A DNA stretch of 63,616 nt, the filler included. It is 9 parts of 9 records of this genome, joined end to end, with 100 filler letters (N's around TTAATTAATTAA, not from the genome) between each part and the next. Parts side by side here need not be neighbours in the genome. Positions count along the whole stretch, not along the records: positions 34,369 to 44,066 come from SRR31147125_38539; 8 more parts are not named here. The stretch is one strand, 5' to 3'. The notes under the pieces are model-generated. The model did not search any database, was not told the DNA's origin, and saw only the letters and a program-made list of their open reading frames with translations. Both the position numbers and the translations under genes were made by a program. Of this stretch, positions 1-63,616 are shown in pieces. Each line of letters starts with the position of its first letter. Positions within the stretch are counted from its first letter, which is position 1.

Positions 1-1623
1 GGCGAACTCTCGCGGATGTCAATCCGCTTAACGTAAAAATCGGCTGGTATTATTGAAGATATAAAAGACGATGCTAAATTTTCAAAGACTGTTTGTGTGC
101 CTGGATCCTGGTCTTCGTCATTGAGAAATAAAAAATCTGTCACATTGTTCGTAGATTCATAATCTTGTTCAAATCGAATGGTTTTTGAAATAATATTTTG
201 TAATTGCTCACTGGTATGAACCGGAAAACGCCCGATTGCCAAATCCGGTATAGAGTCGTTTTCAAATATATTGATTGTAAACCATTCATCAATGGGAATT
301 TTCCCTTCCTCTGCATTTGACGAGGTGATCAGAACGGACGGTATGATTTCCGTGTCACCAATGAGAAGAAGATATCGGGGTTCCGGTTTTTGCCAGAATT
401 TTTGTGTATAACTGACAAAATCCCGAATGGCATTTACTTTGGAATCCGTATCCTGGAATTCCGAATAGATTTGTTGCAGATCCACTTTTATTACGTTTAA
501 TCCCTGCCCTTGCCGCCAGTCCACAAATTCTGCAAGCTGGTTTTTAAAATTTTCCGGTGTTATAATGATATAGTCAGCCTGGTTGCCGTAGTAGCGAAGT
601 TCATTTTGATCGTAATCATCGAAAAAATAAAGATCCCGGTTGTTGAATATCCATCCTGCATCGGTGAGATTCTCTGCTACGATTTGAATGAGTTTTCCAT
701 AATCATCGTAAAAATATGATTTTCTAGAAGCATCACCCCATCTATCGTCGAAATAAAAATACCGTTCATGAAACAGGGTTGATAATCGATTGTGGTCATC
801 ATAGATGAATTCTTCTCTAAAGTTTACGGTCAGGGTATCCATGCTCAATCTCTGATACTGTAAATATTCTATCAGGTTACCCGTTTCGTCGTAAATGTAT
901 TCCCCTCTTTCACGCTTCCTCCAAACCACATTAGAAAGGACGTCTTTTTTATATTCAATTAAATATCCATCATTATTGTAGATAAATGATGTTTTATGCC
1001 ATACGTTCCAGGCTGGATAACCGATACGATTATACCAACGTTCTTCTAATTCTTCTATCAGCCTGTTTTCCATATCATATTGGTAGGAATATCTGTAATA
1101 GTTTTGCCACTCTCCATCCCGCCATCGTTGTATTATTTTTTGTTGCAGGTTATCGTTCTCATCATAAGAGTACAAGTATTTCCTGTCGTTGGTCCAGATC
1201 ACATGATAATTTTTTACCTGCTCAATCTGTTCCATAAGCTGATTTTTCGAATTGTAAATATAATATTTTTTAATATTCTCCAGCCAACTATCTCCACCCA
1301 GATACTCGATTGAAAATTCAAGAAGATTTTTTTCCAGGTCATAGAAGGAAATTTCTTTTTTTTTGATCTGCCCAGGCACCATCCACCCAAATTTGGCTTG
1401 TTTTTTTAACAAGATGGGTATCGTATTGACATGGTTGAAGAGTGAGAGGAATGTGGGAGAGGTTATTATGAGGTGAATTGTGTTGACGGAGGTCTGTTTT
1501 TGGACTTGATGAATGACTGCCAGTATTTAATGCATTCAAATCGAATAATGGTTGAGGCTGAACATCCCCCAAAAATAAAAATAAGAGCAAAATGAGTGTT
1601 TGTTTTATGAATGCGAGCAGCAA
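1..1623 (-). CDS. Secreted protein with YD-like/DUF3836-like repeats followed by a C25 (gingipain-family) peptidase domain; frameshifted at a T9 run (1356-1364); runs off the window start
   Basis: GAGGTG RBS precedes TTG at 1623 and a signal-like N-terminus. Removing one base from the A9 run joins the 94-aa ORF to a long open frame that I translated by hand. It has repeats such as WTNDRKYLYSYDENDNL and WQNYYRYSYQYDMENRL, then QADYIIITPENF...DWRQGQGLNV...RYLLLIGD...PDLAIGRFPV, typical of C25. Confidence 0.8.
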
Positions 1624-2011
1624 AAATCACCTCATTTTAAGTATGGATATGTATTAGTAAAAATTAAGAGTTAAATGGTAAAAAATCAAGATAAATGAAT
1701 ATTGTTTGAAGGATTTTATTGAACTTTTATCCGTAATTATTTTACAGATATAGATTTTCCCGGGAGGAATGGTATATTAGGATGAAAAAATAACAGACCC
1801 TTTTTAATTGAGCTAAACCGTTACCAAATAAAATAGCTATTTCTGCATGTTGAAAAAGGAATGTTTTGTTAGGCAGATGATCTAATAGTGGTTGTACTCA
1901 TGTTGGGAATAAATGATCAAACCTTTAAAGTGGCCATAGCAAATCTAATTGAGTTTTCAGATGAACATGAAAATAAAGAAAATGTGATTACGTTATGCCT
2001 TAAACGGACTT

Positions 2012-4570
2012 TTATTCATACCTCAAACATTCAACAATATTGGCCCTCATGGCACGGATCGCAGGCATGATTCCGGCAAAGAAACCGGCGGTTACCATGA
2101 AAAATACGGTGATGAGGGAGACAACCATCGAGTTTTGGGGCGCGAATAGCATCATCAGGGATGTGTTTTGCGCGCGCAGAGTGTCTATTAAGACGTTCAG
2201 GATATAATTCAATCCCCAGCCAATGAGAAAACCGATGATCCCACCGAAAAAGGTAACAAGCAGGGCCTCAGTGAGAAATTGCTGAAAAATATGCTTTTTA
2301 AAAGCGCCTACAGCTCTTCGAATCCCTATTTCACGCATTCGCTGAGTGACAACAAAAAACATGATATTCATCACTCCAACAGCTCCGATTAATAAAGTGA
2401 TAACGCCTACCCCTCCAAGAAAAATCTCAAGTGCCAGTACAATCGGGCCTACTGCCTGTAATATAGATAACTCACTATATATACCTAACGCATCTTTATC
2501 TTCCGGTTCAAATCCATTTAACCGGGCCAGTTTGTTTCGGATTTCTTCTTCAGCCTGTTTATAACGAGCTTTTTCAACTGGGGAGACGAGTATTCTGGAA
2601 AAATAACCCTCTTCATTAAAATCCATAAAGGCGGTGGTGATCGGGATAAAAAGCTTTTCATCATCCAGTGAATCTCTAATGGACATTTGCATGCCTTTGG
2701 GCCTGGCTGTTCCTATGACACGATATCGAATACCTTTTACTTTTACATATTTTCCCAGCGCATCAGCAGTTTGACTGCCAAAAAGACGCTCCTTAATCGT
2801 TGCACCGAGAAAACAGACACGGCGCTTTTCATCTATATCGCCCTGATTAATAAACCGTCCTTCAGCAACGTGATAATTCCGCATCTGCAGTGTACCAGGA
2901 GCCACGCCAAGGGTGTGCACAGCGCGATTCTCATTTCCGACCTTGAAGACCGGTCGATCACAATTGTATTCCGGTAAAACCTGGTTTATATCAACAGAAA
3001 AAGCCTTCAAAGCCTGTAAATCTCTTTCAGTCAGGCGCACTCGTTTTCCGGTTCGATATGTGCCTTTTTCACTTTTAATTCGGCCAGGGTTCACGTAAAT
3101 TGTCTCTTCTCCCATTTTACCGAATTCTCTGTTAAAAAATCCCCTGAAACCGGCACCAAAGCCGATGAGTACAATAATCGCAGCGATCCCCCAAAAAATG
3201 CCAAATACGGTAAGAAAAGTACGGGTTTTATTAGCCCGTATTTCCAGTAAAGCCTGACCAACAAGTTCACCCGTTATAGTTCTGGATACCCATAACGGTT
3301 CAGGGGTTTTGGCAGATTTGGATGCCTCGCCGCGATCGAACCTTAATGCGTCAACAGGTTGCAAGTTGGCTGCATTTTTCGCCGGAATATATCCTGAAAT
3401 GATGCCGGTGAAAATCATAACCATAACAACGATCAATGACAGCTCAACCGAATGTTGTGGCAGTGGGATGGCGGGGGGAAGAGGAAGCAGATTGATGCCA
3501 CCTAACAATGCGGAGCCCAGCAAAAAACCGATAAATCCACCAATCGAGGTAATAAAGAGGCTTTCAGCTAAAAATTGTAAGCGTATATCTCTTTGTTTGG
3601 CTCCCACTGATTTACGAATGCCGATTTCACTGGTCCGTTCCTGTACGGACAGGAACATGATATTCATAACGCCTATACCGCCAATTAAAAGAGTCACTAT
3701 TCCGATCATTCCCAACAGGATGTTGAGCCCCAGAGTGAGATATTTAAACATCTTTTCAAAAAATGCAAATTCAAGGAGAAAGAGTGCCTCCTGATCTTCC
3801 GGATCGTAATGGTGTCGATCAGCCATGACCTTGCGAATCTCTTTTGTCGCCTGACTGGAACTAACCCCCTCGGTCGCTTTCGCAAATATGATATCAAGTG
3901 ATTTTCCATCGCTCCATAATTGCTGAGCTGTCGTTAACGGCACAAGCACCTGATCATCGTGACGCGTGTTGATTTGCGACGTCTGGGATTTTTTCTCGAT
4001 AGCCACTCCTACAACCTGAAAACTTATACCACGTATTCGTATTTTATCTCCAATGGGAGAGGATTCCGGCCCGAATAGCTGTTCTTTAACATTGTTACCG
4101 ATGAAAGCAAAGCGTCTTTTGTTTTTAATATCCTCATCTGTAATAAAGCGTCCCTGAGCCACATACCAATTATTCATTTGTTTGGCAACAGGTAGAATTC
4201 CGCGAATACCATATCTGCGAGATTCGTTGCCATATTTTACTTCATAATTTCGGTTTACTTGCGGATTTACAGTGCCAACTGATGGGCATAATTCTGTAAT
4301 CGCATCTATGTCCTTCATTTCTACGACAACAGGACGACCGGTTTTATATCCACCTACGCCAGTCGACGTGTGACCACCCGTGAAAAAGATTAAATCTTCA
4401 CCGATCTTGCTCATTCCCTCATGCATATAGTCGCGAAACCCGAATCCCCATCCAAGAAGGATCATGATAGCCATGATACCCCAGATAATTCCAAACAGAG
4501 TGAGTGTACTGCGAAGTTTGTTGGCTTTAAGATCAAAAAGAGCCTGTTTTATAATCTCTGACAAAAGCAT
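2012..4570 (-). CDS. ABC transporter permease made of two tandem MacB/FtsX-type units
   Basis: Both halves have the NKxRxxLTxFGIxWG start, a periplasmic domain with GRFI, and GVMNIMF...R..EIGIR..VGA...QFL.E motifs. Confidence 0.9.
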   Translation of the reverse strand: MLLSEIIKQALFDLKANKLRSTLTLFGIIWGIMAIMILLGWGFGFRDYMHEGMSKIGEDLIFFTGGHTSTGVGGYKTGRPVVVEMKDIDAITELCPSVGTVNPQVNRNYEVKYGNESRRYGIRGILPVAKQMNNWYVAQGRFITDEDIKNKRRFAFIGNNVKEQLFGPESSPIGDKIRIRGISFQVVGVAIEKKSQTSQINTRHDDQVLVPLTTAQQLWSDGKSLDIIFAKATEGVSSSQATKEIRKVMADRHHYDPEDQEALFLLEFAFFEKMFKYLTLGLNILLGMIGIVTLLIGGIGVMNIMFLSVQERTSEIGIRKSVGAKQRDIRLQFLAESLFITSIGGFIGFLLGSALLGGINLLPLPPAIPLPQHSVELSLIVVMVMIFTGIISGYIPAKNAANLQPVDALRFDRGEASKSAKTPEPLWVSRTITGELVGQALLEIRANKTRTFLTVFGIFWGIAAIIVLIGFGAGFRGFFNREFGKMGEETIYVNPGRIKSEKGTYRTGKRVRLTERDLQALKAFSVDINQVLPEYNCDRPVFKVGNENRAVHTLGVAPGTLQMRNYHVAEGRFINQGDIDEKRRVCFLGATIKERLFGSQTADALGKYVKVKGIRYRVIGTARPKGMQMSIRDSLDDEKLFIPITTAFMDFNEEGYFSRILVSPVEKARYKQAEEEIRNKLARLNGFEPEDKDALGIYSELSILQAVGPIVLALEIFLGGVGVITLLIGAVGVMNIMFFVVTQRMREIGIRRAVGAFKKHIFQQFLTEALLVTFFGGIIGFLIGWGLNYILNVLIDTLRAQNTSLMMLFAPQNSMVVSLITVFFMVTAGFFAGIMPAIRAMRANIVECLRYE

Positions 4571-4639
4571 GCACGTTTTCTACTATTTCATTTTGATAAA
4601 GATATTACGGATTAATAGACCATTTTAATTCGCAGACCA

Positions 4640-5779
4640 TTATTTTGGCAAAATGACAACATCACCTTCCTTTACTCCCGATAGAACCTCCGTTTTGATT
4701 CCATCCGAGATACCTTTACTGATCTCGACTTTTCGATACCCTTGCTCAAGAGTTGAATCCTGAACATGAACAAAAGTCTGCTGATTTTCATAGCGAATGG
4801 CACCTTCCGGAAAAACAAGTGCGTCTTTATGTTCTTCGAGAATAATTTCCGCATCAGCAGACATACCTACCCGGAGTTTGTTATCTGGATCCTCAATTTT
4901 CGCTCGAATTTCAAAATTAATAATATCTTCCACTTCTTTTCCCATTGGACTCAGGCGTGTCAATTCTGCTGTAAAGTGTTCACCCGAATAAGCCTCTACG
5001 AAAATTCGCGTCGATTGACCGAGCTGTACTTTACTAATGTCCGCCTCATCCACATCACCCCGGAAATGCTTTTCAGATACATCCGCCAGCGTCATGATCA
5101 CGGTGCCACCAAATGCAGAGGACATTGGGATCACGGCACTACCTCTATCTGTATCACGGGATAGGACAATGCCCGCAATAGGGGCAATAATGGTCATGCT
5201 TCCAATAGCTTCTTTTGTCTCTTTTTCAATTTCAATCCGATCCTGTTTTGTCAGATCGATTTCATCAGCCAGAGCGGATACATTCGAACCCTGCTCCAGG
5301 ACTCGTATTTGGGCCATGGCTGCATAAAAACGTGCCTTTGCGGCATAAAACTCCATGGCCGCCTTGTCAAATTCATCCGGGGAGATGAGATTCTTTTTAT
5401 AAAGATCTTCCTTGCGTTGGTACCGTTTTTCTGTTACGTCCTTTTCATAAGCAGCGATTTTTACTTCACTACGAGCCTGAACCATTTCCATGGGCGTGGT
5501 CCCGGGTATGACTTCTACCAGTTTCTGTCCTGCGCTAACCTGGTCACCCTCTTCCACGTAGAATTGTTTAACCAATCCACCGATCTTGGATTTAATCTCA
5601 GCCTTGTAAAGAGGTTCAATTTTGCCTGTTGCTATGACTGTTCTAGCAATATCTCCTCTCTCTATTTTTGCTGTATTTGACGAGCTATTTTTATCTTTTT
5701 TTTGAATTCCTTTGACAGCAATAAAGGCGAGTGTAAGTATGATCCCGATAGTAATGAAAACAAGTATAACTTTTTTCAT
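4640..5779 (-). CDS. Efflux periplasmic adaptor subunit (MacA/HlyD family)
   Basis: N-terminal TM; ATGKIEP...IKSKIGG.V...YVEEGD.V..GQ lipoyl half-motif; IIAPIAG; VDEADI; LRVGMSADAEI; GISDG..TEVLSG. Adjacent to the permease. Confidence 0.92.
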   Translation of the reverse strand: MKKVILVFITIGIILTLAFIAVKGIQKKDKNSSSNTAKIERGDIARTVIATGKIEPLYKAEIKSKIGGLVKQFYVEEGDQVSAGQKLVEVIPGTTPMEMVQARSEVKIAAYEKDVTEKRYQRKEDLYKKNLISPDEFDKAAMEFYAAKARFYAAMAQIRVLEQGSNVSALADEIDLTKQDRIEIEKETKEAIGSMTIIAPIAGIVLSRDTDRGSAVIPMSSAFGGTVIMTLADVSEKHFRGDVDEADISKVQLGQSTRIFVEAYSGEHFTAELTRLSPMGKEVEDIINFEIRAKIEDPDNKLRVGMSADAEIILEEHKDALVFPEGAIRYENQQTFVHVQDSTLEQGYRKVEISKGISDGIKTEVLSGVKEGDVVILPK

Positions 5780-6108
5780 AATAACAGATTCTCCTCTTTG
5801 CCAAAGAGTTTATGGGATACAAAATGATCAATCGTTATGGTTGCACACCTGGGCGTTATTTGTCATTTTTTTATATTGTTGCTGTTCTTATGGAAGGATG
5901 CAGGTATATTCAGATAGTGAGTAAGGTAAAAACGTAACCTGGATCTATTCTTTTCTTAAGAAATATACGGTTTTACAAAAGGATTCAAAAGAAAATTAGA
6001 TTTTATTTCCTTCGTTTATTAATTGATATTACGGAAAATAAACAATACAAGTTTCTTAAGAGAAAGTATTTTTTTGAAATTATTCGAATAATTTTATTGG
6101 AGGATGAT

Positions 6109-6654
6109 ATGAAAAGATTTCAATCATTCATGTTAGTTGCCGTGTCACTGTTTTTTTTCTCTCAATTAAATGCTCAGGAAACAGCCCGTCTGCAGGTTAT
6201 TCATAACGCAGCTGATCCAGTCGCAGCCAGCGTTGATATATCTTGACGGAACAAGGTTACTTGATGATTTTGCCTTTCGGGCTGCAACGCCTTTTATTGA
6301 TGCACCGGCCAATATGCCCATCAATATTGGTGTGGCGTCGGGAACCTCAAGGTCTATCGACGACATTCTCGCTAATTTTGAGGTTACACTTTAGGCCGGA
6401 AGAAACTATGTGGTTGTGGCAAATGGTGTTTTGATTCCAATAATTTGGCCAGTAATCCGGATGGAATTGATATTGATTTTTCTCTTTTCCCATACGACAT
6501 GGGTCAGGAAAAAAGAGTGGTGCTGAACAATAGTCTGCAGGCAGGTCAATATCAGATACAATTTGATGCCAATGATCTGTCCTCAGGTGTTTATTACTAT
6601 CGCCTTTCAGCAGGAAACTACAGCGAGATGAAACGGATGACATTATTAAAATAA
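6109..6654 (+). pseudogene. Decayed secreted DUF4397-type protein with a T9SS-like C-terminal domain
   Basis: GGAGG RBS, ATG 6109, signal peptide, ARLQVIHNAADP. Frameshift near 6240, in-frame TAG at 6392-6394, frameshift near 6432, then a direct jump into ...DANDLSSGVYYYRLSAG...KRMTLLK. Confidence 0.8.
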
Positions 6655-6662
6655 ACAAAATG

Positions 6663-6702
6663 AAAAAGGGCCAGGATTATTAAAAATCCTGGCCCTTTTT
6701 TT
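6663..6702. terminator. Bidirectional intrinsic terminator
   Basis: Perfect 16-bp inverted repeat AAAAAGGGCCAGGATT-attaaa-AATCCTGGCCCTTTTT between convergent genes. Confidence 0.85.
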
Positions 6703-6790
6703 ATGATTTATTGCGAAAATAAAAAGTCCTTAACATGTCCGATTAAATAAAAGAAACCAAAATCCGCGACATAATTGAAAATACATTGTA

Positions 6791-6993
6791 CTAACCATTC
6801 AACTTTATTTTGATACTACTACCGGATTTTTTAAAAGTAAGTTTATCCTCTCGTGCCAGCCAGCCAATCGCGGCTGATATGATGAATTCAGACTCGTCCA
6901 TCTTTTTTTGATCTGAGCCACGGATAACTCTTCCTCTTTGCTGAGAAGCGTCCAGATATTTCCGGCTACATTCCCAATGACGTCATTTAACAT
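6791..6993 (-). CDS. Small winged-helix protein (DUF2582-like), frameshifted at T7 run 6903-6909
   Basis: IGNVAGNIWTLL N-terminus. Adding one A restores IKKKMDESEFIISAAIGWLAREDKL..., the GWLARE motif, ending at TAG 6793-6791. Confidence 0.8.
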
Positions 6994-7081
6994 GTCTTAT
7001 CTCCCTATGTATTAAATTTGTACTAGAACCGCAAATAATAAATCCCGGAACTAATTACCGAACTTTGCACGAAATTAAAGG

Positions 7082-7181
7082 NNNNNNNNNNNNNNNNNNN
7101 NNNNNNNNNNNNNNNNNNNNNNNNNTTAATTAATTAANNNNNNNNNNNNNNNNNNNNNNNNNNNNNNNNNNNNNNNNNNNN
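7082..7181. other. Artificial contig spacer
   Basis: N44-TTAATTAATTAA-N44, with stop codons in all six frames. Confidence 0.99.
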
Positions 7182-7636
7182 TCGTAATACCTTTTCCCGT
7201 CCATAAAAGAAACAGAATTAACAACAAAATGATTATGCAAATGTCCCTTATCCAAGTGTGTTGCAACAATTAATTCAAAGCGGTCTCCCCATAAATCCTT
7301 CGCTAACTTTATGCCAATTTCGTGCGCAATTTCCGGATTGGCTTCACCTGGCGCAAAAGACTGATAAGCATGATAGGCGATTATGCCCCCTTCCTTACTA
7401 AATTGTTTTTTGGTCAATATCATTTCTTCTCTGGCAGTATCGGTGTTACAATTGATTCCCGTAACGTAAAATTGTTTCTCAGTCTTATAATCTTGTGCGG
7501 TATATGCCATTACATCCCTGAGTCCTTGAACATCACTGTTTGAATATTCAAGATTCTCCGTCTTGTTTGGATTTTCAGCATACTTCAATACTTTATCGAG
7601 GCGGTTGGTTACATCCCATATTGCGGTGGTTGCCAT
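7182..7636 (-). CDS. Relaxase/mobilisation nuclease (MOBP type), 3' truncated by the contig end
   Basis: Motif I Tyr (LKYAENPNKT), AYHAYQSFAPGE, and ATHLDKGHLHNHFVVNSVS (3H motif). Confidence 0.95.
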
Positions 7637-7661
7637 ACGCTAGCGCTCCGGTTCTTTATAA

Positions 7662-7997
7662 TTATCCATCGTTTATCCTTTCCGGTTGTGTTACGGCTTT
7701 CCGAATAATCAGCAGTAGATTATTTAGATGCGTTGCTTCCCTTTTAAATTCTGGCGTGTCTATATGTCCTGTCGTGTTTGCTTTCGCTGCAATTTGATTA
7801 AGATTGTTTCCTATAGCATGTAACTCTCGAATCATGGAATGATAATCAAGAGGAGGCAACTCTCTGGGTATGTAGCCATTGATAAGGGAGCGTATATATG
7901 CTTCCTGTGAAAGACCGCTTTTTTTAACCTGGCTTTTTAAATGTTGATGCTCACTGAGGTTCAGCCGAACAATAATTTGCTTAGCACGCTTAATCAT
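7662..7997 (-). CDS. mobC: Relaxosome accessory protein MobC
   Basis: Ribbon-helix-helix N-terminus and ELHAIGNNLNQIA motif; directly upstream of the relaxase. Confidence 0.92.
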   Translation of the reverse strand: MIKRAKQIIVRLNLSEHQHLKSQVKKSGLSQEAYIRSLINGYIPRELPPLDYHSMIRELHAIGNNLNQIAAKANTTGHIDTPEFKREATHLNNLLLIIRKAVTQPERINDG

Positions 7998-8049
7998 CGT
8001 TGAGGCCCATGTGCTGAATTGCTTTTTGCATAATAAACTCCTTTATTAC

Positions 8050-8131
8050 GGGGTCTAAGGGCACTCCCTTACAAGCGAATTTTGATAATGCTATCAAAAT
8101 TCAGTGCTTGCTACGACAGCGCAGAGCGCTG
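8050..8131. promoter_or_regulatory. Putative origin of transfer (oriT)
   Basis: Intergenic and upstream of mobC. Inverted repeats TAAGGG-cact-CCCTTA and GAATTTTGATA-atgc-TATCAAAATTC, followed by GTGCTTGC, resembling MOBP nic sites; third repeat CAGCGC-aga-GCGCTG. Confidence 0.7.
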
Positions 8132-8156
8132 CCCCTTTACCCGCCGGGAAATGAAA

Positions 8157-8942
8157 TCATCGTTCTAAATCATGTGAATCGCGGTTCTTTCGGGTTTTCC
8201 TATTGTTCTTTTCAAAGTGATCCAATTGTTTAAAACCGACACTGTCCACATAATATGCGGTGCTTTTACCACGTTCCCGAATAACAACCACGTCGCTTAC
8301 CGATAGGGAATGTCCTTTGAAATCCACCGGGTGCTCCATGTTGAATTTATAGAATAGGTTCTCCAGTGTTTCATGTGGACGCATATGGCCTGAATACACC
8401 AGATCATAATTCTGGATGTCACACGGGATACCTTTTTGCTTAAGATGGTCATATGATTCGAATCGGATGTCGTGCATTTCTTTCGAGCGCTTGATCTGAT
8501 AAATTGAGAACTGTCGGAGTGGCGAAGTATCCGGGGACTCTGTGATATCCTGATGCTCTGTTGCTTCCGGCACGGGTTCCGGTTCCACCTTCTGTGCGTG
8601 TATCTTGCCGCTTATTGAGTAGAATACTTCCGGTGATTCGAAGATCTTTGCATATTTGTCGGCTAGCTCGTCAGGAAGCGATGTAAAGTTGCCCTCACTC
8701 AGTCCGACGATGAGAAAGGTTCCGGCAATGATATCGATCATCTCACCTTCGTTACCGTAAATGGCGCGATTGAGTGGCAACCCGTCCAATTTACCTTCCT
8801 CGTTACACACGAGCCCCACCAAATCCTCATATGGGTATGTGGCCTGTATGTATCCTCCAACCTCATGCTGCAAAGAACTCAGACCGGAGTCGATATCCTT
8901 GATATACGGCTCTTTCAGGGGTTCTACAACCAATACGTTCAT
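8157..8942 (-). CDS. DUF3846 plus YodL domain protein
   Basis: VLVVEP..PY...LQ..VGGYIQ...VCNEEGKL.GLPLNR N-domain and IYQ...YDLVY.G...LE.L..KFN..HP.DF.GHSLSVSDVV...YYVDSVGF YodL domain. Confidence 0.88.
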   Translation of the reverse strand: MNVLVVEPLKEPYIKDIDSGLSSLQHEVGGYIQATYPYEDLVGLVCNEEGKLDGLPLNRAIYGNEGEMIDIIAGTFLIVGLSEGNFTSLPDELADKYAKIFESPEVFYSISGKIHAQKVEPEPVPEATEHQDITESPDTSPLRQFSIYQIKRSKEMHDIRFESYDHLKQKGIPCDIQNYDLVYSGHMRPHETLENLFYKFNMEHPVDFKGHSLSVSDVVVIRERGKSTAYYVDSVGFKQLDHFEKNNRKTRKNRDSHDLER

Positions 8943-8978
8943 TAGAAATCCTCCTTTTTATGACTTATACAACCTTAA

Positions 8979-9323
8979 CTATGCCGATTCAGAGCGTTGT
9001 CCTAATAACTGATGGGAAAGTAATTGAATAGCGCAGAGCGATGTACAGCGCCTCCTGTCTTTTTCAAAAGTCAACATGACAAGTGATCCAACAGGAACAG
9101 TATTAATCGCAAGGTATTTATCTTTTTGCCATGTTGATGCTTTTATTTTTCTCCCGTCCAACAGCTCATAGTACCCAATGATATTTTTACCATTACCCCA
9201 TAGTTTTGCCTTCAACGTTCCAACAACGGTACCTTCAATAGAAGGAAATGCGTAGGAGTTCATGTCAAAACCGGAAGCCTTTAATTTATAATGTGTGTCT
9301 GCGAACTTATCTTTTCCTTTCAT
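8979..9323 (-). CDS. Hypothetical protein
   Basis: 114-aa ORF whose start overlaps the upstream stop (ATGA). Confidence 0.6.
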   Translation of the reverse strand: MKGKDKFADTHYKLKASGFDMNSYAFPSIEGTVVGTLKAKLWGNGKNIIGYYELLDGRKIKASTWQKDKYLAINTVPVGSLVMLTFEKDRRRCTSLCAIQLLSHQLLGQRSESA

Positions 9324-9679
9324 ATCTCTGTTTCACCTTCCTCGCCATAAAGCGTAATCTTCTGTATACCTTCCAGCGTTGTTGCTACAATGCCAAGTCT
9401 TTTCGCCAGCATGATTTCCGTTTCCATGTCTTCGGTAATATCATCCGAACAAGCCACAAGTACACGGCAACGTCGTAGAAGGGCAAGAGCCATTTCTCCA
9501 GTTGCCTTACGTTGCTCCGGAATATTATCATCCATAAATTGTGGAAACAGCAGATATGGACAGATCGGAACAAACCCCATTTCATACAGAAGCCGGCAGT
9601 ACTCTCGGGCCTTACGCATGTTGTGCTTCTTGTTCCCGCGATATGGTGCGGAAACATAAGCAAACGCTTTTTTGTACAT
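9320..9679 (-). CDS. DUF4406/DUF7768-like protein (nucleoside deoxyribosyltransferase-like fold)
   Basis: AYVSAPYRG...AREYCR...G.VPICPYLLFPQFMDD...LLRRC...M..EI..A pattern; AAGGAGG RBS. Confidence 0.75.
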   Translation of the reverse strand: MYKKAFAYVSAPYRGNKKHNMRKAREYCRLLYEMGFVPICPYLLFPQFMDDNIPEQRKATGEMALALLRRCRVLVACSDDITEDMETEIMLAKRLGIVATTLEGIQKITLYGEEGETEI

Positions 9680-9799
9680 GAACAGTTCCTCCTTAAATTA
9701 AATAACGGTATCTTTAGCGATACCGATTCTGAGCCATTAATAAGAAATGCATTTATTACCTGTTGTTTTTTACATGAGATGCGAATATACTATCGTATA

Positions 9800-9813
9800 C
9801 GAACTTATGTTCT
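9800..9813 (+). promoter_or_regulatory. LexA/DinR (SOS) box
   Basis: CGAACTTATGTTCT matches the Firmicutes GAAC-N4-GTTC consensus and ends 14 nt before the dinB ATG. Confidence 0.8.
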
Positions 9814-9827
9814 CATGGTGGAAATTG

Positions 9828-11072
9828 ATGAAACAGCGCGTCATATTACATTCTGATATGAATAATTATTATGCCAGTGTCGAGTGCCATCATCGTCCAG
9901 AAGTCAGGAATAAACCTGTTGTTGTGGGTGGTGATGAAGAACTGCGCCATGGTATTGTGCTTGCAAAAAACTATATTGCAAAAGCGGCTGGGATTCGAAC
10001 AGGCGAGACGCTTTGGCAAGCGCGGGAAAAATGTCCGGGGCTTATTGTTTTGCCGCCAAATTATCCGCTCTATCTGCGCTATTCAAAGCTGGCGCGGCAG
10101 ATATATGAAAACTATACGGCTCAAATTGAACCATTTGGTTTAGATGAGGCTTGGTTGGATGTTAGCGGTGATAATGGAGAGTTGGTTGCTAATGATATAC
10201 GTAAGCGGATAAGTCGTGAATTGGGTATTACCGCTTCTGTTGGCGTGAGTTATAACAAGATATTCGCTAAGCTTGGGTCTGATCTTAAAAAACCGAATGC
10301 CACAACCGTAATCAGTCGGGATAATTACCAAACTGTTGTGTGGCCATTACCAGTCGAAGACCTTCTGTATGTTGGTTCCGCAACCAAGCAAAAGCTCAAC
10401 AAGTATTGCATCACAACGATTGGAGAGTTGGCAAATACATCTGAAGAATTCCTGCATGGATTGCTAGGAAAGGTAGGTAATGTTTTATTTTCCTTCGCCA
10501 ACGGTCTTGACCAGTCTCCGGTCATGCGTATGGATGAAGAATCACAAATCAAGTCCGTGGGTAACAGCACAACCACACCGCGCGATCTTATTTGCGATGA
10601 AGACGTAAAAATTATTTTGTTCGTTCTCAGTGAAAGTGTATGTGCCCGTATGCGCGAACATGGTTTTTTTACCCGCACTGTAGTCATCTCTGTGAGGGAT
10701 AATGAGTTATATCGATTTGAACGACAAATGAAACTGTCGAAACCATCTTGCATATCCGGTGAGATCGCTCATGCTGCGATGCAGTTATTCCATCGTCATT
10801 ATCGCTGGCCGAAACCTGTTCGAAGTCTTGGTGTCCGTTGTACCGATCTGATTCCATCGAATACGCCGCTACAATTATCACTATTCGAAGATCAGGCACA
10901 ACGCCAAAAACAGGAGGCGCTTGACAGAACAGTGGACTCGTTACGGCGCAGGTTCGGCCATTTCTGCATTCAACGTGCGTCTGTATTGGCTGATAAACCA
11001 CTCTGTGGCATTAACCCCAAAGGTGATCATATCATACATCCTGTGGGATTCTTTAAGGACAGCATGTCATGA
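9828..11072 (+). CDS. dinB: Y-family DNA polymerase IV
   Basis: ILHSDMNNYYASVE, IEPFGLDEAWLD, ASVGVSYNKIFAKLGSDLKKP, little-finger domain and QLSLF clamp motif. Likely start is ATG 9828. Confidence 0.93.
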   Translation: MKQRVILHSDMNNYYASVECHHRPEVRNKPVVVGGDEELRHGIVLAKNYIAKAAGIRTGETLWQAREKCPGLIVLPPNYPLYLRYSKLARQIYENYTAQIEPFGLDEAWLDVSGDNGELVANDIRKRISRELGITASVGVSYNKIFAKLGSDLKKPNATTVISRDNYQTVVWPLPVEDLLYVGSATKQKLNKYCITTIGELANTSEEFLHGLLGKVGNVLFSFANGLDQSPVMRMDEESQIKSVGNSTTTPRDLICDEDVKIILFVLSESVCARMREHGFFTRTVVISVRDNELYRFERQMKLSKPSCISGEIAHAAMQLFHRHYRWPKPVRSLGVRCTDLIPSNTPLQLSLFEDQAQRQKQEALDRTVDSLRRRFGHFCIQRASVLADKPLCGINPKGDHIIHPVGFFKDSMS

Positions 11073-11332
11073 AGGAAATGCGTTATGAAAACGAGAATAA
11101 GGTATACGTCAAGGTGGGTGCCCTTTTTCATTCTGACGGACGGATTGAGCCTATGGCTTTTTGGTGGGAAGACGGACGACGCTATGCCATTGACAGGATA
11201 CTGGACGTATGCCGTGCCGCCAGTACCAAAGTGGGCGGCACAGGAATCCGATATACATGCATGGTGTGCGGTAAACAAATATATCTCTTTTTAGAAGAAG
11301 ATCGTTGGTTCATTGAACGGAGGACTGGATAA
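11069..11332 (+). CDS. Small dinB-associated protein
   Basis: Overlaps the dinB stop; P..F.WEDG..Y.IDRI...RAAS.K.GG.G.RY.C...WF pattern. Confidence 0.75.
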   Translation: MKEMRYENENKVYVKVGALFHSDGRIEPMAFWWEDGRRYAIDRILDVCRAASTKVGGTGIRYTCMVCGKQIYLFLEEDRWFIERRTG

Positions 11333-11619
11333 TGTGCTGGAGAAAATCGGCGCTGTATCGTCGTTGCCACAGGCTTCTATGAATGGCAAAACGGGATGGC
11401 GACAAATAAATGTTGCCGTTCCGACGCTCAAAAACAAAGATGTCGTACCTTGCCGGACTCTATAAGAAACCTCCTATTGGAGATACATACGTCATAATTA
11501 CCACTGCCGCCAACCCGTTAATATCATTATATCATCACCGGATAGTGTTTATACTTGATACTGACTATCTCAGATTATGGCTTCCCAGCGTAGATTTTGC
11601 TCTTGGCTTAATACAATAG
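11332..11619 (+). pseudogene. SOS response-associated peptidase (SRAP/YedK-HMCES family) remnant
   Basis: TAATG-coupled Met-Cys start, then ENRRCIVVATGFYEW in a second frame and LAGLY...IITTAANPLI..YHHRIVFILD...WL in a third. Confidence 0.8.
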
Positions 11620-11660
11620 CCATGTAATGCTGTATTCACCGCTTGCATCGTTTGGTATCA

Positions 11661-12620
11661 TTACCGAACTATGTCGCATTTATTCCGACATAGTTTCCGC
11701 TGTATCATCAACATATCATTGTAATCCTCACCTTTATCCGGCGGCTTGTTTTCGATGGCGCAGACACCATCCAAAATAACAGATATGGCTTGCGCCGCCT
11801 GTCGGCCTGCGTCATCGTCGTCAAGACAGAGCACAATCGTGTCTGTCTGAGGATGCTCCTTTAGATATTGTTCCAATGCCTTTGGTAGCGTTGTTTCCGC
11901 AATATCTTTTCTTGGCAGATAGATTCCCCCAAGGGAGAGATAGCTCAGATCATGCCAGTTTTGTCCATTCATCTTAACAAGAGTGGCAAACGATAGGACG
12001 TCCACGGCACTTTCAAAAACATGTAATTGACTATTTGGTTGATCTGCCAGAATACAAAACCCGTGCCGCTTATCGCTGCCCAAAACATCCAACTTAAATG
12101 TAGAATTATATGATGTCCCTCTCAGCGTGGCATAACAAGGGATACCTCTGGTGTCAAATCCTACGAAGACAGCATTCCCGTATTTTTTGCTCTGGTATAT
12201 CTGACCCTTTTGAATACAATACGATAAAATGTCCTGATCAATGCCACGGCCTTTCAGATAAGCCATGACACGCTGATTGTCTGGATTTGCCTTTGGCAGT
12301 TCAAAATGCTTAGTAGGCTCTTTTTGAGTCGTGGTCATCGGCGCAGTAATACCTGCACGATTATTATCGTATAGCAGCAACACGGCGTCTGTAAACGCCA
12401 TGTTTTTCACCTTGATGAGATAATCCAGCGCTGAGCGCCCTCCGACATGACGAGACCACCAGCACCATTTTCCATTGGAAATCTTTAAGCTGTCGTGTGT
12501 TTTCGTTGTATATTCATTTCCCCCGACATGTACCAGCTCCTGCGGCTCATATCTCTGCAGGTATATCAGCAAGTCCATTTGCTTGACTTTCTTGATGATC
12601 TCCGGGTCAATATATGGCAT
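11661..12620 (-). CDS. DUF3991 and TOPRIM domain protein
   Basis: HDSLKISNGKW.W.S...GG.SALDYLI, YL..RGID, NAVFVGFD, VFESAVD.LS, LCLDDDDAG, DYND. Likely start MPYID after GAGGTG. Confidence 0.88.
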   Translation of the reverse strand: MPYIDPEIIKKVKQMDLLIYLQRYEPQELVHVGGNEYTTKTHDSLKISNGKWCWWSRHVGGRSALDYLIKVKNMAFTDAVLLLYDNNRAGITAPMTTTQKEPTKHFELPKANPDNQRVMAYLKGRGIDQDILSYCIQKGQIYQSKKYGNAVFVGFDTRGIPCYATLRGTSYNSTFKLDVLGSDKRHGFCILADQPNSQLHVFESAVDVLSFATLVKMNGQNWHDLSYLSLGGIYLPRKDIAETTLPKALEQYLKEHPQTDTIVLCLDDDDAGRQAAQAISVILDGVCAIENKPPDKGEDYNDMLMIQRKLCRNKCDIVR

Positions 12621-12642
12621 GTTTTCACCTCTTTCGGACATA

Positions 12643-12675
12643 GAAAAAGCCGACCGGGCTGTGCCGGACGGCCTA
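12643..12675 (-). terminator. Possible intrinsic terminator
   Basis: Minus strand AGGCCGTCCGG-cacagc-CCGGTCGGCT followed by TTTTCT. Confidence 0.5.
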
Positions 12676-12699
12676 AGGTGTGCAGTGTATTCAGTTGTC

Positions 12700-13092
12700 T
12701 CACGTATTCGCTGTTTCCCTCAGTTGACTGATCCTTTGTGTATCCACATAATGCGTGGCATATGCGGTTTCAATTTTCTCATCCCCGGACTTGCTGAATC
12801 GCAGCTTGTTCTTCCGGTCCTTCCCGTACTGATGGTAAAACGTCCATGAGGGCTTGAGCTTGTTTATTGCTGCGTAAGACCGTACCTCGCTCATAATAGC
12901 GGAGAGTTGGCGCAAGTTCGCATGGCAAACCTTTTCCAGAAAGGACACTCTGCCAAAGCGCCAATTCTCATAATCTTTCTTATCCAGAACACCTATATCC
13001 ATCAACACGTCTACCGGAGCCACATAACCTTTTTGCCGCATGTGCTGGTACATGGCGTTATGGATTTTGCCTTTCAGGTTTTGTGTGTCCAT
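12700..13092 (-). CDS. Conserved-looking hypothetical protein
   Basis: 130-aa ORF with AAAGGA RBS, starting 9 nt after the HipA-like gene. Confidence 0.75.
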   Translation of the reverse strand: MDTQNLKGKIHNAMYQHMRQKGYVAPVDVLMDIGVLDKKDYENWRFGRVSFLEKVCHANLRQLSAIMSEVRSYAAINKLKPSWTFYHQYGKDRKNKLRFSKSGDEKIETAYATHYVDTQRISQLRETANT

Positions 13093-13101
13093 ATCAAAAT
13101 C

Positions 13102-14517
13102 CTATCGTTCCAAAGGTGGGGTATCCTTTTGCCGTGTAAGCCCCAAAAGCTGCCGCACACGGCGCTGCGTATGTTTTTCGATGGCCTCCAGCCGTTCCTC
13201 TGGCCAGTTTATGGACGAGTGTCGTTTGAACCGGAACCCAATCAGACGTCGTAACTGCTGCGTCTGCACCTTGCCCATGACCTGGGTGCAAATACGCTCG
13301 AAAGAAATATCACCATACGCAGGGAAGCGCGTTTTCGCATACTCGTCCAGATGAGCGATGTCGTCCTGCATGGCATAGTTAAACAGCGAAAGCCCGTTGT
13401 CGAAGATGGGGGCCGGTGCGATGATCGCACCGGCGTGATTATCACGCAACACACCAAAGTTGCCGAAGTGCCGATCCTCGTTGTAGATCACGGCATCAAA
13501 TACCAGCATACTATGTGCGGCTTCCAGAAAATCATCGCCCAATTCAGCGCAGTAGTCAAGGCAAGCCTGCAAGCCACCGGAGCGTACCAGCCGCCCGATG
13601 GGAATGAAGGCGGTATTAATGTCGGTAAATAATTTGCACTTGGAGGCAAGAATACCTTTCCAGTGTTCCAGATCATACACGACGGCACGCAGGCCCATGG
13701 TCTGGGCGATCTGACAAGCGTAAAACTCGCTGTACGGCTCGTTGCCGGTATTGGCCGCACCGCTTGTGCCGCCCTTATACAAATAGATTTCGCCGTTCTC
13801 CAGCCGGTGCCACGCCTTGGGCAGCATACCACCCGTAGTCAACTCAGGAGAGGTGGTAAAAGCCCGGTCGCTCTGCTGGGTGCCCGTGTAGGCTACCAGC
13901 GAAAGAATTTCCGAGAACTCGTTATCATAGAGGTTGTATTCTGCAAACGTCCCGTCAAAGCCCTTGGGAACCACCCAAAAGCTGTCGTTTAGGGATAACC
14001 CCTTGCATACGTCGATGATGCCTTTGGTGTTTCCCACTGAAAGCCCCAGCGTTTTTAGTATCTCTTCCACAAAGGCACGGTTTTTCGGTATCACTCGATG
14101 CCGCAACCAGCCTAAAACACCCTCGTCAGTAAGCTGTAAATCCAACGGCAGCAGATGTCTTTTCTCATCAAGCAAAGTCGCAATTTCCGCCGCTAGGCTG
14201 ACGCCCTTCTCCTCCAGCTTGAATTCCAGCAAAGGCGTATCATATAAGCGAAGCTCATAGAGGTTTGCCATGGTCACCATGTCCTCCTTTTCTTTTGGAA
14301 CCAAATCTAATTCCATATGCAGTGCAGCGGCGATATTCAAAAGAAAATCCAATGAGGGATTGTGCGCACCGCTCTCCAGCCGGGAGATGTTGGAGCGCTG
14401 TGTCCCAAGCATTTTCGCAAGCTGCGCCTGCGTCAACCCTTGATCTGTCCGTGCCTGTATGATCCTCTCAATCAGGTTTTGCCGCCACTGTTTTGTCATT
14501 TGATCATAATCGGGCAT
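13102..14517 (-). CDS. XRE-family HTH fused to a HipA-like kinase
   Basis: GLTQAQLAKMLGTQRSNISRLESG..NPSLD HTH; kinase motifs GMLPKAW, LYKGG, EPYSE, FDAVIYNEDRHFGNFG, APIFDNGLSL. Likely start is ATG 14517. Confidence 0.88.
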   Translation of the reverse strand: MPDYDQMTKQWRQNLIERIIQARTDQGLTQAQLAKMLGTQRSNISRLESGAHNPSLDFLLNIAAALHMELDLVPKEKEDMVTMANLYELRLYDTPLLEFKLEEKGVSLAAEIATLLDEKRHLLPLDLQLTDEGVLGWLRHRVIPKNRAFVEEILKTLGLSVGNTKGIIDVCKGLSLNDSFWVVPKGFDGTFAEYNLYDNEFSEILSLVAYTGTQQSDRAFTTSPELTTGGMLPKAWHRLENGEIYLYKGGTSGAANTGNEPYSEFYACQIAQTMGLRAVVYDLEHWKGILASKCKLFTDINTAFIPIGRLVRSGGLQACLDYCAELGDDFLEAAHSMLVFDAVIYNEDRHFGNFGVLRDNHAGAIIAPAPIFDNGLSLFNYAMQDDIAHLDEYAKTRFPAYGDISFERICTQVMGKVQTQQLRRLIGFRFKRHSSINWPEERLEAIEKHTQRRVRQLLGLTRQKDTPPLER

Positions 14518-14806
14518 TGCTGTGTTTCCTTCCTGCAAAGTCATCCTTATGGTATCATATTTGTATCAATAATTCAACGGAAGTATACAAGGCCTGAACT
14601 CATAAATGTTACAATAGTCCATAACAACAATTAGGGAAAGCAAATTATTTACGGGAACAAGTACGAGAATATTCAAATAATATGAACAGATCATTAGTGG
14701 CGGAGATATTCCTGACTTTCTTGAACGAAACAGGGATATTGCTCATAATTTCAAAATACTAACAAGAAACATGAATCGATTTCCAAACGGTAAAAAGTAA
14801 GTTTTA

Positions 14807-15031
14807 TCACCTCCTGATCCTTTCTCTGCGTATTGCTTTCCTAATCATCCTCTTAATCTTCTTTTTGGTAACTTTAGAGAGGTGAGGCTTTATACCACTA
14901 TTTTTTTCCGGCAAGTTCTCAATCAAGTCATCTAAATATTCATGAATTCCTTTGCGGAGTAACAATAAAAAAACCTTATCATCAAAATGATTAGCATTGT
15001 TATTTGGATCATCCTCATAGTTTTTACTCAT
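14807..15031 (-). CDS. Small hypothetical protein
   Basis: 74-aa ORF with a plausible AGGTGG RBS; no motif recognised. Confidence 0.4.
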   Translation of the reverse strand: MSKNYEDDPNNNANHFDDKVFLLLLRKGIHEYLDDLIENLPEKNSGIKPHLSKVTKKKIKRMIRKAIRRERIRR

Positions 15032-15393
15032 GACTTTCCACCTACATTAATGCTCTCTACTAATAATACAGTTTATCTTCGCTAAATGTTGCATGGAATT
15101 TACTCTATAAGGCATTTTTATGATGCGGCTGGGTTGATGACATTTTCTTGGCAGCATCTTAAAATTACTCTTCTCCTTTCCGGAGTTAAAACTGGATAAA
15201 AATCAAAACCACATCCTTTTGTGCAGAGGTCGTTCTGATTTTACCCGTTCTGTCATTCAATATCTTTAAGAAAAACCTTTATTTTTTCAGCCATTGCTTT
15301 GCTTTTATAATAATGAAGGTAATGTCCGCAGTTAAAAATTTCGAGAGACGCATGATTTTCTTTAGAAAATCTCTCCTGTGCGGGAAGCCAAAA

Positions 15394-15493
15394 NNNNNNN
15401 NNNNNNNNNNNNNNNNNNNNNNNNNNNNNNNNNNNNNTTAATTAATTAANNNNNNNNNNNNNNNNNNNNNNNNNNNNNNNNNNNNNNNNNNNN
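15394..15493. other. Artificial contig spacer
   Basis: N44-TTAATTAATTAA-N44. Confidence 0.99.
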
Positions 15494-15543
15494 ATTCAGC
15501 TGAACTAACTGCCTAATCATTTATTTAAATATAATGGGTCATA

Positions 15544-16413
15544 ATGGATTCACATTTACAAGAAGAATTCAATTTTGATGAGAAAAACGAAAATGACGAT
15601 AAAAAGTTATTCTCCCGGCTTGAATTAGAGAAACCACTTGTGCTTTTTGATTTGGAAACAACCGGGCTGGATATTCAAAATGACAGAATCGTCCAGTTCG
15701 CTTTTATTCGTATTCATCCTGACAAAACACAGGAAGAATGGGTGGATATTGTAAATCCTGGAATACCGATTCCCGTTGAAGCATCAAATGTGCATGGTAT
15801 AACAGATGAGATTGTAAAGGATAAGCCAACATTTGATCATTTTGCTGTGAAAATAAATGAATTTCTGCATGGATGCGATTTGGCTGGATTTAATGTGGTG
15901 AGGTTTGATGTTCCGTTTTTGCAGGCTGAAATGACACGACATAATTTTCCGCTTGATCTCAATAGTATGAGTGTTGTGGATGCACAGGTTATATTTCACA
16001 AGCGGGAACCACGAAATTTAACAGCTGCTTTTCGATACTATTGTGGCGCTGAACTTGTGGATGCGCATGATGCACTGGCGGATATTAAGGCAACGCTGGA
16101 TGTTCTCGATGCGCAAATCAATCGCTATCAGGACCTTCCAGCAAAAGTGTCTGATCTGCACAAGTACTGCAATACGACCTCTGATCGCTGGGTCACACAG
16201 GACAGAAAATTTTATTGGCGAAATGGTGAGGCCGTCATTTCTTTTGGAAAACATCGTAGCAAGAGTTTGGAATGGTTGCATGATAATGATCTCGATTACC
16301 TGATGTGGATTAAAAACAGTGATTTTTCGGACGAGACCAAGATGTTGATTGATAATGCGTTACAAGGCCATTATCCCAAAAAAGAGAAAACAAAAGAAGA
16401 TGAGGAAACATAA
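15544..16413 (+). CDS. DEDDh 3'-5' exonuclease (DNA polymerase III epsilon-like)
   Basis: FDLETTG, VHGIT, GFN..RFD, AHDALAD motifs; C-terminal FGKH...YL.W subdomain. Confidence 0.9.
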   Translation: MDSHLQEEFNFDEKNENDDKKLFSRLELEKPLVLFDLETTGLDIQNDRIVQFAFIRIHPDKTQEEWVDIVNPGIPIPVEASNVHGITDEIVKDKPTFDHFAVKINEFLHGCDLAGFNVVRFDVPFLQAEMTRHNFPLDLNSMSVVDAQVIFHKREPRNLTAAFRYYCGAELVDAHDALADIKATLDVLDAQINRYQDLPAKVSDLHKYCNTTSDRWVTQDRKFYWRNGEAVISFGKHRSKSLEWLHDNDLDYLMWIKNSDFSDETKMLIDNALQGHYPKKEKTKEDEET

Positions 16414-16739
16414 TACCCGAAAGATTCGTAAAAGACCATTAAATAGGTATCTGATGCCTGACACATTTACCTGTAATTCTGCAATATAGGAGTTTAATTC
16501 TATTGAAATTGCGTATGTCTTTCAGCCTTTCTCGTGCAAAGTCCGAACTTGTAAAAAAGTAATATGGTAAATAAATCGGATTCCATTCGCTGACAATCTC
16601 CTCTCAATCCACACCCCACCTCTATAAGGTGTTTTTTATAATCAACAGGAATCTATATGAGTTTTGAAACGTTTAAAATTCAATGATGAAATTGTAAAAT
16701 ATTTGAGTAATCATGATATAACGTCATTGTGGTTTTTTT

Positions 16740-17204
16740 ATGAATCAAAAACAATACATATGTTTAATTTTTGCAACCTGTTTTATCTTATTGTCTGGCT
16801 GTAGCACGGATCATGGATTGGGAACACTGGATTCCAAAATAACAGGAGATATTATTTTCCTCAATATGGAAAAGAAACCGGAGTATATTGAAGCTGTTCG
16901 AATAGTTGCTGCGGTCAGGTTACCACCGGAAAATCTGGGAGATGTTGTTTTCACAAATTCTTCCATCAATCTGGCCAGCCCTCAATCCGAATATGATATC
17001 CCTGCTCCGATTGCGTCTTATGAGCTGGTTGCCGCAGTGTGGAAGGAAAAGGGTAAGGCATGGAATTATGCCAATATTCTTGGTTTTTATGGTTTTGATC
17101 CGGTTAATTTAAAGTTTGAGTATCAAAAAGTTGTTTTATCCAATAATCAACCCGTTGCCCAAAATATTGATATCATTTGCGATTGGTCGTTGTTGAATTC
17201 CTGA
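16740..17204 (+). CDS. Lipoprotein of unknown function
   Basis: Signal peptide with LSGC lipobox; 9 nt upstream of the TonB receptor. Confidence 0.75.
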   Translation: MNQKQYICLIFATCFILLSGCSTDHGLGTLDSKITGDIIFLNMEKKPEYIEAVRIVAAVRLPPENLGDVVFTNSSINLASPQSEYDIPAPIASYELVAAVWKEKGKAWNYANILGFYGFDPVNLKFEYQKVVLSNNQPVAQNIDIICDWSLLNS

Positions 17205-17213
17205 GAGCCGTTT

Positions 17214-19361
17214 ATGAGATATTTTACATACATATTTATCGTGTTCGTCGTTTTTATTTTATCTGGCTTTTCTTTTGCTCAGGTACAAGGTAATATTACA
17301 GGGTATGTTTACGACGAAGAATCAAAAGAATTGCTGACAGGGGCAAATATTCAGATTGAAGGGACTCTGTTGGGAAGTAGTAGCGATCGGGATGGTTATT
17401 TCGAGATTAATAAAATTCCTCCCGGACTCTATAACCTAAATGTGCGTTACATCGGATTTAAATCAAAGATGATTGAGATAAATATCACCGCGCGTTCGAC
17501 ATTGAATTTGGATGTTCTGTTACAGCCCACAGCTATTGAAATAGAACAGATTATTATAACCGGATCCCGGCAACCCGAAAGGCTGGCTTCTGCGGCATCC
17601 AGTGTCAATATTTTAAATTCTTATGACATTCAGAGGAGAAATAAATTTCGTCTGGATGAAGCCCTGACAACTGTACCGGGCGTGGCTCTGGTAGGTGAAA
17701 GCATTAACATACGTGGCGGTTCCGGTTATAATCGTTTGGGCGGGAGCAGAGTTCTGGTATTGTTAGATGAAGTACCCATTTTGACCAGTGATCTTGGTAA
17801 CGCAAACTGGAATATATTACCTCTCTCTGAAATAGAACACATTGAAGTATTAAAGGGGGCGGCATCTTCTCTTTATGGTTCCGGCGCACTGAGCGGTGTT
17901 GTCAATATAATCACAAAGCTGCCAAGCCGGGGGCATAGTGTTTCATTTAAGCAGAGTAGTGGATTTTATGATGAACCTTCTGTTCCGGAATGGAAGTGGA
18001 CAGACAAAACACTCTATTTTAACCGCACGGATGTGAGTTACTCAAAATCGGTGGGGCCGTTAGGAGTTCGTTTGGCTGTTTCGCGTCACAATTCCACAGG
18101 TGATCGGGAAAATGGTGAGTTTAATCGCTGGTATTTTACCGGTAAAACAAGATGGCAGATCAATGAAAAGTCGACATTGAGCGCTTTTTCAACATATAGT
18201 TTTGAAGATCGTGAGTTGTTTTTGCAATGGCTGGAGCAAAATAGCGCACTTACGGTACCTCCCACCGAACGTGGCGACCGGGTTGAATTAACCGGATTTT
18301 TAGGGTATATTATTTACCACAAGCTGTATTCCCCCAACCTTTCCACAAAATTCCGGGTTTCCTACAATCAACAGTTAGTGGGATTGCCTTTTAACATTAG
18401 CAATGCTTTTACGCCAGCTATCGGTTTGAGCAGTGAAGCGCAGGTTAACTGGCAGCCACATGAAGCACATAGTTTTTCAATGGGTGTTGATTATAAACAT
18501 GATATGGTTGAATCCGAGTTTTATGGCAAGCAAAGTGCGAATGGCGTTTCGCCTTATATTCAGGAAATCTGGAAAATTTCAAATTTATTACAGCTTAACG
18601 CGGGATTGCGATTTGATACCTATACTTTGGTGAGTGATTCCATAGAAACTCAGCTTAGCCCGAAAATCGGTTTTAGTTTTCAACCCGTATATGGTTCGGT
18701 GATCCATTTTTCTTTTGGAAGGGGATTTCGTGCCGCCACAGCCGTTGAGCGTTTTATTTCCGCAGGATCAAAAGATTTCAGAGCCCTTCCCAATCCTGAT
18801 TTAAAGCCCGAACGATCGACATTGTTTGATATTGGACTCAGACAGCAGATCCGCCACAATGTTTATGCAGAGGTGGCTGTTTTTTCCAGCAACTATAAAA
18901 ATTTGATTGAACCAACCCTGAATTCAGATCTGACAGCCCAGTTTATTAATCAACCTGAAGCCCGTATCCAGGGTATTGAAACAGAGTTACGATGGAAGTT
19001 ATGGCGTGATCATGTTAATTTACAGGCTTCAGCATCCTGGATGGATCCAAAAGAGGTTGATACTGGCGAGCCTTTGTTGTACCGGCCACGTTTTATTGGC
19101 TATTTTTCACCTTCGTTCACTTTGGGACCCTTTCAGTTTGAGGTTGATTATCGATACATGAGCAAAATTGACCGGGTCGCCATCTATCCGCTAGATGAAC
19201 AAGTACCGACCAAGGTCTGGGATGTGCGCTGGAAATACAACTGGCAGAACTTGACATTTCAGGCAGCCATAAAAAATGCCGCCAATTATAACTATACCAT
19301 TTCCGAGCGAGTTTTAGGAGAAATCAGACATTTTATTTTTTCCATATCCGGAGATATATAA
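17214..19361 (+). CDS. TonB-dependent receptor with N-terminal carboxypeptidase-regulatory-like domain
   Basis: Signal peptide, ITGYVYD...GANI.IEG, plug motifs NIRGG and IEVLKGAASSLYGSGALSGVVNIITK, barrel motif NPDLKPERS. Confidence 0.93.
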   Translation: MRYFTYIFIVFVVFILSGFSFAQVQGNITGYVYDEESKELLTGANIQIEGTLLGSSSDRDGYFEINKIPPGLYNLNVRYIGFKSKMIEINITARSTLNLDVLLQPTAIEIEQIIITGSRQPERLASAASSVNILNSYDIQRRNKFRLDEALTTVPGVALVGESINIRGGSGYNRLGGSRVLVLLDEVPILTSDLGNANWNILPLSEIEHIEVLKGAASSLYGSGALSGVVNIITKLPSRGHSVSFKQSSGFYDEPSVPEWKWTDKTLYFNRTDVSYSKSVGPLGVRLAVSRHNSTGDRENGEFNRWYFTGKTRWQINEKSTLSAFSTYSFEDRELFLQWLEQNSALTVPPTERGDRVELTGFLGYIIYHKLYSPNLSTKFRVSYNQQLVGLPFNISNAFTPAIGLSSEAQVNWQPHEAHSFSMGVDYKHDMVESEFYGKQSANGVSPYIQEIWKISNLLQLNAGLRFDTYTLVSDSIETQLSPKIGFSFQPVYGSVIHFSFGRGFRAATAVERFISAGSKDFRALPNPDLKPERSTLFDIGLRQQIRHNVYAEVAVFSSNYKNLIEPTLNSDLTAQFINQPEARIQGIETELRWKLWRDHVNLQASASWMDPKEVDTGEPLLYRPRFIGYFSPSFTLGPFQFEVDYRYMSKIDRVAIYPLDEQVPTKVWDVRWKYNWQNLTFQAAIKNAANYNYTISERVLGEIRHFIFSISGDI

Positions 19362-19412
19362 ATAATTTTTGTTGGTTGCTGATGAATTTTCGAAAATTAA
19401 AAGGGCTCATTC

Positions 19413-21050
19413 ATGATCTCAATAAAAAAATGGACGTTGATCCTTTTTCTTTTCTTTTGGAGTATAGGACTCCAGGCGCAAAATAAATCTTTGGAGAGAA
19501 AATTTGTTCCCATAATCTGGACAAACACAGCCGCATTATTACAGTCACAGATCGATACCTGGACTGCATTTAAATACATGTCCGGGGAAGAACAGTGGCA
19601 GGCTGTTCCGTTTCAGGTGGATGAACGGGATGCAGAGGGAAAGTATAATAAAGAAAAAGATGGCGAAATAGACGAAAACGACGAGCTTGTCATCATGCCC
19701 GATGATCTTGGAGACAGGGCTCCGGCACATGCGTGGCTGGATGATACCAATTCTCAAAATTTTGCGCGTATTGAACTGCAATTTACCGATCCAATTGATG
19801 GTAAAACAGGCTGGGTTTATCTTTACCAGGGTATACAAAATACACCAGCTGTGATGGGCTACCTGGGCTATTCGCCACCGTTAAATGGTACGGCATCGGA
19901 TACGGCCAAAAGTCTGTTTTATAACGTGGGAAATAATGTGACAGGATGGCTTGATTATATTTCGATTTCACCTGAATTTTTTACAGATCTGGTGGACCGG
20001 CTCAAAGTTCGTTTGTCTGGTGAATCAAAATTCCCGGGAATTGGCTCTTATGTCATCACCGAGGAGTTGTTAAACGCTCAAGAAGATCCTGCTACTTTTC
20101 ATGCAGGACTTGTTCGAAGTTTTCATGACAAAAGAGCGGATCTAAGGTTACCTTTTTGGCCAACTCCTATTTATGCTCCTTATCAATTGCAATTTTATCC
20201 CTATTCGTTCCGTATGAGCTTGACCTTTGATGAGTTGGATGCGACGTTAGCCGCTATTATCGGATTAAAAAATATGCGCGTCTCTCTTGATTTGGATAGT
20301 GAGAGCGATGGAACCCGGCAGTTTTTTTCGGATAAAAACAGAGCTGGCTTGCTTATTGATGGTATGCCGGATAATGCTGACCTGAGTATTGACCAGGATT
20401 CTGAATTTGTCTGGGTTATGGCAACAGGGCAAACAGGAACGATTCTGATGATATTGAATACACTTGATATTGCCAATTCAACAAAGCAGCTTTATTATCT
20501 TGATGATGAGCAAAGCAGAACGCCGGATGGCACACAGGACACGGGTGATGGCCAATCTTTTGGAGATATGGGCATGCGGATTTTTGGCGATGTGTTGGCA
20601 GCCAACAGTCTTCGTATCGATGCGGTTGTTTACATGCTGAATGAACCACTACTTGATGCGGAATTTGGTACTCGATTGTTCAACCAGGATCAAAATGGGA
20701 TGACCGTACAGGCGGCAGTCCAACAATTTGAACCAACATTCGTTTCCTCAAGGGAACTCGTCCCGGAGTCCTTTGTGCTTTTGCCTACCTCACCGAATCC
20801 TTACACACCTGGTCAGGGGAGTGTCACGATTCAAATGCAAATAGAGCCGCTGGAAGGCCCGCTTCAATTGGTGATTTACAATTCACTCGGGCAGGAGATT
20901 ATATCATTTGAGAATTTTACTCACACGAGACAACGGATCGATTGGAATGGTCGCGATTACGAAGGTAATTTCGTAAGGTCCGGTATCTATTTTCTTCATT
21001 TAAAAGGAAGGACTAAAACCATGACACAAAAGATGATTGTTCTGCCCTAG
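19413..21050 (+). CDS. Secreted protein with FlgD-Ig/T9SS-like C-terminal domain
   Basis: Signal peptide; C-terminal PNP...IYNSLGQEI...WNGRD..G..V.SGIYF..L...TQKMIVL. Confidence 0.8.
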   Translation: MISIKKWTLILFLFFWSIGLQAQNKSLERKFVPIIWTNTAALLQSQIDTWTAFKYMSGEEQWQAVPFQVDERDAEGKYNKEKDGEIDENDELVIMPDDLGDRAPAHAWLDDTNSQNFARIELQFTDPIDGKTGWVYLYQGIQNTPAVMGYLGYSPPLNGTASDTAKSLFYNVGNNVTGWLDYISISPEFFTDLVDRLKVRLSGESKFPGIGSYVITEELLNAQEDPATFHAGLVRSFHDKRADLRLPFWPTPIYAPYQLQFYPYSFRMSLTFDELDATLAAIIGLKNMRVSLDLDSESDGTRQFFSDKNRAGLLIDGMPDNADLSIDQDSEFVWVMATGQTGTILMILNTLDIANSTKQLYYLDDEQSRTPDGTQDTGDGQSFGDMGMRIFGDVLAANSLRIDAVVYMLNEPLLDAEFGTRLFNQDQNGMTVQAAVQQFEPTFVSSRELVPESFVLLPTSPNPYTPGQGSVTIQMQIEPLEGPLQLVIYNSLGQEIISFENFTHTRQRIDWNGRDYEGNFVRSGIYFLHLKGRTKTMTQKMIVLP

Positions 21051-21076
21051 TGTCATGTCAAGTTAAATATGTTGGG

Positions 21077-21176
21077 NNNNNNNNNNNNNNNNNNNNNNNN
21101 NNNNNNNNNNNNNNNNNNNNTTAATTAATTAANNNNNNNNNNNNNNNNNNNNNNNNNNNNNNNNNNNNNNNNNNNN
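21077..21176. other. Artificial contig spacer
   Basis: N44-TTAATTAATTAA-N44. Confidence 0.99.
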
Positions 21177-21369
21177 TTTTTTCTTTAGAAATTGAAATCG
21201 GAGTATTGTCCCGCTTTATGCCGTCATGATGAAATCGAATATGCTGACCGGGCTGCCACGTAAAATTTTCAGACCGGTAAAATTCGAGCTCAAAGACCTC
21301 GTCTGTCAACCAATTCCGTTTAGTAAGCACTATCTTATCTGTTGCCGACGGAACACCATTATTCACCAT
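21177..21369 (-). CDS. FAD-binding (ferredoxin-reductase-type) oxidoreductase, N-terminal fragment
   Basis: LTDEVFELEF.R...F.WQPGQHI......RD..P.S; the start overlaps the PduO stop. Confidence 0.65.
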
Positions 21370-21937
21370 TCCACACCGGCTCTTTGACACCGTGCTGTTT
21401 GTTGAGATATCTGGCAAGAACAAAGAAATAATCCGACAACCGATTGAGAAATACCAGGATGTTCCGGAGTGTCTCCGTTACCGGATCTCCCCCGGCTTCC
21501 CCCTCATTGGCAAAAGAGATAATCCGGCGCTCGACCCTTCGGCAGACGGTACGCGCCACATGGGCATTTGCTGCTGAAAGATGCCCTTGGGGCAGGATAA
21601 ACTGCTTGAGCTCCGGCAATTGATGGGACATGGCGTCGATGGCGGTTTCCATATGTTTGGACGGATCGATGGTAAAGGGCTTAAGATAAGATGCTGACGA
21701 CGACCCGGGTGTTGTGGCAAGCCAAGCCCCGGCATCCAGAAGCCACCCTTGAATGCGATTGATTTCCCGGTCCAGATCCGGCTCGCTGATCTCCCACGCT
21801 GCTTTGATGCATCCGAGAACTGAATTGAGCTCGTCAATCTCGCCGTACGCTTCGATGCGTGGATCCGACTTCAACATTCTCTCTCCGCTGAAGAGACTGG
21901 TTTTTCCTTTATCTCCTGTGCCCGTGTAGACTTTCAT
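21359..21937 (-). CDS. pduO: ATP:cob(I)alamin adenosyltransferase, PduO type
   Basis: MKVYTGTGDKGKTSL, RIEAYGEIDELNS, FILP, ARTVCRRVER, FLNRLSDYFFVLAR. Confidence 0.93.
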   Translation of the reverse strand: MKVYTGTGDKGKTSLFSGERMLKSDPRIEAYGEIDELNSVLGCIKAAWEISEPDLDREINRIQGWLLDAGAWLATTPGSSSASYLKPFTIDPSKHMETAIDAMSHQLPELKQFILPQGHLSAANAHVARTVCRRVERRIISFANEGEAGGDPVTETLRNILVFLNRLSDYFFVLARYLNKQHGVKEPVWNGE

Positions 21938-22068
21938 TTTTTCGGCCTCCCAAATCCTATCCACTGATCCGTTTATGCGCAATCAGTATCAAATTCCATA
22001 TTTTCCAATTGATTTCATTGACGACCACGGCAAAAGCCCCGCCCCATCACAACAGTTAACCATTATCG

Positions 22069-23016
22069 TCAATAGGCGATGGCATGCCTACCCCGGGACT
22101 TTGCCTCATACAGTTTTTTGTCCGCCGCTTCGATCAAAGTCCTCTGGTCACCGGCTGGATCGGCAGCATCTCTGTCATCCGGTGTCAAGGTAGCGATCCC
22201 CATGCTGATGGTGACATGGGATGCTACCGGCGAAGATTCATGGGCAATGGCCAATTCATCCACAGCGCTCTGGATGTTCTTTGCCGTCTCCAGGGCATGA
22301 TGCGCCGGGGTGTCCGGCAGCACCACGGCAAACTCTTCTCCGCCGTATCGTGCCATGAAATCTCCGGCCCGACGAAGAGAACGGGCCATGGCGGCGGCAA
22401 CGCTTCGCAGGCAGTCATCCCCCTGGCCGTGGCCGTAGGTATCGTTATAGAGCTTGAAATGGTCGATATCGATAACGATTAATGAGATGGAATAGGTCGA
22501 ACGACCGGCCCGACGCCACTCCTGCGCCATCACCTCATCAAACCGCCTGCGATTGGGGATCTCCGTCAGTGCATCAATAAATGCGTACTTTTCCAGCAGT
22601 TCCTGTTTTCGTTTGAGATTGAGGTGAAGTTTCACCCGTGCCTTAACCATGGGCGGATGGAAGGGTTTGGTGATGTAATCCACCGCCCCTAAGTCAAACC
22701 CGCGGTTTTCATCCATCACTTCGGAAACCGCCGTAATAAAAATGACCGGAATGTTTTTTGTCCGGAGATCTTCCTTTATTTTGGCACAAAATTCGTAACC
22801 ATCCATTTCAGGCATCAGGATATCAGACAAAATGATGTCCGGCGGAGCATCGGAAAAGGCCACTTTCAAAGCCCTTTTGGCATTTCTTGCCGCTGCAATC
22901 TTATATTCACCGCGAAACAGCTCCATCAACATCTCAATGTTTTGCTTGTTGTCATCCACAATCAGCAGTTTGGCCCGCTCATCACTTTGTTTGACGCGAT
23001 CCTCTTTTTGATCCAT
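22069..23016 (-). CDS. Response regulator diguanylate cyclase (REC-GGDEF)
   Basis: LLIVDD, DILMPEMDG, DYITKPF; DALTEIPNRR, DIDHFKLYND, RAGD I-site, RYGGEEF. The start is probably 23016 rather than 23184. Confidence 0.92.
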   Translation of the reverse strand: MDQKEDRVKQSDERAKLLIVDDNKQNIEMLMELFRGEYKIAAARNAKRALKVAFSDAPPDIILSDILMPEMDGYEFCAKIKEDLRTKNIPVIFITAVSEVMDENRGFDLGAVDYITKPFHPPMVKARVKLHLNLKRKQELLEKYAFIDALTEIPNRRRFDEVMAQEWRRAGRSTYSISLIVIDIDHFKLYNDTYGHGQGDDCLRSVAAAMARSLRRAGDFMARYGGEEFAVVLPDTPAHHALETAKNIQSAVDELAIAHESSPVASHVTISMGIATLTPDDRDAADPAGDQRTLIEAADKKLYEAKSRGRHAIAY

Positions 23017-23189
23017 ATCCCCAGTCTCAAATAAAGTCGTCTTAGCCACGATTAGGAATGAGTCCCAAACAACATTCCCATTTGAAAGTCGAAGTACGTC
23101 GCCTCTAAGGTCGGCGTACTCTGAAAAGGGCACGTTATTATAAAACCGATTCCTGAATGTTTTTTTTATTACATCGACAGCCAACAGTA

Positions 23190-26100
23190 TCAGCTTGCCT
23201 TAATTTCCCGGCTCAAGATGTCGATCATCTGTTGAATGGTCTCAGAGGCGTCATCAATTTCAAAATCATCCATGGCATCCATCAACTTCCCACAAAGCGT
23301 AAAACCGACACCGATCTTCAGATCGGATTCCACAGATTCCAACAGATCACGGGCCGCTCCAAGATCGTCGTCCAACATGGCGTCCACCCGATCCAGAGTC
23401 TTTAGTAGAGCCTCAATATCCAGAGCCGAACTATTTTGGACCGATCCGCCATCAAATTCAACCCCTTTTCCATCCTCTTTCTCTTTTCCCGAGTTTTGCT
23501 CTTCTCCAGTTTTACCATTAGTGGATGGGCTGTTTTTCTCTAAAGCGTCACCCTCAGTGACGGAGATATGATCACGAATTCCGGACAACAAGTTGTTCAG
23601 CTCCCAACAGAACGGCTGCCAAATTTCGTTGGGTACGCTCTTTTCGCCGGCAGAGTCTCTGTCAGCCACTATGGCCTGTTCCAAATCTGCGGCAACGGCG
23701 GAGAGGACTTCCGCTCCAATGTTGGCTGAGACGCCTTTTACGGAGTGGACAATCAACCGAGCGTTTTCAATGGAATCGGATGTAATTCCATTTATTCCAT
23801 TGGTGCCGCTTCTTGATTGCATTGCCAAATAAGATTGAATCTCATCTTCCGCATTAGCAAAATCTCGAGCAAAGCTCTTGATCAGTTTATGGAAGAGTTT
23901 GCGATTATGATTGGCCCTGAAAAGCCCTTTAGGCACATCGATTCCCGGAATCTCAAACAGTGGGGATTGTGAGGATGGGTTAGATTGTTCAAATTGATAG
24001 GAGAGATTTGATGGAGCAGCTGTTTTTTCCGATTGCTCTAATGGGTGCTCCGAATTTGTTGCCGATGGTTCCTCGGGCGCCTCAGATACGGCACCGGTCC
24101 ACTTGGCAAGTATTTGAAACAGCAATGCCGGATCAATGGGCTTGGTGACATAGTCATCCATTCCGGCATTAAGACATTTCTCCCGATCCCCTTTAAGTGC
24201 ATGGGCGGTCATGGCAATAATGGGAAGCGACTGAAATCGGAGATCCTTTCGAATGTGCCCGGTGGCCTCCAACCCATCCATTTCAGGCATCTGAATGTCC
24301 ATCAGCACAGCATCGGGCAGAACCGAACTTCCTTTGACAGAATTATTTTCAGAGCTTTCTTCAATAGAATGTTTATCTTCATAAGAGGCCGGAAGATCGG
24401 AAGAAATCCCGAAATATGAGAGCGCTTCCTCTCCATTGTGGGCCATATCCACTTCGATCCCCGAACTACTCAGCCACTCCAACGCCACTTCCCGATTGAT
24501 CTCATTGTCCTCCACCAGCAAGACCCGTTTTCCCTTGAACATTTTATTTAATACAGTCTTAGACACTTGGTAAGACGTGCTCGGGGATTTGGAAACCAGG
24601 GCATCATGTCTGCCAAAGAGCTCCATGATGGTATCAAACAAAAACGATTGATTCACCGGCTTGTAAAGAAAAGCATCCAAAAATTTTCGATCGGCTTTTT
24701 GAATCAAATCCTCCCTGGCGTGGGCCGAGACCATGCATACAATGGGCGTTTTGTCCAGCGCCATCTCCAGCTTGATTCTTCGAGCCGCCTCAAGACCGCT
24801 CATCTGCGGCATTTTCCAATCCATGAGTACCAGATCAAATGGAGTAGAGGCGGTATGATTCATAAGTACGTCAAGGGCCTCTTCACCCGATGACGCCGTC
24901 ACCGCTTCCATATGAAACGATTGAATAACACCTGTCAGAATATCCAGTGATGTGCGGTTGTCATCCACAATCAGCACCTTCAGACCGCGCAGATCCCGTG
25001 GCGGATGCAACGTAATCTGATTCTTTTCCGGCTGACGCTCCAGAGGAATGGTAAAGGAAAAGGCACTGCCGATTCCCGGTGTACTGGTCACGACGATATC
25101 CCCACCCATGAGGCGAACCAGACGACGGGATATGGTCAATCCCAAGCCGGTTCCGCCATATTTCCGGGTGGTGGAGCCATCCGCCTGGGTAAATGACTCA
25201 AACAAGGCGTCCAGTCGATCTTCCGGGATCCCGATGCCGGTATCCTCGACCAAGAAAGTAAATCCATCCATTGTTTCGATTGGATTTTCAGATTCTTCCG
25301 TTCCTTTTAACGGCTTTAATGCTTCCGCCCCATTGGGCATGTCATCTTTCTTTTCCGGTTTTTTGGAGAATGTCACCTTGACGACAATCTCTCCCTGCTC
25401 TGTGAACTTCATGGCATTACCCACCAGATTGATGAGCACCTGCCCCAGACGTACCGCATCCCCGATCACCGCTGTCGGAGTGTGCTCATCGATGGAGAGT
25501 AGAAACTCCAGCCCCTTTTCATCGGCTTTATAGGCAAACATCTCGGAGACATTGGCCATGAGATCGTACAAAGAAAACGGTGCATGCTCCAGCGCCAACC
25601 GTCCGGCTTCGATTTTGGAAAAATCGAGAATATCGTTAATCACAGCCAGAAGGCTTCTTGATGAGATGGTGATCTTCTTCAGATACTGCTGCTGCGTATC
25701 TGACAGCTCTGTGCGCCCCATCAGATCGGTCAGCCCCATCACGGCGTTCAGCGGCGTTCGAATCTCATGACTCATGTTGGCAAGAAATTCGCTCTTGGCA
25801 TTGGAGGATGCCAGGGCCGCTTCCTTTTCCCGTTCTGCTTCTTCCCGTTCAATCCGCTGGGAAATATCCATCATGGTTCCTTCAATGACCGTCTCTTCTC
25901 CCTGGCTCTCTCCATAGTCACACAGATGCACACTCAACTCCGCCGGAAAACCGGACCCGTCCTTTCGTTTCAAACGAACTTCGGCACTGGTCAATCGCCT
26001 TTGTTCCTTCAATTGACGGATTATTTTTCGGCGATCCTCTTGACTTTCATAAATTCTGCCAATGTGCTGCCCGACCGCTTCTTGCATCTCTTCCGGAGAG

Positions 26101-27124
26101 TCATATCCCAACATCTTCACCATGGCGCTGTTAGCGGCAAGCAATTGGCCTTCCGAGGTGCTCTGATAAATTCCCACAACGGCATTTTCAAAAATATTAC
26201 GATATTTTATGACCATCCGTTCCAGGTTTTTTTGCTCCTGTTGAAGGCTTTGGGCCATGTGGTTCATACTCTTTGCCAGTACGGAAAGTTCCCTCCCCAT
26301 GGGAATTTCCAAACGATGATCCAGGTAACCTGAAGCAATGGCCTCGGCCCCCGCTGCATCATCCCCATGGGGCTGCCAATCCAGCGACCCAGCAAAAGAG
26401 CGGCAGCCACGACAACAGGCAGGGTCATTAAAAATATGACCAAAGACTTCGAGAGAATGTGATTTTGATATTGCGCCACGGTCTCAGCTGAGATATCGAC
26501 TCCCAGTACACCGGCCCGGCGCCCATTAGAGTCGTAAAACGGTGCATAACCGGAGAGCCAGGTTCCCCATTGATCCTGATAGAGTGTCTTTTCAATAACC
26601 GGATCCTTCATGTCGAAAAAACGTTTGCTCAGCAATGGGCCGGCATCGGAGTAGACTTCCCCCAGTTGCGCCGTTTGAGTCGGATCTTCCTCCGCATCCA
26701 CAACAAACATGATTCTGGGCCCCCCATATTTGAATTGCATCCGAGCGGTATCACCGAGGACGTCGGTCGTTCGCATGGTGTAAATAAAGTGGATGTCGCT
26801 GGAAGCATCCCGAATTTCCTTAAGATCCTGCTTCAGCTTGAGGTATGTCTCTGAATCGTGGAGAGAGAGGGATGGGTCCTGCCTAGCCAGCGTCAACAGA
26901 CGGGAATGTAAATCCCCATCAATCTGTTTGGATGAGATGGAGACAATGTCAAAGAGACGCCGTTCGATATCCTGCATCACCTGTTTGGATGCAGCCTGGT
27001 AGAGACTGAATGTGATCACTCCGTTAATCAGTAATGAAAAAATCAGAAAAATGATGATCAAAACATGTGAAATTTTCAAATTTCGAAGAGAAAATTCAGA
27101 TCGCAAACCCGTCAGCCCCTCCAT
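23190..27124 (-). CDS. Hybrid sensor histidine kinase (periplasmic sensor-HAMP-PAS-HisKA-HATPase-REC-REC-Hpt), split by a frameshift at C5 run 26348-26352
   Basis: Adding one G joins the 286-aa and 1040-aa ORFs through a HAMP domain (QRGAEAIASGYLDHRLEIP). Motifs FLANMSHEIRTP, NLVGNAMKFT, GGTGLGL, two receiver domains, HSVKGVSANIGA. Confidence 0.9.
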
Positions 27125-27213
27125 GGCATATGCGTGTTAATAGAATATTGCAATACCACCGCCATATCACAAACGATGCATTTATTATAACGGCCATGTC
27201 AGGCCACCTGACA

Positions 27214-27313
27214 NNNNNNNNNNNNNNNNNNNNNNNNNNNNNNNNNNNNNNNNNNNNTTAATTAATTAANNNNNNNNNNNNNNNNNNNNNNNNNNNNNNN
27301 NNNNNNNNNNNNN
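27214..27313. other. Artificial contig spacer
   Basis: N44-TTAATTAATTAA-N44. Confidence 0.99.
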
Positions 27314-27347
27314 AGATATCTCCCTTTCCGAATATCCGGATGCATCA

Positions 27348-28715
27348 TTGGAACCAGCAGTAACTCCTGATGTTTCTCAAGCTGGAGTTACAATAGCTTC
27401 TGGCAGATTTACAATCGAATCTATCATTTGGGACACAACTACAAATTATACGTCTCTAAGAGTTAAAACAGTTGCTGGTGTACAACAGCTAGACCAAGGT
27501 AATTTATACATTGGTGACAAAGTGGATATCGACTGCACCTTGGCTGAAATAGGCAAAGTCGGTGGTAAAAACTACTTTAGATGTGTTCAGGACTTTGCGA
27601 ACCAGGTTGTAACAGATAGCGCAAGGCTGTTTGGCCCAGTTAGAGCCGCTGCTGACAACGAACGATATCTTTCAAACGGACAAAATAATCTGGGAAGCAT
27701 TTTCGTTTCTGATGAAATCACAACTCTTGACAACTTGACAGAATATTTCAAAGCAAGACCAGTGTCTCTTAGTCAATCGAGAGGAACTGAGGTAGCCAGA
27801 TTGTTCATGGCCAATGAAAATGACGGCCAGATTGTTCTTGAGAAAGAAGTGGCCGGTGAATTCGGTGCAGGCGGAACTTTGTCAAACATTGCAAGCACAA
27901 CTATCGATGGCGAATTGGTCGCACCAGGCAGCAATGCTGATATGTTTATAAAACTGTCAAGTCTTGACGGAATTAAACAGGGAGATATTCTGTTCATCTC
28001 CGACTCAGATAAAGCCAAAAGAGAAGCTGTTCGTGTTGACTCGATTGATGAAGAAAACAGCCAGGTAAAACTAAACTACAGGCAATATACAAATGCCCAC
28101 GCAAGCGGAACTACTGTTTACCTTACTCCGAGAACTCAATTGAAAGAAGATTTCGATCCTGAAAACGGAACAACGATTGTACTTGAAGATGTAAACAGCA
28201 TTGGTAATGGGCTTGGATTCAGACCTGGAGACAAGATTACAGTAGGAGATAAATCAGCTCTGATTACTGGCGTTTCCAACGGTTCAAGTCAAGTCAGTTT
28301 GTCTGTTGATGGTCTTGAAACAACTCATTCAGCAGGCAGTGTTGTTAGCCTGGAAGAAAAATCGGTCACTCTTGATGGAGTGCGTATTGCTCTAAAAGAC
28401 ACAAACGGTATGAAACCGGATGTTGATTGCAAAGTAAATGGAGTAGTAGAAGACAATAGCACAGGAACAGCCGTTGAGACGCCGGTTGAAAACGACTATA
28501 AAATAGTTAGGGTCTCTAATGGAAGCGTTTTGCTAAACACATCAAAAGGCTTGTCCCAATATGACAACGCTAAACAAGATTCTATAATGTTAACCGTAAC
28601 AACAGAAAAAGGAACTCGTCCTGATGATATCCTGAAAATTCAGGCATACGATAACTCCGGCAATCCTATTCAAGAATCTAAAAATGAACTTCATGGAGAC
28701 GGAGAAGTTGATTAG
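27348..28715 (+). CDS. Beta-rich acidic extracellular-type protein, probably 5' truncated
   Basis: 455-aa ORF near the contig start; two internal repeats ending H.[SA]G..V.L. Confidence 0.75.
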   Translation: MEPAVTPDVSQAGVTIASGRFTIESIIWDTTTNYTSLRVKTVAGVQQLDQGNLYIGDKVDIDCTLAEIGKVGGKNYFRCVQDFANQVVTDSARLFGPVRAAADNERYLSNGQNNLGSIFVSDEITTLDNLTEYFKARPVSLSQSRGTEVARLFMANENDGQIVLEKEVAGEFGAGGTLSNIASTTIDGELVAPGSNADMFIKLSSLDGIKQGDILFISDSDKAKREAVRVDSIDEENSQVKLNYRQYTNAHASGTTVYLTPRTQLKEDFDPENGTTIVLEDVNSIGNGLGFRPGDKITVGDKSALITGVSNGSSQVSLSVDGLETTHSAGSVVSLEEKSVTLDGVRIALKDTNGMKPDVDCKVNGVVEDNSTGTAVETPVENDYKIVRVSNGSVLLNTSKGLSQYDNAKQDSIMLTVTTEKGTRPDDILKIQAYDNSGNPIQESKNELHGDGEVD

Positions 28716-28779
28716 GCTGGAATTGGATTTTATAAACCTCATTTAACTGGGCATTAGCCCCAAAACGAGGAGAAAGAAA

Positions 28780-31700
28780 GTGAGTATTAAAGCAATCAAA
28801 ATAGGAATTATCCTTTGGATAGCTTTCCTGGTTGCGCTCTCCGGTTCTGCCTTTGCCGAGAGAAAAGTCTTTATCAACAATGAGTGGGTCAGTGTTGACA
28901 AGCTAAGACAAAACTCGGAAGAAGATTATGAATCTTATATGGAGCGTGGTTGTACACCAGGAGAATACAAAGTACTAATCACACAAGCGGAATACATACC
29001 GCCTGTTCAGGTTTTTGCCAGAGTAGTTCATTGCAATCCAAATGGAGTATGGGAGGTTGTAACGGGATTGACTGAACAAAATTTCCGGCTTCATGAAGGT
29101 ATCGGACACCTTGATAATGGAACATGTAACGCTTCCGGCAAGAAATCTGTAGTTGATTATGTAGTTGTAGAAAATCTAAGCGAATGGAACTCAGCTTCCA
29201 TTTCACTTGGTATTGACATTTCAGGTTCCATGTCGGGGGGAGCTTTGGAGGAAGCCAAAACCAAACTTAAAGAATTCCTCAACAACGTATCCCCTGCCGA
29301 TAGGATCGGATTGGTATCATTTGAATCAACAGCAAAAATAGAACATGATTTTTCATTTGATACAGCAAGTCTCACCAGTGCAGTTGATGCTCTCACAACA
29401 ATGGGCAGCACAGCTCTTCTTGATGCTATTTGCCTGTCACTTGATGAAGTAGTATCTCAAAATGGAGCAAAGGCCGTAGTCGTTTTTACGGATGGACAGG
29501 AAAATCAATCTCAAAATTGTACAACGGTACAGCAGGTTATAGACAAAGCAAAATCCTATTTTATACCTGTATATACAATTGGTGTAGGTAGCGGTACTGA
29601 TTCCAATTATCTACAAACAATTGCTGACGCAACAAACGGCAAATTTTACAATGCTCCTTCTGCCAGTGATCTGGCAGCTATTTACGACGAAATCACTCAC
29701 CTGATTCAGTCACAATATGTAATAAACTACAGATCGCCATTCCCTGAAAGTTCAGGAATTGACAGATGTGGCGATGTGCAGGTCATTCTTCCGGGAGGAA
29801 CTCAGATAGATCCTGCGGCATATAGTTACACAATCAGCGGAACTGACTCCATATCATTATCTTTATCGACAGAAACAAGATCATTGATTTACAGTGGTTC
29901 CGGTAATGATATCCCAATGCCCATTTCAGTTGAAGTTGTATCTCCAAACGAATCAGTCGAAGGATTTCTGTACTGGAGACCTGCCAATGGAGATTTCGAG
30001 AAAATCCCATTACAGATAAACGCAAGGGGAACAAGTTCGGGTTTATATAAAGCTACAATCGCTAAAGAAAATGTGATTGAGCCTGGAATCGCTTTCTTTG
30101 TAGAATTCATCGGTGATTCGACTGGTACAAGGGTAACTCTTCCAACAGTTGGTCCTCAAACAAACCCATACACAATTGCAATTAGCCCAAACGCTCCTCC
30201 TGTAATTAGCACCAATTCTTTCCCAGCTAATTTTGATTCTTCACAGGATCTCAAGATCAAATTCAGAGTTTTTGATGAAACGGATGAAACAACTGAAGCC
30301 AATGTATATACAAGAAAAGTTCGAGTAGGCGGTCATTCATTCCCGTTTAATAAAATAGCAGCCACAAGAACTTCCGGTTCTGCACAAAGCGGAAATTGGG
30401 AAGCGACCATTCCTGTTAAAGATTTAGGTGGACTTGGTATTGAAGTCTTTATTACAGCAACCGACAATTTTGGAATCAAAGGCTATTATGCGACAATGGA
30501 TTATCCAAGGCGCATTCTGCCCAAGGAAACTGTAAAAGATCCTGGTGATGGATTCACTTTACCATACACCATGGGACCATTCTATTTAACAGGTACGGAT
30601 TCAACCAGTATTAGCCCAGCCAGTCGAGACGAGACTGTTTACAAGTACAAAATATCTGGTGGATTACATATTAACCTTCTTGGTAATTGGGCATATTTTG
30701 AGGCTGATAATTGCACTATCGACTTGCAATTCCCTCCAGTTATGCTTGAATGCGATTCTTCTGTATTAACATTCAATGAAGAAGTTGTACTTTTCCAGGA
30801 TAAAAGCATAAGTTCATTGCCGGTTGATCCTGCAATCTTTTCCAGTAATGGAGAAATCAGACACGCAAGTGATTCAGGCACTATAGATAACGATTTACTT
30901 GATGCATTTCAAGCTCAGCTAGGTGCCAATCTTGAACTGTTTGGACTGGCTTATGCAAGAGTTGATAACTATGGATGCTTGCTATATGACACTTCCATAG
31001 AGAGCTTTTTCATTGGAAAACTTGCACAAATGTTCGACTTTAACATGGGGCTAACCAACAAATTCAGCGGAAAACCTCAAATTGGAGTCGGAGCTGTTGG
31101 AGTTTGCCCGAATATCGGAGTCAAACTGGTTGACGTAAAAGTCGGATTGAAGGTTTCAGTTTCAGACTGGATCAACCCAGTCGAAAAGGTATCTGGTGGT
31201 TTCAACTTCAATATTAAAACTTCCGATGCTCCAGACAGATGGAAAAAGAACTTGGGTTTCGGCGATCACGCACAAATGCTCACTGGTTCTTTGAAGGTAA
31301 ACCTTGGTTGTTCCTTGTTCTTTGCCGGTGCTAAAGAAAACTGCCAAATCGATAAAGTTTCACTCCCGATAAACAAAGCTTCACTTGGAGTGGATTTGCA
31401 TTGGCCTCTAGTCGGAATCAAAAACTGGGGATCATGTTTTGATATGGATATGGATGTCAGCGTCCAAAGCAGATTGCTGCTTGCTACCATTCCAATACCT
31501 CCTCCAGGATTTCCACTTAATCTCAGATTCAAACAAGCAAGCATTGAACTGGCTTCCGCAGGCAAGATGGCTGCTGGAATTGGTAAACTGCTTGGTGCAG
31601 ATAGTTGGAACGCCTGCCCTGCAAAAGATACCAGATTCACCGTCGGCATTGGTTTGTCGCTTGATCCGGCAGGTATTGACGTTGCGCAAAAGATTGGTCT

Positions 31701-34268
31701 TGGCTTAAAAGGAAGCCTCGACTTCTCCATTCTCAGAGCTGACTTCAACGGCTGGGCGGAATGGATTGATGGTCAGGTTGGCTGCCCACTTTGCTCAATG
31801 GGCGTGGATGGTCAAGCACAACTAATCTACGGAGATATCAGCTTGACTATTCCTCTGATAAAACTTCCAATCAGTGCAAAAGGATCGTTGCTGAAACTCT
31901 ACGGTGGGGTTGCCTGGAAGTGGGATTGGCCACAAGGCAACAAGTATCCACTGGCATTAACTCTTGAAGGTGTTACAGAAACCACAATGCCTGGCATTCC
32001 TGGCTTTGAATTATTCAAGGGTAAAAATTCAACAACTTTCAGTCTTAATACAACACCCTTTAAAATTGAAGCAATTTCCGGCGGTATCGTTCAGGCGATG
32101 ATTCCAGAGGCTGTTGGAAAAATTTTCCCTGGTTTAGGCGGCAAAGTACTAAGTAGCGCAAAATCTTATGGGAAAATCAAAATTGACGGTCAGGACAATG
32201 AATTCCTCGTGGTTGGTGGAAAAACAGTCCTGTTTGGAAAGCTTGATCTTGTCATGAAACTTCTAATCAACAAGGATGGAGTTGACTTCGAGTTTGTAGG
32301 TCTTGAAGACATTCCAACCCATGATGTCAATATAAACGCTCTTGTCAAAGGACGCTTGAGAGGAAAGCTCGCTGCTGTCGATCCTGAAACAGGTGAACAT
32401 ATCTTCCAGCTTCTAGGCAACGAAGATTCTATAGCTGTTTTCATAGGATGGGAAAACGAACAATCAGGATTTAAACTTGTAGATCCCGATGGAGCAGAGA
32501 TTTTTCCGGGTGAGAAAGTTGAGGATCTTCAAATTTCTATCGTAAACTGGACTGATGGCAAAGGTGCTTTTGCAGTAATTGGCCGACCTAAAGCCGGTAT
32601 TTACAAAATAGTACCTGATGATCCTCAAAACAGTCAGCTTCAAGTTGCTGTCAAGCTAGTAACCAAATCCGCAATGCTTAATGAAGTTACAAAACTTTCT
32701 GCAAGCGGTGGATCTGAAGGTGCTGTCGATCTCGAATGGGAGCTTAGCGATCTTGGTAAATCAATAGCTGAAGACAAACAAGCGACCCTTCATGTCTTCC
32801 TCGATACCGATAATCAGGGTGAGGATGGAACTTTGATAGGCAGTCTAAACGCCAAAGATGGTTCAGGAAACCTGACTCTCAAGGGATTCAGACCAGGTAA
32901 ATACTACTTCTACTCCCTGATGGTTACCGGCGAAGGCTTGCCAAGTGCAACGTATTCCAAAGATCCGCTGTCAGTCAGCTTCAGTGGCAGACCGGATAAG
33001 GTAGAAGATCTGGAAGTTGAAACCGCTGATAATGACACGGTTGATCTTCAATGGTCTTCGATTGGAGGAGTTAGCGGATATAGAGTTTATCTATCGGATT
33101 CAGCAGAGAAATCGATCAACACCAAACAGGTACCGATAATTCTCTATGGTAGCGACATAACCAAGTACAATTTCACAAAACTTGTACCTGGTGGAAAGTA
33201 TCTGGTTGCAGTAAGCGCATTTAACTCTCAGGGTGAAGGAGAATTGTCTGATGTAAAAGACTTTACTTATCTTGCATCAAACACAAACAACAATCCTTCC
33301 TTCGACTACGCCAAGAATCAGCTACCACTTGCGATTCCGGCCAAAAAACAGTTTAGCGCGCAACTAAAAGCAACAGATCCGGATCAGGATGAGGAAATCA
33401 GGTTCCAGATTGCAGAAGGACCTGACGCTATGTCAATAGAATCAAACACTGGAATAATCAACTGGACACCTAAATCAACAGACATCGGCCATCATAAGAT
33501 TGCATTCAGAGTCGTCGATGAAAGAGGTGGTTCCGATTATTACCAGTGGGAATTTGCCGTTACAAACGAATGGGCGTCTGACCAAGTAACTCTGGAAGAC
33601 CCAAATAAGCAGGAGGTAGACGTGGATATTTCCAAAGATGAAGGATGTAATTGTAATACAAGCCAGACAAACGGTTCAGTGGCATTTATGCTAATGTTAC
33701 TCGGTTTGTTGGGAGCTTTGCGCTACCGAAAGGTAAGACAAGCATTTAATCAAATGAAAAACACTTCATTAATTGGCATCTGTATTGTTCTTTCTTCGGC
33801 TTTCATTTTCGCTTCATGTGAAAGCAGTGGAGATGATTGCACTGTGGATACAGATTGTTCATCAGGACAAACCTGTGTTGATGGATCATGCTATGCCAGT
33901 TGTAAATCAAACAAGGATTGCGAAACAACAACTCCCGCATCTCGCCCCTATTCTCTCGGCTTTTACAAAGCGGAAGACGGCAGCACAGATGGAGACGATG
34001 GTCAAACAACCGAGGACGAAAAAGCAGCACCCGAAACAGAAGATGGTGATACTGCCGAAGCTGTTGACCCGGAAAAACTTGTTTGTCATCCGGCTTATCA
34101 GGCATGTAAACCGAAATGCGCCACAGATGAAGATTGCCCGAATGCCAAGTGTGATAGCGGATACTGCCTTGGAGAAAATCAGGTTCTTGATGGTGATATA
34201 GAAATCACGGAAAAAGAACAGGATGTTCCTCCAGCAGAATGCAATGAAGGTGACCGAAAGTGTGAAAA
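28780..34268 (+). CDS. Giant surface protein: signal peptide, vWA, Ig-like, beta-rich core, FN3, cadherin/He_PIG-like, MYXO-CTERM-like anchor, second lipoprotein signal, Cys-rich repeats; 3' truncated
   Basis: GAGGAG RBS and GTG start; MIDAS DISGSM...T...TDG; LQWS...GYRVY...YLVAVSAFN..GEG; LKATDPD...GIINWTP; GCNC-TM-RYRK; FASC; CxxDxDC repeats. Confidence 0.88.
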
Positions 34269-34368
34269 NNNNNNNNNNNNNNNNNNNNNNNNNNNNNNNN
34301 NNNNNNNNNNNNTTAATTAATTAANNNNNNNNNNNNNNNNNNNNNNNNNNNNNNNNNNNNNNNNNNNN
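34269..34368. other. Artificial contig spacer
   Basis: N44-TTAATTAATTAA-N44. Confidence 0.99.
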
Positions 34369-34405
34369 GACTCCAATATTTCCAGCCGGGGTTTTAATTT
34401 TTTAA

Positions 34406-36274
34406 TTATGCAGGCTTCTGACTAGCCATGCTTTCCATAGCGTCCTGAACTGCATATTTAATCTCGGATATACGCTCACGGTCGCTGCCTGTTTCAGCAG
34501 GATACTCGGGCTGACCTATCTTCATCGTTACCAGCGGCTTTTTGTGCCACATAGACACCGGCCACTTTGCTTCACGGAACGTGAACACCATCGGCACAAC
34601 AGGAACGTTTGACTTCACGGCAAGGTGAAAAGCTCCATTCTTGAAAGGACGTATATTGTCGTTCCACGGCCAGAGCGAAGCTTCGGGATAGAAATGAACT
34701 ATCCTTCCTTTCTTAAGCTCTTTTCGCATAGACTCCATAAAAGCATGCAGTGCCTTTGGCGACTCCGGAATCGGCACACCGCCAAGAAGCCTAACAAGCC
34801 TTCTTACAACAGGTATCTCGAAGTTTGATTTAAGCGTTGCAAAAAACGGCTTTCTTGGGAAAAGGGTGCACGCAACCATAGGCGAATCCAGAAAATGTAC
34901 ATGATTGGTTACCGTAACAGCGCCACCTTTTAAAAACCTCAGGTTCTTCTTTCCTCTTATTCTCAGACCGAAAAACAGATTTGAAACGATACTCAAAAGA
35001 GGAATAGCAATCACGTAAAACAGCAATGATGACCCTAGTCTAAAGAAAATATTCCTGTTGACAAAACGGTAGTTCTTGTCGACTTTGTAGTTGAACGGAG
35101 TGGGCATATGCACGATGTGTCTGTTTGGATCGTTAGCATCAGCTTCCCTGCGCTTCTGTTTTGCTATCACATTGCTGTAAACTTCCTCAATGCTGTCTAC
35201 CGATTTGTCAAGCGAATAGCCTTTAGCGCTTTCTATATACGCCTGCTTCATCTGCTCTTTTTCCTGCGGATGTTCTATCCAGTAGTCTATCTTTTTGGCA
35301 AGATCGTTATAGTCTTTGTTTTTAAACAAACTGCGCTCATCTAGAGCAAACTGTTTTGCTGCGCTCATTTTTGCATTTGCGATAACGGGAACGCATCCGC
35401 ATGCTATAGCTTCTATGCACACTATAGCTTCGATTTCTGCCTCAGCAGCATGGACGTACAAGTCGCACTGGTTATACAGCTTTGTTAATTGCTCTTTGTC
35501 TACATAGTCGAATATCGGCTTGTTCTTAACCTTCCTTCCAAGCCTTTCGTAATACTTTTGTTTTGGCCCTTTGCCTAGGAAAACGAGCTGTATCTTATCG
35601 CTGTATTTAGAGCGCATCGCTGCTTTAATTATAAGATCCTGCCTCTTTTCGGCAGCCAGCCGCCCTACCATCATTATTACAAACTTATCTTTATGCTCTC
35701 TTGGCTTTTCAATATCCATGGGTCTGAAAGCTTTATCTACTCCGTTTGATATAACATGCAGCTTTGAATTATAGTTGTGTTGCTTGAGCTGGTCCGCAAT
35801 AAACTTTGACGGGCAGTGTATATCTTCGATATGTCGGTAAAAACGCCGTTTAAACCAGAAGTACAGCATGTTTGTCAGCGGCTTTAGATACTTCATGCCT
35901 ATGTTGTAAGATATGTTTTCCGGCTGGCAGTGGAATGCAGCCATATAAGGTACGTTCATTTCTTTTGCTATCTGCCTTGTCCTCATACACAGCTTGTACG
36001 GAAGATAAAGATGGGCTATGTCTGCTCCTTCAAGCGCTTTTCGAATAACATCGTCGTCCGGCTTAGCAAACACCATGCCCTGTGCTGACACAAGCGGATC
36101 GAATATCCAAAGACTTCCGCTTGGTACAACAAACTTGTCCGGTGCTTCCTCCCCGGTAGACACTATTACAACTTGGTGTCCTCTCTCTCTTAAGGTATCA
36201 GCAAAACGGACAGCAGAAATAGTAGTACCATTGTTCTTGCTGTCGTACTGATCCAGTACCAGAGCTATTTTCAT
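34406..36274 (-). CDS. GT4 glycosyltransferase fused to a PlsC/LPLAT-family acyltransferase
   Basis: NGTTIS, VISNGVD, VGRLAAEKRQD, EIEAIVCIEA (E-X7-E); C-terminal NHVHFLD, FYPEA, PFKNGAF...VPVVP. Confidence 0.9.
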   Translation of the reverse strand: MKIALVLDQYDSKNNGTTISAVRFADTLRERGHQVVIVSTGEEAPDKFVVPSGSLWIFDPLVSAQGMVFAKPDDDVIRKALEGADIAHLYLPYKLCMRTRQIAKEMNVPYMAAFHCQPENISYNIGMKYLKPLTNMLYFWFKRRFYRHIEDIHCPSKFIADQLKQHNYNSKLHVISNGVDKAFRPMDIEKPREHKDKFVIMMVGRLAAEKRQDLIIKAAMRSKYSDKIQLVFLGKGPKQKYYERLGRKVKNKPIFDYVDKEQLTKLYNQCDLYVHAAEAEIEAIVCIEAIACGCVPVIANAKMSAAKQFALDERSLFKNKDYNDLAKKIDYWIEHPQEKEQMKQAYIESAKGYSLDKSVDSIEEVYSNVIAKQKRREADANDPNRHIVHMPTPFNYKVDKNYRFVNRNIFFRLGSSLLFYVIAIPLLSIVSNLFFGLRIRGKKNLRFLKGGAVTVTNHVHFLDSPMVACTLFPRKPFFATLKSNFEIPVVRRLVRLLGGVPIPESPKALHAFMESMRKELKKGRIVHFYPEASLWPWNDNIRPFKNGAFHLAVKSNVPVVPMVFTFREAKWPVSMWHKKPLVTMKIGQPEYPAETGSDRERISEIKYAVQDAMESMASQKPA

Positions 36275-36527
36275 TTTTAAGATTAATAAAGGCGGTTAAA
36301 AAAAATTATTATATGATAGCGGTAAGCCTTTATTAAAAGCCTCCTTTCATATTATATTAAATATATATATTACAGTACCTAAAATATACACCTTTCGGCA
36401 GATAAAATCAAATTTAGGGAGGTTGTAATCATTGCCGTGAAACTATGTCGGCTTCCATCAAAATGCGGCAATTATAAGACAGCCCAAATACGCTTTAGGC
36501 TGCTTTATAATTAACAACACTTTTTTA

Positions 36528-36788
36528 TTAGTTGTTCTCCTGCTTCTCCGCTTTCTTTATAAGCGACTTTTCAAGACGTTTCATCTTCATATTTTTGAAG
36601 GACATTCTGATTTTCTTCCAGAATACACCCACAGCTACACCGCCGGCAATTACCACACCGGCAACAATCTGCACAATATAGGAAGTAGCCGCCGGATCGA
36701 TATAAGCAAACGCCGTTGAAGAAAGTGCAAGCATCGTCAGCAGCACATATGCTGTAAAAATACCCGTGTTACGTAAAAATCTTTTCAT
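36528..36788 (-). CDS. Small membrane protein: signal peptide, YIDP, one TM, basic tail
   Basis: GGAGGG RBS; AFA cleavage site followed by YIDPAATSY, hydrophobic helix, WKKIR. Starts 14 nt after the reductase stop. Confidence 0.8.
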   Translation of the reverse strand: MKRFLRNTGIFTAYVLLTMLALSSTAFAYIDPAATSYIVQIVAGVVIAGGVAVGVFWKKIRMSFKNMKMKRLEKSLIKKAEKQENN

Positions 36789-36802
36789 CTTGTTCCCTCC
36801 GT

Positions 36803-37939
36803 CTATAATATATTGATCAATATTTTTTTAACTTCGCTCTTCTCCAGCATGACTGGATTGTTGTCCATTCTGCCGAGTGTAAAAGCGCCGTTTGTAATAC
36901 TTTCTAAATCGGCTTCCTTTATATCAAAAGCTGAAAGTCTAAGCTCTTGTATGTCTTTCGAAACGTCGAACAGCCATTTTTCAAATCCATTGATTCCGCC
37001 AAAAATATTTGTTATTTGAGATAGCTCAGGTACGACCTTTTGATTTATTCGCATCATGGACGATAGCGTAAGCGCCGCGGCAAACCCATGTTCAACATCG
37101 TGGTTCATGGTCAGCGGATACGAGATGCTGTGGCATGCGGTAGTTTTCGTCATAGAAAACGAAAGTCCTGCAAGCAATGACCCAAGACACATCTCTTCTC
37201 TTGCTTTTATGTCGCTTAGGTTTCCAAGTGCAGCAGGCAGTGCGCGCTTTATACGCTCTATAGAATCCTTTGCGAGCGCCTGTGAAAGCGGATTACGCTG
37301 CTTTGCCCAAAAGCCTTCCATAGCATGGCTGAGAGCGTCTAGTCCGGTGGCAAGCGTCAACCGTTTCGGCATGCTCAGTGTCAGCTCTGGCACGATGAGT
37401 GCATGTTTTGGATAGCATTTTGGATGTTCAACAGAAAGCTTTTTCTTGTTCTCGAAGTCCCATACCGTCGCCCATCTTGTTACTTCAGAGCCTGTGCCTG
37501 CAGTAGTCGGTACAGCAATTATATCTGACAGGAAATCTCCTTTGAAAAATGACTTCTCGCTGATAGCTTCCACAACTTGTTCATAGCTTACATCGTGCGT
37601 TTCGGCAATCCCCTGCAATGCACTAATAGCCTTTGCAAGGTCTATACTGCTGCCCCCGCCTATTGCGAGAATGAATTCGTATTTATCTTCGCTGCGAAGC
37701 ACGTTTATCTGCCTTTGTACATCATCAACTGACGGGTTTGGATTTACATCGCTTATAAGTCTATTTTGATTGCTGCTTATAAACCTGTCTATACTCACAC
37801 ATTCTTTCAGCCTCTTTAAAGCGCCTTCGCTTGCAACCACTAACGTTCGCTTGTCAGTAAGAGACGAAAACAAATCCTCCATTGTTTGCATAGAGCCAAA
37901 GCGTATATCAACTGGTGAAAACGGCTGGTATTGCATCAT
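36803..37939 (-). CDS. Iron-containing alcohol dehydrogenase, probable phosphonoacetaldehyde reductase (PhpC-like)
   Basis: GGGSSIDLAK, PTTAGTGSEVT, DALSHAME, HSISYP...HG; directly downstream of pepM. Confidence 0.85.
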   Translation of the reverse strand: MMQYQPFSPVDIRFGSMQTMEDLFSSLTDKRTLVVASEGALKRLKECVSIDRFISSNQNRLISDVNPNPSVDDVQRQINVLRSEDKYEFILAIGGGSSIDLAKAISALQGIAETHDVSYEQVVEAISEKSFFKGDFLSDIIAVPTTAGTGSEVTRWATVWDFENKKKLSVEHPKCYPKHALIVPELTLSMPKRLTLATGLDALSHAMEGFWAKQRNPLSQALAKDSIERIKRALPAALGNLSDIKAREEMCLGSLLAGLSFSMTKTTACHSISYPLTMNHDVEHGFAAALTLSSMMRINQKVVPELSQITNIFGGINGFEKWLFDVSKDIQELRLSAFDIKEADLESITNGAFTLGRMDNNPVMLEKSEVKKILINIL

Positions 37940-37948
37940 TAATTCTCC

Positions 37949-39241
37949 CTATTTGTCCGGTATCAGTGTCAATATCTGCTTGATCGGCATACAATTATCG
38001 CTGACTTCAAGCGACCTTCCGTTTGCAAGTATCTGCTCTGCCGTTCTCTGCATAGCCGGAAACATACTTCTTATAAGGTGATTGGCGTGTATTACTATGT
38101 TAACTCCGTGCTCAGCAAGCTCGCTTTCGGTAATGCAGTTATAAGTAGTCGGAACAACAACTATAGGAACACCCTTGTTGTTCTCCCTGAACCGTTTGCA
38201 GAACTCCAAGACTTCATCCGGCTTTTTACTGCGTGAGTGTATCATTATGCCGTCTGCACCTGCTTGTACATACGCTGTACAACGGCTTAGAGCATCATCA
38301 ATGCCTTTTTCGAGTATCAAACTCTCACAGCGTGCGATTATCATAAAGTCTTTTGTCTTCAGAGCGTTCTTACCGGCCTTTATTTTTTCGCAGAACTCTT
38401 CTATCCCCGCCTGTGTCTGGTTTACTTCAGTTCCGAACAGCGAGTTCTTCTTTAGTCCGTTCTTGTCTTCAATGATTATTGCTGAAACACCCATTCTCTC
38501 AAGTGTCCGAATATTAAATACAAAGTGTTCAACGAGTCCACCTGTGTCTCCGTCAAGTATTATAGGCTTAGTCGTAACGTCCATTATCTCTTCTATCGTG
38601 TGTATTCTTGACGTCATGTCTACTAGCTCTATATCCGGCTTACCCTTTACTGTGGAATCACAAAGACTAGATACCCACATAGCGTCAAACTCTTTAGTGC
38701 CTTTTGGAGTCTCAATCTTGGTCTTTTCGGCAATCAAGCCGCTAAGACCGCTGTGCGCTTCAATAACAGACAAACATGGCTTCATGGCAAGCAGTTTTTT
38801 TAATCTGCTGCGCCTGTTTTCCGGCATTGCAAGAACTTTATCAAGTCTTGTCATTATTGCTTCAGTTGGTGTCTGAGTATAAGGGAATTCTATTAGCTCT
38901 CCGTTCCACTGTTTCAGCTGTTCGATTATATTCTCACGTATCTCTGCCTGATAACCAGTCCTCCAGTTATCGCCGTGAACAACGATATCGGGCTTTAGCT
39001 CATCAAGTATATCGTAGTACTCCAAAGAATCCTGAACTACAACGTTCGAAACGCTGCTTATGCTGCTGAACATTTCAATTCGTTCCTGAAGAGGTATCAG
39101 AGGATATCGCTTATACGTTGCAATTACTTCATCTGTCAGTACACCCACAGTCAGTTCGCCAAGCTGCGCCGCTCTCTTTAAGATATTTAAATGTCCGCAG
39201 TGAATAATGTCCGTGCTGAAACACGCATATACACGTTTCAT
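37949..39241 (-). CDS. pepM: Phosphoenolpyruvate mutase with N-terminal cytidylyltransferase domain
   Basis: HCGH (HxGH) and VVHGDNW in the N-domain; DGDTGG and the EDKNGLKKNS PepM signature. Confidence 0.96.
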   Translation of the reverse strand: MKRVYACFSTDIIHCGHLNILKRAAQLGELTVGVLTDEVIATYKRYPLIPLQERIEMFSSISSVSNVVVQDSLEYYDILDELKPDIVVHGDNWRTGYQAEIRENIIEQLKQWNGELIEFPYTQTPTEAIMTRLDKVLAMPENRRSRLKKLLAMKPCLSVIEAHSGLSGLIAEKTKIETPKGTKEFDAMWVSSLCDSTVKGKPDIELVDMTSRIHTIEEIMDVTTKPIILDGDTGGLVEHFVFNIRTLERMGVSAIIIEDKNGLKKNSLFGTEVNQTQAGIEEFCEKIKAGKNALKTKDFMIIARCESLILEKGIDDALSRCTAYVQAGADGIMIHSRSKKPDEVLEFCKRFRENNKGVPIVVVPTTYNCITESELAEHGVNIVIHANHLIRSMFPAMQRTAEQILANGRSLEVSDNCMPIKQILTLIPDK

Positions 39242-39974
39242 ATTGATATCCTTTCTGATTCGACCAAATTCTTAAATCTGCTGGAAATCTCGGTCAAATC
39301 ATTTTCGTTATCTATTTCATTACAAAGCCTTTTCTTTAGTTCCATTGCTGTAATTAAAACCTTGTCTGTTATGTTGTTAAGTGCATTTTCAGCATAAACA
39401 TTTCGCTGTCCGCTGCTGCAAAGTCCGCTATTTCACCAAGCCACATAACCATATCTTCTTTGCATATATGATAAATTGGCTGGCAAGCAACACAGTCTTT
39501 TCCAAAATAATCTATGCCGACTTTTATTACTCTGTTTCCATTAAGCTTTGCCTTAAAATCTTTCTCGGGAAGCAGCAAACTCGAATCTATTGCAACGCAG
39601 CTTTCGTAGCTGTTTAGTAAGTCCCTGGCTACTGATGGTTCAAAAACTAAATCTCCGTGAAGCAAAAGTATATCGTCTTGCAGATAATCCTTAGCACATT
39701 CAATCGAATATATATAGTTCGTGCCGGCATAATCCGGATTAGCAACAAACTTAATGTCCATATCCATTTTCAAAGACTCAACGTATTCCTCCAGCTCATC
39801 TGCAAACGGACCAGTTGTTATCACAACTTCATTTATGCCTACTTTTTTAAGTACAAAAAGCTGCCAGCTTATTATAGTAAATCCAGCGCCGATTTCCGTC
39901 ATGCATTTTGGCTTATCTTTCGTAATGTATCCCATGCGTTTGCCTATGCCGGAGTTTAATATCAGTGCCTTCAT
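39238..39974 (-). CDS. LicC/PntC-like phosphonate/phosphocholine cytidylyltransferase, frameshifted at 39420-39422
   Basis: LILNSGIGKRM....PKC, NPDY..TNYIYS, LHGDLVF. Adding one T restores YAENALN...EIDNENDL and an ATGA overlap with pepM. Confidence 0.85.
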
Positions 39975-39976
39975 CG

Positions 39977-41109
39977 CTAATTCCTCTCGCTTAAGTATGC
40001 CATCAAAGCCTGTTTGTTCTCTTTAGGAGTAGTTGTGGGTCTTCCAAGGTCTTTCCTTGACCCCAGCGCTGCCTTTACCTCTATTAGCGCTGTTCCTGCC
40101 TTGGCTTTAGCTTCGTTTAAACATTGCTGCAAGCTTTCTTCGTCAGAAACCTGTCTGCAATAATCATACCCAAAGGTTTTCGCTATTGCGCTGTAGTCAG
40201 CCTTGCCCATAACAACAGGCATACCCCCCACCGACTCGTGTGCTTCATTGTTGAGCACGATGTGAATGAGATTACTGCATTTCTGCTGAGCTTCAACCAG
40301 TGCACTTCCAAGGTGCATCACCATTGCGCCGTCACCGTCAATACACCATACTCGAGTATTAGGTTTTTCAAGTGCTATTCCAAGTGCAATCATTGAAGAA
40401 TGCCCCATAGAACCGACTGTAAGAAAGTCGTGCGCATGACCTTTACCCTGGGCCTCACGTATCTCGAACAGCTCTCTCGATGCCTTGCCAGTTGTAGAGA
40501 CGAATACATCCTCTTCATCTGCATTCTCGGCTATAGTACGTATTGCGATTTCTCGGGTCATCGTATTCCCATTTTTATAATTGGCTTTATCATCAGCGCT
40601 TAGTGCGCCCTTTCTTATAACAAAAGCATAACTTTTGCCCAGTCTTGCGAGCTCAGAAGCTTTTTTAGAGACTCTTCTAGCTCTTCAACCTCCGTCTCCT
40701 TTGACACAACACAATATTCAATATTCATCATGTCAAGAATAGGAAGCGTAATTTCTCCCTGAAATACGTGCTGAGGCTCGTCTTTAATGCCCGGCTCTCC
40801 CCTCCATCCGATTACGAATATGCATGGTATGGCGTATACATCGCCGCTTAGAAGCGATGCTATGGGGTTGACGGCATTGCCTATTCCGCTGTTTTGCATA
40901 TATACCAATGCAGGTTTACCCGTTGCAAGGTAATGACCTGCCGCAAGGCCAACTGCTCCGCCTTCGTTGGCAGCCACGATATGCTCTCTGTCTACTCCGT
41001 ATTCAGCATACAGAAGGTTACATAGCGCCCCCAGCTGGGAGTCAGGAACGCCAAAGTACCGGCTGACGCCTATGCTTTGTATCCCGTTCAAGAAAGCTTT
41101 AACATCCAT
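39977..41109 (-). CDS. ppd: Phosphonopyruvate decarboxylase, one gene split by a frameshift at T6 run 40661-40666
   Basis: GVPDSQL, AANEG.AVGLAAG, YMQNSGIGNAVNP, DEPQH; then STTGKASRELF, VGSMGH, DGDG...NN..H.SVGG. Adding one A reads LKKASELARLGKSYAFVIRKGAL...MTRE. Confidence 0.93.
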
Positions 41110-41110
41110 A

Positions 41111-43192
41111 CTATTTTTCCTTATCCGTTAGTTTGTCGATTATGTACTGTCCGCCTACCTCTGCGCTTCTTCCGAAGTTTGCAATGTAGGTCTCTCTTAT
41201 CTGCGTTATTTTAGAGGCATATTTTTCACCATTTGCAAGCAGCTCCTCAATTGACGGACACAGCTTGTCCATATGAGCCGGGTCTACCTCTATTCCTATC
41301 TCTTTTCTAAGTACCATCTCAAGCGGCTTAGCCTCTATAACGTCGTACTCTGGATTATTTATCTTGGGCGGCGTGTTAATGAATATGACTGGCTTTTTAG
41401 TTACGAATGCCGCTTCATACGCTGTACCCGACCAGTCGCTGATAACTACATCAGAATTGAATATAGAGCTGCTGTCCGAAAAATCAAGCTCGAACGCAAG
41501 GTCTCCTCCTTCGTAACACCTGTATCGTTCAACTATAGCGTTCATCTTTGCGGCATAACGTTTAACATATTCGGGGTGAGGTCTTACAACAACCTGATAC
41601 CCTTTACCAAGAAGCTCGTCAAGAAGCTCGTGTATACAGCTGTCAAGGATATTCTCGTCCTGCCAGGACGGTGCAATTAGTATCTTTTTATTCTCTCTCG
41701 TCGTTTTTTCCATAGCATCATAACGTTCCTGCAGCTCTTCCAGCATGGAATATCCGCACAATACGAGGTCCTTTTCAGGCAGATCATAATACTGTTCCGT
41801 CTGGCGTATCTCATCAAACTGAAACTTCCCAACACAGAATATAGTGTTATAATGGTCAAGCGCACCTTTCCTTAGAACCATAGTCGTGCTGAGGGGATAA
41901 TGGAACATATAAACATACTCCATGCTCTTCTTGACCAGAGATCTTTTCAGATGGAACTGCTGTATGTCCGACATAGTCATTACGAACATATCTGCCTCTA
42001 TCTTCATGAACAACACAATAAGCCTGTTGTCGTCAATATAGTAAGGAATCAGCTGCGGATTATCAAAATCAAAAATCTGATCGTTCGGATCGCTCGTTAC
42101 GTAGTGTATGACTATATCTGAATTCTCCGTGATATATTCAATAACGCCCTTGAAGTACTTATAGAATCCGCTTTTTTCTGAATAAAACACAAGCTTCTTT
42201 ATGTTTTCTTCATCCAGAAACCTCTTGTAGTCTGCTTTAGCTTTTGCCTTTTGCTCCGCTGTCGGTTTGAGTTTCTTCTCAAGCTCCTTGCTGTTTGCCA
42301 ACGCTTCCTTGCTGTTCTCCAGCGCTTCATAATCTATATACTTTTTAGGCGGATACATTGCGTTCACGATAAGTACTATAAAGAGAGTGATAGTATTGCT
42401 GAGTATCCAGTATATGCCCACACCTGCCGGAACTATGAAAGCAAAATATAGAGAGAACAATGTCAGGAAAATAGCTATGCCCCATCGCCCGAACCAGCCT
42501 GCTTCACGCTGGAGTACATTAACTTTGTTCTGCACAGCCGAAAGCAGAAAAGCGCTTCCTCCGGAAAGAAGCGGTATAATAAGCAGACTGTTCCATTGCA
42601 CTAAGCTGGGTGTCTTTGAAAGATTAAAACCAAGAAAATTAAGGTCAAGCGCTTTGATTTTATCAATAGCCTCAGTTATGCCCGGAACGTTAATCTGAGA
42701 AAAGGCATGAGCATACGCAGGGTCGTTTACCATCTCTACAATCTTCATATGAGCGCCGGAACCTAGCTCGGTCGCTCCAAGCAGCTCCATTGCTTTTGCA
42801 GTCAAAGCGTCTATGATATCCGCGTTTATATGCAGCAAATGCTGAAGAGGGTTGTAAACCACTGCAATAAGTCCAAGTATTATAGGAATCTGAATGAGCA
42901 GTGGAATAGTACCTGCAAGCGGTCTGTACTTTTCCTGTTTATATAAAGCAAGCTGCTTCTCGCCTATCAAATCTCTGTTGCCCACACACGATGCAGCAAT
43001 CTCATTAAGCCTGGGTTTGAGCTTCACCATTTTTATAGAGTTCTTCTGCACCCAGATGTTTAGCGGAAACATCAAAGCTTTTGTAAACAGGGTGAACAGC
43101 AAAATAGCAACGCCGTAGTTTTTGACCAGTATATAGCACAGCCACATTATATAGCCGAGAGGTATTCCGATAACTGTATTAATAAAATCCAT
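41111..43192 (-). CDS. YidC/Oxa1 membrane domain fused to a CDP-glycerol glycerophosphotransferase (TagB/TagF)-like domain
   Basis: N-terminus YGVAILLFTLFTKALMFPL, LYKQEKYRPLAG.IPLLIQIPI, FLGFNL, PAGVGIYWILSN. C-terminus YMFH, ILIAPSW, VRPHP, SDVVISDWSG.AYE....KPVIF. Confidence 0.88.
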   Translation of the reverse strand: MDFINTVIGIPLGYIMWLCYILVKNYGVAILLFTLFTKALMFPLNIWVQKNSIKMVKLKPRLNEIAASCVGNRDLIGEKQLALYKQEKYRPLAGTIPLLIQIPIILGLIAVVYNPLQHLLHINADIIDALTAKAMELLGATELGSGAHMKIVEMVNDPAYAHAFSQINVPGITEAIDKIKALDLNFLGFNLSKTPSLVQWNSLLIIPLLSGGSAFLLSAVQNKVNVLQREAGWFGRWGIAIFLTLFSLYFAFIVPAGVGIYWILSNTITLFIVLIVNAMYPPKKYIDYEALENSKEALANSKELEKKLKPTAEQKAKAKADYKRFLDEENIKKLVFYSEKSGFYKYFKGVIEYITENSDIVIHYVTSDPNDQIFDFDNPQLIPYYIDDNRLIVLFMKIEADMFVMTMSDIQQFHLKRSLVKKSMEYVYMFHYPLSTTMVLRKGALDHYNTIFCVGKFQFDEIRQTEQYYDLPEKDLVLCGYSMLEELQERYDAMEKTTRENKKILIAPSWQDENILDSCIHELLDELLGKGYQVVVRPHPEYVKRYAAKMNAIVERYRCYEGGDLAFELDFSDSSSIFNSDVVISDWSGTAYEAAFVTKKPVIFINTPPKINNPEYDVIEAKPLEMVLRKEIGIEVDPAHMDKLCPSIEELLANGEKYASKITQIRETYIANFGRSAEVGGQYIIDKLTDKEK

Positions 43193-43268
43193 TTTTTCAC
43201 CTTAGAGTTTTAGTTCTTTTATCTGTTGTATAAACTGCTATAAGCAGCGTTTTAGCTCGTGCTGTAGA

Positions 43269-44066
43269 TTAATCCTCTGGAGGGCCTGTCATATTAAGGT
43301 CAAAGCCATATTCATTATTTAACACAGTCCTCAGAACGTTTGCTCCGCTAAGACCCGTAATGTCTCCCAGATCGTCCCTGCCTCCGGTATAAACTGCAAA
43401 GAAAGTATCGGTGGACTGCTCATAATTGGTTTCCGGTCCATCCCAAAGATATTTGTTTGCTTTAACGCCATGATCAGAAAGAACGAGGATCACAGCACTA
43501 GGATCATTTTCCACGATACCTTGCATGGTATATGTTATTCGTCCGCAAATATACTCGTACTGCTCTAAGAAATATTTTGAATCTGTCCAGTTCATCCTGT
43601 TTTCTTCATCTACCGGATTCCCATTTATGTCATAGATAAACGGTGCATGAGGGCAGCATATATAAGTGAACGTCATTGCGTTTTCATACTTATAACTCTC
43701 GGGAAGTGTATAGTAGGCAAGTATCTCGTCATACAACTCTTTGCCCGGCGGAATGACACCAATTGCATCAACAAGCGGTCTGAAAATCGTTCTGTCCATG
43801 ATGATATCAAGAGTAGAAGAGCCATCTTCTGTCGTATGGTATTTTTTGCCGGCATGATACTCCATTCGTGGTTCGAAGCCTACAAATCCCGAAACTTCTG
43901 TTTCATACAAGCTGTAACCCATATCTTTCATCAAACCGAAGAACTGCGCATTTCTAAACTGTTCTTCGCAGGCAAAAGCCCCATCCGTTTCATAACTGAA
44001 AACATAATCAAGATTAAATAGACCGGACAGAGTTTCCATCGTAAACTGTCTGTAGTTGGTACAGTC
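43269..44066 (-). CDS. Alkaline phosphatase superfamily (sulfatase-like/LtaS-like) protein, 5' truncated
   Basis: The frame is open to the contig edge; NYRQFTMETLSGLFN, PHAPF and ILVLSDHG motifs. Confidence 0.75.
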   Translation of the reverse strand, partial: DCTNYRQFTMETLSGLFNLDYVFSYETDGAFACEEQFRNAQFFGLMKDMGYSLYETEVSGFVGFEPRMEYHAGKKYHTTEDGSSTLDIIMDRTIFRPLVDAIGVIPPGKELYDEILAYYTLPESYKYENAMTFTYICCPHAPFIYDINGNPVDEENRMNWTDSKYFLEQYEYICGRITYTMQGIVENDPSAVILVLSDHGVKANKYLWDGPETNYEQSTDTFFAVYTGGRDDLGDITGLSGANVLRTVLNNEYGFDLNMTGPPED

Positions 44067-44166
44067 NNNNNNNNNNNNNNNNNNNNNNNNNNNNNNNNNN
44101 NNNNNNNNNNTTAATTAATTAANNNNNNNNNNNNNNNNNNNNNNNNNNNNNNNNNNNNNNNNNNNN
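44067..44166. other. Artificial contig spacer
   Basis: N44-TTAATTAATTAA-N44. Confidence 0.99.
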
Positions 44167-45597
44167 ACCTTTAATTTAGGAATATGGAATCAATTTAATA
44201 ACCCTGATCGTGTTTGGGCTAAGAATTTCCAAGGTATAGATCAGGCAAACCGATTCTTAAAGAATAAAGATAAAGTGACTCTAGAAGAAATTAAAGCTAA
44301 TAGTAATGATGGCGACTCAACTGCATATTACAAAGCATTGGATAATATGATATTGCTTGAGGGTGAAGCTTTGTTCTTAAAAGCATTCTTTTATATGGAG
44401 CTAACAAAAAGATATGGTGGAGTACCTATACTTGAAGAGCCTCTTGATTATTATGATGAATCTACATGGAAGAATGTTCAACGTAGTTCGCTGGATGATT
44501 GCATACAATACATTGTTACACTTTGTGATGAGGCAGCTGAGATTATACCTGACGATGTTCATTCTGTCTATTCCTGGTACGAAGACGGACGGGTAACAGG
44601 TGGTGCTATTAAAACGTTAAAAGCAAAAGCACTTCTTTTTGGAGCTAGTCCTTTATTTAAAAATGCAGGCTCTACAGTTACTTGGGCAGAGGCTGCCGAA
44701 GCTGCAAATGATGTAATTGCCACTGGTCAGTATAGTTTGAACTCAAATTATTCAGAATTATTCGGAGCAGGTAACCCTACCTTAGGTGAAGTAATTTTCA
44801 AACGCCGATATGGTTCAATGAATTCATTGGAGTTTGATCAATTTCCAATTGTTTTTGCTGGAAGTAATGGTGGAAGTATTACACCAACTCAAAATTTTGT
44901 TGATGAATTTGAGGTCGGTGATGGTAATTTTAGTGAAGAATTTGACTGGAATAATCCGGAACATGCCGCAGATCCATATGCCAACCGCGACAACCGGTTT
45001 TATGCAACAGTTGTTTACAACGGTTCAAATTTCTCTTCAACAACCATTGAAACGTTTACAGGAGGTAACAGTGGTTTGCCCAAAGAAAATGCTACAAAAA
45101 CCGGTTACTATCTTAATAAGTGGGTTAACCAGGGAATTGATTTGGTTAATGAGACTGAAGCCAATCATACTTGGCTGTATTTTCGTTATGCAGATGTGTT
45201 GTTAATGTATGCTGAATCTATGCTGAATGCATATGGTGCTGATGCTGATCCTGAAGGCTATGGAATGACTGCTGTTGAAGCATTTAATCTGGTTCGAAGT
45301 AGAGCAAGCATTAGTGAAATACAAGCTTCCGAGTTAACGATGGAACGCGTTGAACATGAGCGTCTTGTTGAGTTGGCTTTTGAAGGTAAGAGATACTGGG
45401 ATGTACGTCGCTGGCAAAAGGGTACAAGCTATTTTAATACACCGGTAAGCAGAATTGAAATTACCCAAAGTGGTGAAAACCTAAGCTATGAAGTAAAAGT
45501 ATTGGAGAATCGGGTTTTTATTGAAAAAATGAACTGGTATCCAATTCCTCAGGATGAAATTTCAAAAACAGGTTGGGATCAAAATCCCTCCTGGTAA
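44167..45597 (+). CDS. SusD/RagB nutrient-binding protein, 5' truncated
   Basis: GEALFLKAFFY.EL.KRYGGVP, RDNRF, FRYADVLLMYAE, ERLVELAFEGKRYWDVRRW, YPIPQ.EI...QNPSW. Confidence 0.93.
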   Translation, partial: TFNLGIWNQFNNPDRVWAKNFQGIDQANRFLKNKDKVTLEEIKANSNDGDSTAYYKALDNMILLEGEALFLKAFFYMELTKRYGGVPILEEPLDYYDESTWKNVQRSSLDDCIQYIVTLCDEAAEIIPDDVHSVYSWYEDGRVTGGAIKTLKAKALLFGASPLFKNAGSTVTWAEAAEAANDVIATGQYSLNSNYSELFGAGNPTLGEVIFKRRYGSMNSLEFDQFPIVFAGSNGGSITPTQNFVDEFEVGDGNFSEEFDWNNPEHAADPYANRDNRFYATVVYNGSNFSSTTIETFTGGNSGLPKENATKTGYYLNKWVNQGIDLVNETEANHTWLYFRYADVLLMYAESMLNAYGADADPEGYGMTAVEAFNLVRSRASISEIQASELTMERVEHERLVELAFEGKRYWDVRRWQKGTSYFNTPVSRIEITQSGENLSYEVKVLENRVFIEKMNWYPIPQDEISKTGWDQNPSW

Positions 45598-45606
45598 ATA
45601 TTATTG

Positions 45607-45633
45607 TATGTCGAAGGAAATTCCTTCGGCATA
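45607..45633 (+). other. Stem-loop after susD (terminator or mRNA stabiliser)
   Basis: TATGTCGAAGGA-aat-TCCTTCGGCATA; no clear U tract. Confidence 0.45.
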
Positions 45634-45707
45634 CTTCTTCTTAAAGTGCCTTCTTTCTTTGTATTTGCCTTGTAGGTGGTTGGTTTTATGTTTAAAAAAA
45701 TCTGAAA

Positions 45708-47648
45708 ATGAAAAGACTAGCGTTAGGGGTGGTTTTGTTAAGTATTCTCATCTTGATTCAATGCTGTTCTGTTAAAGAGAATACAATTAAGATAAAATTT
45801 GATAGCAAAATTGAAGTTTCGGGGCAGAAATTTGCCATTAGTGATATTGCTCCGGACCTACCTGCCAATTGGGATGAATTCAATTATGTAATTTTGGAGT
45901 TTAGAATAACTACAGCACAACGTTTCCAAGTGGGGTTCTCAACAGATTATGGGTACAACGAACTACGCGTAATGAGTTATGTACCCAATGGTTGGAATAA
46001 ATTAGCTATACCTCTTAAATTTTATCGAGAGTTACCTGATGCAAATATCGACTTGGCAGCTACGTATAATCAGCCCAGATATACCGGATGGATTAATCTT
46101 GGAGGTAAGCGGGGTTTGCTCCACGGTGTAGATTCTGTTGGTGTAAGGATGCGTGCTCCCATTGGAAATCCTGAAATTGAGATTCGTTCTATTTCATTAG
46201 CCGTTGAAGATCCCAATGATAAATACCTGGAAACGGAACCTGCAGTTGATGAGTTTGGTCAATGGAATCTGGGTGATTATGAAGGGAAAATCCATTCGAT
46301 AGAACAACTACAAAAAGAGTGGAAATTGGAAGACTTGGAGGAAGTCTCAACAGATGCTTACAATTATTCACAATACGGAGGATATCTACATAAAAAAGTA
46401 AATGCGACTGGTTTTTTTCGAACTCAAAAGATAGATGGAAGATGGTGGTTTGTCGATCCTGAAGGATATCTTTTTCTTTCCGTAGGGGTTGATTGTATAG
46501 GTGCAGGAAGGAGTGGAAATGCAAAAGAGGTAGACAAGCGCAAAAATATGTTTAAAGAATTGCCTCCGGATGAATTTTTCTCAAACTGGGGTAATCGGGG
46601 AAATGATTACCATTTCGGACAATGGAACTTGTATCGTAGATATGGTGAAGATTACAAAGAAAAAGCTAACCAGATGGTAATTAAGCGTATGGATAAATGG
46701 GGAGTAAATACCATTGGTAACTGGTCAGACAACCGCATAATCTCGATGAATAAAAAGGCATTTATGACTGGCCTGCGAATAAATGTCATGGAAAGGAATT
46801 TAATGGGATTGGCAGATGTTTATGCTCCTAATTTCAGAGAAAGGCTTGATGAAGGCATAAATAATTTGGTTTCCCAATATGTCGATAATCCATGGTTGAT
46901 TGGGTATTTTGTTGGAAATGAACCGGCTTGGCTTGATAACGAAGCTCGTTTGTGTGATATGGTTCTGAATGGGGAAGACCGTCCGATAAAGGATAAGTTG
47001 AAAAAGTTTCTGGAAAATGGTGACACTCCCGAGTTGAGAAAAGAATTTATATTCAACACATTTAAAATATTTCTGGCGGCAGTAAAAGAAAGCCAGTTAA
47101 AATACGATCCCAATCACCTTAATCTCGGAATCCGTTTTGGCAACATTAAACACATTGATGATAAATTGCTGAAAATATGTAAAGAGTCATTCGATGTTCT
47201 TAGCTTCAACTGTTATGCACTTATTCCTGAAAAAGAAATGATGGATCGCGCAATGCAGATAACCGGATTACCTATGATTATTGGTGAATACCATTTTGGA
47301 ACGGTTAACAGAGGAATGGCACAAGCGCTTTGGCAGGTTGATTCACAAGAGGAAAGAGGCGTTGCCTATCGCTATTACACAGAGCAAGGCTATTCTCACC
47401 CAGGATTAATAGGAACCGCATATTTTCAATGGAGTGATCAGGATTTTACCGGACGGAGAAATGATGGCGAAAATTATAATTGTGGTATAATCGATGTAAC
47501 AGACAGACCGTACAAATATCAGGTGAATGCTATGATTGAGTCTGCCAAATCGTTATACGAGGTACATGCAGGTTCAGAAGAGCCATATAGCCAGAAGCCA
47601 ATTAGGGCTAGGGGACACGAACAGGTTCCTGATTTATGGAATGAATGA
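45708..47648 (+). CDS. GH50-like glycoside hydrolase, probable lipoprotein
   Basis: ATGFFRT.KIDGRWWFVDPEGY, NTIGNWS, GYFVGNEP, PNHL.LG.RF, IIGEYHFG, FQW.DQ..TGR..DGENYN.G..DVTD.PY. Confidence 0.8.
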   Translation: MKRLALGVVLLSILILIQCCSVKENTIKIKFDSKIEVSGQKFAISDIAPDLPANWDEFNYVILEFRITTAQRFQVGFSTDYGYNELRVMSYVPNGWNKLAIPLKFYRELPDANIDLAATYNQPRYTGWINLGGKRGLLHGVDSVGVRMRAPIGNPEIEIRSISLAVEDPNDKYLETEPAVDEFGQWNLGDYEGKIHSIEQLQKEWKLEDLEEVSTDAYNYSQYGGYLHKKVNATGFFRTQKIDGRWWFVDPEGYLFLSVGVDCIGAGRSGNAKEVDKRKNMFKELPPDEFFSNWGNRGNDYHFGQWNLYRRYGEDYKEKANQMVIKRMDKWGVNTIGNWSDNRIISMNKKAFMTGLRINVMERNLMGLADVYAPNFRERLDEGINNLVSQYVDNPWLIGYFVGNEPAWLDNEARLCDMVLNGEDRPIKDKLKKFLENGDTPELRKEFIFNTFKIFLAAVKESQLKYDPNHLNLGIRFGNIKHIDDKLLKICKESFDVLSFNCYALIPEKEMMDRAMQITGLPMIIGEYHFGTVNRGMAQALWQVDSQEERGVAYRYYTEQGYSHPGLIGTAYFQWSDQDFTGRRNDGENYNCGIIDVTDRPYKYQVNAMIESAKSLYEVHAGSEEPYSQKPIRARGHEQVPDLWNE

Positions 47649-47984
47649 CGATTATTGCTTGTTGATAAGGGGGCAATCTGTTAATAATAAGACTAATATA
47701 TGTCTTAGTCTTGTCGGAAATGAAAAACATTCTCTGTATAGTGTTATATCTATTTGTAGTTGCTGCTTACCAATTCTAATGTAAACCATAACTCTATACA
47801 CAACTGGTTCTTACTCCTAATTAAAGGATTAGAAGCTAAATCTGGTAATACTAGAAGGTGAAATTATCTTAGAAGATTAAAGCTTAATATGAAAGTTGAA
47901 TTCAGAAGTATACATGTGTGTCTAAGAATGTCAACTAATTGAAGAATACAGAATCAATAGAAAAATTAAAAAGTATTATAAACC

Positions 47985-49490
47985 ATGAGAAACAAATTAA
48001 TTCCTAACATTATAATATCAAGCATTTTTATGCTTTTTGCTCTATGTTCGATTGCACAAATATCAGAACCATCTGCAATCGAAGCTTGGGTAACAACTTT
48101 AGATCGCTCAGAACTATTTACTAAACAAGATAAAACAATTGAATTTAATAACAGTCGTAGAGGCAGAGGAGCTATGACAATTACCATCGATGATAACATG
48201 CAGTATCAAACCATCGATGGTTTCGGGTTTTCTTTAACAGGTGGTAGTGCCGAGTTAATGATGGAAATGAGCCAAACTGAGCGTAGAAATCTGATTAATG
48301 AACTTTTCAGAACCGATGAAGAAAATATTGGAGTTAGCTACATTCGGTTAACGATTGGTGCCTCAGATTTGAATAGTTTTGTGTTCTCGTACAACGATCT
48401 TGAAGATGATGAGGTTGACATAAAACTGGAAAAGTTTAACCTGTCGCAAGATCTATACGATGTAATTCCGGTTATGAAGGAGATTTTAGCTGTAAATCCG
48501 GATATTAAAATAATGGCTTCACCATGGTCGGCACCCACGTGGATGAAGACGAACAACAAAGTAAAAGCCGGTAAGTTAAGAGAAGAATATTATCCTGTAT
48601 ATGCGCAGTATTTTGTGAAATATATTGAAGCGATGAAAGAGCAAGGCATAACAATTGATGCCATTACTATTCAAAACGAACCTCTGAATACAAATAATAC
48701 ACCGAGCATGCAAATGTTGCCAAACGATCAGCGAATCTTTATAAAAGATCATTTGGGAGTAGCATTTGAAGAAGCCAACATAAAAACAAAAATTGTTCTT
48801 TTTGATCATAACCTGGATCGGATTGATTATCCTCTTACTACATTAAACGATCCGGAAGCTGCGAAGTATGTTGATGGATCAGGCTTTCATCATTATGGTG
48901 GAAAGATGAGTGCCTTAAGTATTATGCACGCAGCTCATCCCGATAAAAACTTATATTTCACCGAACAAATGGTAATTGAAAAGCCGGGTAGCCCTACCAT
49001 TGAAATTGCAAACCAGGTAGAACGTTTAATTGTTGGCGCTACTCAAAACTGGAGTAAGAATGTAATTCTATGGAACTTTGCTGCCGATCCGTTAAATGAC
49101 CCACATACCGACGATGGCGGATGCCCGATGTGCCAGGGTGCTGTAACATTGGATAACGATAATGTTACACGGAATATCGCTTATTATGTTATAGCTCATG
49201 CTTCAAAATTTGTAAGACCCGGTTCTGTTAGAATTGGATCAACGCAAAATGGCGATATGCTTGTTAGCCTTACAGAAGATGAAGAGCATAGAGGGCAAGG
49301 TGCAATGCGTGTTGGTGTTTCCGAGGCTAATAATGTCTTTTCAAATGTAGCTTTTCGTACTCCTAGTGGAAAGACGGTATTGATTGTTGCTAACAATTCA
49401 CGTTCGAATAATTTCTTTAAAATCAGACATAATGGTCAGTTTGCAAATGTAAGATTACAACCTGGAGCAGTTGGTACTTATGTTTGGTAA
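47985..49490 (+). CDS. GH30 glycoside hydrolase (resembles the beta-1,6-glucanase subfamily)
   Basis: QTIDGFGFSLTGGSA, IGASDL, ASPWSAP.WMK, TIQNEP, FDHN, FHHY.G, YFTE, HASKFVRPGS. Confidence 0.88.
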   Translation: MRNKLIPNIIISSIFMLFALCSIAQISEPSAIEAWVTTLDRSELFTKQDKTIEFNNSRRGRGAMTITIDDNMQYQTIDGFGFSLTGGSAELMMEMSQTERRNLINELFRTDEENIGVSYIRLTIGASDLNSFVFSYNDLEDDEVDIKLEKFNLSQDLYDVIPVMKEILAVNPDIKIMASPWSAPTWMKTNNKVKAGKLREEYYPVYAQYFVKYIEAMKEQGITIDAITIQNEPLNTNNTPSMQMLPNDQRIFIKDHLGVAFEEANIKTKIVLFDHNLDRIDYPLTTLNDPEAAKYVDGSGFHHYGGKMSALSIMHAAHPDKNLYFTEQMVIEKPGSPTIEIANQVERLIVGATQNWSKNVILWNFAADPLNDPHTDDGGCPMCQGAVTLDNDNVTRNIAYYVIAHASKFVRPGSVRIGSTQNGDMLVSLTEDEEHRGQGAMRVGVSEANNVFSNVAFRTPSGKTVLIVANNSRSNNFFKIRHNGQFANVRLQPGAVGTYVW

Positions 49491-49636
49491 TATAGTATAA
49501 TGTGTGAGTTGACGATAAAGATGAATTCTCGTTATTGATATATTAAGTGCTGTTTTTTTATAAGATAAAACCAACTAAAGCTTTGAATAACAGTTCTTCA
49601 TAGAACTTAACTAACCTATAATTAAATAAACTTAAA

Positions 49637-50968
49637 ATGTATAAATCAATTTTTCTTTTGCTAATACTTCTGAATAGTATTCAAATGTGGGCGGAGAGTG
49701 GTTCTTCGTTTTATACACAGAAGCCTGATGATTCCGAAGCTGTTTATTTCACACCAGAAAATTTTAATATCACAAACGATGGTAAAACAGATGTTTCCAG
49801 TCAATTGCAGAAGGCAATCAATCAATTAAAAAGAGATAAAAATTTTGGAATTTTATTTATTCCTGAAGGAACATACACTATTTCTAAAACCATTTATGTT
49901 CCCGCTGCTATCCGACTTATTGGGTATGGGAAAAAGCGCCCTGTAATAGTGTTGAAGAAGAATTCTCCCGGCTTTCAAGAAACAGTTCCGGAGGACAAAG
50001 GCAAAGCCAATTACATGCTCTGGTTTACCAGTAGCCTCGTTGAAGCTGGAGGACCGGTTCGAGATGCCAGCGCAGGAACATTTTACAGTGCCCTGTCCAA
50101 TATCAACCTGAAGATAGAATCAGGAAATCCTGAGGCGGTTGCTTTGCGAACGCATTTTGCTCAACATAGTTTTATTGCACACTGCGATATTTTCATTGGC
50201 GAGGGTAAAGCAGGCTTGTTCGATGTGGGAAACATGATTGAAGATGTTCGGTTTTTTGGTGGCGATTATGGCATTTATACTACCAAAGCATCACCGGGCT
50301 GGCAATTTATGATGCTGGATTCATACTTTGAAGGGCAGCGTAAAACTGCTATAAAAACTCAGGAAGCTGGATTCACAATTGTTCGAATGCGAGTGAAAGA
50401 TTGCCCGGCAGCAATTCAGGTGGATCATAATTATTGGGAAAAACTAATTCTGGATGATTGTATTTTTGAAGATATCTCGGACCCGGCAATTGTCGTAAGT
50501 AACCAGGGAAATGCGAACATGCAGCTTAATATCCGTAACATGGTTTGTAAAAATGTTCCGGTGTTAGTTAATTATCCCAAAGACAATTCGCAAACTGTTG
50601 CTCCTGGAAAAACTTATCAGGTAAATAGTCTCGTGTATGGTTTGCAGATGGATGATCTTGATGCTGTAGCTACCATCAAAACCACTTTCGATGCTAAGGA
50701 GATTAAAGCTTTGCCTGAACCAGTTTCAGATATTCCAACACTTCCTTCAATGGATCAATGGGTAAACCTGAAATCTTATGGAGCAAAAGGTGATGGTATT
50801 ACTGATGATACAAAAGCGATTCAGGAAGCTATCGACAATAACTGCTGTGTTTATGTTCCGCAAGGTTCGTATTTGATTTCCGAAACAATAAACTTAAAAC
50901 CGAATACAGTGCTGATTGGCCTACACCCGATGGCAACCAACTTTGTACTGAAAGAAAATGCAGAAGCT
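49637..50968 (+). CDS. Beta-helix (pectate lyase 3/GH55-like) secreted protein, 3' truncated
   Basis: Signal peptide; two DG.TD....Q.AI...Y.P.G.Y.IS.TI beta-helix starts, including WVNLKSYGAKGDGITDDTKAIQ. Confidence 0.8.
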
Positions 50969-51068
50969 NNNNNNNNNNNNNNNNNNNNNNNNNNNNNNNN
51001 NNNNNNNNNNNNTTAATTAATTAANNNNNNNNNNNNNNNNNNNNNNNNNNNNNNNNNNNNNNNNNNNN
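50969..51068. other. Artificial contig spacer
   Basis: N44-TTAATTAATTAA-N44. Confidence 0.99.
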
Positions 51069-51722
51069 AGTGCCGATGTGGAAAAATTCTTTAAACGCAT
51101 TAACTTTCCGTTTACCATTGGCTACGGAATGACAGAATGCGGGCCACTAATTAGTTACGAAGCCTGGAATAAAACTATGCCTTCTTCTGCCGGAAAGCTG
51201 GTTGACCGAATGGAGGTTCGCATTGACTCCGAAGATCCGTATAACACTGTGGGTGAGATACAGGTAAAAGGCGAAAATATTATGCTCGGTTACTATAAAA
51301 ACGAAGAAGAAACCAAAGCCACTTTTACCGAAGATGGTTGGCTAAAAACAGGCGATTTGGGTGTTACCGACACAAATAATTTCATATATATTCGAGGACG
51401 TTCGAAAAACATGCTGCTCGGCCCGTCAGGACAAAACATTTACCCTGAAGAAATTGAGGCAAAAATGTGTAACCAAAATTGTGTTGCCGAATGTGTTGTA
51501 GTTGAACGCGACCACAAACTGGTGGCGCTGGTCTATCCCGATTTTGAAGCAATGAAAGCTGAAAACATTTCGGACGACAAACTTCCGGAAATTATGGAAG
51601 AAAATAAAAAAAGAGCAAATGCCGTATTACCAAAATACGAACAGCTGGCAAGAGTAGAACTGGTTGACAAAGAATTTGACAAAACACCAAAACGAAATAT
51701 CAAACGCTATAAATACGTTTAA
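51069..51722 (+). CDS. Long-chain fatty acid-CoA ligase, 5' truncated
   Basis: GYGMTEC, GEIQVKG.NIMLGYY, DGWLKTGDLG, GRSKN...G.NIYPEEIE. Confidence 0.9.
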   Translation, partial: SADVEKFFKRINFPFTIGYGMTECGPLISYEAWNKTMPSSAGKLVDRMEVRIDSEDPYNTVGEIQVKGENIMLGYYKNEEETKATFTEDGWLKTGDLGVTDTNNFIYIRGRSKNMLLGPSGQNIYPEEIEAKMCNQNCVAECVVVERDHKLVALVYPDFEAMKAENISDDKLPEIMEENKKRANAVLPKYEQLARVELVDKEFDKTPKRNIKRYKYV

Positions 51723-51731
51723 AAAATTCAT

Positions 51732-51765
51732 AAAAAATCCCCGGAAGCAAAAAACAACCGGGGAT
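51732..51765 (-). terminator. Probable intrinsic terminator of mscS
   Basis: ATCCCCGG...CCGGGGAT stem with a T run on the minus strand. Confidence 0.55.
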
Positions 51766-51787
51766 GATATATAACTAAAGAACAAAA

Positions 51788-52603
51788 TTACTTATCCATG
51801 TGCACATCCATTTGTGGGAATGGAATAGTAATTCCGGCTTTGTCGAGCGCCATTTTACCTTCCTCGTACACATAAAAATATACGTCCCAATAATTTTCAG
51901 GTTTCGAGTACGGACGAACGGCCAAATTCACAGAACTGTCGCCCAACTCAGCTACTCCAACAAATGGCGCAGGATCTTTCAGAACTTTAGGATGACTCTC
52001 AATAACTTTCATAAGTACATCTTTTGCATCCTTAATATTCGATTCGTATGAAATTCCAAATGTCAAATCAACACGAATCAATCCTTCTGTAGTGTAATTA
52101 ACTATATCGCCATTCGAAACAGCAGCATTCGAAAGAATTACCGTTTTATTTTCAGGAGTAAGAAGTTTTGTTACGAAAATATGTATCTCTTTTACCGAAC
52201 CTAAATGTCCTTGCGACTCGATTAAATCGCCAACTTTAAAAGGCTTAAACAGTAAGATCATAACTCCGCCCGCAAAGTTTGCCAAAGTTCCTTGTAAAGC
52301 CAAACCAATAGCCAAACCGGCCGCACCAAGCACTGCAATAAACGAAGTTGTTTCTATTCCAACCATTTCGGCAATACTAATAAGTAGCATTACCTTCAAA
52401 AGTATTCCTACTAAACTCTTTAAAAATCCACTTAACGAAACATTTACGCCTCGTTTTTCCATTACACGACCCGAGCCTTTTACTATACGATTAATAATCC
52501 ACAAACCGATAATGAGGACTAAAACTGCCATTACTACTTTTAAACCATAGGTTACAACCAGTTGGTAAGCAGCATCTAAGTATTCCTGAAATTTTTCTCC
52601 CAT
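51788..52603 (-). CDS. mscS: Small-conductance mechanosensitive channel
   Basis: AVLGAAGLAIGLALQGTLANFAGG...PFKVGD; GITIPFPQ.DVH. Confidence 0.93.
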   Translation of the reverse strand: MGEKFQEYLDAAYQLVVTYGLKVVMAVLVLIIGLWIINRIVKGSGRVMEKRGVNVSLSGFLKSLVGILLKVMLLISIAEMVGIETTSFIAVLGAAGLAIGLALQGTLANFAGGVMILLFKPFKVGDLIESQGHLGSVKEIHIFVTKLLTPENKTVILSNAAVSNGDIVNYTTEGLIRVDLTFGISYESNIKDAKDVLMKVIESHPKVLKDPAPFVGVAELGDSSVNLAVRPYSKPENYWDVYFYVYEEGKMALDKAGITIPFPQMDVHMDK

Positions 52604-52742
52604 AATATTATGTTTTTGAATTCTTATTCAAATTACTGATTTTTTAGAAGGCTGGCAAATGCATGTACAACACAAAAAAGAATATACAGTCTCGGCAAAT
52701 TATTATTAATTTTGGAAGAAACCGACACTGACCTAATTTACT

Positions 52743-53861
52743 ATGAAAACTGAATCATCTTTCCAATCGGAACGTTTATTGTCGCTCGACTTTTTCCGCG
52801 GGATTACCATGTTTTTACTTGTTGCAGAGGGAACCGGACTCTGGTCAGTACTTGTTCAGGAACCGGTTGCCGGAACATTTCTCGAACCATTCTTCCAACA
52901 GTTTCACCATCATAAATGGAATGGCCTTCGTTTCTGGGATTTAGTGCAACCATTTTTTATGTTTATAGTTGGTGTTGCTATGCCATTTTCGTACGCAAAA
53001 CGCATAAATCGTGGCGACAGCAAAAACCAAATTACCCGGCACATTATTCAACGTTGTTTTTTACTTCTGGCGTTTGGAGTTGGGCTACATTGTGGTTACC
53101 GCAAACAACTGGTTTGGGAACTTTGGAATGTTTTATCGCAACTTTCGGTAACCATACTTATTGCCTACTTTTTAATGAAAAACAAGTGGTCGGTACAAAT
53201 ATTGGTTTCCATTGCACTTTTAGCTTTAACCGAAACACTGTACCGAACTTTCCCGATAGAAGGTTACAACCAGCCATTTGTAAAAGACCACAATTTTGGT
53301 AGCTGGATGGACATGCTTTTAATGGGAAAAATAAACAATGGCGGTGGCTGGGTGGCTATTAATTGTATTCCTACTGCAGCCCATACTATTTGGGGCGTTG
53401 TTGCTGGGCAATTGCTAAAATCGGGAATTGCTCAATATAAAAAAGTAAAATTTCTGGCCATGGCAGGAGGAATAATACTTGTTACAGGTTATATTCTCGA
53501 CTGGACATCGATTACTCCAATTATAAAACGAATTTGTACAACGTCGTTTGTTCTTACTTCGGGTGGCTGGGCTTTATTATCACTTGCTTTTTGTTACTGG
53601 CTTATAGACATTAAAAAAGTTAACGACTGGATTTTCCCGTTTGTAGTGGTAGGTACCAACTCAATTTTTATTTATATGTTTTCGAATACAGTTGGCGGAC
53701 AATGGTTTAAAGGTTTTGTGGGAATCTTCACAAATGGAATACTTGAATGGTTTAATTCTCCTGAGTTTTTAATGAGATTAGTAACATCGTTAACCGTTTT
53801 GGCTCTTGAGTGGCTACTTTGTTATTATTTATTTCGAAAGAAAATATTTTTCAGAATATAA
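52743..53861 (+). CDS. DUF5009/HGSNAT-like membrane acyltransferase
   Basis: RLLSLDFFRG.TM, H..WNG..FWDLVQPFFMFIVG, PIIKRICTTSF, G.NSIFIY. Confidence 0.85.
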   Translation: MKTESSFQSERLLSLDFFRGITMFLLVAEGTGLWSVLVQEPVAGTFLEPFFQQFHHHKWNGLRFWDLVQPFFMFIVGVAMPFSYAKRINRGDSKNQITRHIIQRCFLLLAFGVGLHCGYRKQLVWELWNVLSQLSVTILIAYFLMKNKWSVQILVSIALLALTETLYRTFPIEGYNQPFVKDHNFGSWMDMLLMGKINNGGGWVAINCIPTAAHTIWGVVAGQLLKSGIAQYKKVKFLAMAGGIILVTGYILDWTSITPIIKRICTTSFVLTSGGWALLSLAFCYWLIDIKKVNDWIFPFVVVGTNSIFIYMFSNTVGGQWFKGFVGIFTNGILEWFNSPEFLMRLVTSLTVLALEWLLCYYLFRKKIFFRI

Positions 53862-53893
53862 TGTATTAACTATAACTACTAAAGTAATTTAAC

Positions 53894-54805
53894 ATGAATA
53901 CAAATCGCAGAAACTTTTTAAGAACTACAGCTGCCGCAGCAGCTGGAACAATGTTGGTTTCACCCGCATTGGCAGGTTTGGCAACAAAAAAATGCCCATA
54001 CAAAATATCGCTGGCTGAGTGGTCGTTCCACAAAGCACTTTTTGCCAAAGAAATGACAAATCTCGACTTTCCGAAAGTAACACGTGAATTAGGATTAGAA
54101 GGCGTTGAATATGTAAACCAATTTTTCAAAGACAAGGCAAAAGACGAAAAATACCTGGCCGAACTGAAAAAAATTACGAAAAATGAGGGTGTTGAAAACG
54201 TATTAATTATGTGCGACGGCGAAGGTATGGTTGGCCACCCAGAGAAAAAAGAACGCAAAAAAACGGTTGACAACCACAAAAAATGGATCGATGCCGCAGC
54301 TTTCCTTGGCTGTCATTCGATAAGAGTAAACGCAGGAAGTAAAGGAACCTATGAAGAACAGCAAAAACTTGCTGCTGATGGATTACGCATGATTTGCGAG
54401 TACGGCGACACAAAAAAAATAAATGTTATTGTTGAAAATCATGGAGGTCTTTCAAGTAATGGCGAATGGTTATCGGGAGTTATGGAAATGGTGAACCATA
54501 AACGAGTTGGAACCCTGCCTGACTTTGGTAACTTTATTATAAACCGCGAAACAGGAGAAGAATTTGATCGCTACAAAGGAACTGAGTTGTTAATGCCTTA
54601 TGCAAAAGGAGTAAGTGCTAAATCGAACGATTTTGATGCGGAAGGTAACGAAACACAGAAAGATTATTACCGTCTGATGGGAATAGTTAAAGATGCAGGT
54701 TACAAAGGATTTGTTGGAATTGAATACGAAGGCCGTGTTCTTTCAGAAAGAGAAGGTATTATTGCCACTAAAAAATTACTGGAAAAAGTATTTAAAACTT
54801 TGTAG
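53894..54805 (+). CDS. Tat-exported sugar phosphate isomerase/epimerase (TIM barrel)
   Basis: NRRNFL twin-arginine signal; [24 protein letters not shown]. Confidence 0.88.
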
Positions 54806-54833
54806 AATTATAAAAAATGGCGTAACGATACAT

Positions 54834-54864
54834 GAAAACCACTGATTCCTTCAGTGGTTTTTTT
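54834..54864 (+). terminator. Intrinsic terminator
   Basis: AAAACCACTGA-ttcct-TCAGTGGTTTTTTT. Confidence 0.8.
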
Positions 54865-54957
54865 ATACATTTTTCCCACTTAAAATTTGTTAAAAAACCA
54901 CCAGACAGCGAAACAATCACTGTGTGTTTACGTAAAAAACTTATACAACTTTGCAGT

Positions 54958-55068
54958 GTTATACGAACTTAAGTGGTTGATTGAAAACATTTAAGACAAA
55001 GTTTAAGAGGTCATTAGTTGTTTGTCTTTCGAGGAAAAGCGGTGCCAACAGTACCGCTTTCCTTATTT
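54958..55068 (+). ncRNA. Putative small RNA
   Basis: Imperfect Bacteroidota -7 element (ACTTTGC near 54948-54954), internal stem AAGACAAA/TTTGTCTT, and its own terminator-like hairpin at 55032-55068. No ORF in the supplied track. Confidence 0.45.
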
Positions 55069-55084
55069 ATATCAAATTGAATTT

Positions 55085-55246
55085 ATACCAATTGTACTAT
55101 CAAGTTAGTGCTAAATAATTTTAGATATTTTGGATTTAGGCAAGGCATAAAATTGAGGCATAGCCCACGTTCTGTTGAAATTTTATAACGAAGCATAAAT
55201 TCAAAAGAATAGAATTATAACGCTAACTTGATGGGATTATTGGTAT
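55085..55246. repeat. Long imperfect palindrome, MITE/REP-like element
   Basis: Ends ATACCAAT-N6-ATCAAGTTAG and CTAACTTGAT-N6-ATTGGTAT, with nested inner complementary segments. Confidence 0.65.
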
Positions 55247-55264
55247 TAAACCATTTCTGACAAA

Positions 55265-56131
55265 CTACTTCTTGCGGTAGAAAGGTAAATTCCCAGAAGT
55301 TTTACCATGCGTACCACCTTGTCCTTCCATTTCGAACGAATAAACCAGCCCGGCACTGAATTGAAGTGTTAAAGATGGTCGTTTGTTATGCCTAAAGTAA
55401 CTGCCATCTTCTTCAACAACATAAGAAAAGTTGGGAATTCCATCTAAAATATCAGAGTTTACAACGGTCATAATCCCATCCATCTGAAACGAGAAATTCT
55501 CATTTATTTTATAGTCGAATCCAACGCCTCCTCCAAAATGAAAGGCCGGCCACCTTCCTTTTTCCGAGTTTGAGGTTCCGCGAGCATACAAAACATTCGA
55601 CTCTAAATCCATAGCATCCTCGTCGTTTTTAATAAGAGATTCGGTGGCTATAAACGAAACTACTCCGGTTAGTTTTAAAAAAGGATTTAACTTCGAATCC
55701 TGAAAGAAAAAATACCGCCAGTTAGCAGCAACATTAATTAATGAAGTATTGAATTTTATGGGTACAACTTCGTCGAAGTCTCTCTGAAAATCTTTGTAAT
55801 AAGATGTCTGATAGTAATTGTAATAAGGAGGAGTATCATTTTCTCCCTTCATTTTTATATACTCAAGTTCGAGGCCCAATTGCGATTTTGGCGATGCCTG
55901 AAACAGCACTTCCCCCTCGAAACCAACTGTTGGTTGTGCCGAAAATTTTTCAGAATTAATAGCAGGAGTTAATAGTAGTGTATAGTCATTTAAAACATCC
56001 GATTCTCCCAGTTCAGAAATAAGCATTCCGGAGTTTGCAGCAACCCGAAATCCAACTAACTGTGCCGAAGCCGATCCAAAAATCACAAAAACCAAACAGA
56101 GAAGTATTAAAAGTCTTTTACACATTTTCAT
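55265..56131 (-). CDS. Outer membrane beta-barrel protein
   Basis: Signal peptide; alternating aromatic strands (NWRYFF, GGGVGFDY, SAGLVYSF). Confidence 0.75.
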   Translation of the reverse strand: MKMCKRLLILLCLVFVIFGSASAQLVGFRVAANSGMLISELGESDVLNDYTLLLTPAINSEKFSAQPTVGFEGEVLFQASPKSQLGLELEYIKMKGENDTPPYYNYYQTSYYKDFQRDFDEVVPIKFNTSLINVAANWRYFFFQDSKLNPFLKLTGVVSFIATESLIKNDEDAMDLESNVLYARGTSNSEKGRWPAFHFGGGVGFDYKINENFSFQMDGIMTVVNSDILDGIPNFSYVVEEDGSYFRHNKRPSLTLQFSAGLVYSFEMEGQGGTHGKTSGNLPFYRKK

Positions 56132-56188
56132 AGAATTTAGGCCTTAAAATAGTCTCTTTTTATTAAACTGAAAAAGATATTCTGATAA

Positions 56189-57319
56189 CTATTTTCTTTC
56201 TTTCACTTCGCTTGCATCAACTACCTTAAATAGTTTGTCGGCACGTCGGGTTGTTGTATCAATAGGCACCGAAATACGTTGTCCTTTCAGGCCTTCTTCC
56301 ACCGGTTTTAAATCGAAACGAATTTCTTTTACCTCCGTTTGATGAACTCCGGTAGTTGGCCCGGTAATTATTATTTCGTCGCCAACTTTTAGATTGCTGG
56401 TTTCTAATTTAAACTCGGCCACACCAATTTTTTTGAAATAGTTAGTACATTTTCCGATGTAGAGTTTACGTTTTGTAGCGCGCGAACCGTAATTTTTGCT
56501 CCACTCGCCCAAATGTTGCCCCAGGTAATAACCATCCCAAAATCCCCGGTTAAAAACAGCTGCCAAACGTTCATCCCAGCCGGCAATTTTTTCCGAAGTG
56601 AATTCCTCATCGAAATAAGCATCAACAGCTTCGCGGTAACATTCAACTACCGTTTTTACGTATTCGGCAGAACGGGCACGCCCTTCAATTTTTAGAACCG
56701 AAACACCGGAATCGAGCATTTTATTCAGGAAATGAATGGTTTTCAAATCCTTGGGCGACATAATGTATTCGTTGTCGATATCTAACTCGGCACCTGTTTC
56801 TTTATCGGTAACAGTGTAGGCGCGGCGACAACTTTGTAAACAGGCTCCGCGGTTTGCCGATGAATTCATTTCGTGCAAACTCAGGTAACATTTCCCGCTA
56901 ATTGCCATACACAAAGCACCGTGCGAAAACATTTCAATTTTCACCAGCTCGCCTTTCGGTCCGGTAATATTTTGTTTTTTAATCTGGTCGCTAATTTCCC
57001 AAACGCGTCCCAAATTCATTTCGCGAGCCAAAACTACAACATCGGCAAAGTTCGAATAAAACTTAACGGCCTCGATATTTGTAATATTTACCTGGGTAGA
57101 AACATGCACTTCCAAATCGATAGAGCGGGCATACTGAATTACCGAAATATCGGCAGCAATTACAGCCGAAACACCGGCCTCTTTAGCCGCATCGAGCACA
57201 CCGTGCATTTGCTCCATTTCGCCATCGAAAATCTCAACATTTAATGTAAGATAGGTTTTTACACCGTTTTCTGTGGCAACTTTTACAATTTTACGAAGGT
57301 CGTCGAGGGTAAAATTATT
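56189..57319 (-). CDS. U32 family protein (TrhP/RlhA-like RNA hydroxylase family), 5' truncated
   Basis: HVSTQ.N..N, VLARE, HGALCMAISGKC.LS...NRGAC.Q.CR, SPKDL, LKIEGR. Confidence 0.9.
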   Translation of the reverse strand, partial: NNFTLDDLRKIVKVATENGVKTYLTLNVEIFDGEMEQMHGVLDAAKEAGVSAVIAADISVIQYARSIDLEVHVSTQVNITNIEAVKFYSNFADVVVLAREMNLGRVWEISDQIKKQNITGPKGELVKIEMFSHGALCMAISGKCYLSLHEMNSSANRGACLQSCRRAYTVTDKETGAELDIDNEYIMSPKDLKTIHFLNKMLDSGVSVLKIEGRARSAEYVKTVVECYREAVDAYFDEEFTSEKIAGWDERLAAVFNRGFWDGYYLGQHLGEWSKNYGSRATKRKLYIGKCTNYFKKIGVAEFKLETSNLKVGDEIIITGPTTGVHQTEVKEIRFDLKPVEEGLKGQRISVPIDTTTRRADKLFKVVDASEVKERK

Positions 57320-57320
57320 G

Positions 57321-57420
57321 NNNNNNNNNNNNNNNNNNNNNNNNNNNNNNNNNNNNNNNNNNNNTTAATTAATTAANNNNNNNNNNNNNNNNNNNNNNNN
57401 NNNNNNNNNNNNNNNNNNNN
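57321..57420. other. Artificial contig spacer
   Basis: N44-TTAATTAATTAA-N44. Confidence 0.99.
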
Positions 57421-57450
57421 AAACCGCCAAACCGCCAAACCGCCAAACCG
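57421..57450. repeat. 8-bp tandem repeat (AAACCGCC)n at the contig edge
   Basis: AAACCGCC x3 plus AAACCG. Confidence 0.85.
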
Positions 57451-57517
57451 TTTTTCGTTTCGTGGAAAAACGATTCATCGGATCGCTTTCGGTCTCACTC
57501 GATTCCTCGATACGTTC

Positions 57518-58951
57518 CTAAAAACGATCGGTAGGACCGTTCACATAGGCGATGCGCAGCATGTTGGTCGTGCCGGGCGAGCCGAACGGTACGCCAGCGG
57601 AAATGGCGATGGAATCGCCGGGCCGGGCGAAACCGTGATCGCGGGCCGTGGCACAGGCGCGCTCGACCATTTCCTCGGTATCTTTCGGATCCTCGGTCGT
57701 GACGCAATGCATGCCCCACACCAGCGACAGGCGCCGGGCCGTTTCCTTGACCGGCGACAGCGCCAGGATCGGTTTGGTCGGGCGTTCGCGCGAGGCGCGG
57801 ACGCCGGTGGAACCGGAATGGGTGAAGGTAACGATGGCGGCGAGGTTAAGCGTTTCCGCGACCTGTCGCGTTGCTGCGGAAATGGCATCGGCGGAAGTCG
57901 CTTCGGGCTCGGTGGCCGAGGCACGGACGATCGAGGAATAAAGCGCGTCGCTTTCGACCGCGATGGCGGTCTTGTTCATCATCGTCACGGCTTCGACCGG
58001 GTACTGGCCGGCGGCGCTTTCCGCCGAAAGCATGATGGCGTCGGCGCCCTCGAACACGGCGATGGAGACATCGGACACCTCGGCGCGGGTCGGCATGGGC
58101 GAGGTAATCATCGATTCGAGCATTTGCGTCGCCACGACCACCGGCTTGCCCTTGCGGCGGGCGATGCGGATCATCCGCTTTTGCAGGCCCGGCACCTGTT
58201 CGATCGGCATTTCGACGCCGAGATCGCCGCGGGCGATCATCAGCGCGTCGCAAAGGCGGATGATTTCCTCGAGCCGCTCGACGGCCTGCGGCTTTTCGAT
58301 CTTGGCCATGACGCCGGCGCGGCCCTGTACGACCTTGCGGATTTCCATGACGTCCTCGGGGCGCTGCACGAAGCTCAGGGCGATCCAGTCGATCGATTGC
58401 TTGAGGGCGGCATCGAGATCGGCGCGGTCCTTCTGGGTCAGGGCGCCGGAAGGCAGGATGGTGTCGGGCAGGGAGATGCCTTTCTTGGACGACAGCTTGC
58501 CGCCGTAGACGACGACCGTGTCGACATAGCCGGCATCGACCGCCGTGGCGCGCAACTGCACCTTGCCGTCATCGAGCAACAGATGATGACCGGGTTCGAC
58601 CGCCGCGATGATCTCGGGATGGGGCAGTTCCACGCGGGTGGAATCGCCAGGCGTCTGGTCGTCATCGAGCCGGAAGGTCTGACCCTCTCTCAAGGAGATG
58701 GATTCTTCGGCGAAACTGCCGATGCGCAGTTTGGGTCCCTGAAGATCGACCAGAATGCCGATCGGGCGGTCGACCTTGTCCTCGACCCGCCGGATGCGGG
58801 CGACGGTTTCGGCCATCAGCTCATGGCTGGCATGGCTCATGTTGATGCGGAAGACATCGGCACCGGCGCGAAACAGCGCCTCGATAGTGTTTTCCTCGAA
58901 CGAAGACGGACCAAGGGTTGCAAGTATTTTAACACGCCGGGAGCGTTTCAT
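57518..58951 (-). CDS. pyk: Pyruvate kinase
   Basis: KILATLGP, FRINMSH, DLQGPKLR, AKIEK, ARGDLGVE, ATQMLESM, PTRAE, MLSAESA. Confidence 0.97.
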   Translation of the reverse strand: MKRSRRVKILATLGPSSFEENTIEALFRAGADVFRINMSHASHELMAETVARIRRVEDKVDRPIGILVDLQGPKLRIGSFAEESISLREGQTFRLDDDQTPGDSTRVELPHPEIIAAVEPGHHLLLDDGKVQLRATAVDAGYVDTVVVYGGKLSSKKGISLPDTILPSGALTQKDRADLDAALKQSIDWIALSFVQRPEDVMEIRKVVQGRAGVMAKIEKPQAVERLEEIIRLCDALMIARGDLGVEMPIEQVPGLQKRMIRIARRKGKPVVVATQMLESMITSPMPTRAEVSDVSIAVFEGADAIMLSAESAAGQYPVEAVTMMNKTAIAVESDALYSSIVRASATEPEATSADAISAATRQVAETLNLAAIVTFTHSGSTGVRASRERPTKPILALSPVKETARRLSLVWGMHCVTTEDPKDTEEMVERACATARDHGFARPGDSIAISAGVPFGSPGTTNMLRIAYVNGPTDRF

Positions 58952-58995
58952 ATGGGACCAACTTTCCGATGACGGCTCCTGGTGGAAGCGGAGCG

Positions 58996-59487
58996 CTAGG
59001 AATCCGTGAGCTGCAGCGTCCAGTCGCTGCGGTTCTGCGTGTCGACTTCGAAAAAGCCTGTGCGTTCGTACCCCCGCGCCAGACAGTCCTCAACACCAAA
59101 TATCGTAAAAGCGTCGTCCTGGGTACACATATAGACTTTGCCGTCCCATACGCCACCACTGACGTCGTCTGCCGCGAAGATGTAGTAATAGCGAGAGGTT
59201 AAGTCACCTTTGTAAACGGTGGCGCAATTGCCCGGACCGGCGACCCACCAGCCTTCCGATTGCCAGCCGCGCGGCGCCGGATAGCCGAGCGCGATGGAAA
59301 CGAGATTGCCGGTCTGGTTGCAGACCCTGAGATCGGCCCGCGCCGGCGATACGAATAATATGGTGATGAACACAAAGGCCAGTGCCGCCTGTACCGCGAC
59401 ACGAAACGCGGCGGCACTGCTGGTGGCCGTCGAATGCGCTGCGTCCGTCAGGGGGGCGGCAGGGGCGGTTGCATGGGTGAATCGCAT
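58996..59487 (-). CDS. DUF1036 secreted protein (start uncertain)
   Basis: [11 protein letters not shown]...ALGY....W.SEGWW...C...RYYY.FA...[15 protein letters not shown]...W..QLT. Confidence 0.85.
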
Positions 59488-59618
59488 TCTCGAACAGGTA
59501 CCTCTTATCGGCGTTGGTGGAAAGGCAGCAATTCCTGCTTGTGCCGGAGAGGTGTCTGCGGTTGATACAAGGCGGATTTTTGACGGTTTCAGAGTTCGGC
59601 TACGGAAAGGATCGAGAT

Positions 59619-59882
59619 ATGGCGGACGGCGTGGCACGAGATCAATTGCGGGCATTCATCGAGCGCATCGAACGGCTCGAAGAGGAAAAAAAGGCCATTG
59701 CCGACGACATCAAGGAGATCTATGCCGAAGCCAAGGGCATGGGCTACGACACCAAGGTACTGAGGCAGGTGGTTCGGATCCGCAAGCAGGATCAGCACGA
59801 ACGGGCCGAGCAGGAGGCTATTCTCGATACCTATCTGCACGCGCTCGGCATGGCCGCAATGCCGCCGGACGACGACGAATAG
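59619..59882 (+). CDS. gapR: DUF2312/GapR nucleoid-associated protein
   Basis: [45 protein letters not shown]...[16 protein letters not shown] before ATG 59619. Confidence 0.9.
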
Positions 59883-60141
59883 TCCGCGCCGGCATCCACA
59901 AAACAGCGACCGGGCGCCCCGCCGTCGAACACGATGGCGGGTATGAGCGTTGGTGGGGTTTGAGCCATCGGTCTATCCCGGCGGACTGGTCAACGAAGGA
60001 ACCGCGAAACGAATATGTTCCGTCTCCAAATATTTATGTTTATTGATAATTTTCAGTAATACTGAGAATTTCATATGTTGGAAGATTGACGAATTGTGAA
60101 TTTTAAATTATCTTGCCTCTTTTTATATTTGGAGGTGGAGA

Positions 60142-61098
60142 TTGTTAAGTCCTATTGCCAATGTTATACCTCAAGGGGAACCGGACAAGAAATTCACAAA
60201 GTGGTATGCTCAAACCAATGATGAGAGACCACCTTTTCTAGTCGGATACACAACATTTTATTCCGATGGCGACGGACCTCACACAGGTCTAAACCAAACC
60301 AGATACCTGAAGGAAGTGCCCGACATAAAGTATGACCGGGCGGCCATGGCGACTGGGATCGGTGTCTGGGCGCATTTCATCTGGCCGACTGTTGTTGCCG
60401 AAAGCGCCGGCGGTCATCATCTTCTGGTCAACACCTACGACCGCGCTGCGTTCACTTTCGGATTCTACCAACTCGCCGCTCACACCCCGAACGACAATCT
60501 CATCCTGCTGTTTAGGGAACTACTGAGCCTGCCGGGTGCAAGCCGCTATTTCCCCGATCTTTTTCTTCAAAACGGCCGTGTACACCGCAAGGACGGCGGT
60601 TCTTCCTATTCGCTCGAGACTGTCACCAAGGTGCATCGGCCGAACGGCAAGATCGAAAGTCAGCTTGTTGCTTTCATGACCTATCTCAACCCCGAGACGA
60701 ACTCGGTGGGTGAGGCGGAGGTCATGAACGCGGCCAAACTCATGCATTGGCTGGCCAATGACAATGACGCGGTGAGCGCGAGCGTGCGTGTCGCAGTATC
60801 GATCATGCGACGCAAGCTACGCAGAATCGCTTCGGCTTACGGTCTGAAGGGACACGTGCCGGAACTCGCCATCTGGATATCCGACAGTGTGCATCAGGGA
60901 CGCGGCAGCAGGGCCGAACGGAAAACCGCGCTCGCCAAGCCGACGATGAGTGCACGTTTGAAGGCGCTATACGAGATCGGCAGCTCGAATCCCGCTTACG
61001 ACAGCCGCCGCAAAACCATACGTCGATGCGTGGAGCAACTGATGACCGAGAACGCGTTCGGCGATGCTGTGCTCGGCGACGCACAATTGCCACTCTAG
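60142..61098 (+). CDS. Hypothetical protein, possible lysozyme-like fold
   Basis: GGAGG RBS and TTG start; AES.GG...VNTYD.A.FTFGFYQ. Confidence 0.7.
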   Translation: MLSPIANVIPQGEPDKKFTKWYAQTNDERPPFLVGYTTFYSDGDGPHTGLNQTRYLKEVPDIKYDRAAMATGIGVWAHFIWPTVVAESAGGHHLLVNTYDRAAFTFGFYQLAAHTPNDNLILLFRELLSLPGASRYFPDLFLQNGRVHRKDGGSSYSLETVTKVHRPNGKIESQLVAFMTYLNPETNSVGEAEVMNAAKLMHWLANDNDAVSASVRVAVSIMRRKLRRIASAYGLKGHVPELAIWISDSVHQGRGSRAERKTALAKPTMSARLKALYEIGSSNPAYDSRRKTIRRCVEQLMTENAFGDAVLGDAQLPL

Positions 61099-61110
61099 TG
61101 AGGAAAGATA

Positions 61111-61884
61111 ATGCTGTTGAAAAAAGGAATGATCGGACCCACTGTCGCCAAGCTCGTCGATGATCTGATCGAGGCCGGCTTTTCACCGATGTCGGGGCGC
61201 GGCAACAATTTCAATGCCGCCGTCGACCGGGCCGTACGGGCCTTCCAGTCGCAAGGCATCGGCTCGGACGGGCAGCCGCTGGTGGTTGACGGGGTAGTCG
61301 GCCCGCTGACGCGCTGGGCGCTGGACGTCACACTTGGCCGCAAGACAACCTCAGATTCTGCAATCCCGACTTTCGATCTTGCCGACCAGTTGCCCCCGGG
61401 CGCATCGAGTACCGGCTGGAATGCAGTGCAGATCGCATATCGGGAATTGGCCAATGGACGCGGCGAGCAGGGACAGAACAATGCCGGTTCCGACGTCATG
61501 CGCTATCACGAGGTAACCGGCGGCAAGGCAGGCTGGAGTTGGTGCGCATCGTTTGTCTCGTACTGCTTTCAACAGGGCAATCTGGGCTCTATGCCCTTCG
61601 AGCCGACTTACGGTGCGCGTGATCTTCTCACGAAATTCAAAAAGAACGGCTGGGACTTCAATGCGAACCTGGACAGTCCACCTGCCGCGGGCGACGTCGT
61701 CGTGTGGTGGCGGCATTCGCTCGACGACTGGCGTGGACATGTTGGGCTTGTCGTCGATTATTCCGACGGCATCGTGCGAACGATCGAAGGCAATCGCGGG
61801 CCTTATCCGTCTAAAGTGAACACGTTCACCTATGTATTGGGACGAATCGACAAGCTGCTGGGATTCGGGCGAGCGGTTCCGTAG
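61111..61884 (+). CDS. Peptidoglycan-binding domain plus CHAP amidase
   Basis: AVRAFQ...LVVDGVVGPLT; WCASFVSYC, GDVVVW, GHVGLV, TIEGN. Confidence 0.88.
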   Translation: MLLKKGMIGPTVAKLVDDLIEAGFSPMSGRGNNFNAAVDRAVRAFQSQGIGSDGQPLVVDGVVGPLTRWALDVTLGRKTTSDSAIPTFDLADQLPPGASSTGWNAVQIAYRELANGRGEQGQNNAGSDVMRYHEVTGGKAGWSWCASFVSYCFQQGNLGSMPFEPTYGARDLLTKFKKNGWDFNANLDSPPAAGDVVVWWRHSLDDWRGHVGLVVDYSDGIVRTIEGNRGPYPSKVNTFTYVLGRIDKLLGFGRAVP

Positions 61885-61931
61885 CGGTATTTCGCCGTTC
61901 GCGGGAACGACCGGCTTGCTAGTCATCCCGG

Positions 61932-62357
61932 CTATTTGTGGACGCGCCGGCCGCTTTCATCGACGATCATTTCGCCGTCTTCCTTATGGAAGGGACCGGG
62001 CGGCAGGCTGTCGAGCAGATCGAGTACGGTCTCGCTCGGACGGCAGAGCCTGACGCCCTTGGGCGAACACACGATGGGTCTGTTGACCAGTACGGGATGC
62101 GCGATCATCGCCTCTATGAGAGCGTCGTCGCTCACGGATGGATCGGTCAGACCGAGTTCGGCGGCGGGAGATTTGGAAACGCGCAGCGCCTTGCGCGGCG
62201 TCAGGCCGGCGGCGGCGAACAGACCGAGAAGCTGCGAACGTGTCCAGCCCGCATGAAGATATTCGATAACGGTTGGTTGCTCACCGGCTGCCTCAATGGT
62301 GGCAAGCACGTTGCGCGACGTCCCGCATTCGGGATTGTGGTAGATCACGACGCTCAT
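61932..62357 (-). CDS. arsC: Arsenate reductase (glutaredoxin-dependent)
   Basis: IYHNPECGTSRN, HPVLVNRPIV, LCRPSE. Start MSVVIY. Confidence 0.93.
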   Translation of the reverse strand: MSVVIYHNPECGTSRNVLATIEAAGEQPTVIEYLHAGWTRSQLLGLFAAAGLTPRKALRVSKSPAAELGLTDPSVSDDALIEAMIAHPVLVNRPIVCSPKGVRLCRPSETVLDLLDSLPPGPFHKEDGEMIVDESGRRVHK

Positions 62358-62388
62358 TGATGGTCTCCCGAAAACGCATGAAATTGGA

Positions 62389-63615
62389 TCAGTGCTTGTC
62401 CGCCGTCTTGACGATGGACAGGGCCGGGCCCGGTGTGCCGAGCGCGGCGCGGGCCGCGGCGACAATGCCGTTGCTATCGAGACCGGCGGCGGCATACTGA
62501 TCGGTTTGCCCGGCCTGTTCGTCATAGCGGTCGGGCACCATCAGCGGACGGAATTTCAGCTTGCCGTCGATGAGGCCCTCCCGGGCAAGGAAACTGGCGA
62601 CATGGGCGCCGAATCCGCCCAGGCCGCCTTCCTCGACGGTTAGCAGCACTTCGTGATGTGCTGCGAGCTGGCGGATGAGATCGGTGTCGAGCGGCTTCAT
62701 GAAGCGCGCATCGGCCAGGGTTGCCGAAAGGCCGAGCCCGGCGAAGGTCTCAACGGCCGCCATTGCCGCGCCAAGCCGGGTGCCGTAGCTGAGAATGGCT
62801 ATGGTGCTGCCTTGTTTGAGAATCCGGCCCTTGCCGATTTCCAGCGGCACGCCTTCGGCAGGCAGATCGACCCCGGCGCCATCGCCGCGCGGGTAGCGGA
62901 AGGCGATGGGGCCATCGTCATGGGCGGCGGCAGTCGCCACCATGTGCCTCAGCTCGGCCTCGTCGGCGGCGGCCATCATGACCATGTTGGGAACAGTGCC
63001 GAGATAGGCGTTGTCGTAATTGCCGGCATGAGTCGGACCGTCGGCGCCGACGAATCCGGCGCGGTCTATGGCGAAGCGGACCGGGAGTTTCTGCAAAGCG
63101 ACGTCGTGGATCACCTGGTCGTAGGCACGCTGGAGAAAGGTCGAGTAGATAGAGCAGAACGGTTTCAGCCCTTCGCTGGCCAGCCCCGCCGAGAAGGTCA
63201 CGGCATGCTGCTCGGCAATGCCGACATCGAACATGCGGGAGGGGTAAATCTCCTCGAACTTGTCGAGTCCGGTGCCGGCGGGCATCGCGGCGGTCACGGC
63301 GACGATCTTGTCGTCCTTGCGGGCTTCGGCGATCAGGCTTTCAGCGAAGATCGCGGTGTAGCTCGGCGCGTTCGAGACGGGCTTGGACTGGGCGCCGGTG
63401 ACGACATTGAACTTGGAGACGCCGTGATATTTGTCGGCGGACTGCTCGGCCGGGGCGTAGCCCTTGCCCTTTTGCGTCACGACATGAACGAGGAACGGCC
63501 CGCCATCGGTCTCGCGGATGTTGTTGAGCACCGGCAGAAGGTGGTCGAGATTGTGCCCGTCGATCGGGCCGACATAGTAAAAGCCGAGTTCCTCGAACAG
63601 CGTGCCGCCGGTGAA
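62389..63615 (-). CDS. dxs: 1-deoxy-D-xylulose-5-phosphate synthase, 5' truncated
   Basis: [54 protein letters not shown]. Confidence 0.96.
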
Positions 63616-63616
63616 G

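Follow-up and report, generated by a model that had tools for sequence, protein, structure and literature searches.

The window, the 63,616-nt stretch of DNA that was analysed, chains nine contigs through eight linkers, each consisting of N44, 12 nt and N44. The GC content of the nine contigs ranges from 0.377 to 0.601. Because the N linkers and the GC differences separate the contigs, the contig at positions 34369–44066 is the sole true neighbourhood of the gene described here, and SusD, GH30, histidine kinase and other genes on the remaining contigs were rejected as context on the same grounds. This contig carries an operon in which a microprotein gene comes last, with all genes on the minus strand and separated by short gaps. 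An Rfam search of the contig returned zero RNA families.

At the contig end, the operon encodes the C-terminal part of a multi-pass alkaline-phosphatase-superfamily (sulfatase-like) membrane protein (43269–44066), assigned by profile match and cut by the contig end. The adjacent gene (41111–43192) encodes a 693-residue protein in which a YidC-like membrane domain (residues ~1–280) is fused to a predicted cytoplasmic TagF-fold domain (residues ~330–693), as assigned from Pfam, NCBIfam and a structural model. These are followed by a phosphonopyruvate decarboxylase (39977–41109) split into β (39977–40561) and α (40615–41109) genes that match the two halves of TIGR03297, a MobA-like/NTP_transferase nucleotidyltransferase identified by Pfam and NCBIfam (39369–39974), and a cytidylyltransferase fused to PEP mutase (37949–39241; TIGR02320, 420 bits, above the cut-off). 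An Fe-dependent alcohol dehydrogenase (36803–37939), with PsrA/TIGR03405 of the phosphonate-cluster type as its best NCBIfam match, below the cut-off, is presumed from its sequence to be the phosphonoacetaldehyde reductase giving 2-hydroxyethylphosphonate. The final gene of the operon is an ORF with an ATG start that encodes the 86-residue microprotein (36528–36788). Its ribosome-binding site, a Shine-Dalgarno GGAGGG read from the sequence (36795–36800, minus strand), lies 6 nt 5' of the ATG and immediately past the stop codon of the preceding gene. A terminator-like hairpin, recognized by a consensus match only, lies 3' of the microprotein stop codon (36479–36503, minus strand). Behind this hairpin and 253 nt past the microprotein gene is a GT4-acyltransferase fusion gene (34406–36274) with its own promoter-like site. 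A counterpart of this gene was found in 0 of the 77 loci that represent the best 80 of 171 relatives (see below), and for this reason and because of the separate promoter-like site it was dropped as a member of the system.

The ORF at 43269–44066 is open into the contig end and has no Pfam match. The same position in the nearest relatives, L001–L005, is occupied by a protein of 495–521 residues. Alignment by hhalign of the L001–L005 profile with the family of sulfatase-like proteins that are fused to the microprotein module resulted in a probability of 97.4% and an E-value of 1e-11 over 410 columns, and the ORF keeps the conserved H-x-P and S-D-H-G motifs. Thus, the profile match and the motifs indicate that the contig carries the full three-part set of microprotein, YidC-TagF fusion and sulfatase-like protein, with the third gene truncated by the assembly.

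The microprotein comprises four segments, all encoded on the minus strand. A signal-peptide-like segment (residues 1–28; 36705–36788) has a basic n-region, with +3 within the first 8 residues, followed by a hydrophobic stretch that leads to A-F-A, the putative cleavage site. The family alignment defines a core motif, Y-I-D-P-A-A-T-S-Y-I-V-Q (residues 29–40; 36669–36704). Residues 38–57 (36618–36677) form, according to hydropathy, a Gly/Ala-rich transmembrane helix that ends in F-W and in which G44, G50 and G54 are conserved. The remaining residues, 58–86 (36531–36617), constitute a basic and presumably cytoplasmic tail with 11 Lys/Arg versus 3 Asp/Glu residues, a net charge of +8, and conserved K59, I60 and F64. 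The anatomy that a first-pass annotation had described, namely a signal peptide to AFA, a YIDPAATSY segment with four hydroxyls, a single transmembrane segment and a basic tail, can therefore be read in the 86-residue ORF: the tip, residues 29–37, is YIDPAATSY, with hydroxyls on Y29, T35, S36 and Y37 and a net charge of −1. The signal peptide and the positive-inside tail place the tip, by inference, outside. We infer that the microprotein is oriented N-out and cut at A-x-A, which would make Tyr29 the first residue of a 58-residue mature peptide. The small size, the short acidic tip (−1), the basic tail (+8) and the A-x-A are the sequence features of procoat/Pf3-type proteins.

A word-indexed protein search identified 72 relatives of the microprotein at E ≤ 0.01 among 75 candidates, the best at 1e-40. 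A HMMER pass over 1.84 billion cluster representatives (50%-identity library) returned 836 at E ≤ 0.001, including 40 at E ≤ 1e-10. The microprotein is confirmed as a real gene, far beyond chance. None of the 72 close relatives contains a Pfam domain, and they are mostly unnamed or annotated as 'hypothetical'. For the microprotein itself, Pfam yielded only a chance-level match to Bd3614_N (16.7 bits versus a cut-off of 25), NCBIfam yielded 0 families, and the nearest ESM Atlas clusters were all 'hypothetical protein' without Pfam assignment. As Pfam, NCBIfam and the ESM Atlas provided no named match, the family is apparently undescribed in the searched libraries; a literature search with the letters of the motif found nothing relevant. 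The lone match in a search for longer homologues, P0223, joins Fe-dependent alcohol dehydrogenase domains to the microprotein and was set aside as a probable gene-calling join.

Residue conservation was counted over the 72 close relatives and 149 distant representatives, with gaps lowering some of the denominators. Tyr29 is present in 72/72 close and 147/147 distant sequences, that is, it is invariant in all 219 aligned sequences and never replaced by Phe or Trp. The other aromatic positions of the family tolerate exchange, for example Phe56, which is interchangeable with Tyr (80 Phe, 59 Tyr), and the strictness of Tyr29 is therefore exceptional. Nearly as well conserved are Asp31 (72/72 close, 146/148 distant) and Pro32 (68/72 and 143/148), followed by Gln40 (72/72 and 133/149). 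Ala28, at position −1 of the putative cleavage site, is found in 69/69 close and 133/144 distant sequences, and this, together with the charges of the tip and the tail, agrees with the procoat-like shape claimed by the first-pass annotation. The conservation of hydroxyl residues expected for the YIDP segment holds for Tyr29, which is universal, and loosens for the remaining three: Tyr37 is found in 72/72 close and 124/149 distant sequences (Met in 13 and Phe in 3, with Ile also tolerated), position 36 is Ser or Thr in 68/72 and 126/149, and Thr35 is retained in 61/72 and 60/149. The tail is the least conserved part of the protein. The signal-peptide segment is missing at the DNA level in 4 of 76 loci from the best-80 set (L032, L035, L057 and L058), whose microproteins start M-Y-I-D-P or have ≤9 residues before the Tyr; a start of M-Y-[IL]-D-P occurs in 6 of 222 database relatives. 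A mature end at Tyr29 is consistent with these signal-peptide-less forms, which start at or near the Tyr.

When genomes were scanned with the family alignment, 209 stretches matched, and 171 of them encode a relative. From the 171, the best 80 were retained; they correspond to 77 loci, most of which include 10 kb of sequence on either side. These derive mostly from Clostridia (Christensenellaceae, Oscillospiraceae, Roseburia and Ruminococcus), with a few from Coriobacteriales, Bifidobacteriaceae and Propionibacteriaceae and one from Leptolinea; cultured carriers include Roseburia inulinivorans DSM 16841 (L026), Bittarella massiliensis (L035) and Ruminococcus sp. FC2018 (L043). Genes were counted per locus by tblastn with the window proteins, all-against-all clustering of 904 neighbouring ORFs and iterated HMM, the latter recovering 83 ORFs for the sulfatase-like protein across 57 loci of the best-80 set. 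The YidC and TagF parts occur together in 59 of the 77 loci (either part in 62) and in 36 of the 41 loci with ≥5 kb on both sides; in 47 of the 77 the fusion lies ≤300 nt from the microprotein. The sulfatase-like multi-pass protein is present in 57 of the 77 loci and 31 of the 41, and is located ≤300 nt from the module or fused to it in 40 of the 77. At least one partner is found in 70 of the 77 loci (40 of the 41) and both partners in 49 (28 of the 41). The co-occurrence that the first-pass annotation had proposed as a check, with YidC-TagF fusions and sulfatase-like genes, is thus strongly borne out, and in 17 of the 77 loci it extends to gene fusion with the sulfatase-like protein.

Seven of the 77 loci lack both partners. 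In five of them a contig end truncates the locus at the gene or close to it (L009, L012, L024, L030 and L072), and two, L020 and L027, are genuine exceptions in which the microprotein lies beside a Na+/H+ exchanger gene. Among the 41 well-flanked loci, five have no YidC-TagF fusion within 10 kb and one has neither partner. The microprotein gene lies downstream of the fusion in the window and in most loci, and directly upstream in, for example, L033, L038, L040 and L042. A phosphonate operon ends with the microprotein in the window and also in L001–L006, L009, L012, L017 and L031. PEP mutase, counted by tblastn, is present in 18 of the 77 loci and in 14 of the 41 with ≥5 kb on both sides; the count depends on the method, with 18 of 77 by tblastn at ≥40% identity versus 15 by ORF-level blastp at ≥50% coverage. 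The first-pass annotation had proposed a phosphonate carrier and is supported only in part, as specificity for phosphonates is contradicted by the PEP mutase count, on account of which the microprotein is not phosphonate-specific. The head-group-type genes of the 77 loci include choline-kinase-like genes (8), BCCT transporters (3) and nucleotidyltransferases (36), as well as aminotransferases. From these counts, the constant core consists of the microprotein, the YidC-TagF fusion and the sulfatase-like protein, and the head-group pathway is variable. The gene set of nucleotidyltransferase, YidC-TagF fusion, microprotein and outer phosphatase-like enzyme is present in at least 171 species genomes.

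The N-terminal part of the fusion matches YidC/Oxa1 above the cut-off, both in Pfam (PF02096, 111.7 bits) and in NCBIfam (TIGR03592, 95.8 bits). Lys38 aligns with the groove arginine of E. coli YidC, which we take to be R366, and is invariant in 36/36 fusions. The fusion thus retains a positive groove residue and the microprotein tip one acidic residue. YidC substrates are commonly described by a charge-attraction picture, and the acidic residue within the 9-residue tip together with the conserved groove lysine fits this picture. The Pfam TagF family was not detected in the C-terminal part of the fusion at E ≤ 0.01. The AlphaFold2 model of the fusion has a mean pLDDT of 89, and its top ten PDB matches in a Foldseek search are TagF, with a best E-value of 5e-11, and TarL is also listed; on the basis of this model the C-terminal domain has a TagF fold. 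As a class, TagF-type enzymes act at the cytoplasmic face, where they transfer phospho-alcohols from CDP donors. In the C-terminal part, H431 and H539 are invariant and are candidates for the TagF-type catalytic histidines.

The sulfatase-like partner is very divergent, and its matches to PF00884 (Pfam Sulfatase) are weak or absent. It has invariant D..D, H..H and D-H motifs and a predicted outer domain of catalytic type. Membrane enzymes of the alkaline-phosphatase superfamily act outside via a covalent Ser/Thr intermediate. An AlphaFold2 model of a natural module-sulfatase fusion, computed from an alignment of 15 sequences, has a mean pLDDT of 80.5, and its fold matches PbgA/YejM, other alkaline-phosphatase-superfamily proteins and LtaS. 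The best structural match, PbgA/YejM, is described by the titles of its entries as a lipid-binding protein and not as a transferase. The module helix has pLDDT values of only 56–71 in the fused model. The motif (residues 18–32) has pLDDT values <50, and the model is therefore silent on the docking of the module to the outer domain. The linker (residues 75–106) also has pLDDT <50 and is predicted to be disordered, which suggests that it may serve as a flexible tether.

In the 17 loci of the best-80 set with a fusion, the microprotein module forms the N-terminus of the sulfatase-like protein, and the database proteins P0165, P0172 and P0190 share this build. The sequence A-Y-I-D-P-A-T-T-x-Y-x-I-Q is invariant in 15 aligned fused proteins, and the next 40–100 residues are variable and gapped. 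Side-by-side fused paralogues in L049, L051 and L053 carry a separate module each. Up to three unfused sulfatase-like paralogues accompany one free microprotein gene in L019 and L007. One genome contains two complete sets (L016 and L017), one with and one without phosphonate genes, and a microprotein in each. Tandem double modules are seen in P0073 and P0140. The module is either a whole protein or the N-terminus of an enzyme, and was not found at the C-terminus of a cargo protein, the location of a C-terminal sorting signal with its motif, helix and basic cluster.

The microprotein is a widely conserved and hitherto unnamed partner of the insertase-transferase fusion and the membrane phosphatase-like enzyme, and it may ferry or hand over the head groups with which gut bacteria decorate their surface. 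Passages of PMC12148441 describe the microprotein DltX, in which an invariant Tyr on the outside receives D-alanine from DltB, an MBOAT protein, and hands it on to DltD; the DltX motif is free in the Dlt system and enzyme-fused in other pathways. By analogy, the explanation that we tentatively prefer is that the microprotein is a dedicated N-out subunit of a three-part envelope head-group transfer system, linking the cytoplasmic TagF-like transferase and its YidC-like groove with the outer phosphotransferase, and has a DltX-like tyrosine relay or positioning role. This reading is favoured because DltX offers parallels to the occurrence in free, fused and tandem forms, to the flexible tether and to a Tyr that is never replaced.

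By family assignment, cytoplasmic enzymes provide a nucleotide-activated head group. The PEP mutase, phosphonopyruvate decarboxylase, Fe-dependent alcohol dehydrogenase and cytidylyltransferases of this contig are expected to produce CMP-2-hydroxyethylphosphonate, and the genes of other genomes point to aminoethylphosphonate, choline-type or other head groups. In the relevant parts of PMC6697681 and PMC8942020, PEP mutase, Ppd and Fe-dependent alcohol dehydrogenase lead to 2-hydroxyethylphosphonate, and Ppm-fused cytidylyltransferases to CMP-phosphonates. Fold and sequence place a TagF-fold phosphotransferase domain behind the YidC-like membrane domain and give the multi-pass partner an outside domain of catalytic type. 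According to the proposal, the microprotein would be inserted N-out in the manner of procoat/Pf3, probably by the YidC-like domain, and once the signal peptide is cut off after A-x-A, the chain would begin with Tyr29 at the outer face of the membrane. The Gly/Ala-rich helix would dock on the YidC-like domain and the tip would work with the outer enzyme. The Tyr hydroxyl would transiently carry or position a phosphoryl/phosphonyl head group on its way from the YidC-TagF side to the outer phosphotransferase and on to a surface polymer. The module could exist as a free protein or stay attached to the outer enzyme through a long, flexible linker in the cytoplasm, and it would serve many head groups and not phosphonates specifically.

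The weakest point of the relay is geometry, as the TagF-fold site lies in the cytoplasm, on the opposite side of the membrane from the predicted position of Tyr29. Further points against a relay are that the universal hydroxyl is one of four, that the fused model offers no docking of the motif onto the outer domain, that PbgA/YejM, the best structural match of the outer partner, is described as lipid-binding, that A-Y-x-D-P possibly amounts to a cleavage site, an interfacial aromatic residue and a helix N-cap, and that the partners are missing from some loci (the fusion from five of the 41 well-flanked loci, and both partners from L020 and L027). To our knowledge, LtaS and EptA-type enzymes work without a microprotein. 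In its fullest and more doubtful form, the proposal would make the microprotein the first protein-borne relay for phosphoryl/phosphonyl groups, which would pass from a CDP/CMP donor to the TagF-fold domain, through the YidC-like groove as conduit to the Tyr and then to the outer transferase. If true, this would constitute a phospho-analogue of the DltB-DltX-DltD acyl relay with a new role for an Oxa1-family domain, and the product of this contig could be a surface polymer decorated with 2-hydroxyethylphosphonate, or even a poly-phosphonate.

The main rival, slightly less likely than the tentatively preferred relay, is a non-covalent adaptor or assembly subunit. Its helix would bind the YidC-like domain, the outer enzyme's membrane part or both, and would hold the enzymes together or activate one of them. 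In this reading the tip would be no more than a cleavage site, an interfacial Tyr and a helix cap formed by Asp-Pro, and the YidC-like groove would scramble a lipid that carries the head group across the membrane. Gene linkage and fusions fit an adaptor equally well, and a Gly/Ala-rich helix is typical of tight helix packing. Moreover, alkaline-phosphatase-superfamily transferases such as LtaS use lipid donors. Lipid scrambling itself has a precedent in sections of PMC11047089, which describe glycerophospholipid scrambling by E. coli YidC in vitro and by B. subtilis MisCB in simulations. Against an adaptor, Tyr29 is never Phe or Trp in 219 aligned sequences while other aromatic positions vary, and in the model of the fused protein the module is predicted to sit on a long disordered linker and not to pack into the enzyme. 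In addition, a free microprotein could tether two enzymes only if it were bound to both.

It is improbable that the peptide is a final acceptor or membrane anchor, either decorated itself or serving as the primer of a phospho(no)-alcohol chain that would yield a peptide-anchored teichoic-acid-like molecule. Sulfatase-family enzymes are known to modify protein Ser/Thr residues, such as pilin PptA and EptC, and the hydroxyl predicted to lie outside is invariant; entry titles also include polymerases among the TagF-fold enzymes. Nevertheless, only ~9 residues would be exposed, beneath a thick wall, the enzyme-fused forms would make a poor end product, and one free gene accompanies up to three sulfatase-like paralogues in L019 and L007.

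Still less probable is an ordinary or sensor client of the YidC-like domain, in which, as for MifM, insertion would report on insertase activity and tune expression with no role in the chemistry. The shape is that of a YidC-only substrate, and the loci with the gene directly upstream of the fusion (L033, L038, L040 and L042 among them) have the matching gene order, but the gene is downstream in the window and most loci, conservation resides in the N-terminal tip and helix and not in a C-terminal arrest segment, and the 17 loci with a sulfatase-like fusion are incompatible with translation sensing. A phosphonate-specific carrier, which would pick up 2-hydroxyethylphosphonate in the cytoplasm and then be flipped a single time by the fused YidC, is barely credible, since its position at the end of the phosphonate operon in the window and in the ten relatives named above is outweighed by the 59 of 77 loci without PEP mutase, and a single-use carrier fused to a 600-residue enzyme would be very wasteful. 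An outer-face DltX-type relay fits these 600-residue fused forms better than one flip per cargo.

How cytoplasmic phosphocholine, aminoethylphosphonate and related groups arrive at surface polymers has yet to be worked out for most gut Firmicutes. The analysis defines a compact gene set of nucleotidyltransferase, YidC-TagF fusion, Tyr-tipped microprotein and outer phosphatase-like enzyme. If the Tyr relay is true, the DltX shuttle principle would be extended from acyl to phosphoryl groups and an Oxa1-family domain would gain a non-insertase role; if it is false, the microprotein would still be a new obligate subunit. Literature searches did not find a report of a YidC-TagF fusion, and YidC and TagF are absent from the main text of the phosphonate genomics papers PMC6697681 and PMC8942020.

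Each part falls into an established superfamily, and an analogue of the proposed logic is known. With TagF/TarL, the C-terminal domain of the fusion shares its predicted TagF fold, and it differs from them in that Pfam TagF is undetected at E ≤ 0.01 and that it is joined to a YidC-like domain. The sulfatase-like partner is predicted to have the same build and fold as LtaS, EptA and PbgA (YejM), being multi-pass with an outer alkaline-phosphatase-superfamily domain, whereas it is very divergent and often bears the Tyr module at its N-terminus. MifM, the Bacillus subtilis YidC2 sensor, is likewise a small membrane protein with an N-out topology and a genetic link to a YidC paralogue; in contrast to MifM, the gene order is mostly reversed here, the conserved elements are the tip and the helix rather than an arrest tail, and enzyme fusions exist. 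The microprotein shares with M13 procoat and Pf3 coat the small size, the very short acidic translocated segment, the basic inside tail and, in the signal-peptide forms, A-x-A, and its signal-peptide-less forms are like Pf3 coat. Unlike these coat proteins, it is non-phage, its translocated segment is ~9 residues, and it is linked to a private, enzyme-fused YidC-like domain. The comparison with DltX, as portrayed in the passages cited above, is the closest in logic. Both are single-pass microproteins whose short terminal motif contains an invariant Tyr and lies at the outer face (predicted here), both are placed between a cytoplasm-fed membrane enzyme and an outer transferase acting through a covalent intermediate, and both motifs occur free or enzyme-fused. 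The sequences are unrelated, however, and the motif is an N-terminal A-Y-x-D-P versus the C-terminal FXYXXF of DltX, the partners are a YidC-TagF fusion and an alkaline-phosphatase-superfamily protein versus MBOAT and SGNH proteins, and the proposed cargo is phosphoryl/phosphonyl versus acyl. Because the motif and the partners differ, the microprotein is considered an analogue of DltX and not a member of its family.

The YidC-like domain of the fusion enzyme (41111-43192, minus strand) spans 252 residues, as against the 163 positions of the Pfam model. In the structure model of the fusion, additional helices and a small sheet lie between membrane helices 2 and 3 (H124-180), and the alignment of the fusions shows that F186, G188 and P195 are conserved in the region of residues ~115-200. 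This region is probably an insert on the outer face of the membrane, where it could contact the tip of the microprotein or the outer, sulfatase-like enzyme. Residue 38 of the fusion is a lysine at the position where canonical YidC has the groove arginine, and all 36 aligned fusions carry lysine there.

Two tyrosine modules are arranged in tandem in the database proteins P0073 (111 amino acids) and P0140 (161 amino acids), and the first copy in P0073 reads A-H-I-D-P in place of A-Y-I-D-P. A third database protein, P0223 (359 amino acids), combines Fe-alcohol-dehydrogenase domains and the microprotein in one chain. This chain probably arose when two genes that are adjacent in the operon of the studied contig were joined, either by read-through or in gene calling.

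Bacterium 1XD42-76 carries two complete systems (loci L016 and L017), each of which has a separate microprotein, fusion enzyme and sulfatase-like gene. One of the two is accompanied by phosphonate genes and the other by an aminotransferase instead. Two further family members, L020:8904-9254 and L027:3218-3538, are exceptions that any model must accommodate. Both are encoded beside a Na+/H+ exchanger gene, and neither the fusion enzyme nor the sulfatase-like gene was found in the 10 kb beside L020 or on the whole 7.6-kb contig of L027.

The window is made up of nine contigs joined by linkers of N44, 12 nucleotides (0% GC) and N44, located at 7082-7181, 15394-15493, 21077-21176, 27214-27313, 34269-34368, 44067-44166, 50969-51068 and 57321-57420. 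The GC content of the contigs ranges from 0.377 to 0.601, and SusD, GH30 and a hybrid histidine kinase are encoded on the neighbouring contigs, which probably originate from other organisms. Gene context across the contig borders is invalid. A neighbouring contig also contains an 1846-residue open reading frame (28780-34320, plus strand) that runs into the N linker; its product begins with a signal peptide and has Cys-rich repeats in the C-terminal part.

In four loci, L069:5333-6793 and three others, ORF clustering placed an MBOAT-family gene no more than a few kb from the module. The gene is too rare to belong to the core of the system; these neighbours are of interest because of the analogy with DltX, the microprotein with an invariant tyrosine whose partner DltB is an MBOAT protein.

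Follow-up and report, generated by a model that had tools for sequence, protein, structure and literature searches.

How a phosphonate head group that is activated in the cytoplasm might reach the cell surface is the question raised by an operon from Clostridia which lies in the window, i.e. the whole stretch of 63,616 nucleotides analysed here (filler included), in which contigs are chained by N44-TTAATTAATTAA-N44 spacers. The operon encodes enzymes for an activated phosphonate together with an uncharacterised machine seemingly for carriage from the cytoplasm to the surface, the membrane part of which is a copy of the insertase YidC. An earlier note on this DNA had proposed that CMP-2-hydroxyethylphosphonate (CMP-HEP) is loaded at the membrane by a TagF-like domain, moved across with help from a YidC-like domain and transferred outside by an LtaS-like enzyme. 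Comparison of sequences and predicted structures largely supported the enzymes and folds that this interpretation calls for, its loading and crossing steps being putative. We give a probability of about one half to a relay in which the head group, linked to a lipid, passes from inside to outside through the YidC-like domain.

Organisation of the operon and its donor cassette

The operon is on a single contig of 9,698 bases (34369-44066; 9.7-kb), with all seven genes on the minus strand in the following order: a cut EptA/LtaS-like gene, a YidC-like and TagF-like fusion, ppd (phosphonopyruvate decarboxylase), a LicC/PntC-like nucleotidyltransferase, a cytidylyltransferase-PEP mutase fusion (CyTase-PepM), an iron-containing alcohol dehydrogenase (Fe-ADH) and an 86-aa membrane protein. 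ORF coordinates confirmed every gap that had been described previously, both within the six-gene head-to-tail run and between it and the sulfatase-like gene upstream: the sulfatase-like gene (43269-44039, open to the contig end at 44066) is 76 nt (43193-43268) from the fusion gene (41111-43192), which is 1 nt (41110) from ppd, followed after 2 nt (39975-39976) by the nucleotidyltransferase gene; the PepM gene (37949-39241) is 9 nt (37940-37948) from the Fe-ADH gene (36803-37939), which is 14 nt (36789-36802) from the small gene (36528-36788). The true stop of the nucleotidyltransferase gene overlaps the pepM start in an ATGA read in the sequence at 39238-39241.

In the record as deposited, ppd (39977..41109) is split into two ORFs (40615-41109 and 39977-40561), with one base missing from an A-run near 40660, and the nucleotidyltransferase ORF (39369-39974) ends at 39369, 131 nt before the ATGA, with one base missing near 39419-39422. 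In Logan contigs for three runs, drawn from two studies, the extra base was present at 39419 in 3/3 runs and at 40660 in 2/3, the third run having no contig there, and in close orthologues Ppd is intact (377-379 aa) and the nucleotidyltransferase has 243-245 aa. These frameshifts are errors of the record. As the missing bases are present in independent read contigs and the orthologues are intact, both genes are whole in the organism, as the earlier gene model had assumed. The order from the fusion to the small gene is identical in other genomes (e.g. L001, L005 and L015) and is therefore not due to chance.

A terminator-like hairpin with a 10-pair stem (36479..36503, minus strand), 25 nt past the small gene, is likely the end of the operon, although the contig total of such sites (9) is not above that in shuffles (7.8). 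Beyond it lies a GT4 glycosyltransferase fused to a PlsC-type acyltransferase (34406..36274, minus strand; PF00534, PF13439, PF01553), for which NCBIfam ranks glycolipid synthases highest, with every score far under its cut-off. Relatives adjoining the fusion were found for GT4 at 1/80 loci and for the acyltransferase at 0/80, and this gene is outside the conserved module.

The enzymes of the cassette were assigned from family models. TIGR03297 matches the two ppd ORFs at model positions 1-138 (184 bits) and 171-360 (244.5 bits), and an intact orthologue scores 453.2 bits (cut-off 312.5). The pepM gene (37949..39241, minus strand) encodes a cytidylyltransferase-like domain (PF01467, residues 11-103, 59.5 bits) fused in Fom1 fashion to PEP mutase (PF13714, residues 147-405, 195.8 bits; TIGR02320, 420 bits, cut-off 319.55), and its translation shows HCGH and EDK-x5-NS. 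The nucleotidyltransferase gene (39238..39974, minus strand) matches PF12804 (44.8 bits) and PF00483 (31.3 bits). The Fe-ADH (36803..37939, minus strand; PF00465, PF25137) has as its top NCBIfam match the phosphonate Fe-ADH model TIGR03405, at 272.6 bits and so below the equivalog cut-off of 423.7, and is probably the phosphonoacetaldehyde reductase which makes HEP. PepM, Ppd and Fe-ADH would thus convert PEP to HEP, and CMP-HEP would be made by the Fom1-type cytidylyltransferase domain, the LicC/PntC-like enzyme or both; the HEP route and the CMP-phosphonate step put forward in the earlier note agree with these assignments. As the pepM gene is itself a fusion, the operon has two nucleotidyltransferase domains. 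Two such domains in a single cassette were counted against the relay.

CMP-HEP is the product of the Fom1 cytidylyltransferase domain, and PF01467 and PF12804 are common PepM partners, according to Rice et al. 2019 (PMC6697681), where the steps past C-P bond formation are termed enigmatic and the Discussion names neither a transferase nor an export step. HEP-type surface pathways are a minority, given as 8.5% of pepM neighbourhoods by Li and Horsman 2022 (PMC8942020).

Membrane and transfer parts of the module

The 693-aa fusion protein begins with a YidC-like membrane domain (approximately residues 1-290; 42323..43192, minus strand), which matches PF02096 over residues 26-277 (111.7 bits, cut-off 35) and TIGR03592 (95.8 bits, cut-off 84.3) and has hydrophobic segments near residues 28-46, 94-112, 202-220, 238-256 and 258-276. 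Solved YidC chains were matched at 1e-12, or 2.5e-20 with a profile. This domain is a paralogue: a higher-scoring stand-alone YidC was found in 5/5 genomes with YidC-TagF fusions and in 5/5 with YidC-Sulfatase fusions, giving a housekeeping YidC in all 10 genomes checked. In TagF-type fusions the domain is strongly conserved, with lysine at groove position 38 (K38) in 69/74 sequences; housekeeping YidC has arginine there in 7/10, and the sulfatase-type YidC domains have asparagine, and so no cation, in 10/10. The YidC domains of the two fusion types form two separate clades with no evident sister relation.

The remainder of the fusion is a TagF-like GT-B domain (approximately residues 320-693, with the stop codon 41111..42235, minus strand), the model of which has a pLDDT of 88.8. 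PF04464 was below significance in the Pfam scan of this fusion protein and exceeds its cut-off on fusion orthologues, and a profile of the domain did not find solved TagF by sequence. The TagF-like identity given earlier was borne out by fold: TagF chains filled the top 10 places in Foldseek (7e-14), with 8qoy and TarL next, and in VIA-align TarL (Z 20.9) and TagF (Z 20.5) were matched, with UDP-GlcNAc 2-epimerases nearly equal to TarL (Z 20.2 vs 20.9).

Upstream of the fusion is the 3' part (last 265 codons; 43269..44066, minus strand) of a gene for a membrane-anchored EptA/MCR-1/LtaS-like phosphotransferase, the 5' part being lost at the contig end. The fragment had no match in Pfam or NCBIfam, PF00884 not being significant, and was identified by fold and by its 75% identity to residues 239-501 of a 503-aa orthologue (L001), with the family-invariant T, H and DH kept. 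The orthologue model (pLDDT 91.8) has five N-terminal helices and an outer domain, for which MCR-1 (9nww, 3.6e-9), EptA (5fgn) and EptC were the best Foldseek matches, with LtaS lower. The earlier label of LtaS-like therefore stands as to the LtaS/EptA type, but the nearest fold is MCR-1/EptA. Across 72 sequences T247, H378, D436 and H437 are invariant and D206 is near-invariant.

The last gene (36528..36788, minus strand) encodes an 86-aa membrane protein with a signal-peptide-like segment running to A-x-A, a YIDP motif, one TM helix and a basic tail. No family was found for it in Pfam or NCBIfam, and an Atlas search gave only 'hypothetical protein' clusters from Bacillota. Relatives were nonetheless found by tblastn in 57/80 loci; in L077 the protein forms the N-terminal end of a fusion with the sulfatase-like protein, and in L092 a match to it lies inside the sulfatase ORF. 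It is a conserved fourth part of the module.

Across Clostridia the fusion family is widespread, with at least 580 genome loci. Linkage was sampled at 85 loci, i.e. the best 80 genome loci and 5 more that an even sampling of the class had added; in that sample the fusion was found in 8/400 genomes, with pepM adjacent in 4/8. PepM was present at 30/85 loci and another nucleotidyltransferase domain at a further 22/85, so that the fusion homologues are indeed associated with pepM and other nucleotidyl-donor genes; at 33/85 no nucleotidyltransferase gene was seen in the available stretch, many such stretches being short. The sulfatase-like gene was found at 55/77 loci and the small gene at 51/77, in 35 cases immediately downstream of the fusion gene. 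At L003, L022 and L036 the TagF-like domain is 72-79% identical to that in the window and pepM is not nearby. Donor cassettes vary, and include the Fe-ADH type (HEP), the AEP type with Aminotran_5 (Roseburia L055, and L008), LicC with choline kinase (L047) and nucleotidyltransferase-aminotransferase fusions (L060, L042). The description of a phosphonate operon built around the fusion thus holds for this HEP cassette and for the linkage to pepM, but the module as such is not confined to phosphonates.

Fusions of the three enzyme parts take at least four forms. Among 44 clusters of relatives of 1214-1545 aa, 27 are listed with PF02096, PF04464 and PF00884, 11 with PF02096 and PF00884, and 6 without PF00884. 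When 7 long relatives were rescanned, YidC and sulfatase domains were found in 6, with PF04464 also in 5 of those, in the orders Sulfatase-YidC-TagF (as in L073) and YidC-TagF-Sulfatase. Stand-alone TagF-like genes adjoin YidC-Sulfatase fusions in 4/5 loci, and one such pair flanks an HEP cassette. All part-to-part fusions fit the expected membrane topology, and the mutual fusions of YidC-like, TagF-like and sulfatase-like parts support the interpretation in the earlier note.

A proposed relay, its alternatives and known systems

In the proposed relay, CMP-HEP would be the donor from which the cytoplasmic TagF-like domain passes a hydroxyethylphosphonyl group to a hydroxyl on a carrier in the membrane, most likely a lipid. 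The YidC-like domain, to which the TagF-like domain is covalently joined, would then let this polar head through the bilayer by way of its hydrophilic groove. In vitro, liposomes with purified E. coli YidC show phospholipid scrambling (bioRxiv 10.1101/2023.09.01.555937). Outside, the EptA/LtaS-like enzyme would accept the group at its conserved threonine before handing it to a final acceptor, perhaps a glycopolymer, glycolipid or protein. The small YIDP protein would be the single-pass subunit of this enzyme, probably after cleavage by signal peptidase. We infer these transfer steps and the role of the YIDP protein from the folds, the fusions and the genes that lie together. Other species may supply the core with AEP, choline-phosphate or a different cytidylyl donor. 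The absence of an ABC transporter or Wzx export gene from the operon speaks for the relay. Against it weigh the 33/85 loci without a nucleotidyltransferase gene, the orthologues lacking pepM nearby, the missing Pfam significance of PF04464 and PF00884 on the proteins of the window, the near-equal scores of the epimerases, and the separate clades of the YidC domains, with asparagine in the sulfatase type.

The same enzymes could also work if the YidC-like domain does not move the head group but serves its partners, the small protein and the multi-pass outer enzyme, as a dedicated insertase, chaperone or scaffold; the lipid-linked donor would then cross by an unlinked flippase or general scrambling. 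We consider this possible but rather doubtful. The small procoat-like protein resembles a classic YidC substrate (A-x-A leader, short outer loop, one helix, basic tail), some of its copies seem in the motif alignment to begin at YIDP without a leader, signal peptidase genes occur in 19/90 loci, the groove cation is retained as Lys in TagF-type fusions and the YidC-Sulfatase fusions are readable as having a built-in insertase. However, the commonest fusion partner, the TagF-like domain, is soluble and cytoplasmic and needs no insertase, a housekeeping YidC is at hand in every genome checked, and at type-B loci (YidC-Sulfatase with stand-alone TagF-like) the small protein is found in 0/5 and the YidC domain has no groove cation.

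It is unlikely that the TagF-like domain is a true polymerase, building a teichoic-acid-like HEP chain on a lipid anchor in the cytoplasm which an unlinked transporter exports and the outer enzyme ligates or trims. Its best folds are polymerases (TagF, TarL and TagF-like capsule polymerases), the cassette in the window yields HEP, each with a free hydroxyl, rather than AEP, and Fe-ADH is present in 24/31 PepM loci; but the same fusion family occurs with the unchainable donors of the AEP and choline kinase-LicC cassettes, no ABC transporter or Wzx export gene was found among the ORFs and Pfam matches of the operon, and three parts in one chain suit the relay better than a separately exported polymer. 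Finally, although CyTase-PepM, Ppd and Fe-ADH are the early fosfomycin set (Rice et al., PMC6697681), it is very improbable that the cassette makes a soluble natural product via transient CMP-HEP beside functionally meaningless neighbours, as tailoring enzymes (methyltransferase, epoxidase, ligases) are not in the operon, gaps of 1-14 nt and the ATGA overlap bind it to the fusion and small gene, and it sits between these two in many genomes and also between pairs of a stand-alone TagF-like gene and a YidC-Sulfatase fusion.

The operon is best explained as an envelope-decoration machine of four parts into which different donor cassettes can be plugged, and we found no description of such a relay system in print. 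The cassette shares PepM, Ppd, Fe-ADH, the PF01467-PepM fusion and the PF12804 enzyme with the Pnt pathway (PntC) and the fosfomycin pathway (Fom1/Fom2/FomC), and like them would activate the phosphonate in CMP-linked form (Rice et al., PMC6697681), but here candidate transfer and export parts are within the operon.

The TagF-like domain has the GT-B-like fold of TagF, TarL and TagF-like capsule polymerases (PF04464) as its best structural match, its RPHPE...ITDWSG stretch aligns with RMHP...VTDYSS of a canonical member, and a CDP-alcohol-type donor is plausible since CMP-HEP is a near-isostere. Identity is only about 15-17%, however, the amphipathic membrane-binding region of TagF is replaced by the YidC-like domain, the linked genes are those of phosphonate, choline or other cassettes and not tagD/tarIJ, and no TagGH exporter is near the module. 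Known TagF enzymes lengthen lipid-linked polymers and do not load the carrier, a further point against the relay. The YidC-like domain keeps the full five-helix core of YidC/Oxa1 insertases over curated cut-offs and a cationic groove residue, here Lys, but it is a second copy in clades of its own, is fused to small-group-transfer enzymes, has in this form an insertion of ~80 residues between helices 2 and 3, and carries an enzyme domain in place of the basic ribosome-binding tail.

EptA/MCR-1/EptC and LtaS share with the outer enzyme an N-terminal 5-helix membrane domain, an outer alkaline-phosphatase-fold domain and the conserved Thr, His and Asp-His, residues with known roles in EptA and LtaS, where the threonine is the nucleophile. 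The subfamily seen here differs in having no Pfam match, 8-14% identity to solved structures and 1-4 tandem copies of the gene; it is also tied genetically, and sometimes physically, to TagF-like and YidC-like domains, which suggests that it may use a dedicated donor and not bulk PE or PG. The logic is shared with the three-part lipid-carrier decoration systems GtrA/GtrB/GtrC, CsbB/GtcA/YfhO and ArnC/ArnEF/ArnT, in which an inner transferase charges the lipid carrier, a small flippase in the membrane follows and an outer transferase completes the transfer. None of their three protein families is common to the module described here, they move a sugar where this module would move a phosphonyl or phospho-alcohol head, and here the three parts are often one polypeptide.

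The operon contig and its reading frames

The window is made up of nine contigs, joined at sixteen runs of 44 N which are paired around TTAATTAATTAA (N44-TTAATTAATTAA-N44) at 7082-7181, 15394-15493, 21077-21176, 27214-27313, 34269-34368, 44067-44166, 50969-51068 and 57321-57420. The G+C content of the window varies between 0.36 and 0.61, and its contigs probably originate from different organisms of one metagenome bin. The contig before that of the operon carries a plus-strand gene, cut by the contig end (28780-34266), whose product exceeds 1,800 aa and combines VWA, fibronectin-III and Ig-like domains with a transmembrane segment late in the chain and a tail rich in Cys, while the contig after it encodes a SusD-family protein (44275-45597). 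As these are joined separate contigs with such a spread of G+C and a SusD-family neighbour, they are uninformative about the operon contig.

On the operon contig (34369-44066) every gene lies on the minus strand. The gene order described in the earlier note was exact, as were its gaps of 76, 1, 2, 9 and 14 nt, and the ATGA overlap was confirmed at 39238-39241. In the record, ppd falls into two ORFs (40615-41109 and 39977-40561) and that of the nucleotidyltransferase stops early, at 39369; both breaks fall within short homopolymer runs and, from reading the sequence, one added base restores each frame. We compared the record to independently assembled contigs from three public read runs, of which the X1 contigs are otherwise identical to the window and those of X2 and X3, from another study, are about 95% alike. 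The extra base behind 39419 was present in all three, and that behind 40660 in X1 and X3, X2 having no contig there. Orthologues are intact in three loci carrying relatives of the fusion (L001, L005 and L015), with Ppd of 377-379 aa and nucleotidyltransferase of 243-245 aa. Because the read contigs carry the missing bases and the orthologues are intact, the two breaks are record errors. The presence of these bases in two studies rules out pseudogenes or programmed frameshifts, and both genes can be regarded as whole, as the earlier gene model had them. The orthologous operons of two other MAGs (L002 and L018) have broken ppd or Fe-ADH frames, which are probably also assembly indels.

At 34406-36274 (minus strand) there is a gene for a 622-aa fusion of a GT4 glycosyltransferase and a PlsC-type acyltransferase. 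The nearest NCBIfam models are glycolipid synthases, all matched far below cut-off, and the protein might make an acylated glycolipid. It was ruled out as a part of the system: a terminator-like hairpin precedes it, and among the 80 loci most similar to the query GT4 adjoins the fusion in one and the acyltransferase in none.

Protein families of the operon

PepM scored over its equivalog cut-off (TIGR02320, 420 bits vs 319.55), and its translation shows EDKNGLKKNS, an instance of the PEP mutase motif EDK-x5-NS. N-terminal to PepM, at residues 11-103, a PF01467 domain (59.5 bits vs a cut-off of 21) with HCGH (HxGH) is assigned as a Fom1-type cytidylyltransferase-like domain. With the separate nucleotidyltransferase, which is of LicC/PntC type (PF12804, 44.8 bits vs 27), the 2-hydroxyethylphosphonate (HEP) cassette of the window carries two nucleotidyltransferase domains. 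The two halves of Ppd, scored separately on TIGR03297, reached 184 and 244.5 bits, each under the cut-off of 312.5 because the record is frameshifted; the intact L001 orthologue scored 453.2 bits. The Fe-ADH matched the Pfam Fe-ADH domains and had as its best match the phosphonate Fe-ADH model TIGR03405, at 272.6 bits (273.1 bits for an orthologue), below the equivalog cut-off of 423.7. We infer that it is a PhpC/FomC-type reductase, its substrate being suggested by its position beside PepM and Ppd. Rice et al. (2019, PMC6697681) describe the PepM-fused Fom1 cytidylyltransferase domain as making CMP-HEP, and PF01467 and PF12804 as the commonest PepM partners, found together on 2.9% of PepM proteins. 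Given these accounts and the family identities, the straightforward reading is that the cassette would convert PEP to phosphonopyruvate, phosphonoacetaldehyde, HEP and finally CMP-HEP.

The 693-aa fusion is named 'membrane protein insertase YidC' in public annotation. Its residues 26-277 scored over the curated YidC cut-offs (PF02096, 111.7 bits vs 35; TIGR03592, 95.8 bits vs 84.3) and matched solved YidC chains at 1e-12 to 2.5e-20. Hydrophobic segments sit at the expected positions of the five core helices, about 80 residues being inserted between helices 2 and 3, and by homology the C-terminus of the fusion is predicted to be cytoplasmic. YidC structures have a positively charged groove residue on the first core helix, and K38 of the fusion aligns with the R in FIVRGIMYPL of E. 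coli YidC. Of 74 TagF-type fusions, 69 have K at this position and 3 have R; R was found in 7 of 10 housekeeping YidC copies and N in all 10 sulfatase-type fusions. A stand-alone housekeeping YidC, scoring higher than the fused copies, was present in all ten fusion-carrying genomes of relatives that were examined (5/5 with YidC-TagF fusions and 5/5 with YidC-Sulfatase fusions). On these comparisons the YidC-like domain is classed as a specialised paralogue. In an unrooted tree of 41 YidC domains, a TagF-linked and a sulfatase-linked clade each had 100/100 support, with the housekeeping copies between them; without a root, the tree fits one recruitment and two recruitments alike.

Pfam searches with the C-terminal 394 residues of the fusion at E values up to 1 returned noise only and no PF04464 hit, and neither phmmer nor two profile searches against solved structures recovered anything beyond YidC, TagF included. 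Relatives do pass the PF04464 cut-off, from 30.7 bits for the 85%-identical L005 orthologue up to 57-58 bits for others. A structural model of the domain (pLDDT 88.8, built on 32 sequences) has a GT-B fold, for which the first ten Foldseek matches were all TagF (7e-14), followed by the TagF-like capsule polymerase 8qoy (1.3e-11) and TarL. VIA-align gave Z scores of 20.9 for TarL and 20.5 for TagF, with UDP-GlcNAc 2-epimerase next at 20.2. TagF-like enzymes have two catalytic histidines, and the PDB titles of TagF entries name H444N and H548A variants. In the fusion family H414, H431 and H539 show little or no variation, and the conserved RPHPE...ITDWSG, which includes H539, aligns with RMHP...VTDYSS of a canonical TagF-like protein, although this match is short and weak (hhalign E 0.011). 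We therefore label the domain TagF-like on account of its modelled fold and its PF04464-positive relatives, rather than as a proven member of the family.

The upstream gene for the outer, sulfatase-like enzyme is cut by the contig end, so that the window carries only its last 265 codons and lacks the membrane part. Neither this fragment nor the 503-aa L001 orthologue matched any Pfam or NCBIfam model (PF00884 included), and Pfam searches at E up to 1 with window-type outer enzymes gave noise only. A paralogue in L002 showed a weak PF00884 match (E 0.003), and an iterative local HMM linked the window-type subfamily to PF00884-positive neighbours of other fusions. It should be noted that this HMM drifted to the fusion proteins in its fourth round via one fused member; the family was defined as iterated local profile matches below 1e-50. 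The model of the full-length, 75%-identical L001 orthologue (pLDDT 91.8) starts with five long helices, which a globular domain follows, and best matched full-length MCR-1 (3.6e-9) and EptA (3.0e-8), then EptC and PbgA, with LtaS lower. Enzymes of the EptA/LtaS type use a threonine nucleophile with metal-binding Asp/Glu, His and Asp-His. In 72 family members T247, H378, D436 and H437 were invariant and D206 was at least 90% conserved, and the window fragment retains the T, H and DH. By analogy, this pattern would place the family among the threonine-nucleophile phosphotransferases of the superfamily.

Distribution, arrangements and donor cassettes

A pattern scan using one genome per species found at least 580 relatives of the fusion among 600 stretches, from Christensenellales, Lachnospiraceae, Oscillospiraceae, other Clostridia and a few oddly labelled MAGs. 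In a protein collection 4452 proteins matched at E ≤ 0.001, and most of the 120 best listed carried both PF02096 and PF04464. When 400 genomes were sampled evenly across the class, the fusion was found in 8, with an adjoining pepM cassette in 4 of these.

We then considered the neighbourhoods of the 80 best loci, which are those most like the query, together with flanks of up to 10 kb; many end at contig ends, making absences soft. Using tblastn with the window's proteins we detected PepM in 31, Ppd in 30-31, the LicC-like nucleotidyltransferase in 38, Fe-ADH in 26 and the small protein in 57 of the 80. Local profiles on ORFs called by a simple longest-ORF rule found the sulfatase-like family in 55 and the small gene in 51 of 77 loci, with 35 of the small genes directly 3' of the fusion. 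When five loci from the even sample were added (85 in total), PepM was present in 30, another nucleotidyltransferase domain in 22 more and neither within the stretch in 33.

The cassettes themselves varied. The HEP-type, with Fe-ADH, was found by local profile in 24 of the 31 PepM loci, and a 2-aminoethylphosphonate (AEP) type with a PF00266 transaminase in Roseburia inulinivorans (L055) and L008. In 12 of the 31 PepM loci (L016, L017, L020, L024, L031, L035, L037-L041 and L098) the nucleotidyltransferase, PF01467 and PepM domains form a single protein of 669-680 aa. Other loci have a LicC and choline-kinase fusion (L047) or a PF01467 and oxidoreductase protein (L021). In versions of the module without pepM, proteins of about 600 aa join a nucleotidyltransferase (PF12804/PF00483) to a domain of class I/II aminotransferase fold (L060:14167-15984 and L042:13721-15529). 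Three loci (L003, L022 and L036) which are 72-79% identical over the TagF-like domain have no cassette nearby but retain the small gene, along with two to three genes of the sulfatase-like family. As the cassette varies or is absent while these genes are kept, the constant core consists of the fusion, the outer enzyme or enzymes and the small protein, and the phosphonate cassette is best read, from gene content, as one of several interchangeable feeds. The sulfatase-like genes of L003, L022 and L036 are tandem window-type paralogues (approximately 495-620 aa) upstream of the fusion, none with a Pfam match, which suggests several acceptors or subfunctionalisation.

The core parts occur in at least four arrangements. 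The first is that of the window, a YidC-TagF fusion with a separate outer enzyme. In the second (type B), a stand-alone TagF-like protein of 413-444 aa is encoded beside YidC-Sulfatase fusions of 844-926 aa, as seen in 4 of the 5 loci that were looked at; L098 has two of these pairs, one on either side of a cassette made up of Ppd, Fe-ADH and the triple nucleotidyltransferase-PF01467-PepM fusion. Five genomes of 2.1-2.7 Mb (G075, G163, G190, G217 and G368; L096-L099 and L110-L119) have 3-5 YidC-Sulfatase genes each, with frames of 853-949 aa, often in tandem beside TagF-like genes, and one ordinary YidC besides these paralogues. The third arrangement is a single chain, represented by 44 protein clusters of 1214-1545 aa, for which precomputed Pfam annotation gave PF02096, PF04464 and PF00884 in 27, PF02096 and PF00884 in 11 and no PF00884 in 6. 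Seven clusters were rescanned: six had YidC and sulfatase domains, five of those with PF04464, in the order YidC-TagF-Sulfatase in five and Sulfatase-YidC-TagF in one, and the seventh had leucine-rich repeats in place of the sulfatase domain. In L073 (1195 aa) Pfam found only PF02096 and PF00884, and the TagF-like part was found by tblastn. In the fourth arrangement (L077) the outer enzyme carries the small protein as an N-terminal fusion; a small-protein match also lies inside the sulfatase ORF of L092. The protein P0159 (1347 aa) is a YidC-TagF-like fusion with BspA-type leucine-rich repeats and no sulfatase domain.

Every arrangement fits the predicted topology, in which YidC is N-out/C-in, the TagF-like domain is inside and the outer enzyme is N-in with its catalytic domain outside. 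That a cytoplasmic transferase, a membrane domain and an extracytoplasmic transferase have been fused repeatedly argues strongly for all three working in contact within one pathway.

A proposed relay and its alternatives

We propose, with a probability of roughly 0.5, that these proteins form a relay of TagF-like loader, YidC-like conduit and EptA-like unloader. The TagF-like domain would esterify a hydroxyl of a membrane carrier with CMP-HEP as the donor, a compound closely resembling a CDP-alcohol; the head group would then pass through the groove of the attached YidC-like domain, and outside the EptA-like enzyme would take the group on its threonine and hand it on to the final acceptor. Among the operon genes, gene calls and Pfam revealed no other exporter. 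Passage through the groove is plausible because purified E. coli YidC scrambles phospholipids, according to two reports (10.1101/2023.09.01.555937; also PMC11997395).

The small protein matched no Pfam or NCBIfam family, and its Atlas matches were unnamed Bacillota clusters only. When 52 relatives were aligned, the pattern was a hydrophobic leader with A-x-A at its end, a near-invariant Y-I-D-P followed after a few residues by T/S-Y-x-I-Q, one helix and a basic W-R/K-K tail, and some copies seem to start right at the YIDP motif. Its shape is that of a predicted leader-peptidase-processed, N-out, single-pass protein. A signal peptidase I (S26) gene was found near the fusion, often adjacent, in 19 of 90 loci (L047, L060, L091, L092, L008 and 14 further loci), which is far above chance for a gene with few copies per genome, although many of the loci are interrelated. 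Such loci may thus encode a dedicated peptidase, acting on either the A-x-A|YIDP protein or the outer enzyme. A complex prediction for the fusion with the mature small protein (score 0.02, mark 0.34) speaks neither for nor against binding. A procoat-like small protein with signal peptidases nearby is what might be expected if the YidC-like domain only inserted or held its partners; we consider this unlikely, as the domain is fused to a soluble enzyme and the type-B loci do without the small protein.

The TagF-like domain could instead polymerise HEP into a teichoic-like chain, for which it has a polymerase-like fold and HEP a free hydroxyl. Such a chain is harder to reconcile with the AEP and choline cassettes of the same family and with the missing exporter, and we regard this reading as distinctly improbable. 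That the cassette yields a soluble antibiotic is very improbable indeed.

Extending the relay beyond the window, we tentatively suggest that a branch of YidC/Oxa1 has been turned from an insertase into the conduit of a modular 'write-through-the-membrane' enzyme, one not recognised before, whose loader is TagF-like and whose unloader is EptA-like, often all in one polypeptide, and which would decorate many Clostridia, gut Lachnospiraceae among them, with phosphonates, phosphocholine or related head groups. HEP-type operons, that of the window included, might even yield a polymer of phosphonate esters, which would be a C-P counterpart of teichoic acid.

Full-text literature searches, judged by titles and abstract openings, found no paper on such a YidC fusion. 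The accessible text of Rice et al. (PMC6697681) and of Li and Horsman (PMC8942020) has no 'YidC', 'TagF' or 'glycerophosphotransferase', and that of the latter no 'PF04464', though their supplementary neighbourhood tables may list such neighbours. Rice et al. (2019, PMC6697681) call the steps after C-P bond formation enigmatic, and for transfer and export in Firmicutes the operon family now offers concrete candidates. The natural single-chain forms (1214-1545 aa), such as the 1224-aa protein P0162, are suited to cryo-EM and reconstitution, and some carriers, for example Roseburia inulinivorans and Waltera, are gut commensals available in culture. Surface marks of phosphonate or phosphocholine on such bacteria may bear on host recognition and phosphorus cycling.

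Among known outer enzymes, EptA takes phosphoethanolamine from PE and LtaS takes glycerophosphate from PG. If the relay is correct, this would be, to our knowledge, the first YidC-family domain hard-wired to enzymes which move a small polar group, and it would provide a physiological role for the lipid scrambling by YidC that has so far been shown in vitro. Loading inside, passage of the membrane and transfer outside follow a known scheme, which is here built from three families that the literature searched had not shown together before.

Follow-up and report, generated by a model that had tools for sequence, protein, structure and literature searches.

A widespread YidC–TagF-like fusion that probably puts phosphonate groups onto the cell surface of gut Clostridia

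Introduction

The GtrB/GtrA/GtrV, ArnC/ArnEF/ArnT and Dlt systems make their product inside the cell, flip it and transfer it outside. TagF attaches peripherally to the membrane. The lipid donor is phosphatidylethanolamine for EptA and MCR-1 and phosphatidylglycerol for LtaS and GacH. Membrane enzymes of the alkaline-phosphatase superfamily draw headgroups from phospholipids (bioRxiv 10.64898/2026.09.23.753746), and YidC from E. coli scrambles glycerophospholipids in proteoliposomes, as does B. subtilis MisCB in simulations (PMC11047089). For phosphonates, a 'phosphonyl tailoring' scheme has been proposed in which activation with CMP is followed by transfer to the cell surface, the downstream step being assigned to LicD-like phosphotransferases, glycosyltransferases or CDP-alcohol transferases (Rice et al. 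2019, Li & Horsman 2022). The terms 'YidC', 'TagF' and 'glycerophosph' have zero occurrences in the main texts of these two papers, and in the part of Li & Horsman 2022 drawn on here, the Selenomonas 'Group 4 phosphonolipid' clusters are the only ones said to have 'Multiple sulfatases' beside pepM.

Here, we describe a gene in which a YidC module is fused to a TagF-like enzyme. The window, meaning the whole stretch of DNA analysed (63,616 nucleotides, filler included), consists of nine contigs joined by N44-TTAATTAATTAA-N44 spacers, and physical linkage to the fusion gene is limited to positions 34369-44066. This 9.7-kb contig is bounded by a spacer on its left (34313..34324; whole spacer 34269-34368) and on its right (44111..44122; whole spacer 44067-44166). 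We found no published description of the YidC–TagF fusion architecture in the literature. The design is widespread yet undescribed, and it probably serves to put phosphonate groups onto the cell surface of gut Clostridia.

Results

The fusion gene (P0001) lies on the minus strand at 41111..43192 and encodes 693 aa, with an ATG start, a stop codon at 41111-41113 and an AAGGTG Shine-Dalgarno sequence ~6 nt 5' of the ATG. Translation of the minus strand gave zero internal stops over the 693 aa and translation of the plus strand gave many, which upholds the single frame through both domains reported in a preliminary description of this DNA. The protein runs from a YidC core (aa 1-280) through a charged helical linker to a TagF/TarL-like GT-B domain, and its AF2 model has a pLDDT of 87.9.

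Because the contig is short, the assembly is a draft and one probable homopolymer frameshift is present (in ppd), we considered whether read-through, mis-assembly or a frameshift had merged a normal yidC with a tagF-like gene lying downstream. Among the 120 best database matches to the fusion protein, however, 118 are 687-715 aa long with at least 98% query coverage, show the same architecture and align collinearly. There are at least 654 relatives (a relative is encoded at 654 of the 661 pattern matches among species-representative genomes), nearly all of them from Clostridia and with isolates included, for example Clostridium aminobutyricum DSM 2634, and the linker itself holds invariant residues. 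The best matches, the relatives and the linker together refute an artefactual origin, the probability of which we consider negligible: the fusion is a genuine single gene.

The first ~280 aa, already assigned to YidC in the preliminary description, form a YidC/Oxa1 core (42353..43192, minus strand). PF02096 matched aa 26-277 with E 4.6e-32 (111.7 bits versus a Pfam cut-off of 35), and TIGR03592 scored 95.8 bits versus an NCBIfam cut-off of 84.3, while the NCBIfam equivalog models for housekeeping YidC all scored far under their cut-offs. The family profile matched solved YidC structures of E. coli, T. maritima and B. halodurans (E 1e-22 to 3e-16). Based on AF2 helices (26-40/42-68/73-86/91-113/202-224/233-253/256-279) and charge distribution, the module has the five-TM topology of YidC with its N-terminus out and its C-terminus in: a short outside N-tail, five TM helices, a cytoplasmic hairpin after TM1 (aa 45-90) and an 88-aa helical loop facing outside (aa 114-201). 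The hairpin contains 10 K+R versus 4 D+E, the loop 5 K+R versus 9 D+E and the linker is basic, a positive-inside pattern that puts the transferase domain on the cytoplasmic side of the membrane, the side on which CMP donors arise.

The groove residues of the module are K38, T34, Q101, S265 and N266. In alignment with E. coli YidC, K38 corresponds to R366, Q101 to Q429 and S265/N266 to S520/N521. Across 32 fusions, T34, K38, Q101, P255, G257, G259, Y261, W262 and N266 are invariant or nearly so, and the groove position is K or R in all 63 of the 63 loci that include the N-terminus; this conservation points to selection beyond mere anchoring. The earlier observation that the groove Arg is replaced by Lys was correct as an alignment, but the replacement is not special to the fusion, since standalone clostridial YidCs also carry Lys there: it was present in 10 of 10 sequences of an alignment with these proteins and in most complete standalone matches.

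The phylogeny separates the YidC domains of the 32 fusions, as one clade with SH-aLRT 100 and a stem length of 0.8, from 29 standalone clostridial YidCs. No rnpA, yidD or jag was found by Pfam annotation on the fusion's contig, one of nine in the window, in line with the previously noted position of the gene outside the rnpA-yidD-yidC-jag context. A canonical yidD-yidC pair is present in a related Christensenellaceae genome (L024), 1.3 kb from that genome's own fusion gene, and this separate pair identifies the fusion as an extra paralogue. In one MAG, two fusion paralogues (L012 and L016) occur together. The clade, the L024 pair and the two paralogues in one MAG all support the repurposed paralogue that had been proposed.

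The linker that follows (aa 281-330; 42203..42352, minus strand) carries an invariant P282..I286-D287-Y288 motif. It is helical by prediction and, as previously described, charged, with 12 K+R and 11 D+E over aa 280-330. The charged C-tails found on standalone clostridial YidCs look similar.

The remainder of the protein is a TagF/TarL-like GT-B phosphotransferase domain on the cytoplasmic side (aa 331-693; 41114..42202, minus strand), recognized from structural matches, from PF04464 in orthologues and from profile comparison with TarL. The window protein itself gave no match to PF04464 in a Pfam search (E<=1) and no match in a sequence search of the PDB. PF04464 did match 28 of 32 aligned orthologues (51-85% identical) at E<=0.01, with a best E of 7.8e-12, and six orthologues looked at singly scored 31.7-43.9 bits versus a cut-off of 22.1. 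The C-domain profile matched TarL (E 9e-4), aligned over APSW / RPHP / DWS; the TarL counterparts are MHP for H539 (RPHP), APTF for APSW and DYS for DWS. The top Foldseek matches of the AF2 model were TagF, Cps3D, TarL and Bcs3 (E 2e-11 and up), including TagF 3l7i/3l7j (E 2-5e-11, TMt 0.54-0.56) and TarL 8va1 (E 1.3e-7). As modelled, the C-terminal domain has a GT-B-like TagF fold.

Residues K416-R417-S418, H431, P508-S509-Q511, R537-H539-P540 and D586-W587-S588 are invariant, and the motifs were found in 67 of 67 well-called loci. H431 and H539 are separated by 108 residues. PDB titles give TagF H444 and H548 and TarL H300 as mutated residues, and by spacing alone H431 may be the counterpart of TagF H444 and TarL H300. 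The earlier label of a glycerophosphotransferase-like enzyme is thus borne out by the Foldseek likeness to TagF and TarL but not with respect to the donor, which the operon predicts to be a CMP-phosphonate and not CDP-glycerol. Pfam/NCBIfam annotation of the fusion contig revealed no tagD/tarIJ-type gene; CMP-phosphonate supply genes are encoded instead.

Downstream of the fusion gene and in the same orientation, these supply genes form a complete putative CMP-phosphonate pathway, with phosphonopyruvate decarboxylase (Ppd), a LicC/PntC-type nucleotidyltransferase, PepM-CyTase and an Fe-ADH. The ppd gene (39977..41109, minus strand) is read as two ORFs (40615-41109, TPP_N; 39977-40561, TPP_C; Pfam). 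In a DNA alignment with L001 and L006, which each have one gene of 377 aa here, the two ORFs are separated by a 1-nt deletion in an A-run. TIGR03297 scored 184 and 244.5 bits on the two halves and 453 bits on the intact L001 gene; with this frameshift, the phosphonate pathway may be broken in the fusion contig. The second gene (39369..39974, minus strand; PF12804) encodes a MobA/LicC/PntC-type nucleotidyltransferase, from a family with a role in phosphonate activation (Rice et al. 2019). The third (37949..39241, minus strand) encodes a Fom1-like cytidylyltransferase (PF01467) fused to PEP mutase, as identified by Pfam and by the equivalog TIGR02320 (420 bits versus a cut-off of 319.55); the precedent is Fom1, a CyTase-Ppm fusion that produces CMP-HEP (Rice 2019). 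The fourth (36803..37939, minus strand) is an Fe-dependent alcohol dehydrogenase by Pfam, predicted to act as a phosphonoacetaldehyde reductase yielding 2-hydroxyethylphosphonate (HEP). Its best NCBIfam match is TIGR03405 Phn_Fe-ADH at 272.6 bits, under the cut-off of 423.7, and PhpC-type Fe-ADH makes HEP (Li & Horsman 2022). From Ppd, the NTP transferase, the Fom1-like CyTase-PepM and the Fe-ADH, CMP-2-hydroxyethylphosphonate is predicted as the donor.

The last gene of the putative operon (36528..36788, minus strand) encodes an 86-aa small membrane protein. An alignment of its family, present in 33 of 72 loci, revealed that these proteins have an N-terminus like that of a signal peptide, keep an A-Y-x-D-P motif without variation, contain a single TM helix and end in a basic tail. 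The 86-aa protein belongs to no Pfam or NCBIfam family, and the Atlas gives only hypothetical Bacillota clusters. A terminator-like hairpin is present at 36503-36479; the hairpin scan overall was not above chance. Further along the contig is a GT4 glycosyltransferase-acyltransferase fusion (34406..36274, minus strand; glycosyl-diacylglycerol/LTA-anchor-synthase-like plus AGPAT-like by Pfam), for which the best NCBIfam matches were all under cut-off. This gene was found beside the fusion in 0 of 72 loci by tblastn and is probably on a separate transcript from the fusion operon.

Directly upstream of the fusion gene is the 3' part (265 aa, P0242) of an EptA/MCR-1/LtaS-like alkaline-phosphatase-superfamily transferase gene (43269..44066, minus strand), which is truncated by the contig edge. 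Where it overlaps the 3' end of a 503-aa gene of L001, identity is 74%, and in translation it retains the candidate nucleophile Thr (FTMETLSG), CPHAPF and LSDHG. None of the Pfam/NCBIfam models recognized the EptA-like type found in the window. Comparison of the EptA-like profile A3 with its sister cluster A4 gave a probability of 99.2% (E 9.5e-20), the A4 profile matched LtaS 2w5r (E 4e-11) and the top Foldseek matches of the L001 model were full-length MCR-1 (E 2e-8) and EptA. Family members have a 5-TM N-domain, based on hydropathy and the model, and an extracytoplasmic alkaline-phosphatase-fold domain, with D206, T247, H378, D436 and H437 invariant.

An EptA/LtaS-like gene was present in 30 of the 40 loci with at least 5 kb on each side of the fusion, directly adjacent in 20 of the 40, and was not found within 10 kb in 10. 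Copies occur in arrays of up to four per locus, including three upstream of the fusion in L002, L004, L005 and L010. The same module can also be part of the protein: among the 150 best C-domain representatives at 50% identity, we found eight AP-YidC-TagF, eight YidC-TagF-AP and 36 YidC-TagF proteins, with no YidC module in the other 98, and a Pfam scan identified Sulfatase together with 60KD_IMP in 13 of 30 long proteins. Both orders of the three-part fusion are consistent with the topology. Most of the functional information is contained in the pepM pathway, the EptA/LtaS-like partners and the three-part fusions, all of which the preliminary description had missed.

One explanation for this association is that the YidC module is a dedicated insertase for the EptA/LtaS-like enzymes, the 86-aa protein or both, and was fused for co-assembly only. 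The canonical groove residues and hairpin are kept, and the conserved, Pf3-coat-like 86-aa protein looks like a typical YidC substrate: its outside N-tail is short, it has a single TM helix and its inside tail is basic. Together with this neighbour, signal peptidase S26, which is fused to one relative (P0258) and encoded in four loci (L015, L039, L055 and L061), is a pointer to protein insertion; S. aureus LtaS is itself processed by signal peptidase. Nonetheless, we consider this explanation improbable. A 360-aa enzyme is now placed after the C-terminal tail, which in Gram-positive YidC contacts the ribosome, and the three-part fusions hold the supposed client in the same chain, in either order. 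A housekeeping yidD-yidC also adjoins the fusion in L024, and several fusion paralogues per genome are possible, tracking donor chemistry and not clients.

Across relatives, pepM was detected by tblastn in 25 of 72 loci. In the well-flanked set (at least 5 kb on each side), it was present in 19 of 40 loci, 18 of which also contain an EptA/LtaS-like gene, and was not found in 21. Some relatives' loci encode AEP-transaminase-like genes, an NTP-transferase-aminotransferase, or an ABC importer plus NTP transferase, and one protein (P0252) is a YidC-TagF-choline/ethanolamine kinase fusion. The motif around H431 co-varies with this supply context, reading 'HYPLS' in 22 of 23 called pepM clusters (the exception being L049). 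The pairing of the core with other CDP/CMP-headgroup supply genes suggests a general headgroup-transfer module.

This diversity bears on whether the domain could be processive, linking HEP head-to-tail through its free hydroxyl into poly(hydroxyethylphosphonate), a 'phosphono-teichoic acid' on a glycolipid anchor, with the EptA/LtaS-like enzymes as ligases or extenders. The closest folds, TagF and TarL, are polymerases; HEP, which the Fe-ADH predicts, has the free hydroxyl that AEP lacks; and a glycolipid-anchor-synthase-like gene is on the fusion contig. However, the headgroups expected from AEP-transaminase-like or choline/ethanolamine-kinase genes elsewhere cannot polymerise in this way, and we know of no HEP polymer. 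Such a polymerase is, in our judgement, very unlikely.

Several relatives' loci contain TagGH-like ABC transporter, Bac_transf, GT2, RmlD and DegT genes, and these fit a more direct route to the cell surface. Here the TagF-like domain, acting like TagB, TagF, TarL and LicD, would add HEP-phosphonyl at the inner face to a polyprenol-linked wall-polysaccharide or teichoic-acid precursor or to an LTA glycolipid anchor. Export would be carried out by other proteins, YidC would be an anchor only and the EptA/LtaS-like neighbours would do a separate job. The characterised structural neighbours TagF, TarL, Cps3D and Bcs3 all act on growing glycopolymers, a glycolipid-synthase-like GT4 gene shares the fusion contig and the 98 representatives without a YidC module fit the same picture. 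On the other hand, the invariant groove residues exceed the needs of an anchor, and the EptA/LtaS-like module is in one chain with YidC-TagF in 16 of the 150 best representatives and directly adjacent as a gene in half of the well-flanked loci. We view direct decoration as rather unlikely.

Discussion

Our preferred reading makes the fusion the core enzyme in a system for 'phosphonyl tailoring' of the cell surface, one that follows a phosphonolipid route through the YidC groove, a proposal we see as evenly poised between right and wrong. We infer its enzymology, donor, acceptor and the role of YidC from gene context. The operon would make CMP-HEP in the cytoplasm, and the TagF-like domain, by means of H431 and H539, would then transfer the HEP-phosphonyl group off CMP onto a hydroxyl of an acceptor embedded in the membrane, with release of CMP, much as TagF acts on CDP-glycerol. 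This acceptor would most likely be a lipid, for example diacylglycerol or a glycolipid, giving a phosphonolipid. The YidC module would keep the enzyme at the bilayer, its hydrophilic groove offering the headgroup a path across the membrane by scrambling. On the outside, EptA/LtaS-like enzymes would take the headgroup off the lipid and pass it to the final envelope acceptor, in parallel with the use of lipid donors by EptA/MCR-1 and LtaS/GacH. The 86-aa AYxDP protein may be a further carrier or acceptor.

Several observations count against the phosphonolipid model. The loci with TagGH-like, Bac_transf and GT2 genes fit direct decoration of polyprenol-linked glycans equally well, and of the 40 well-flanked loci, 10 have no EptA/LtaS-like gene within 10 kb and 21 were found to have no pepM. 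Signal peptidase S26 among the relatives and the Pf3-coat-like neighbour speak for protein insertion instead. In the window, the protein misses PF04464, the Fe-ADH is under its curated cut-off and ppd is frameshifted. To our knowledge, no TagF-family enzyme acts on diacylglycerol.

A broader version, which we advance only tentatively, is that the YidC/Oxa1 fold was recruited for the translocation of lipid and not protein. A synthase and scramblase core, in a one- or three-piece line, would then lead to envelope phosphonylation in many gut Clostridia, the phosphonolipid or another lipid with a CMP/CDP-derived headgroup moving from the inner leaflet through the YidC groove to the EptA/LtaS-like enzymes.

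If the phosphonolipid reading is true, it supplies the transferase step that 'phosphonyl tailoring' has so far lacked in a large set of gut and rumen Clostridia. The lipid scrambling seen with YidC in vitro would have been fixed by evolution as a dedicated function, and would hence be genetically testable. It would also imply that bacteria make a new class of phosphonolipids and that abundant commensals have phosphonate-decorated envelopes, with a bearing on phosphorus cycling, phage and immune recognition and phosphatase resistance, and EptA/MCR-1-like enzymes may then use phosphonate (non-phospholipid) donors. Even under a conservative reading, thousands of 'YidC' annotations are misleading, the fusion proteins being named simply 'membrane protein insertase YidC' in databases at present.

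Compared with known systems, the fusion C-domain shares its GT-B-like two-domain fold with TagF/TarL/TagB, Cps3D and Bcs3 (PF04464), and has AP(S/T)W, (R/K)xHP and (S/T)D(W/Y)S motifs in common with TarL-type enzymes. The mechanism would likewise be of the TagF type, with CMP released from a cytidine-activated donor at the inner membrane face. It differs in being only 14-15% identical to the TagF/TarL/Cps3D/Bcs3 structures, in being anchored by an integral 5-TM YidC module as opposed to the peripheral helical domain of TagF, and in its predicted donor, a CMP-phosphonate as opposed to the CDP-glycerol or CDP-ribitol of TagF/TarL. The fusion has the groove Lys and the enlarged outside loop in common with standalone clostridial YidCs, and its identity to them in alignment is 29-39%. 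Unlike YidC/SpoIIIJ/YidC2, it falls in its own clade and a non-housekeeping context, bears a 360-aa enzyme on its C-terminal tail and is linked or fused to lipid-headgroup transferases, not protein-export genes.

The PepM-PF01467 cytidylyltransferase, the PF12804 nucleotidyltransferase, Ppd and Fe-ADH resemble Lic-type and phosphonyl tailoring systems. The neighbouring family resembles EptA/MCR-1/EptC/LtaS/GacH/BcsG in combining five TM helices with an outside catalytic domain and in its conserved D, T, H and DH(G), but differs from the EptA/LtaS systems in occurring in arrays or fused to YidC-TagF; its donor lipid would be the phosphonolipid made by the fusion. The likeness to Gtr, Arn and Dlt is one of logic only, with cytoplasmic loading, translocation and an extracytoplasmic transferase. 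The families are unrelated, flipping is here assigned to a putative YidC/Oxa1-fold element, and a single polypeptide can combine the three steps.

Domain architecture of the fusion protein

The open reading frame at 41111..43192 runs unbroken for 693 codons on the minus rather than the plus strand, starting at an ATG with AAGGTG just 5' of it. Its N-terminal part matched PF02096 over residues 26-277 (Pfam; 111.7 bits, cut-off 35) and TIGR03592 (NCBIfam; 95.8 bits, cut-off 84.3), which, with no internal break in the frame, bore out the preliminary description of YidC hallmarks in the first ~280 residues of a single 693-residue frame. A profile of the family alignment (32 fusions) matched the YidC structures of E. 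coli, T. maritima and B. halodurans (E = 1e-22 to 3e-16), aligning K38 with E. coli R366, Q101 with Q429 and S265/N266 with S520/N521. The AF2 model (pLDDT 87.9, pTM 0.68) contained five transmembrane helices and a cytoplasmic hairpin in the YidC part, a helical TM2-TM3 loop of 88 residues and a linker formed by two helices. Charge counts fit the positive-inside rule and so put the C-terminal domain on the cytoplasmic side.

The 'TagB/TagF motifs' previously noted in that domain proved genuine but weak at the sequence level. The window protein itself had no Pfam match to PF04464, a family matched by 28 of its 32 orthologues. A search of PDB chains with the C-domain sequence alone returned no match, the whole-family profile found YidC structures and no TagF-type structure, and it took a profile restricted to the C-domain to reach S. 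aureus TarL (E = 9e-4), in an alignment anchored on the AP(S/T)W, xHP and D(W/Y)S motifs. The best Foldseek matches of the fusion model were TagF, Cps3D, TarL and Bcs3, with generic GT-B enzymes ranking next. Profiles and Foldseek thus agree with the original assignment of a YidC core joined to a TagF-type C-domain. The protein combines this architecture and topology with a conserved YidC groove and both conserved catalytic-type histidines; functional-residue numbering for TagF, TarL and LtaS follows PDB titles or general background.

Distribution and relation to standalone YidC

The YidC-TagF fusion is real, old and common. Among the 120 best database matches, 118 were 687-715 aa long and collinear with at least 98% of the query, 86 had precomputed PF02096 and PF04464 annotations (our own count), and relatives were named 'membrane protein insertase YidC' where the source gave a name. 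At least 654 relatives are encoded among the 661 pattern matches listed from GTDB (one genome per species), and the 72 loci that we retained came from Bacillota (n = 68, mostly Clostridia), Treponema (n = 2), one genome labelled Caulobacteraceae and one unlabelled genome. Cultured relatives with the fusion include Clostridium aminobutyricum DSM 2634 (L062). Across the 32-member alignment, both domains contained invariant columns and the linker an invariant P..IDY. Three loci (L008, L050 and L056), in MAGs labelled Caulobacteraceae (with a full pepM operon) and Treponema (two loci), reflect either horizontal transfer or binning error.

The proposal that the fusion is a paralogue of housekeeping YidC was supported by phylogeny: the 32 fusion YidC domains grouped in a single clade (SH-aLRT 100) that excluded 29 standalone clostridial sequences, which were the apparently complete ones picked from 120 short matches, the others resembling fragments or truncated fusions. 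A separate canonical yidC was found in one related genome, direct proof being limited to this 1 of 72 loci. In that Christensenellaceae MAG (L024; 7657-9067 (-) and 9992-13910 (+)), yidD (PF01809) and a 335-aa yidC (151 bits) are located 1.3 kb from the fusion and on the opposite strand; the gene after the fusion there encodes three parts, NTP_transf_3-CyTase-PepM. Two fusion paralogues also occurred in one MAG (L012, L016). Named Oscillospiraceae isolates commonly have standalone YidCs of the tail type, which is lineage-level rather than same-genome evidence. We rejected the lysine replacing the groove arginine as a sign of changed function, since standalone clostridial YidCs also have a groove lysine; this residue and the enlarged outside loop are both common to standalone relatives, so neither is specific to the fusion.

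The fusion lies in a phosphonate gene cluster

Eight N44-TTAATTAATTAA-N44 spacers (7082-7181, 15394-15493, 21077-21176, 27214-27313, 34269-34368, 44067-44166, 50969-51068 and 57321-57420) split the window into nine contigs, and listed ORFs that cross a spacer, such as 28780-34320, in truth end at contig ends. GC content ranged from 0.377 to 0.601 between contigs, and Bacteroidota-type genes (SusD and a TonB receptor with a CarboxypepD_reg domain) occurred alongside Clostridia-type contigs, which suggests that the bin is mixed or the concatenation arbitrary. Because the SusD, TonB-receptor and GH30 genes are located on different contigs, they are uninformative about the fusion, and a Bacteroidota host or polysaccharide-utilisation context was rejected. 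Another contig (7130-14544) carries Gram-positive-type mobile-element pieces, comprising a relaxase truncated at the contig end, NikA/MobC, DUF3846-YodL, a Y-family polymerase, Toprim/DUF3991 and an HTH protein. The fusion's own contig (34369-44066) resembled its closest loci, L001 and L006 from Christensenellaceae MAGs, at the DNA level from 36520 through the contig end at 44066.

All genes on this contig lie on the minus strand. In transcription order, they begin with a membrane-enzyme gene, of which the contig end leaves the 3' 265 codons, and the fusion (41111..43192), followed by a phosphonopyruvate decarboxylase (Ppd; 39977-41109), a PF12804 nucleotidyltransferase (Pfam), a fusion of a PF01467 cytidylyltransferase to PEP mutase (TIGR02320, 420 bits, cut-off 319.55), an iron-dependent alcohol dehydrogenase (Fe-ADH) whose best NCBIfam match, below cut-off, was the phosphonate Fe-ADH family, and an 86-aa membrane protein (36528-36788); after a 253-nt gap comes a GT4-acyltransferase fusion (34406-36274). 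According to Rice et al. (2019), PF12804 and PF01467 are common partner domains of PEP mutase and the Fom1 cytidylyltransferase-PEP mutase fusion yields CMP-2-hydroxyethylphosphonate (CMP-HEP), while Li & Horsman (2022) describe the reduction of phosphonoacetaldehyde to HEP by PhpC-type Fe-ADHs. On the strength of these precedents, CMP-HEP is the predicted product of the operon.

Ppd is divided into separate TPP_N and TPP_C ORFs: compared with L001 and L006, 1 nt is missing from an A-run, with the break near 40565-40610. This may be a sequencing error in the homopolymer, or Ppd may truly consist of two subunits here, divided at the boundary found in the naturally two-subunit sulfopyruvate decarboxylase (ComDE). 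The last gene joins the GT4 glycosyltransferase to an acyltransferase of the lysophospholipid type; its best NCBIfam matches, all sub-threshold, were GlcN-PG synthase, monoglucosyl-DAG synthase and the LTA glycolipid-anchor glycosyltransferase. It might supply an acceptor glycolipid, and was found beside the fusion in none of the 72 related loci. A promoter and terminator scan performed no better than shuffled sequence (21 versus 19.6 expected and 9 versus 7.8 expected), one hairpin 3' of the small-protein gene being suggestive by position alone.

An EptA/LtaS-like enzyme is encoded upstream of the fusion

After ORFs of the 72 loci were called and clustered, two related protein clusters recurred directly upstream of the fusion, both with about five N-terminal transmembrane helices and then a 300-aa outside domain. 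The profile of one matched LtaS (E = 4e-11), then sulfatases, PbgA and MCR-1. The profile of the other, the window-type cluster, matched no PDB chain; its identity was assigned from a profile-profile comparison with the LtaS-matching sister cluster (99.2% probability) and a fold search, in which the AF2 model of the L001 upstream protein (pLDDT 85.3) best matched full-length MCR-1 and EptA, then EptC, PbgA and LtaS. Candidate metal ligands and a threonine nucleophile are invariant in these clusters and retained in the window fragment.

An EptA/LtaS-like gene was present in 44 of the 70 loci with a located fusion and directly adjacent in 28 (in 3 of the 70, an ORF was called on the opposite strand over the fusion, and only gene position was counted). 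Where at least 5 kb was available on both sides (40 loci), the corresponding counts were 30 and 20, with pepM in 19 and a gene for the small membrane protein in 24; 18 of the 19 pepM loci had an EptA/LtaS-like gene. The fusion is genetically linked both to genes for CMP-phosphonate supply and to those for EptA/LtaS-like enzymes. With just the C-domain as query, 1.84 billion cluster representatives yielded 2051 matches at E <= 1e-3 (490 at E <= 1e-30). By local profiles, the best 150 of these 2051 comprised 98 proteins with the TagF-like domain only (median 386 aa), 36 YidC-TagF fusions, 8 with the order EptA/LtaS-like-YidC-TagF and 8 with the order YidC-TagF-EptA/LtaS-like. Both three-part orders fit the expected topologies; P0291 and P0271 are examples of natural three-part fusions. 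In 13 of 30 scanned long proteins, Pfam bore out the combination of Sulfatase and 60KD_IMP. Two further long relatives were a YidC-TagF-choline/ethanolamine kinase fusion (P0252) and a signal-peptidase-S26-YidC-TagF fusion (P0258).

A small membrane protein and the insertase alternative

S26 peptidase genes also recurred in four loci (L015, L039, L055 and L061), a link that hints at processing of the EptA/LtaS-like enzymes or of the small membrane protein. The latter, of ~86 aa, is conserved in 33 of the 72 related loci, with no family found in databases and hypothetical clusters only in an Atlas search. It has a signal-peptide-like start with an invariant A-Y-x-D-P at the predicted cleavage site, one transmembrane helix, in which Q, G, G and W are conserved, and a basic tail. 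Its role may be that of a subunit, of a client of YidC or of the molecule that carries the modification. A complex prediction with the YidC part (residues 1-330) scored 0.01 (mark 0.34) and spoke neither for nor against an interaction. The S26 links and this Pf3-like protein are the best evidence that the fusion is a dedicated insertase serving partner proteins, a reading that we nonetheless regard as improbable. Nine loci (L009, L013, L014, L025, L040, L051, L059, L066 and L067) encode, between the EptA-like gene and the fusion, a 300-450-aa protein with no family match, which has a single N-terminal transmembrane helix and an outside domain that is repetitive.

Proposed function and comparison with known systems

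We propose that the TagF-like domain would move the HEP-phosphonyl group from CMP-HEP to a membrane acceptor, and that a lipid intermediate would then cross the membrane at the YidC module. The motif at H431 varied with the supply genes (HYPLS with pepM, HG.. with an NTP-transferase-aminotransferase and HDPMS with an ABC importer), which suggests that this region reflects donor specificity. Direct decoration by the TagF-like domain, with YidC as a mere anchor, seems unlikely, and a HEP polymerase is a very unlikely alternative. Passage of a lipid intermediate through YidC is favoured because the enzyme class of the outside partners strips headgroups off lipids (as described in bioRxiv 10.64898/2026.09.23.753746), because fusions of these partners to the YidC-TagF core occur and because E. 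coli YidC scrambles glycerophospholipids in vitro (as reported in PMC11047089).

We found no paper on a YidC-TagF (PF02096 plus PF04464) fusion or a YidC-pepM link in the openly readable literature, and the YidC-TagF-phosphonate combination is absent from the main texts of two surveys of pepM neighbourhoods (Rice 2019; Li & Horsman 2022). On a bolder reading, the YidC fold may have been recruited for lipid translocation. The component families, YidC/Oxa1, TagF-like, EptA/LtaS-like and the PepM pathway, are all known; the fusion is probably a phosphotransferase of the TagF family that has a membrane module derived from YidC and acts in a phosphonyl-tailoring system, a combination that appears new relative to these known parts.
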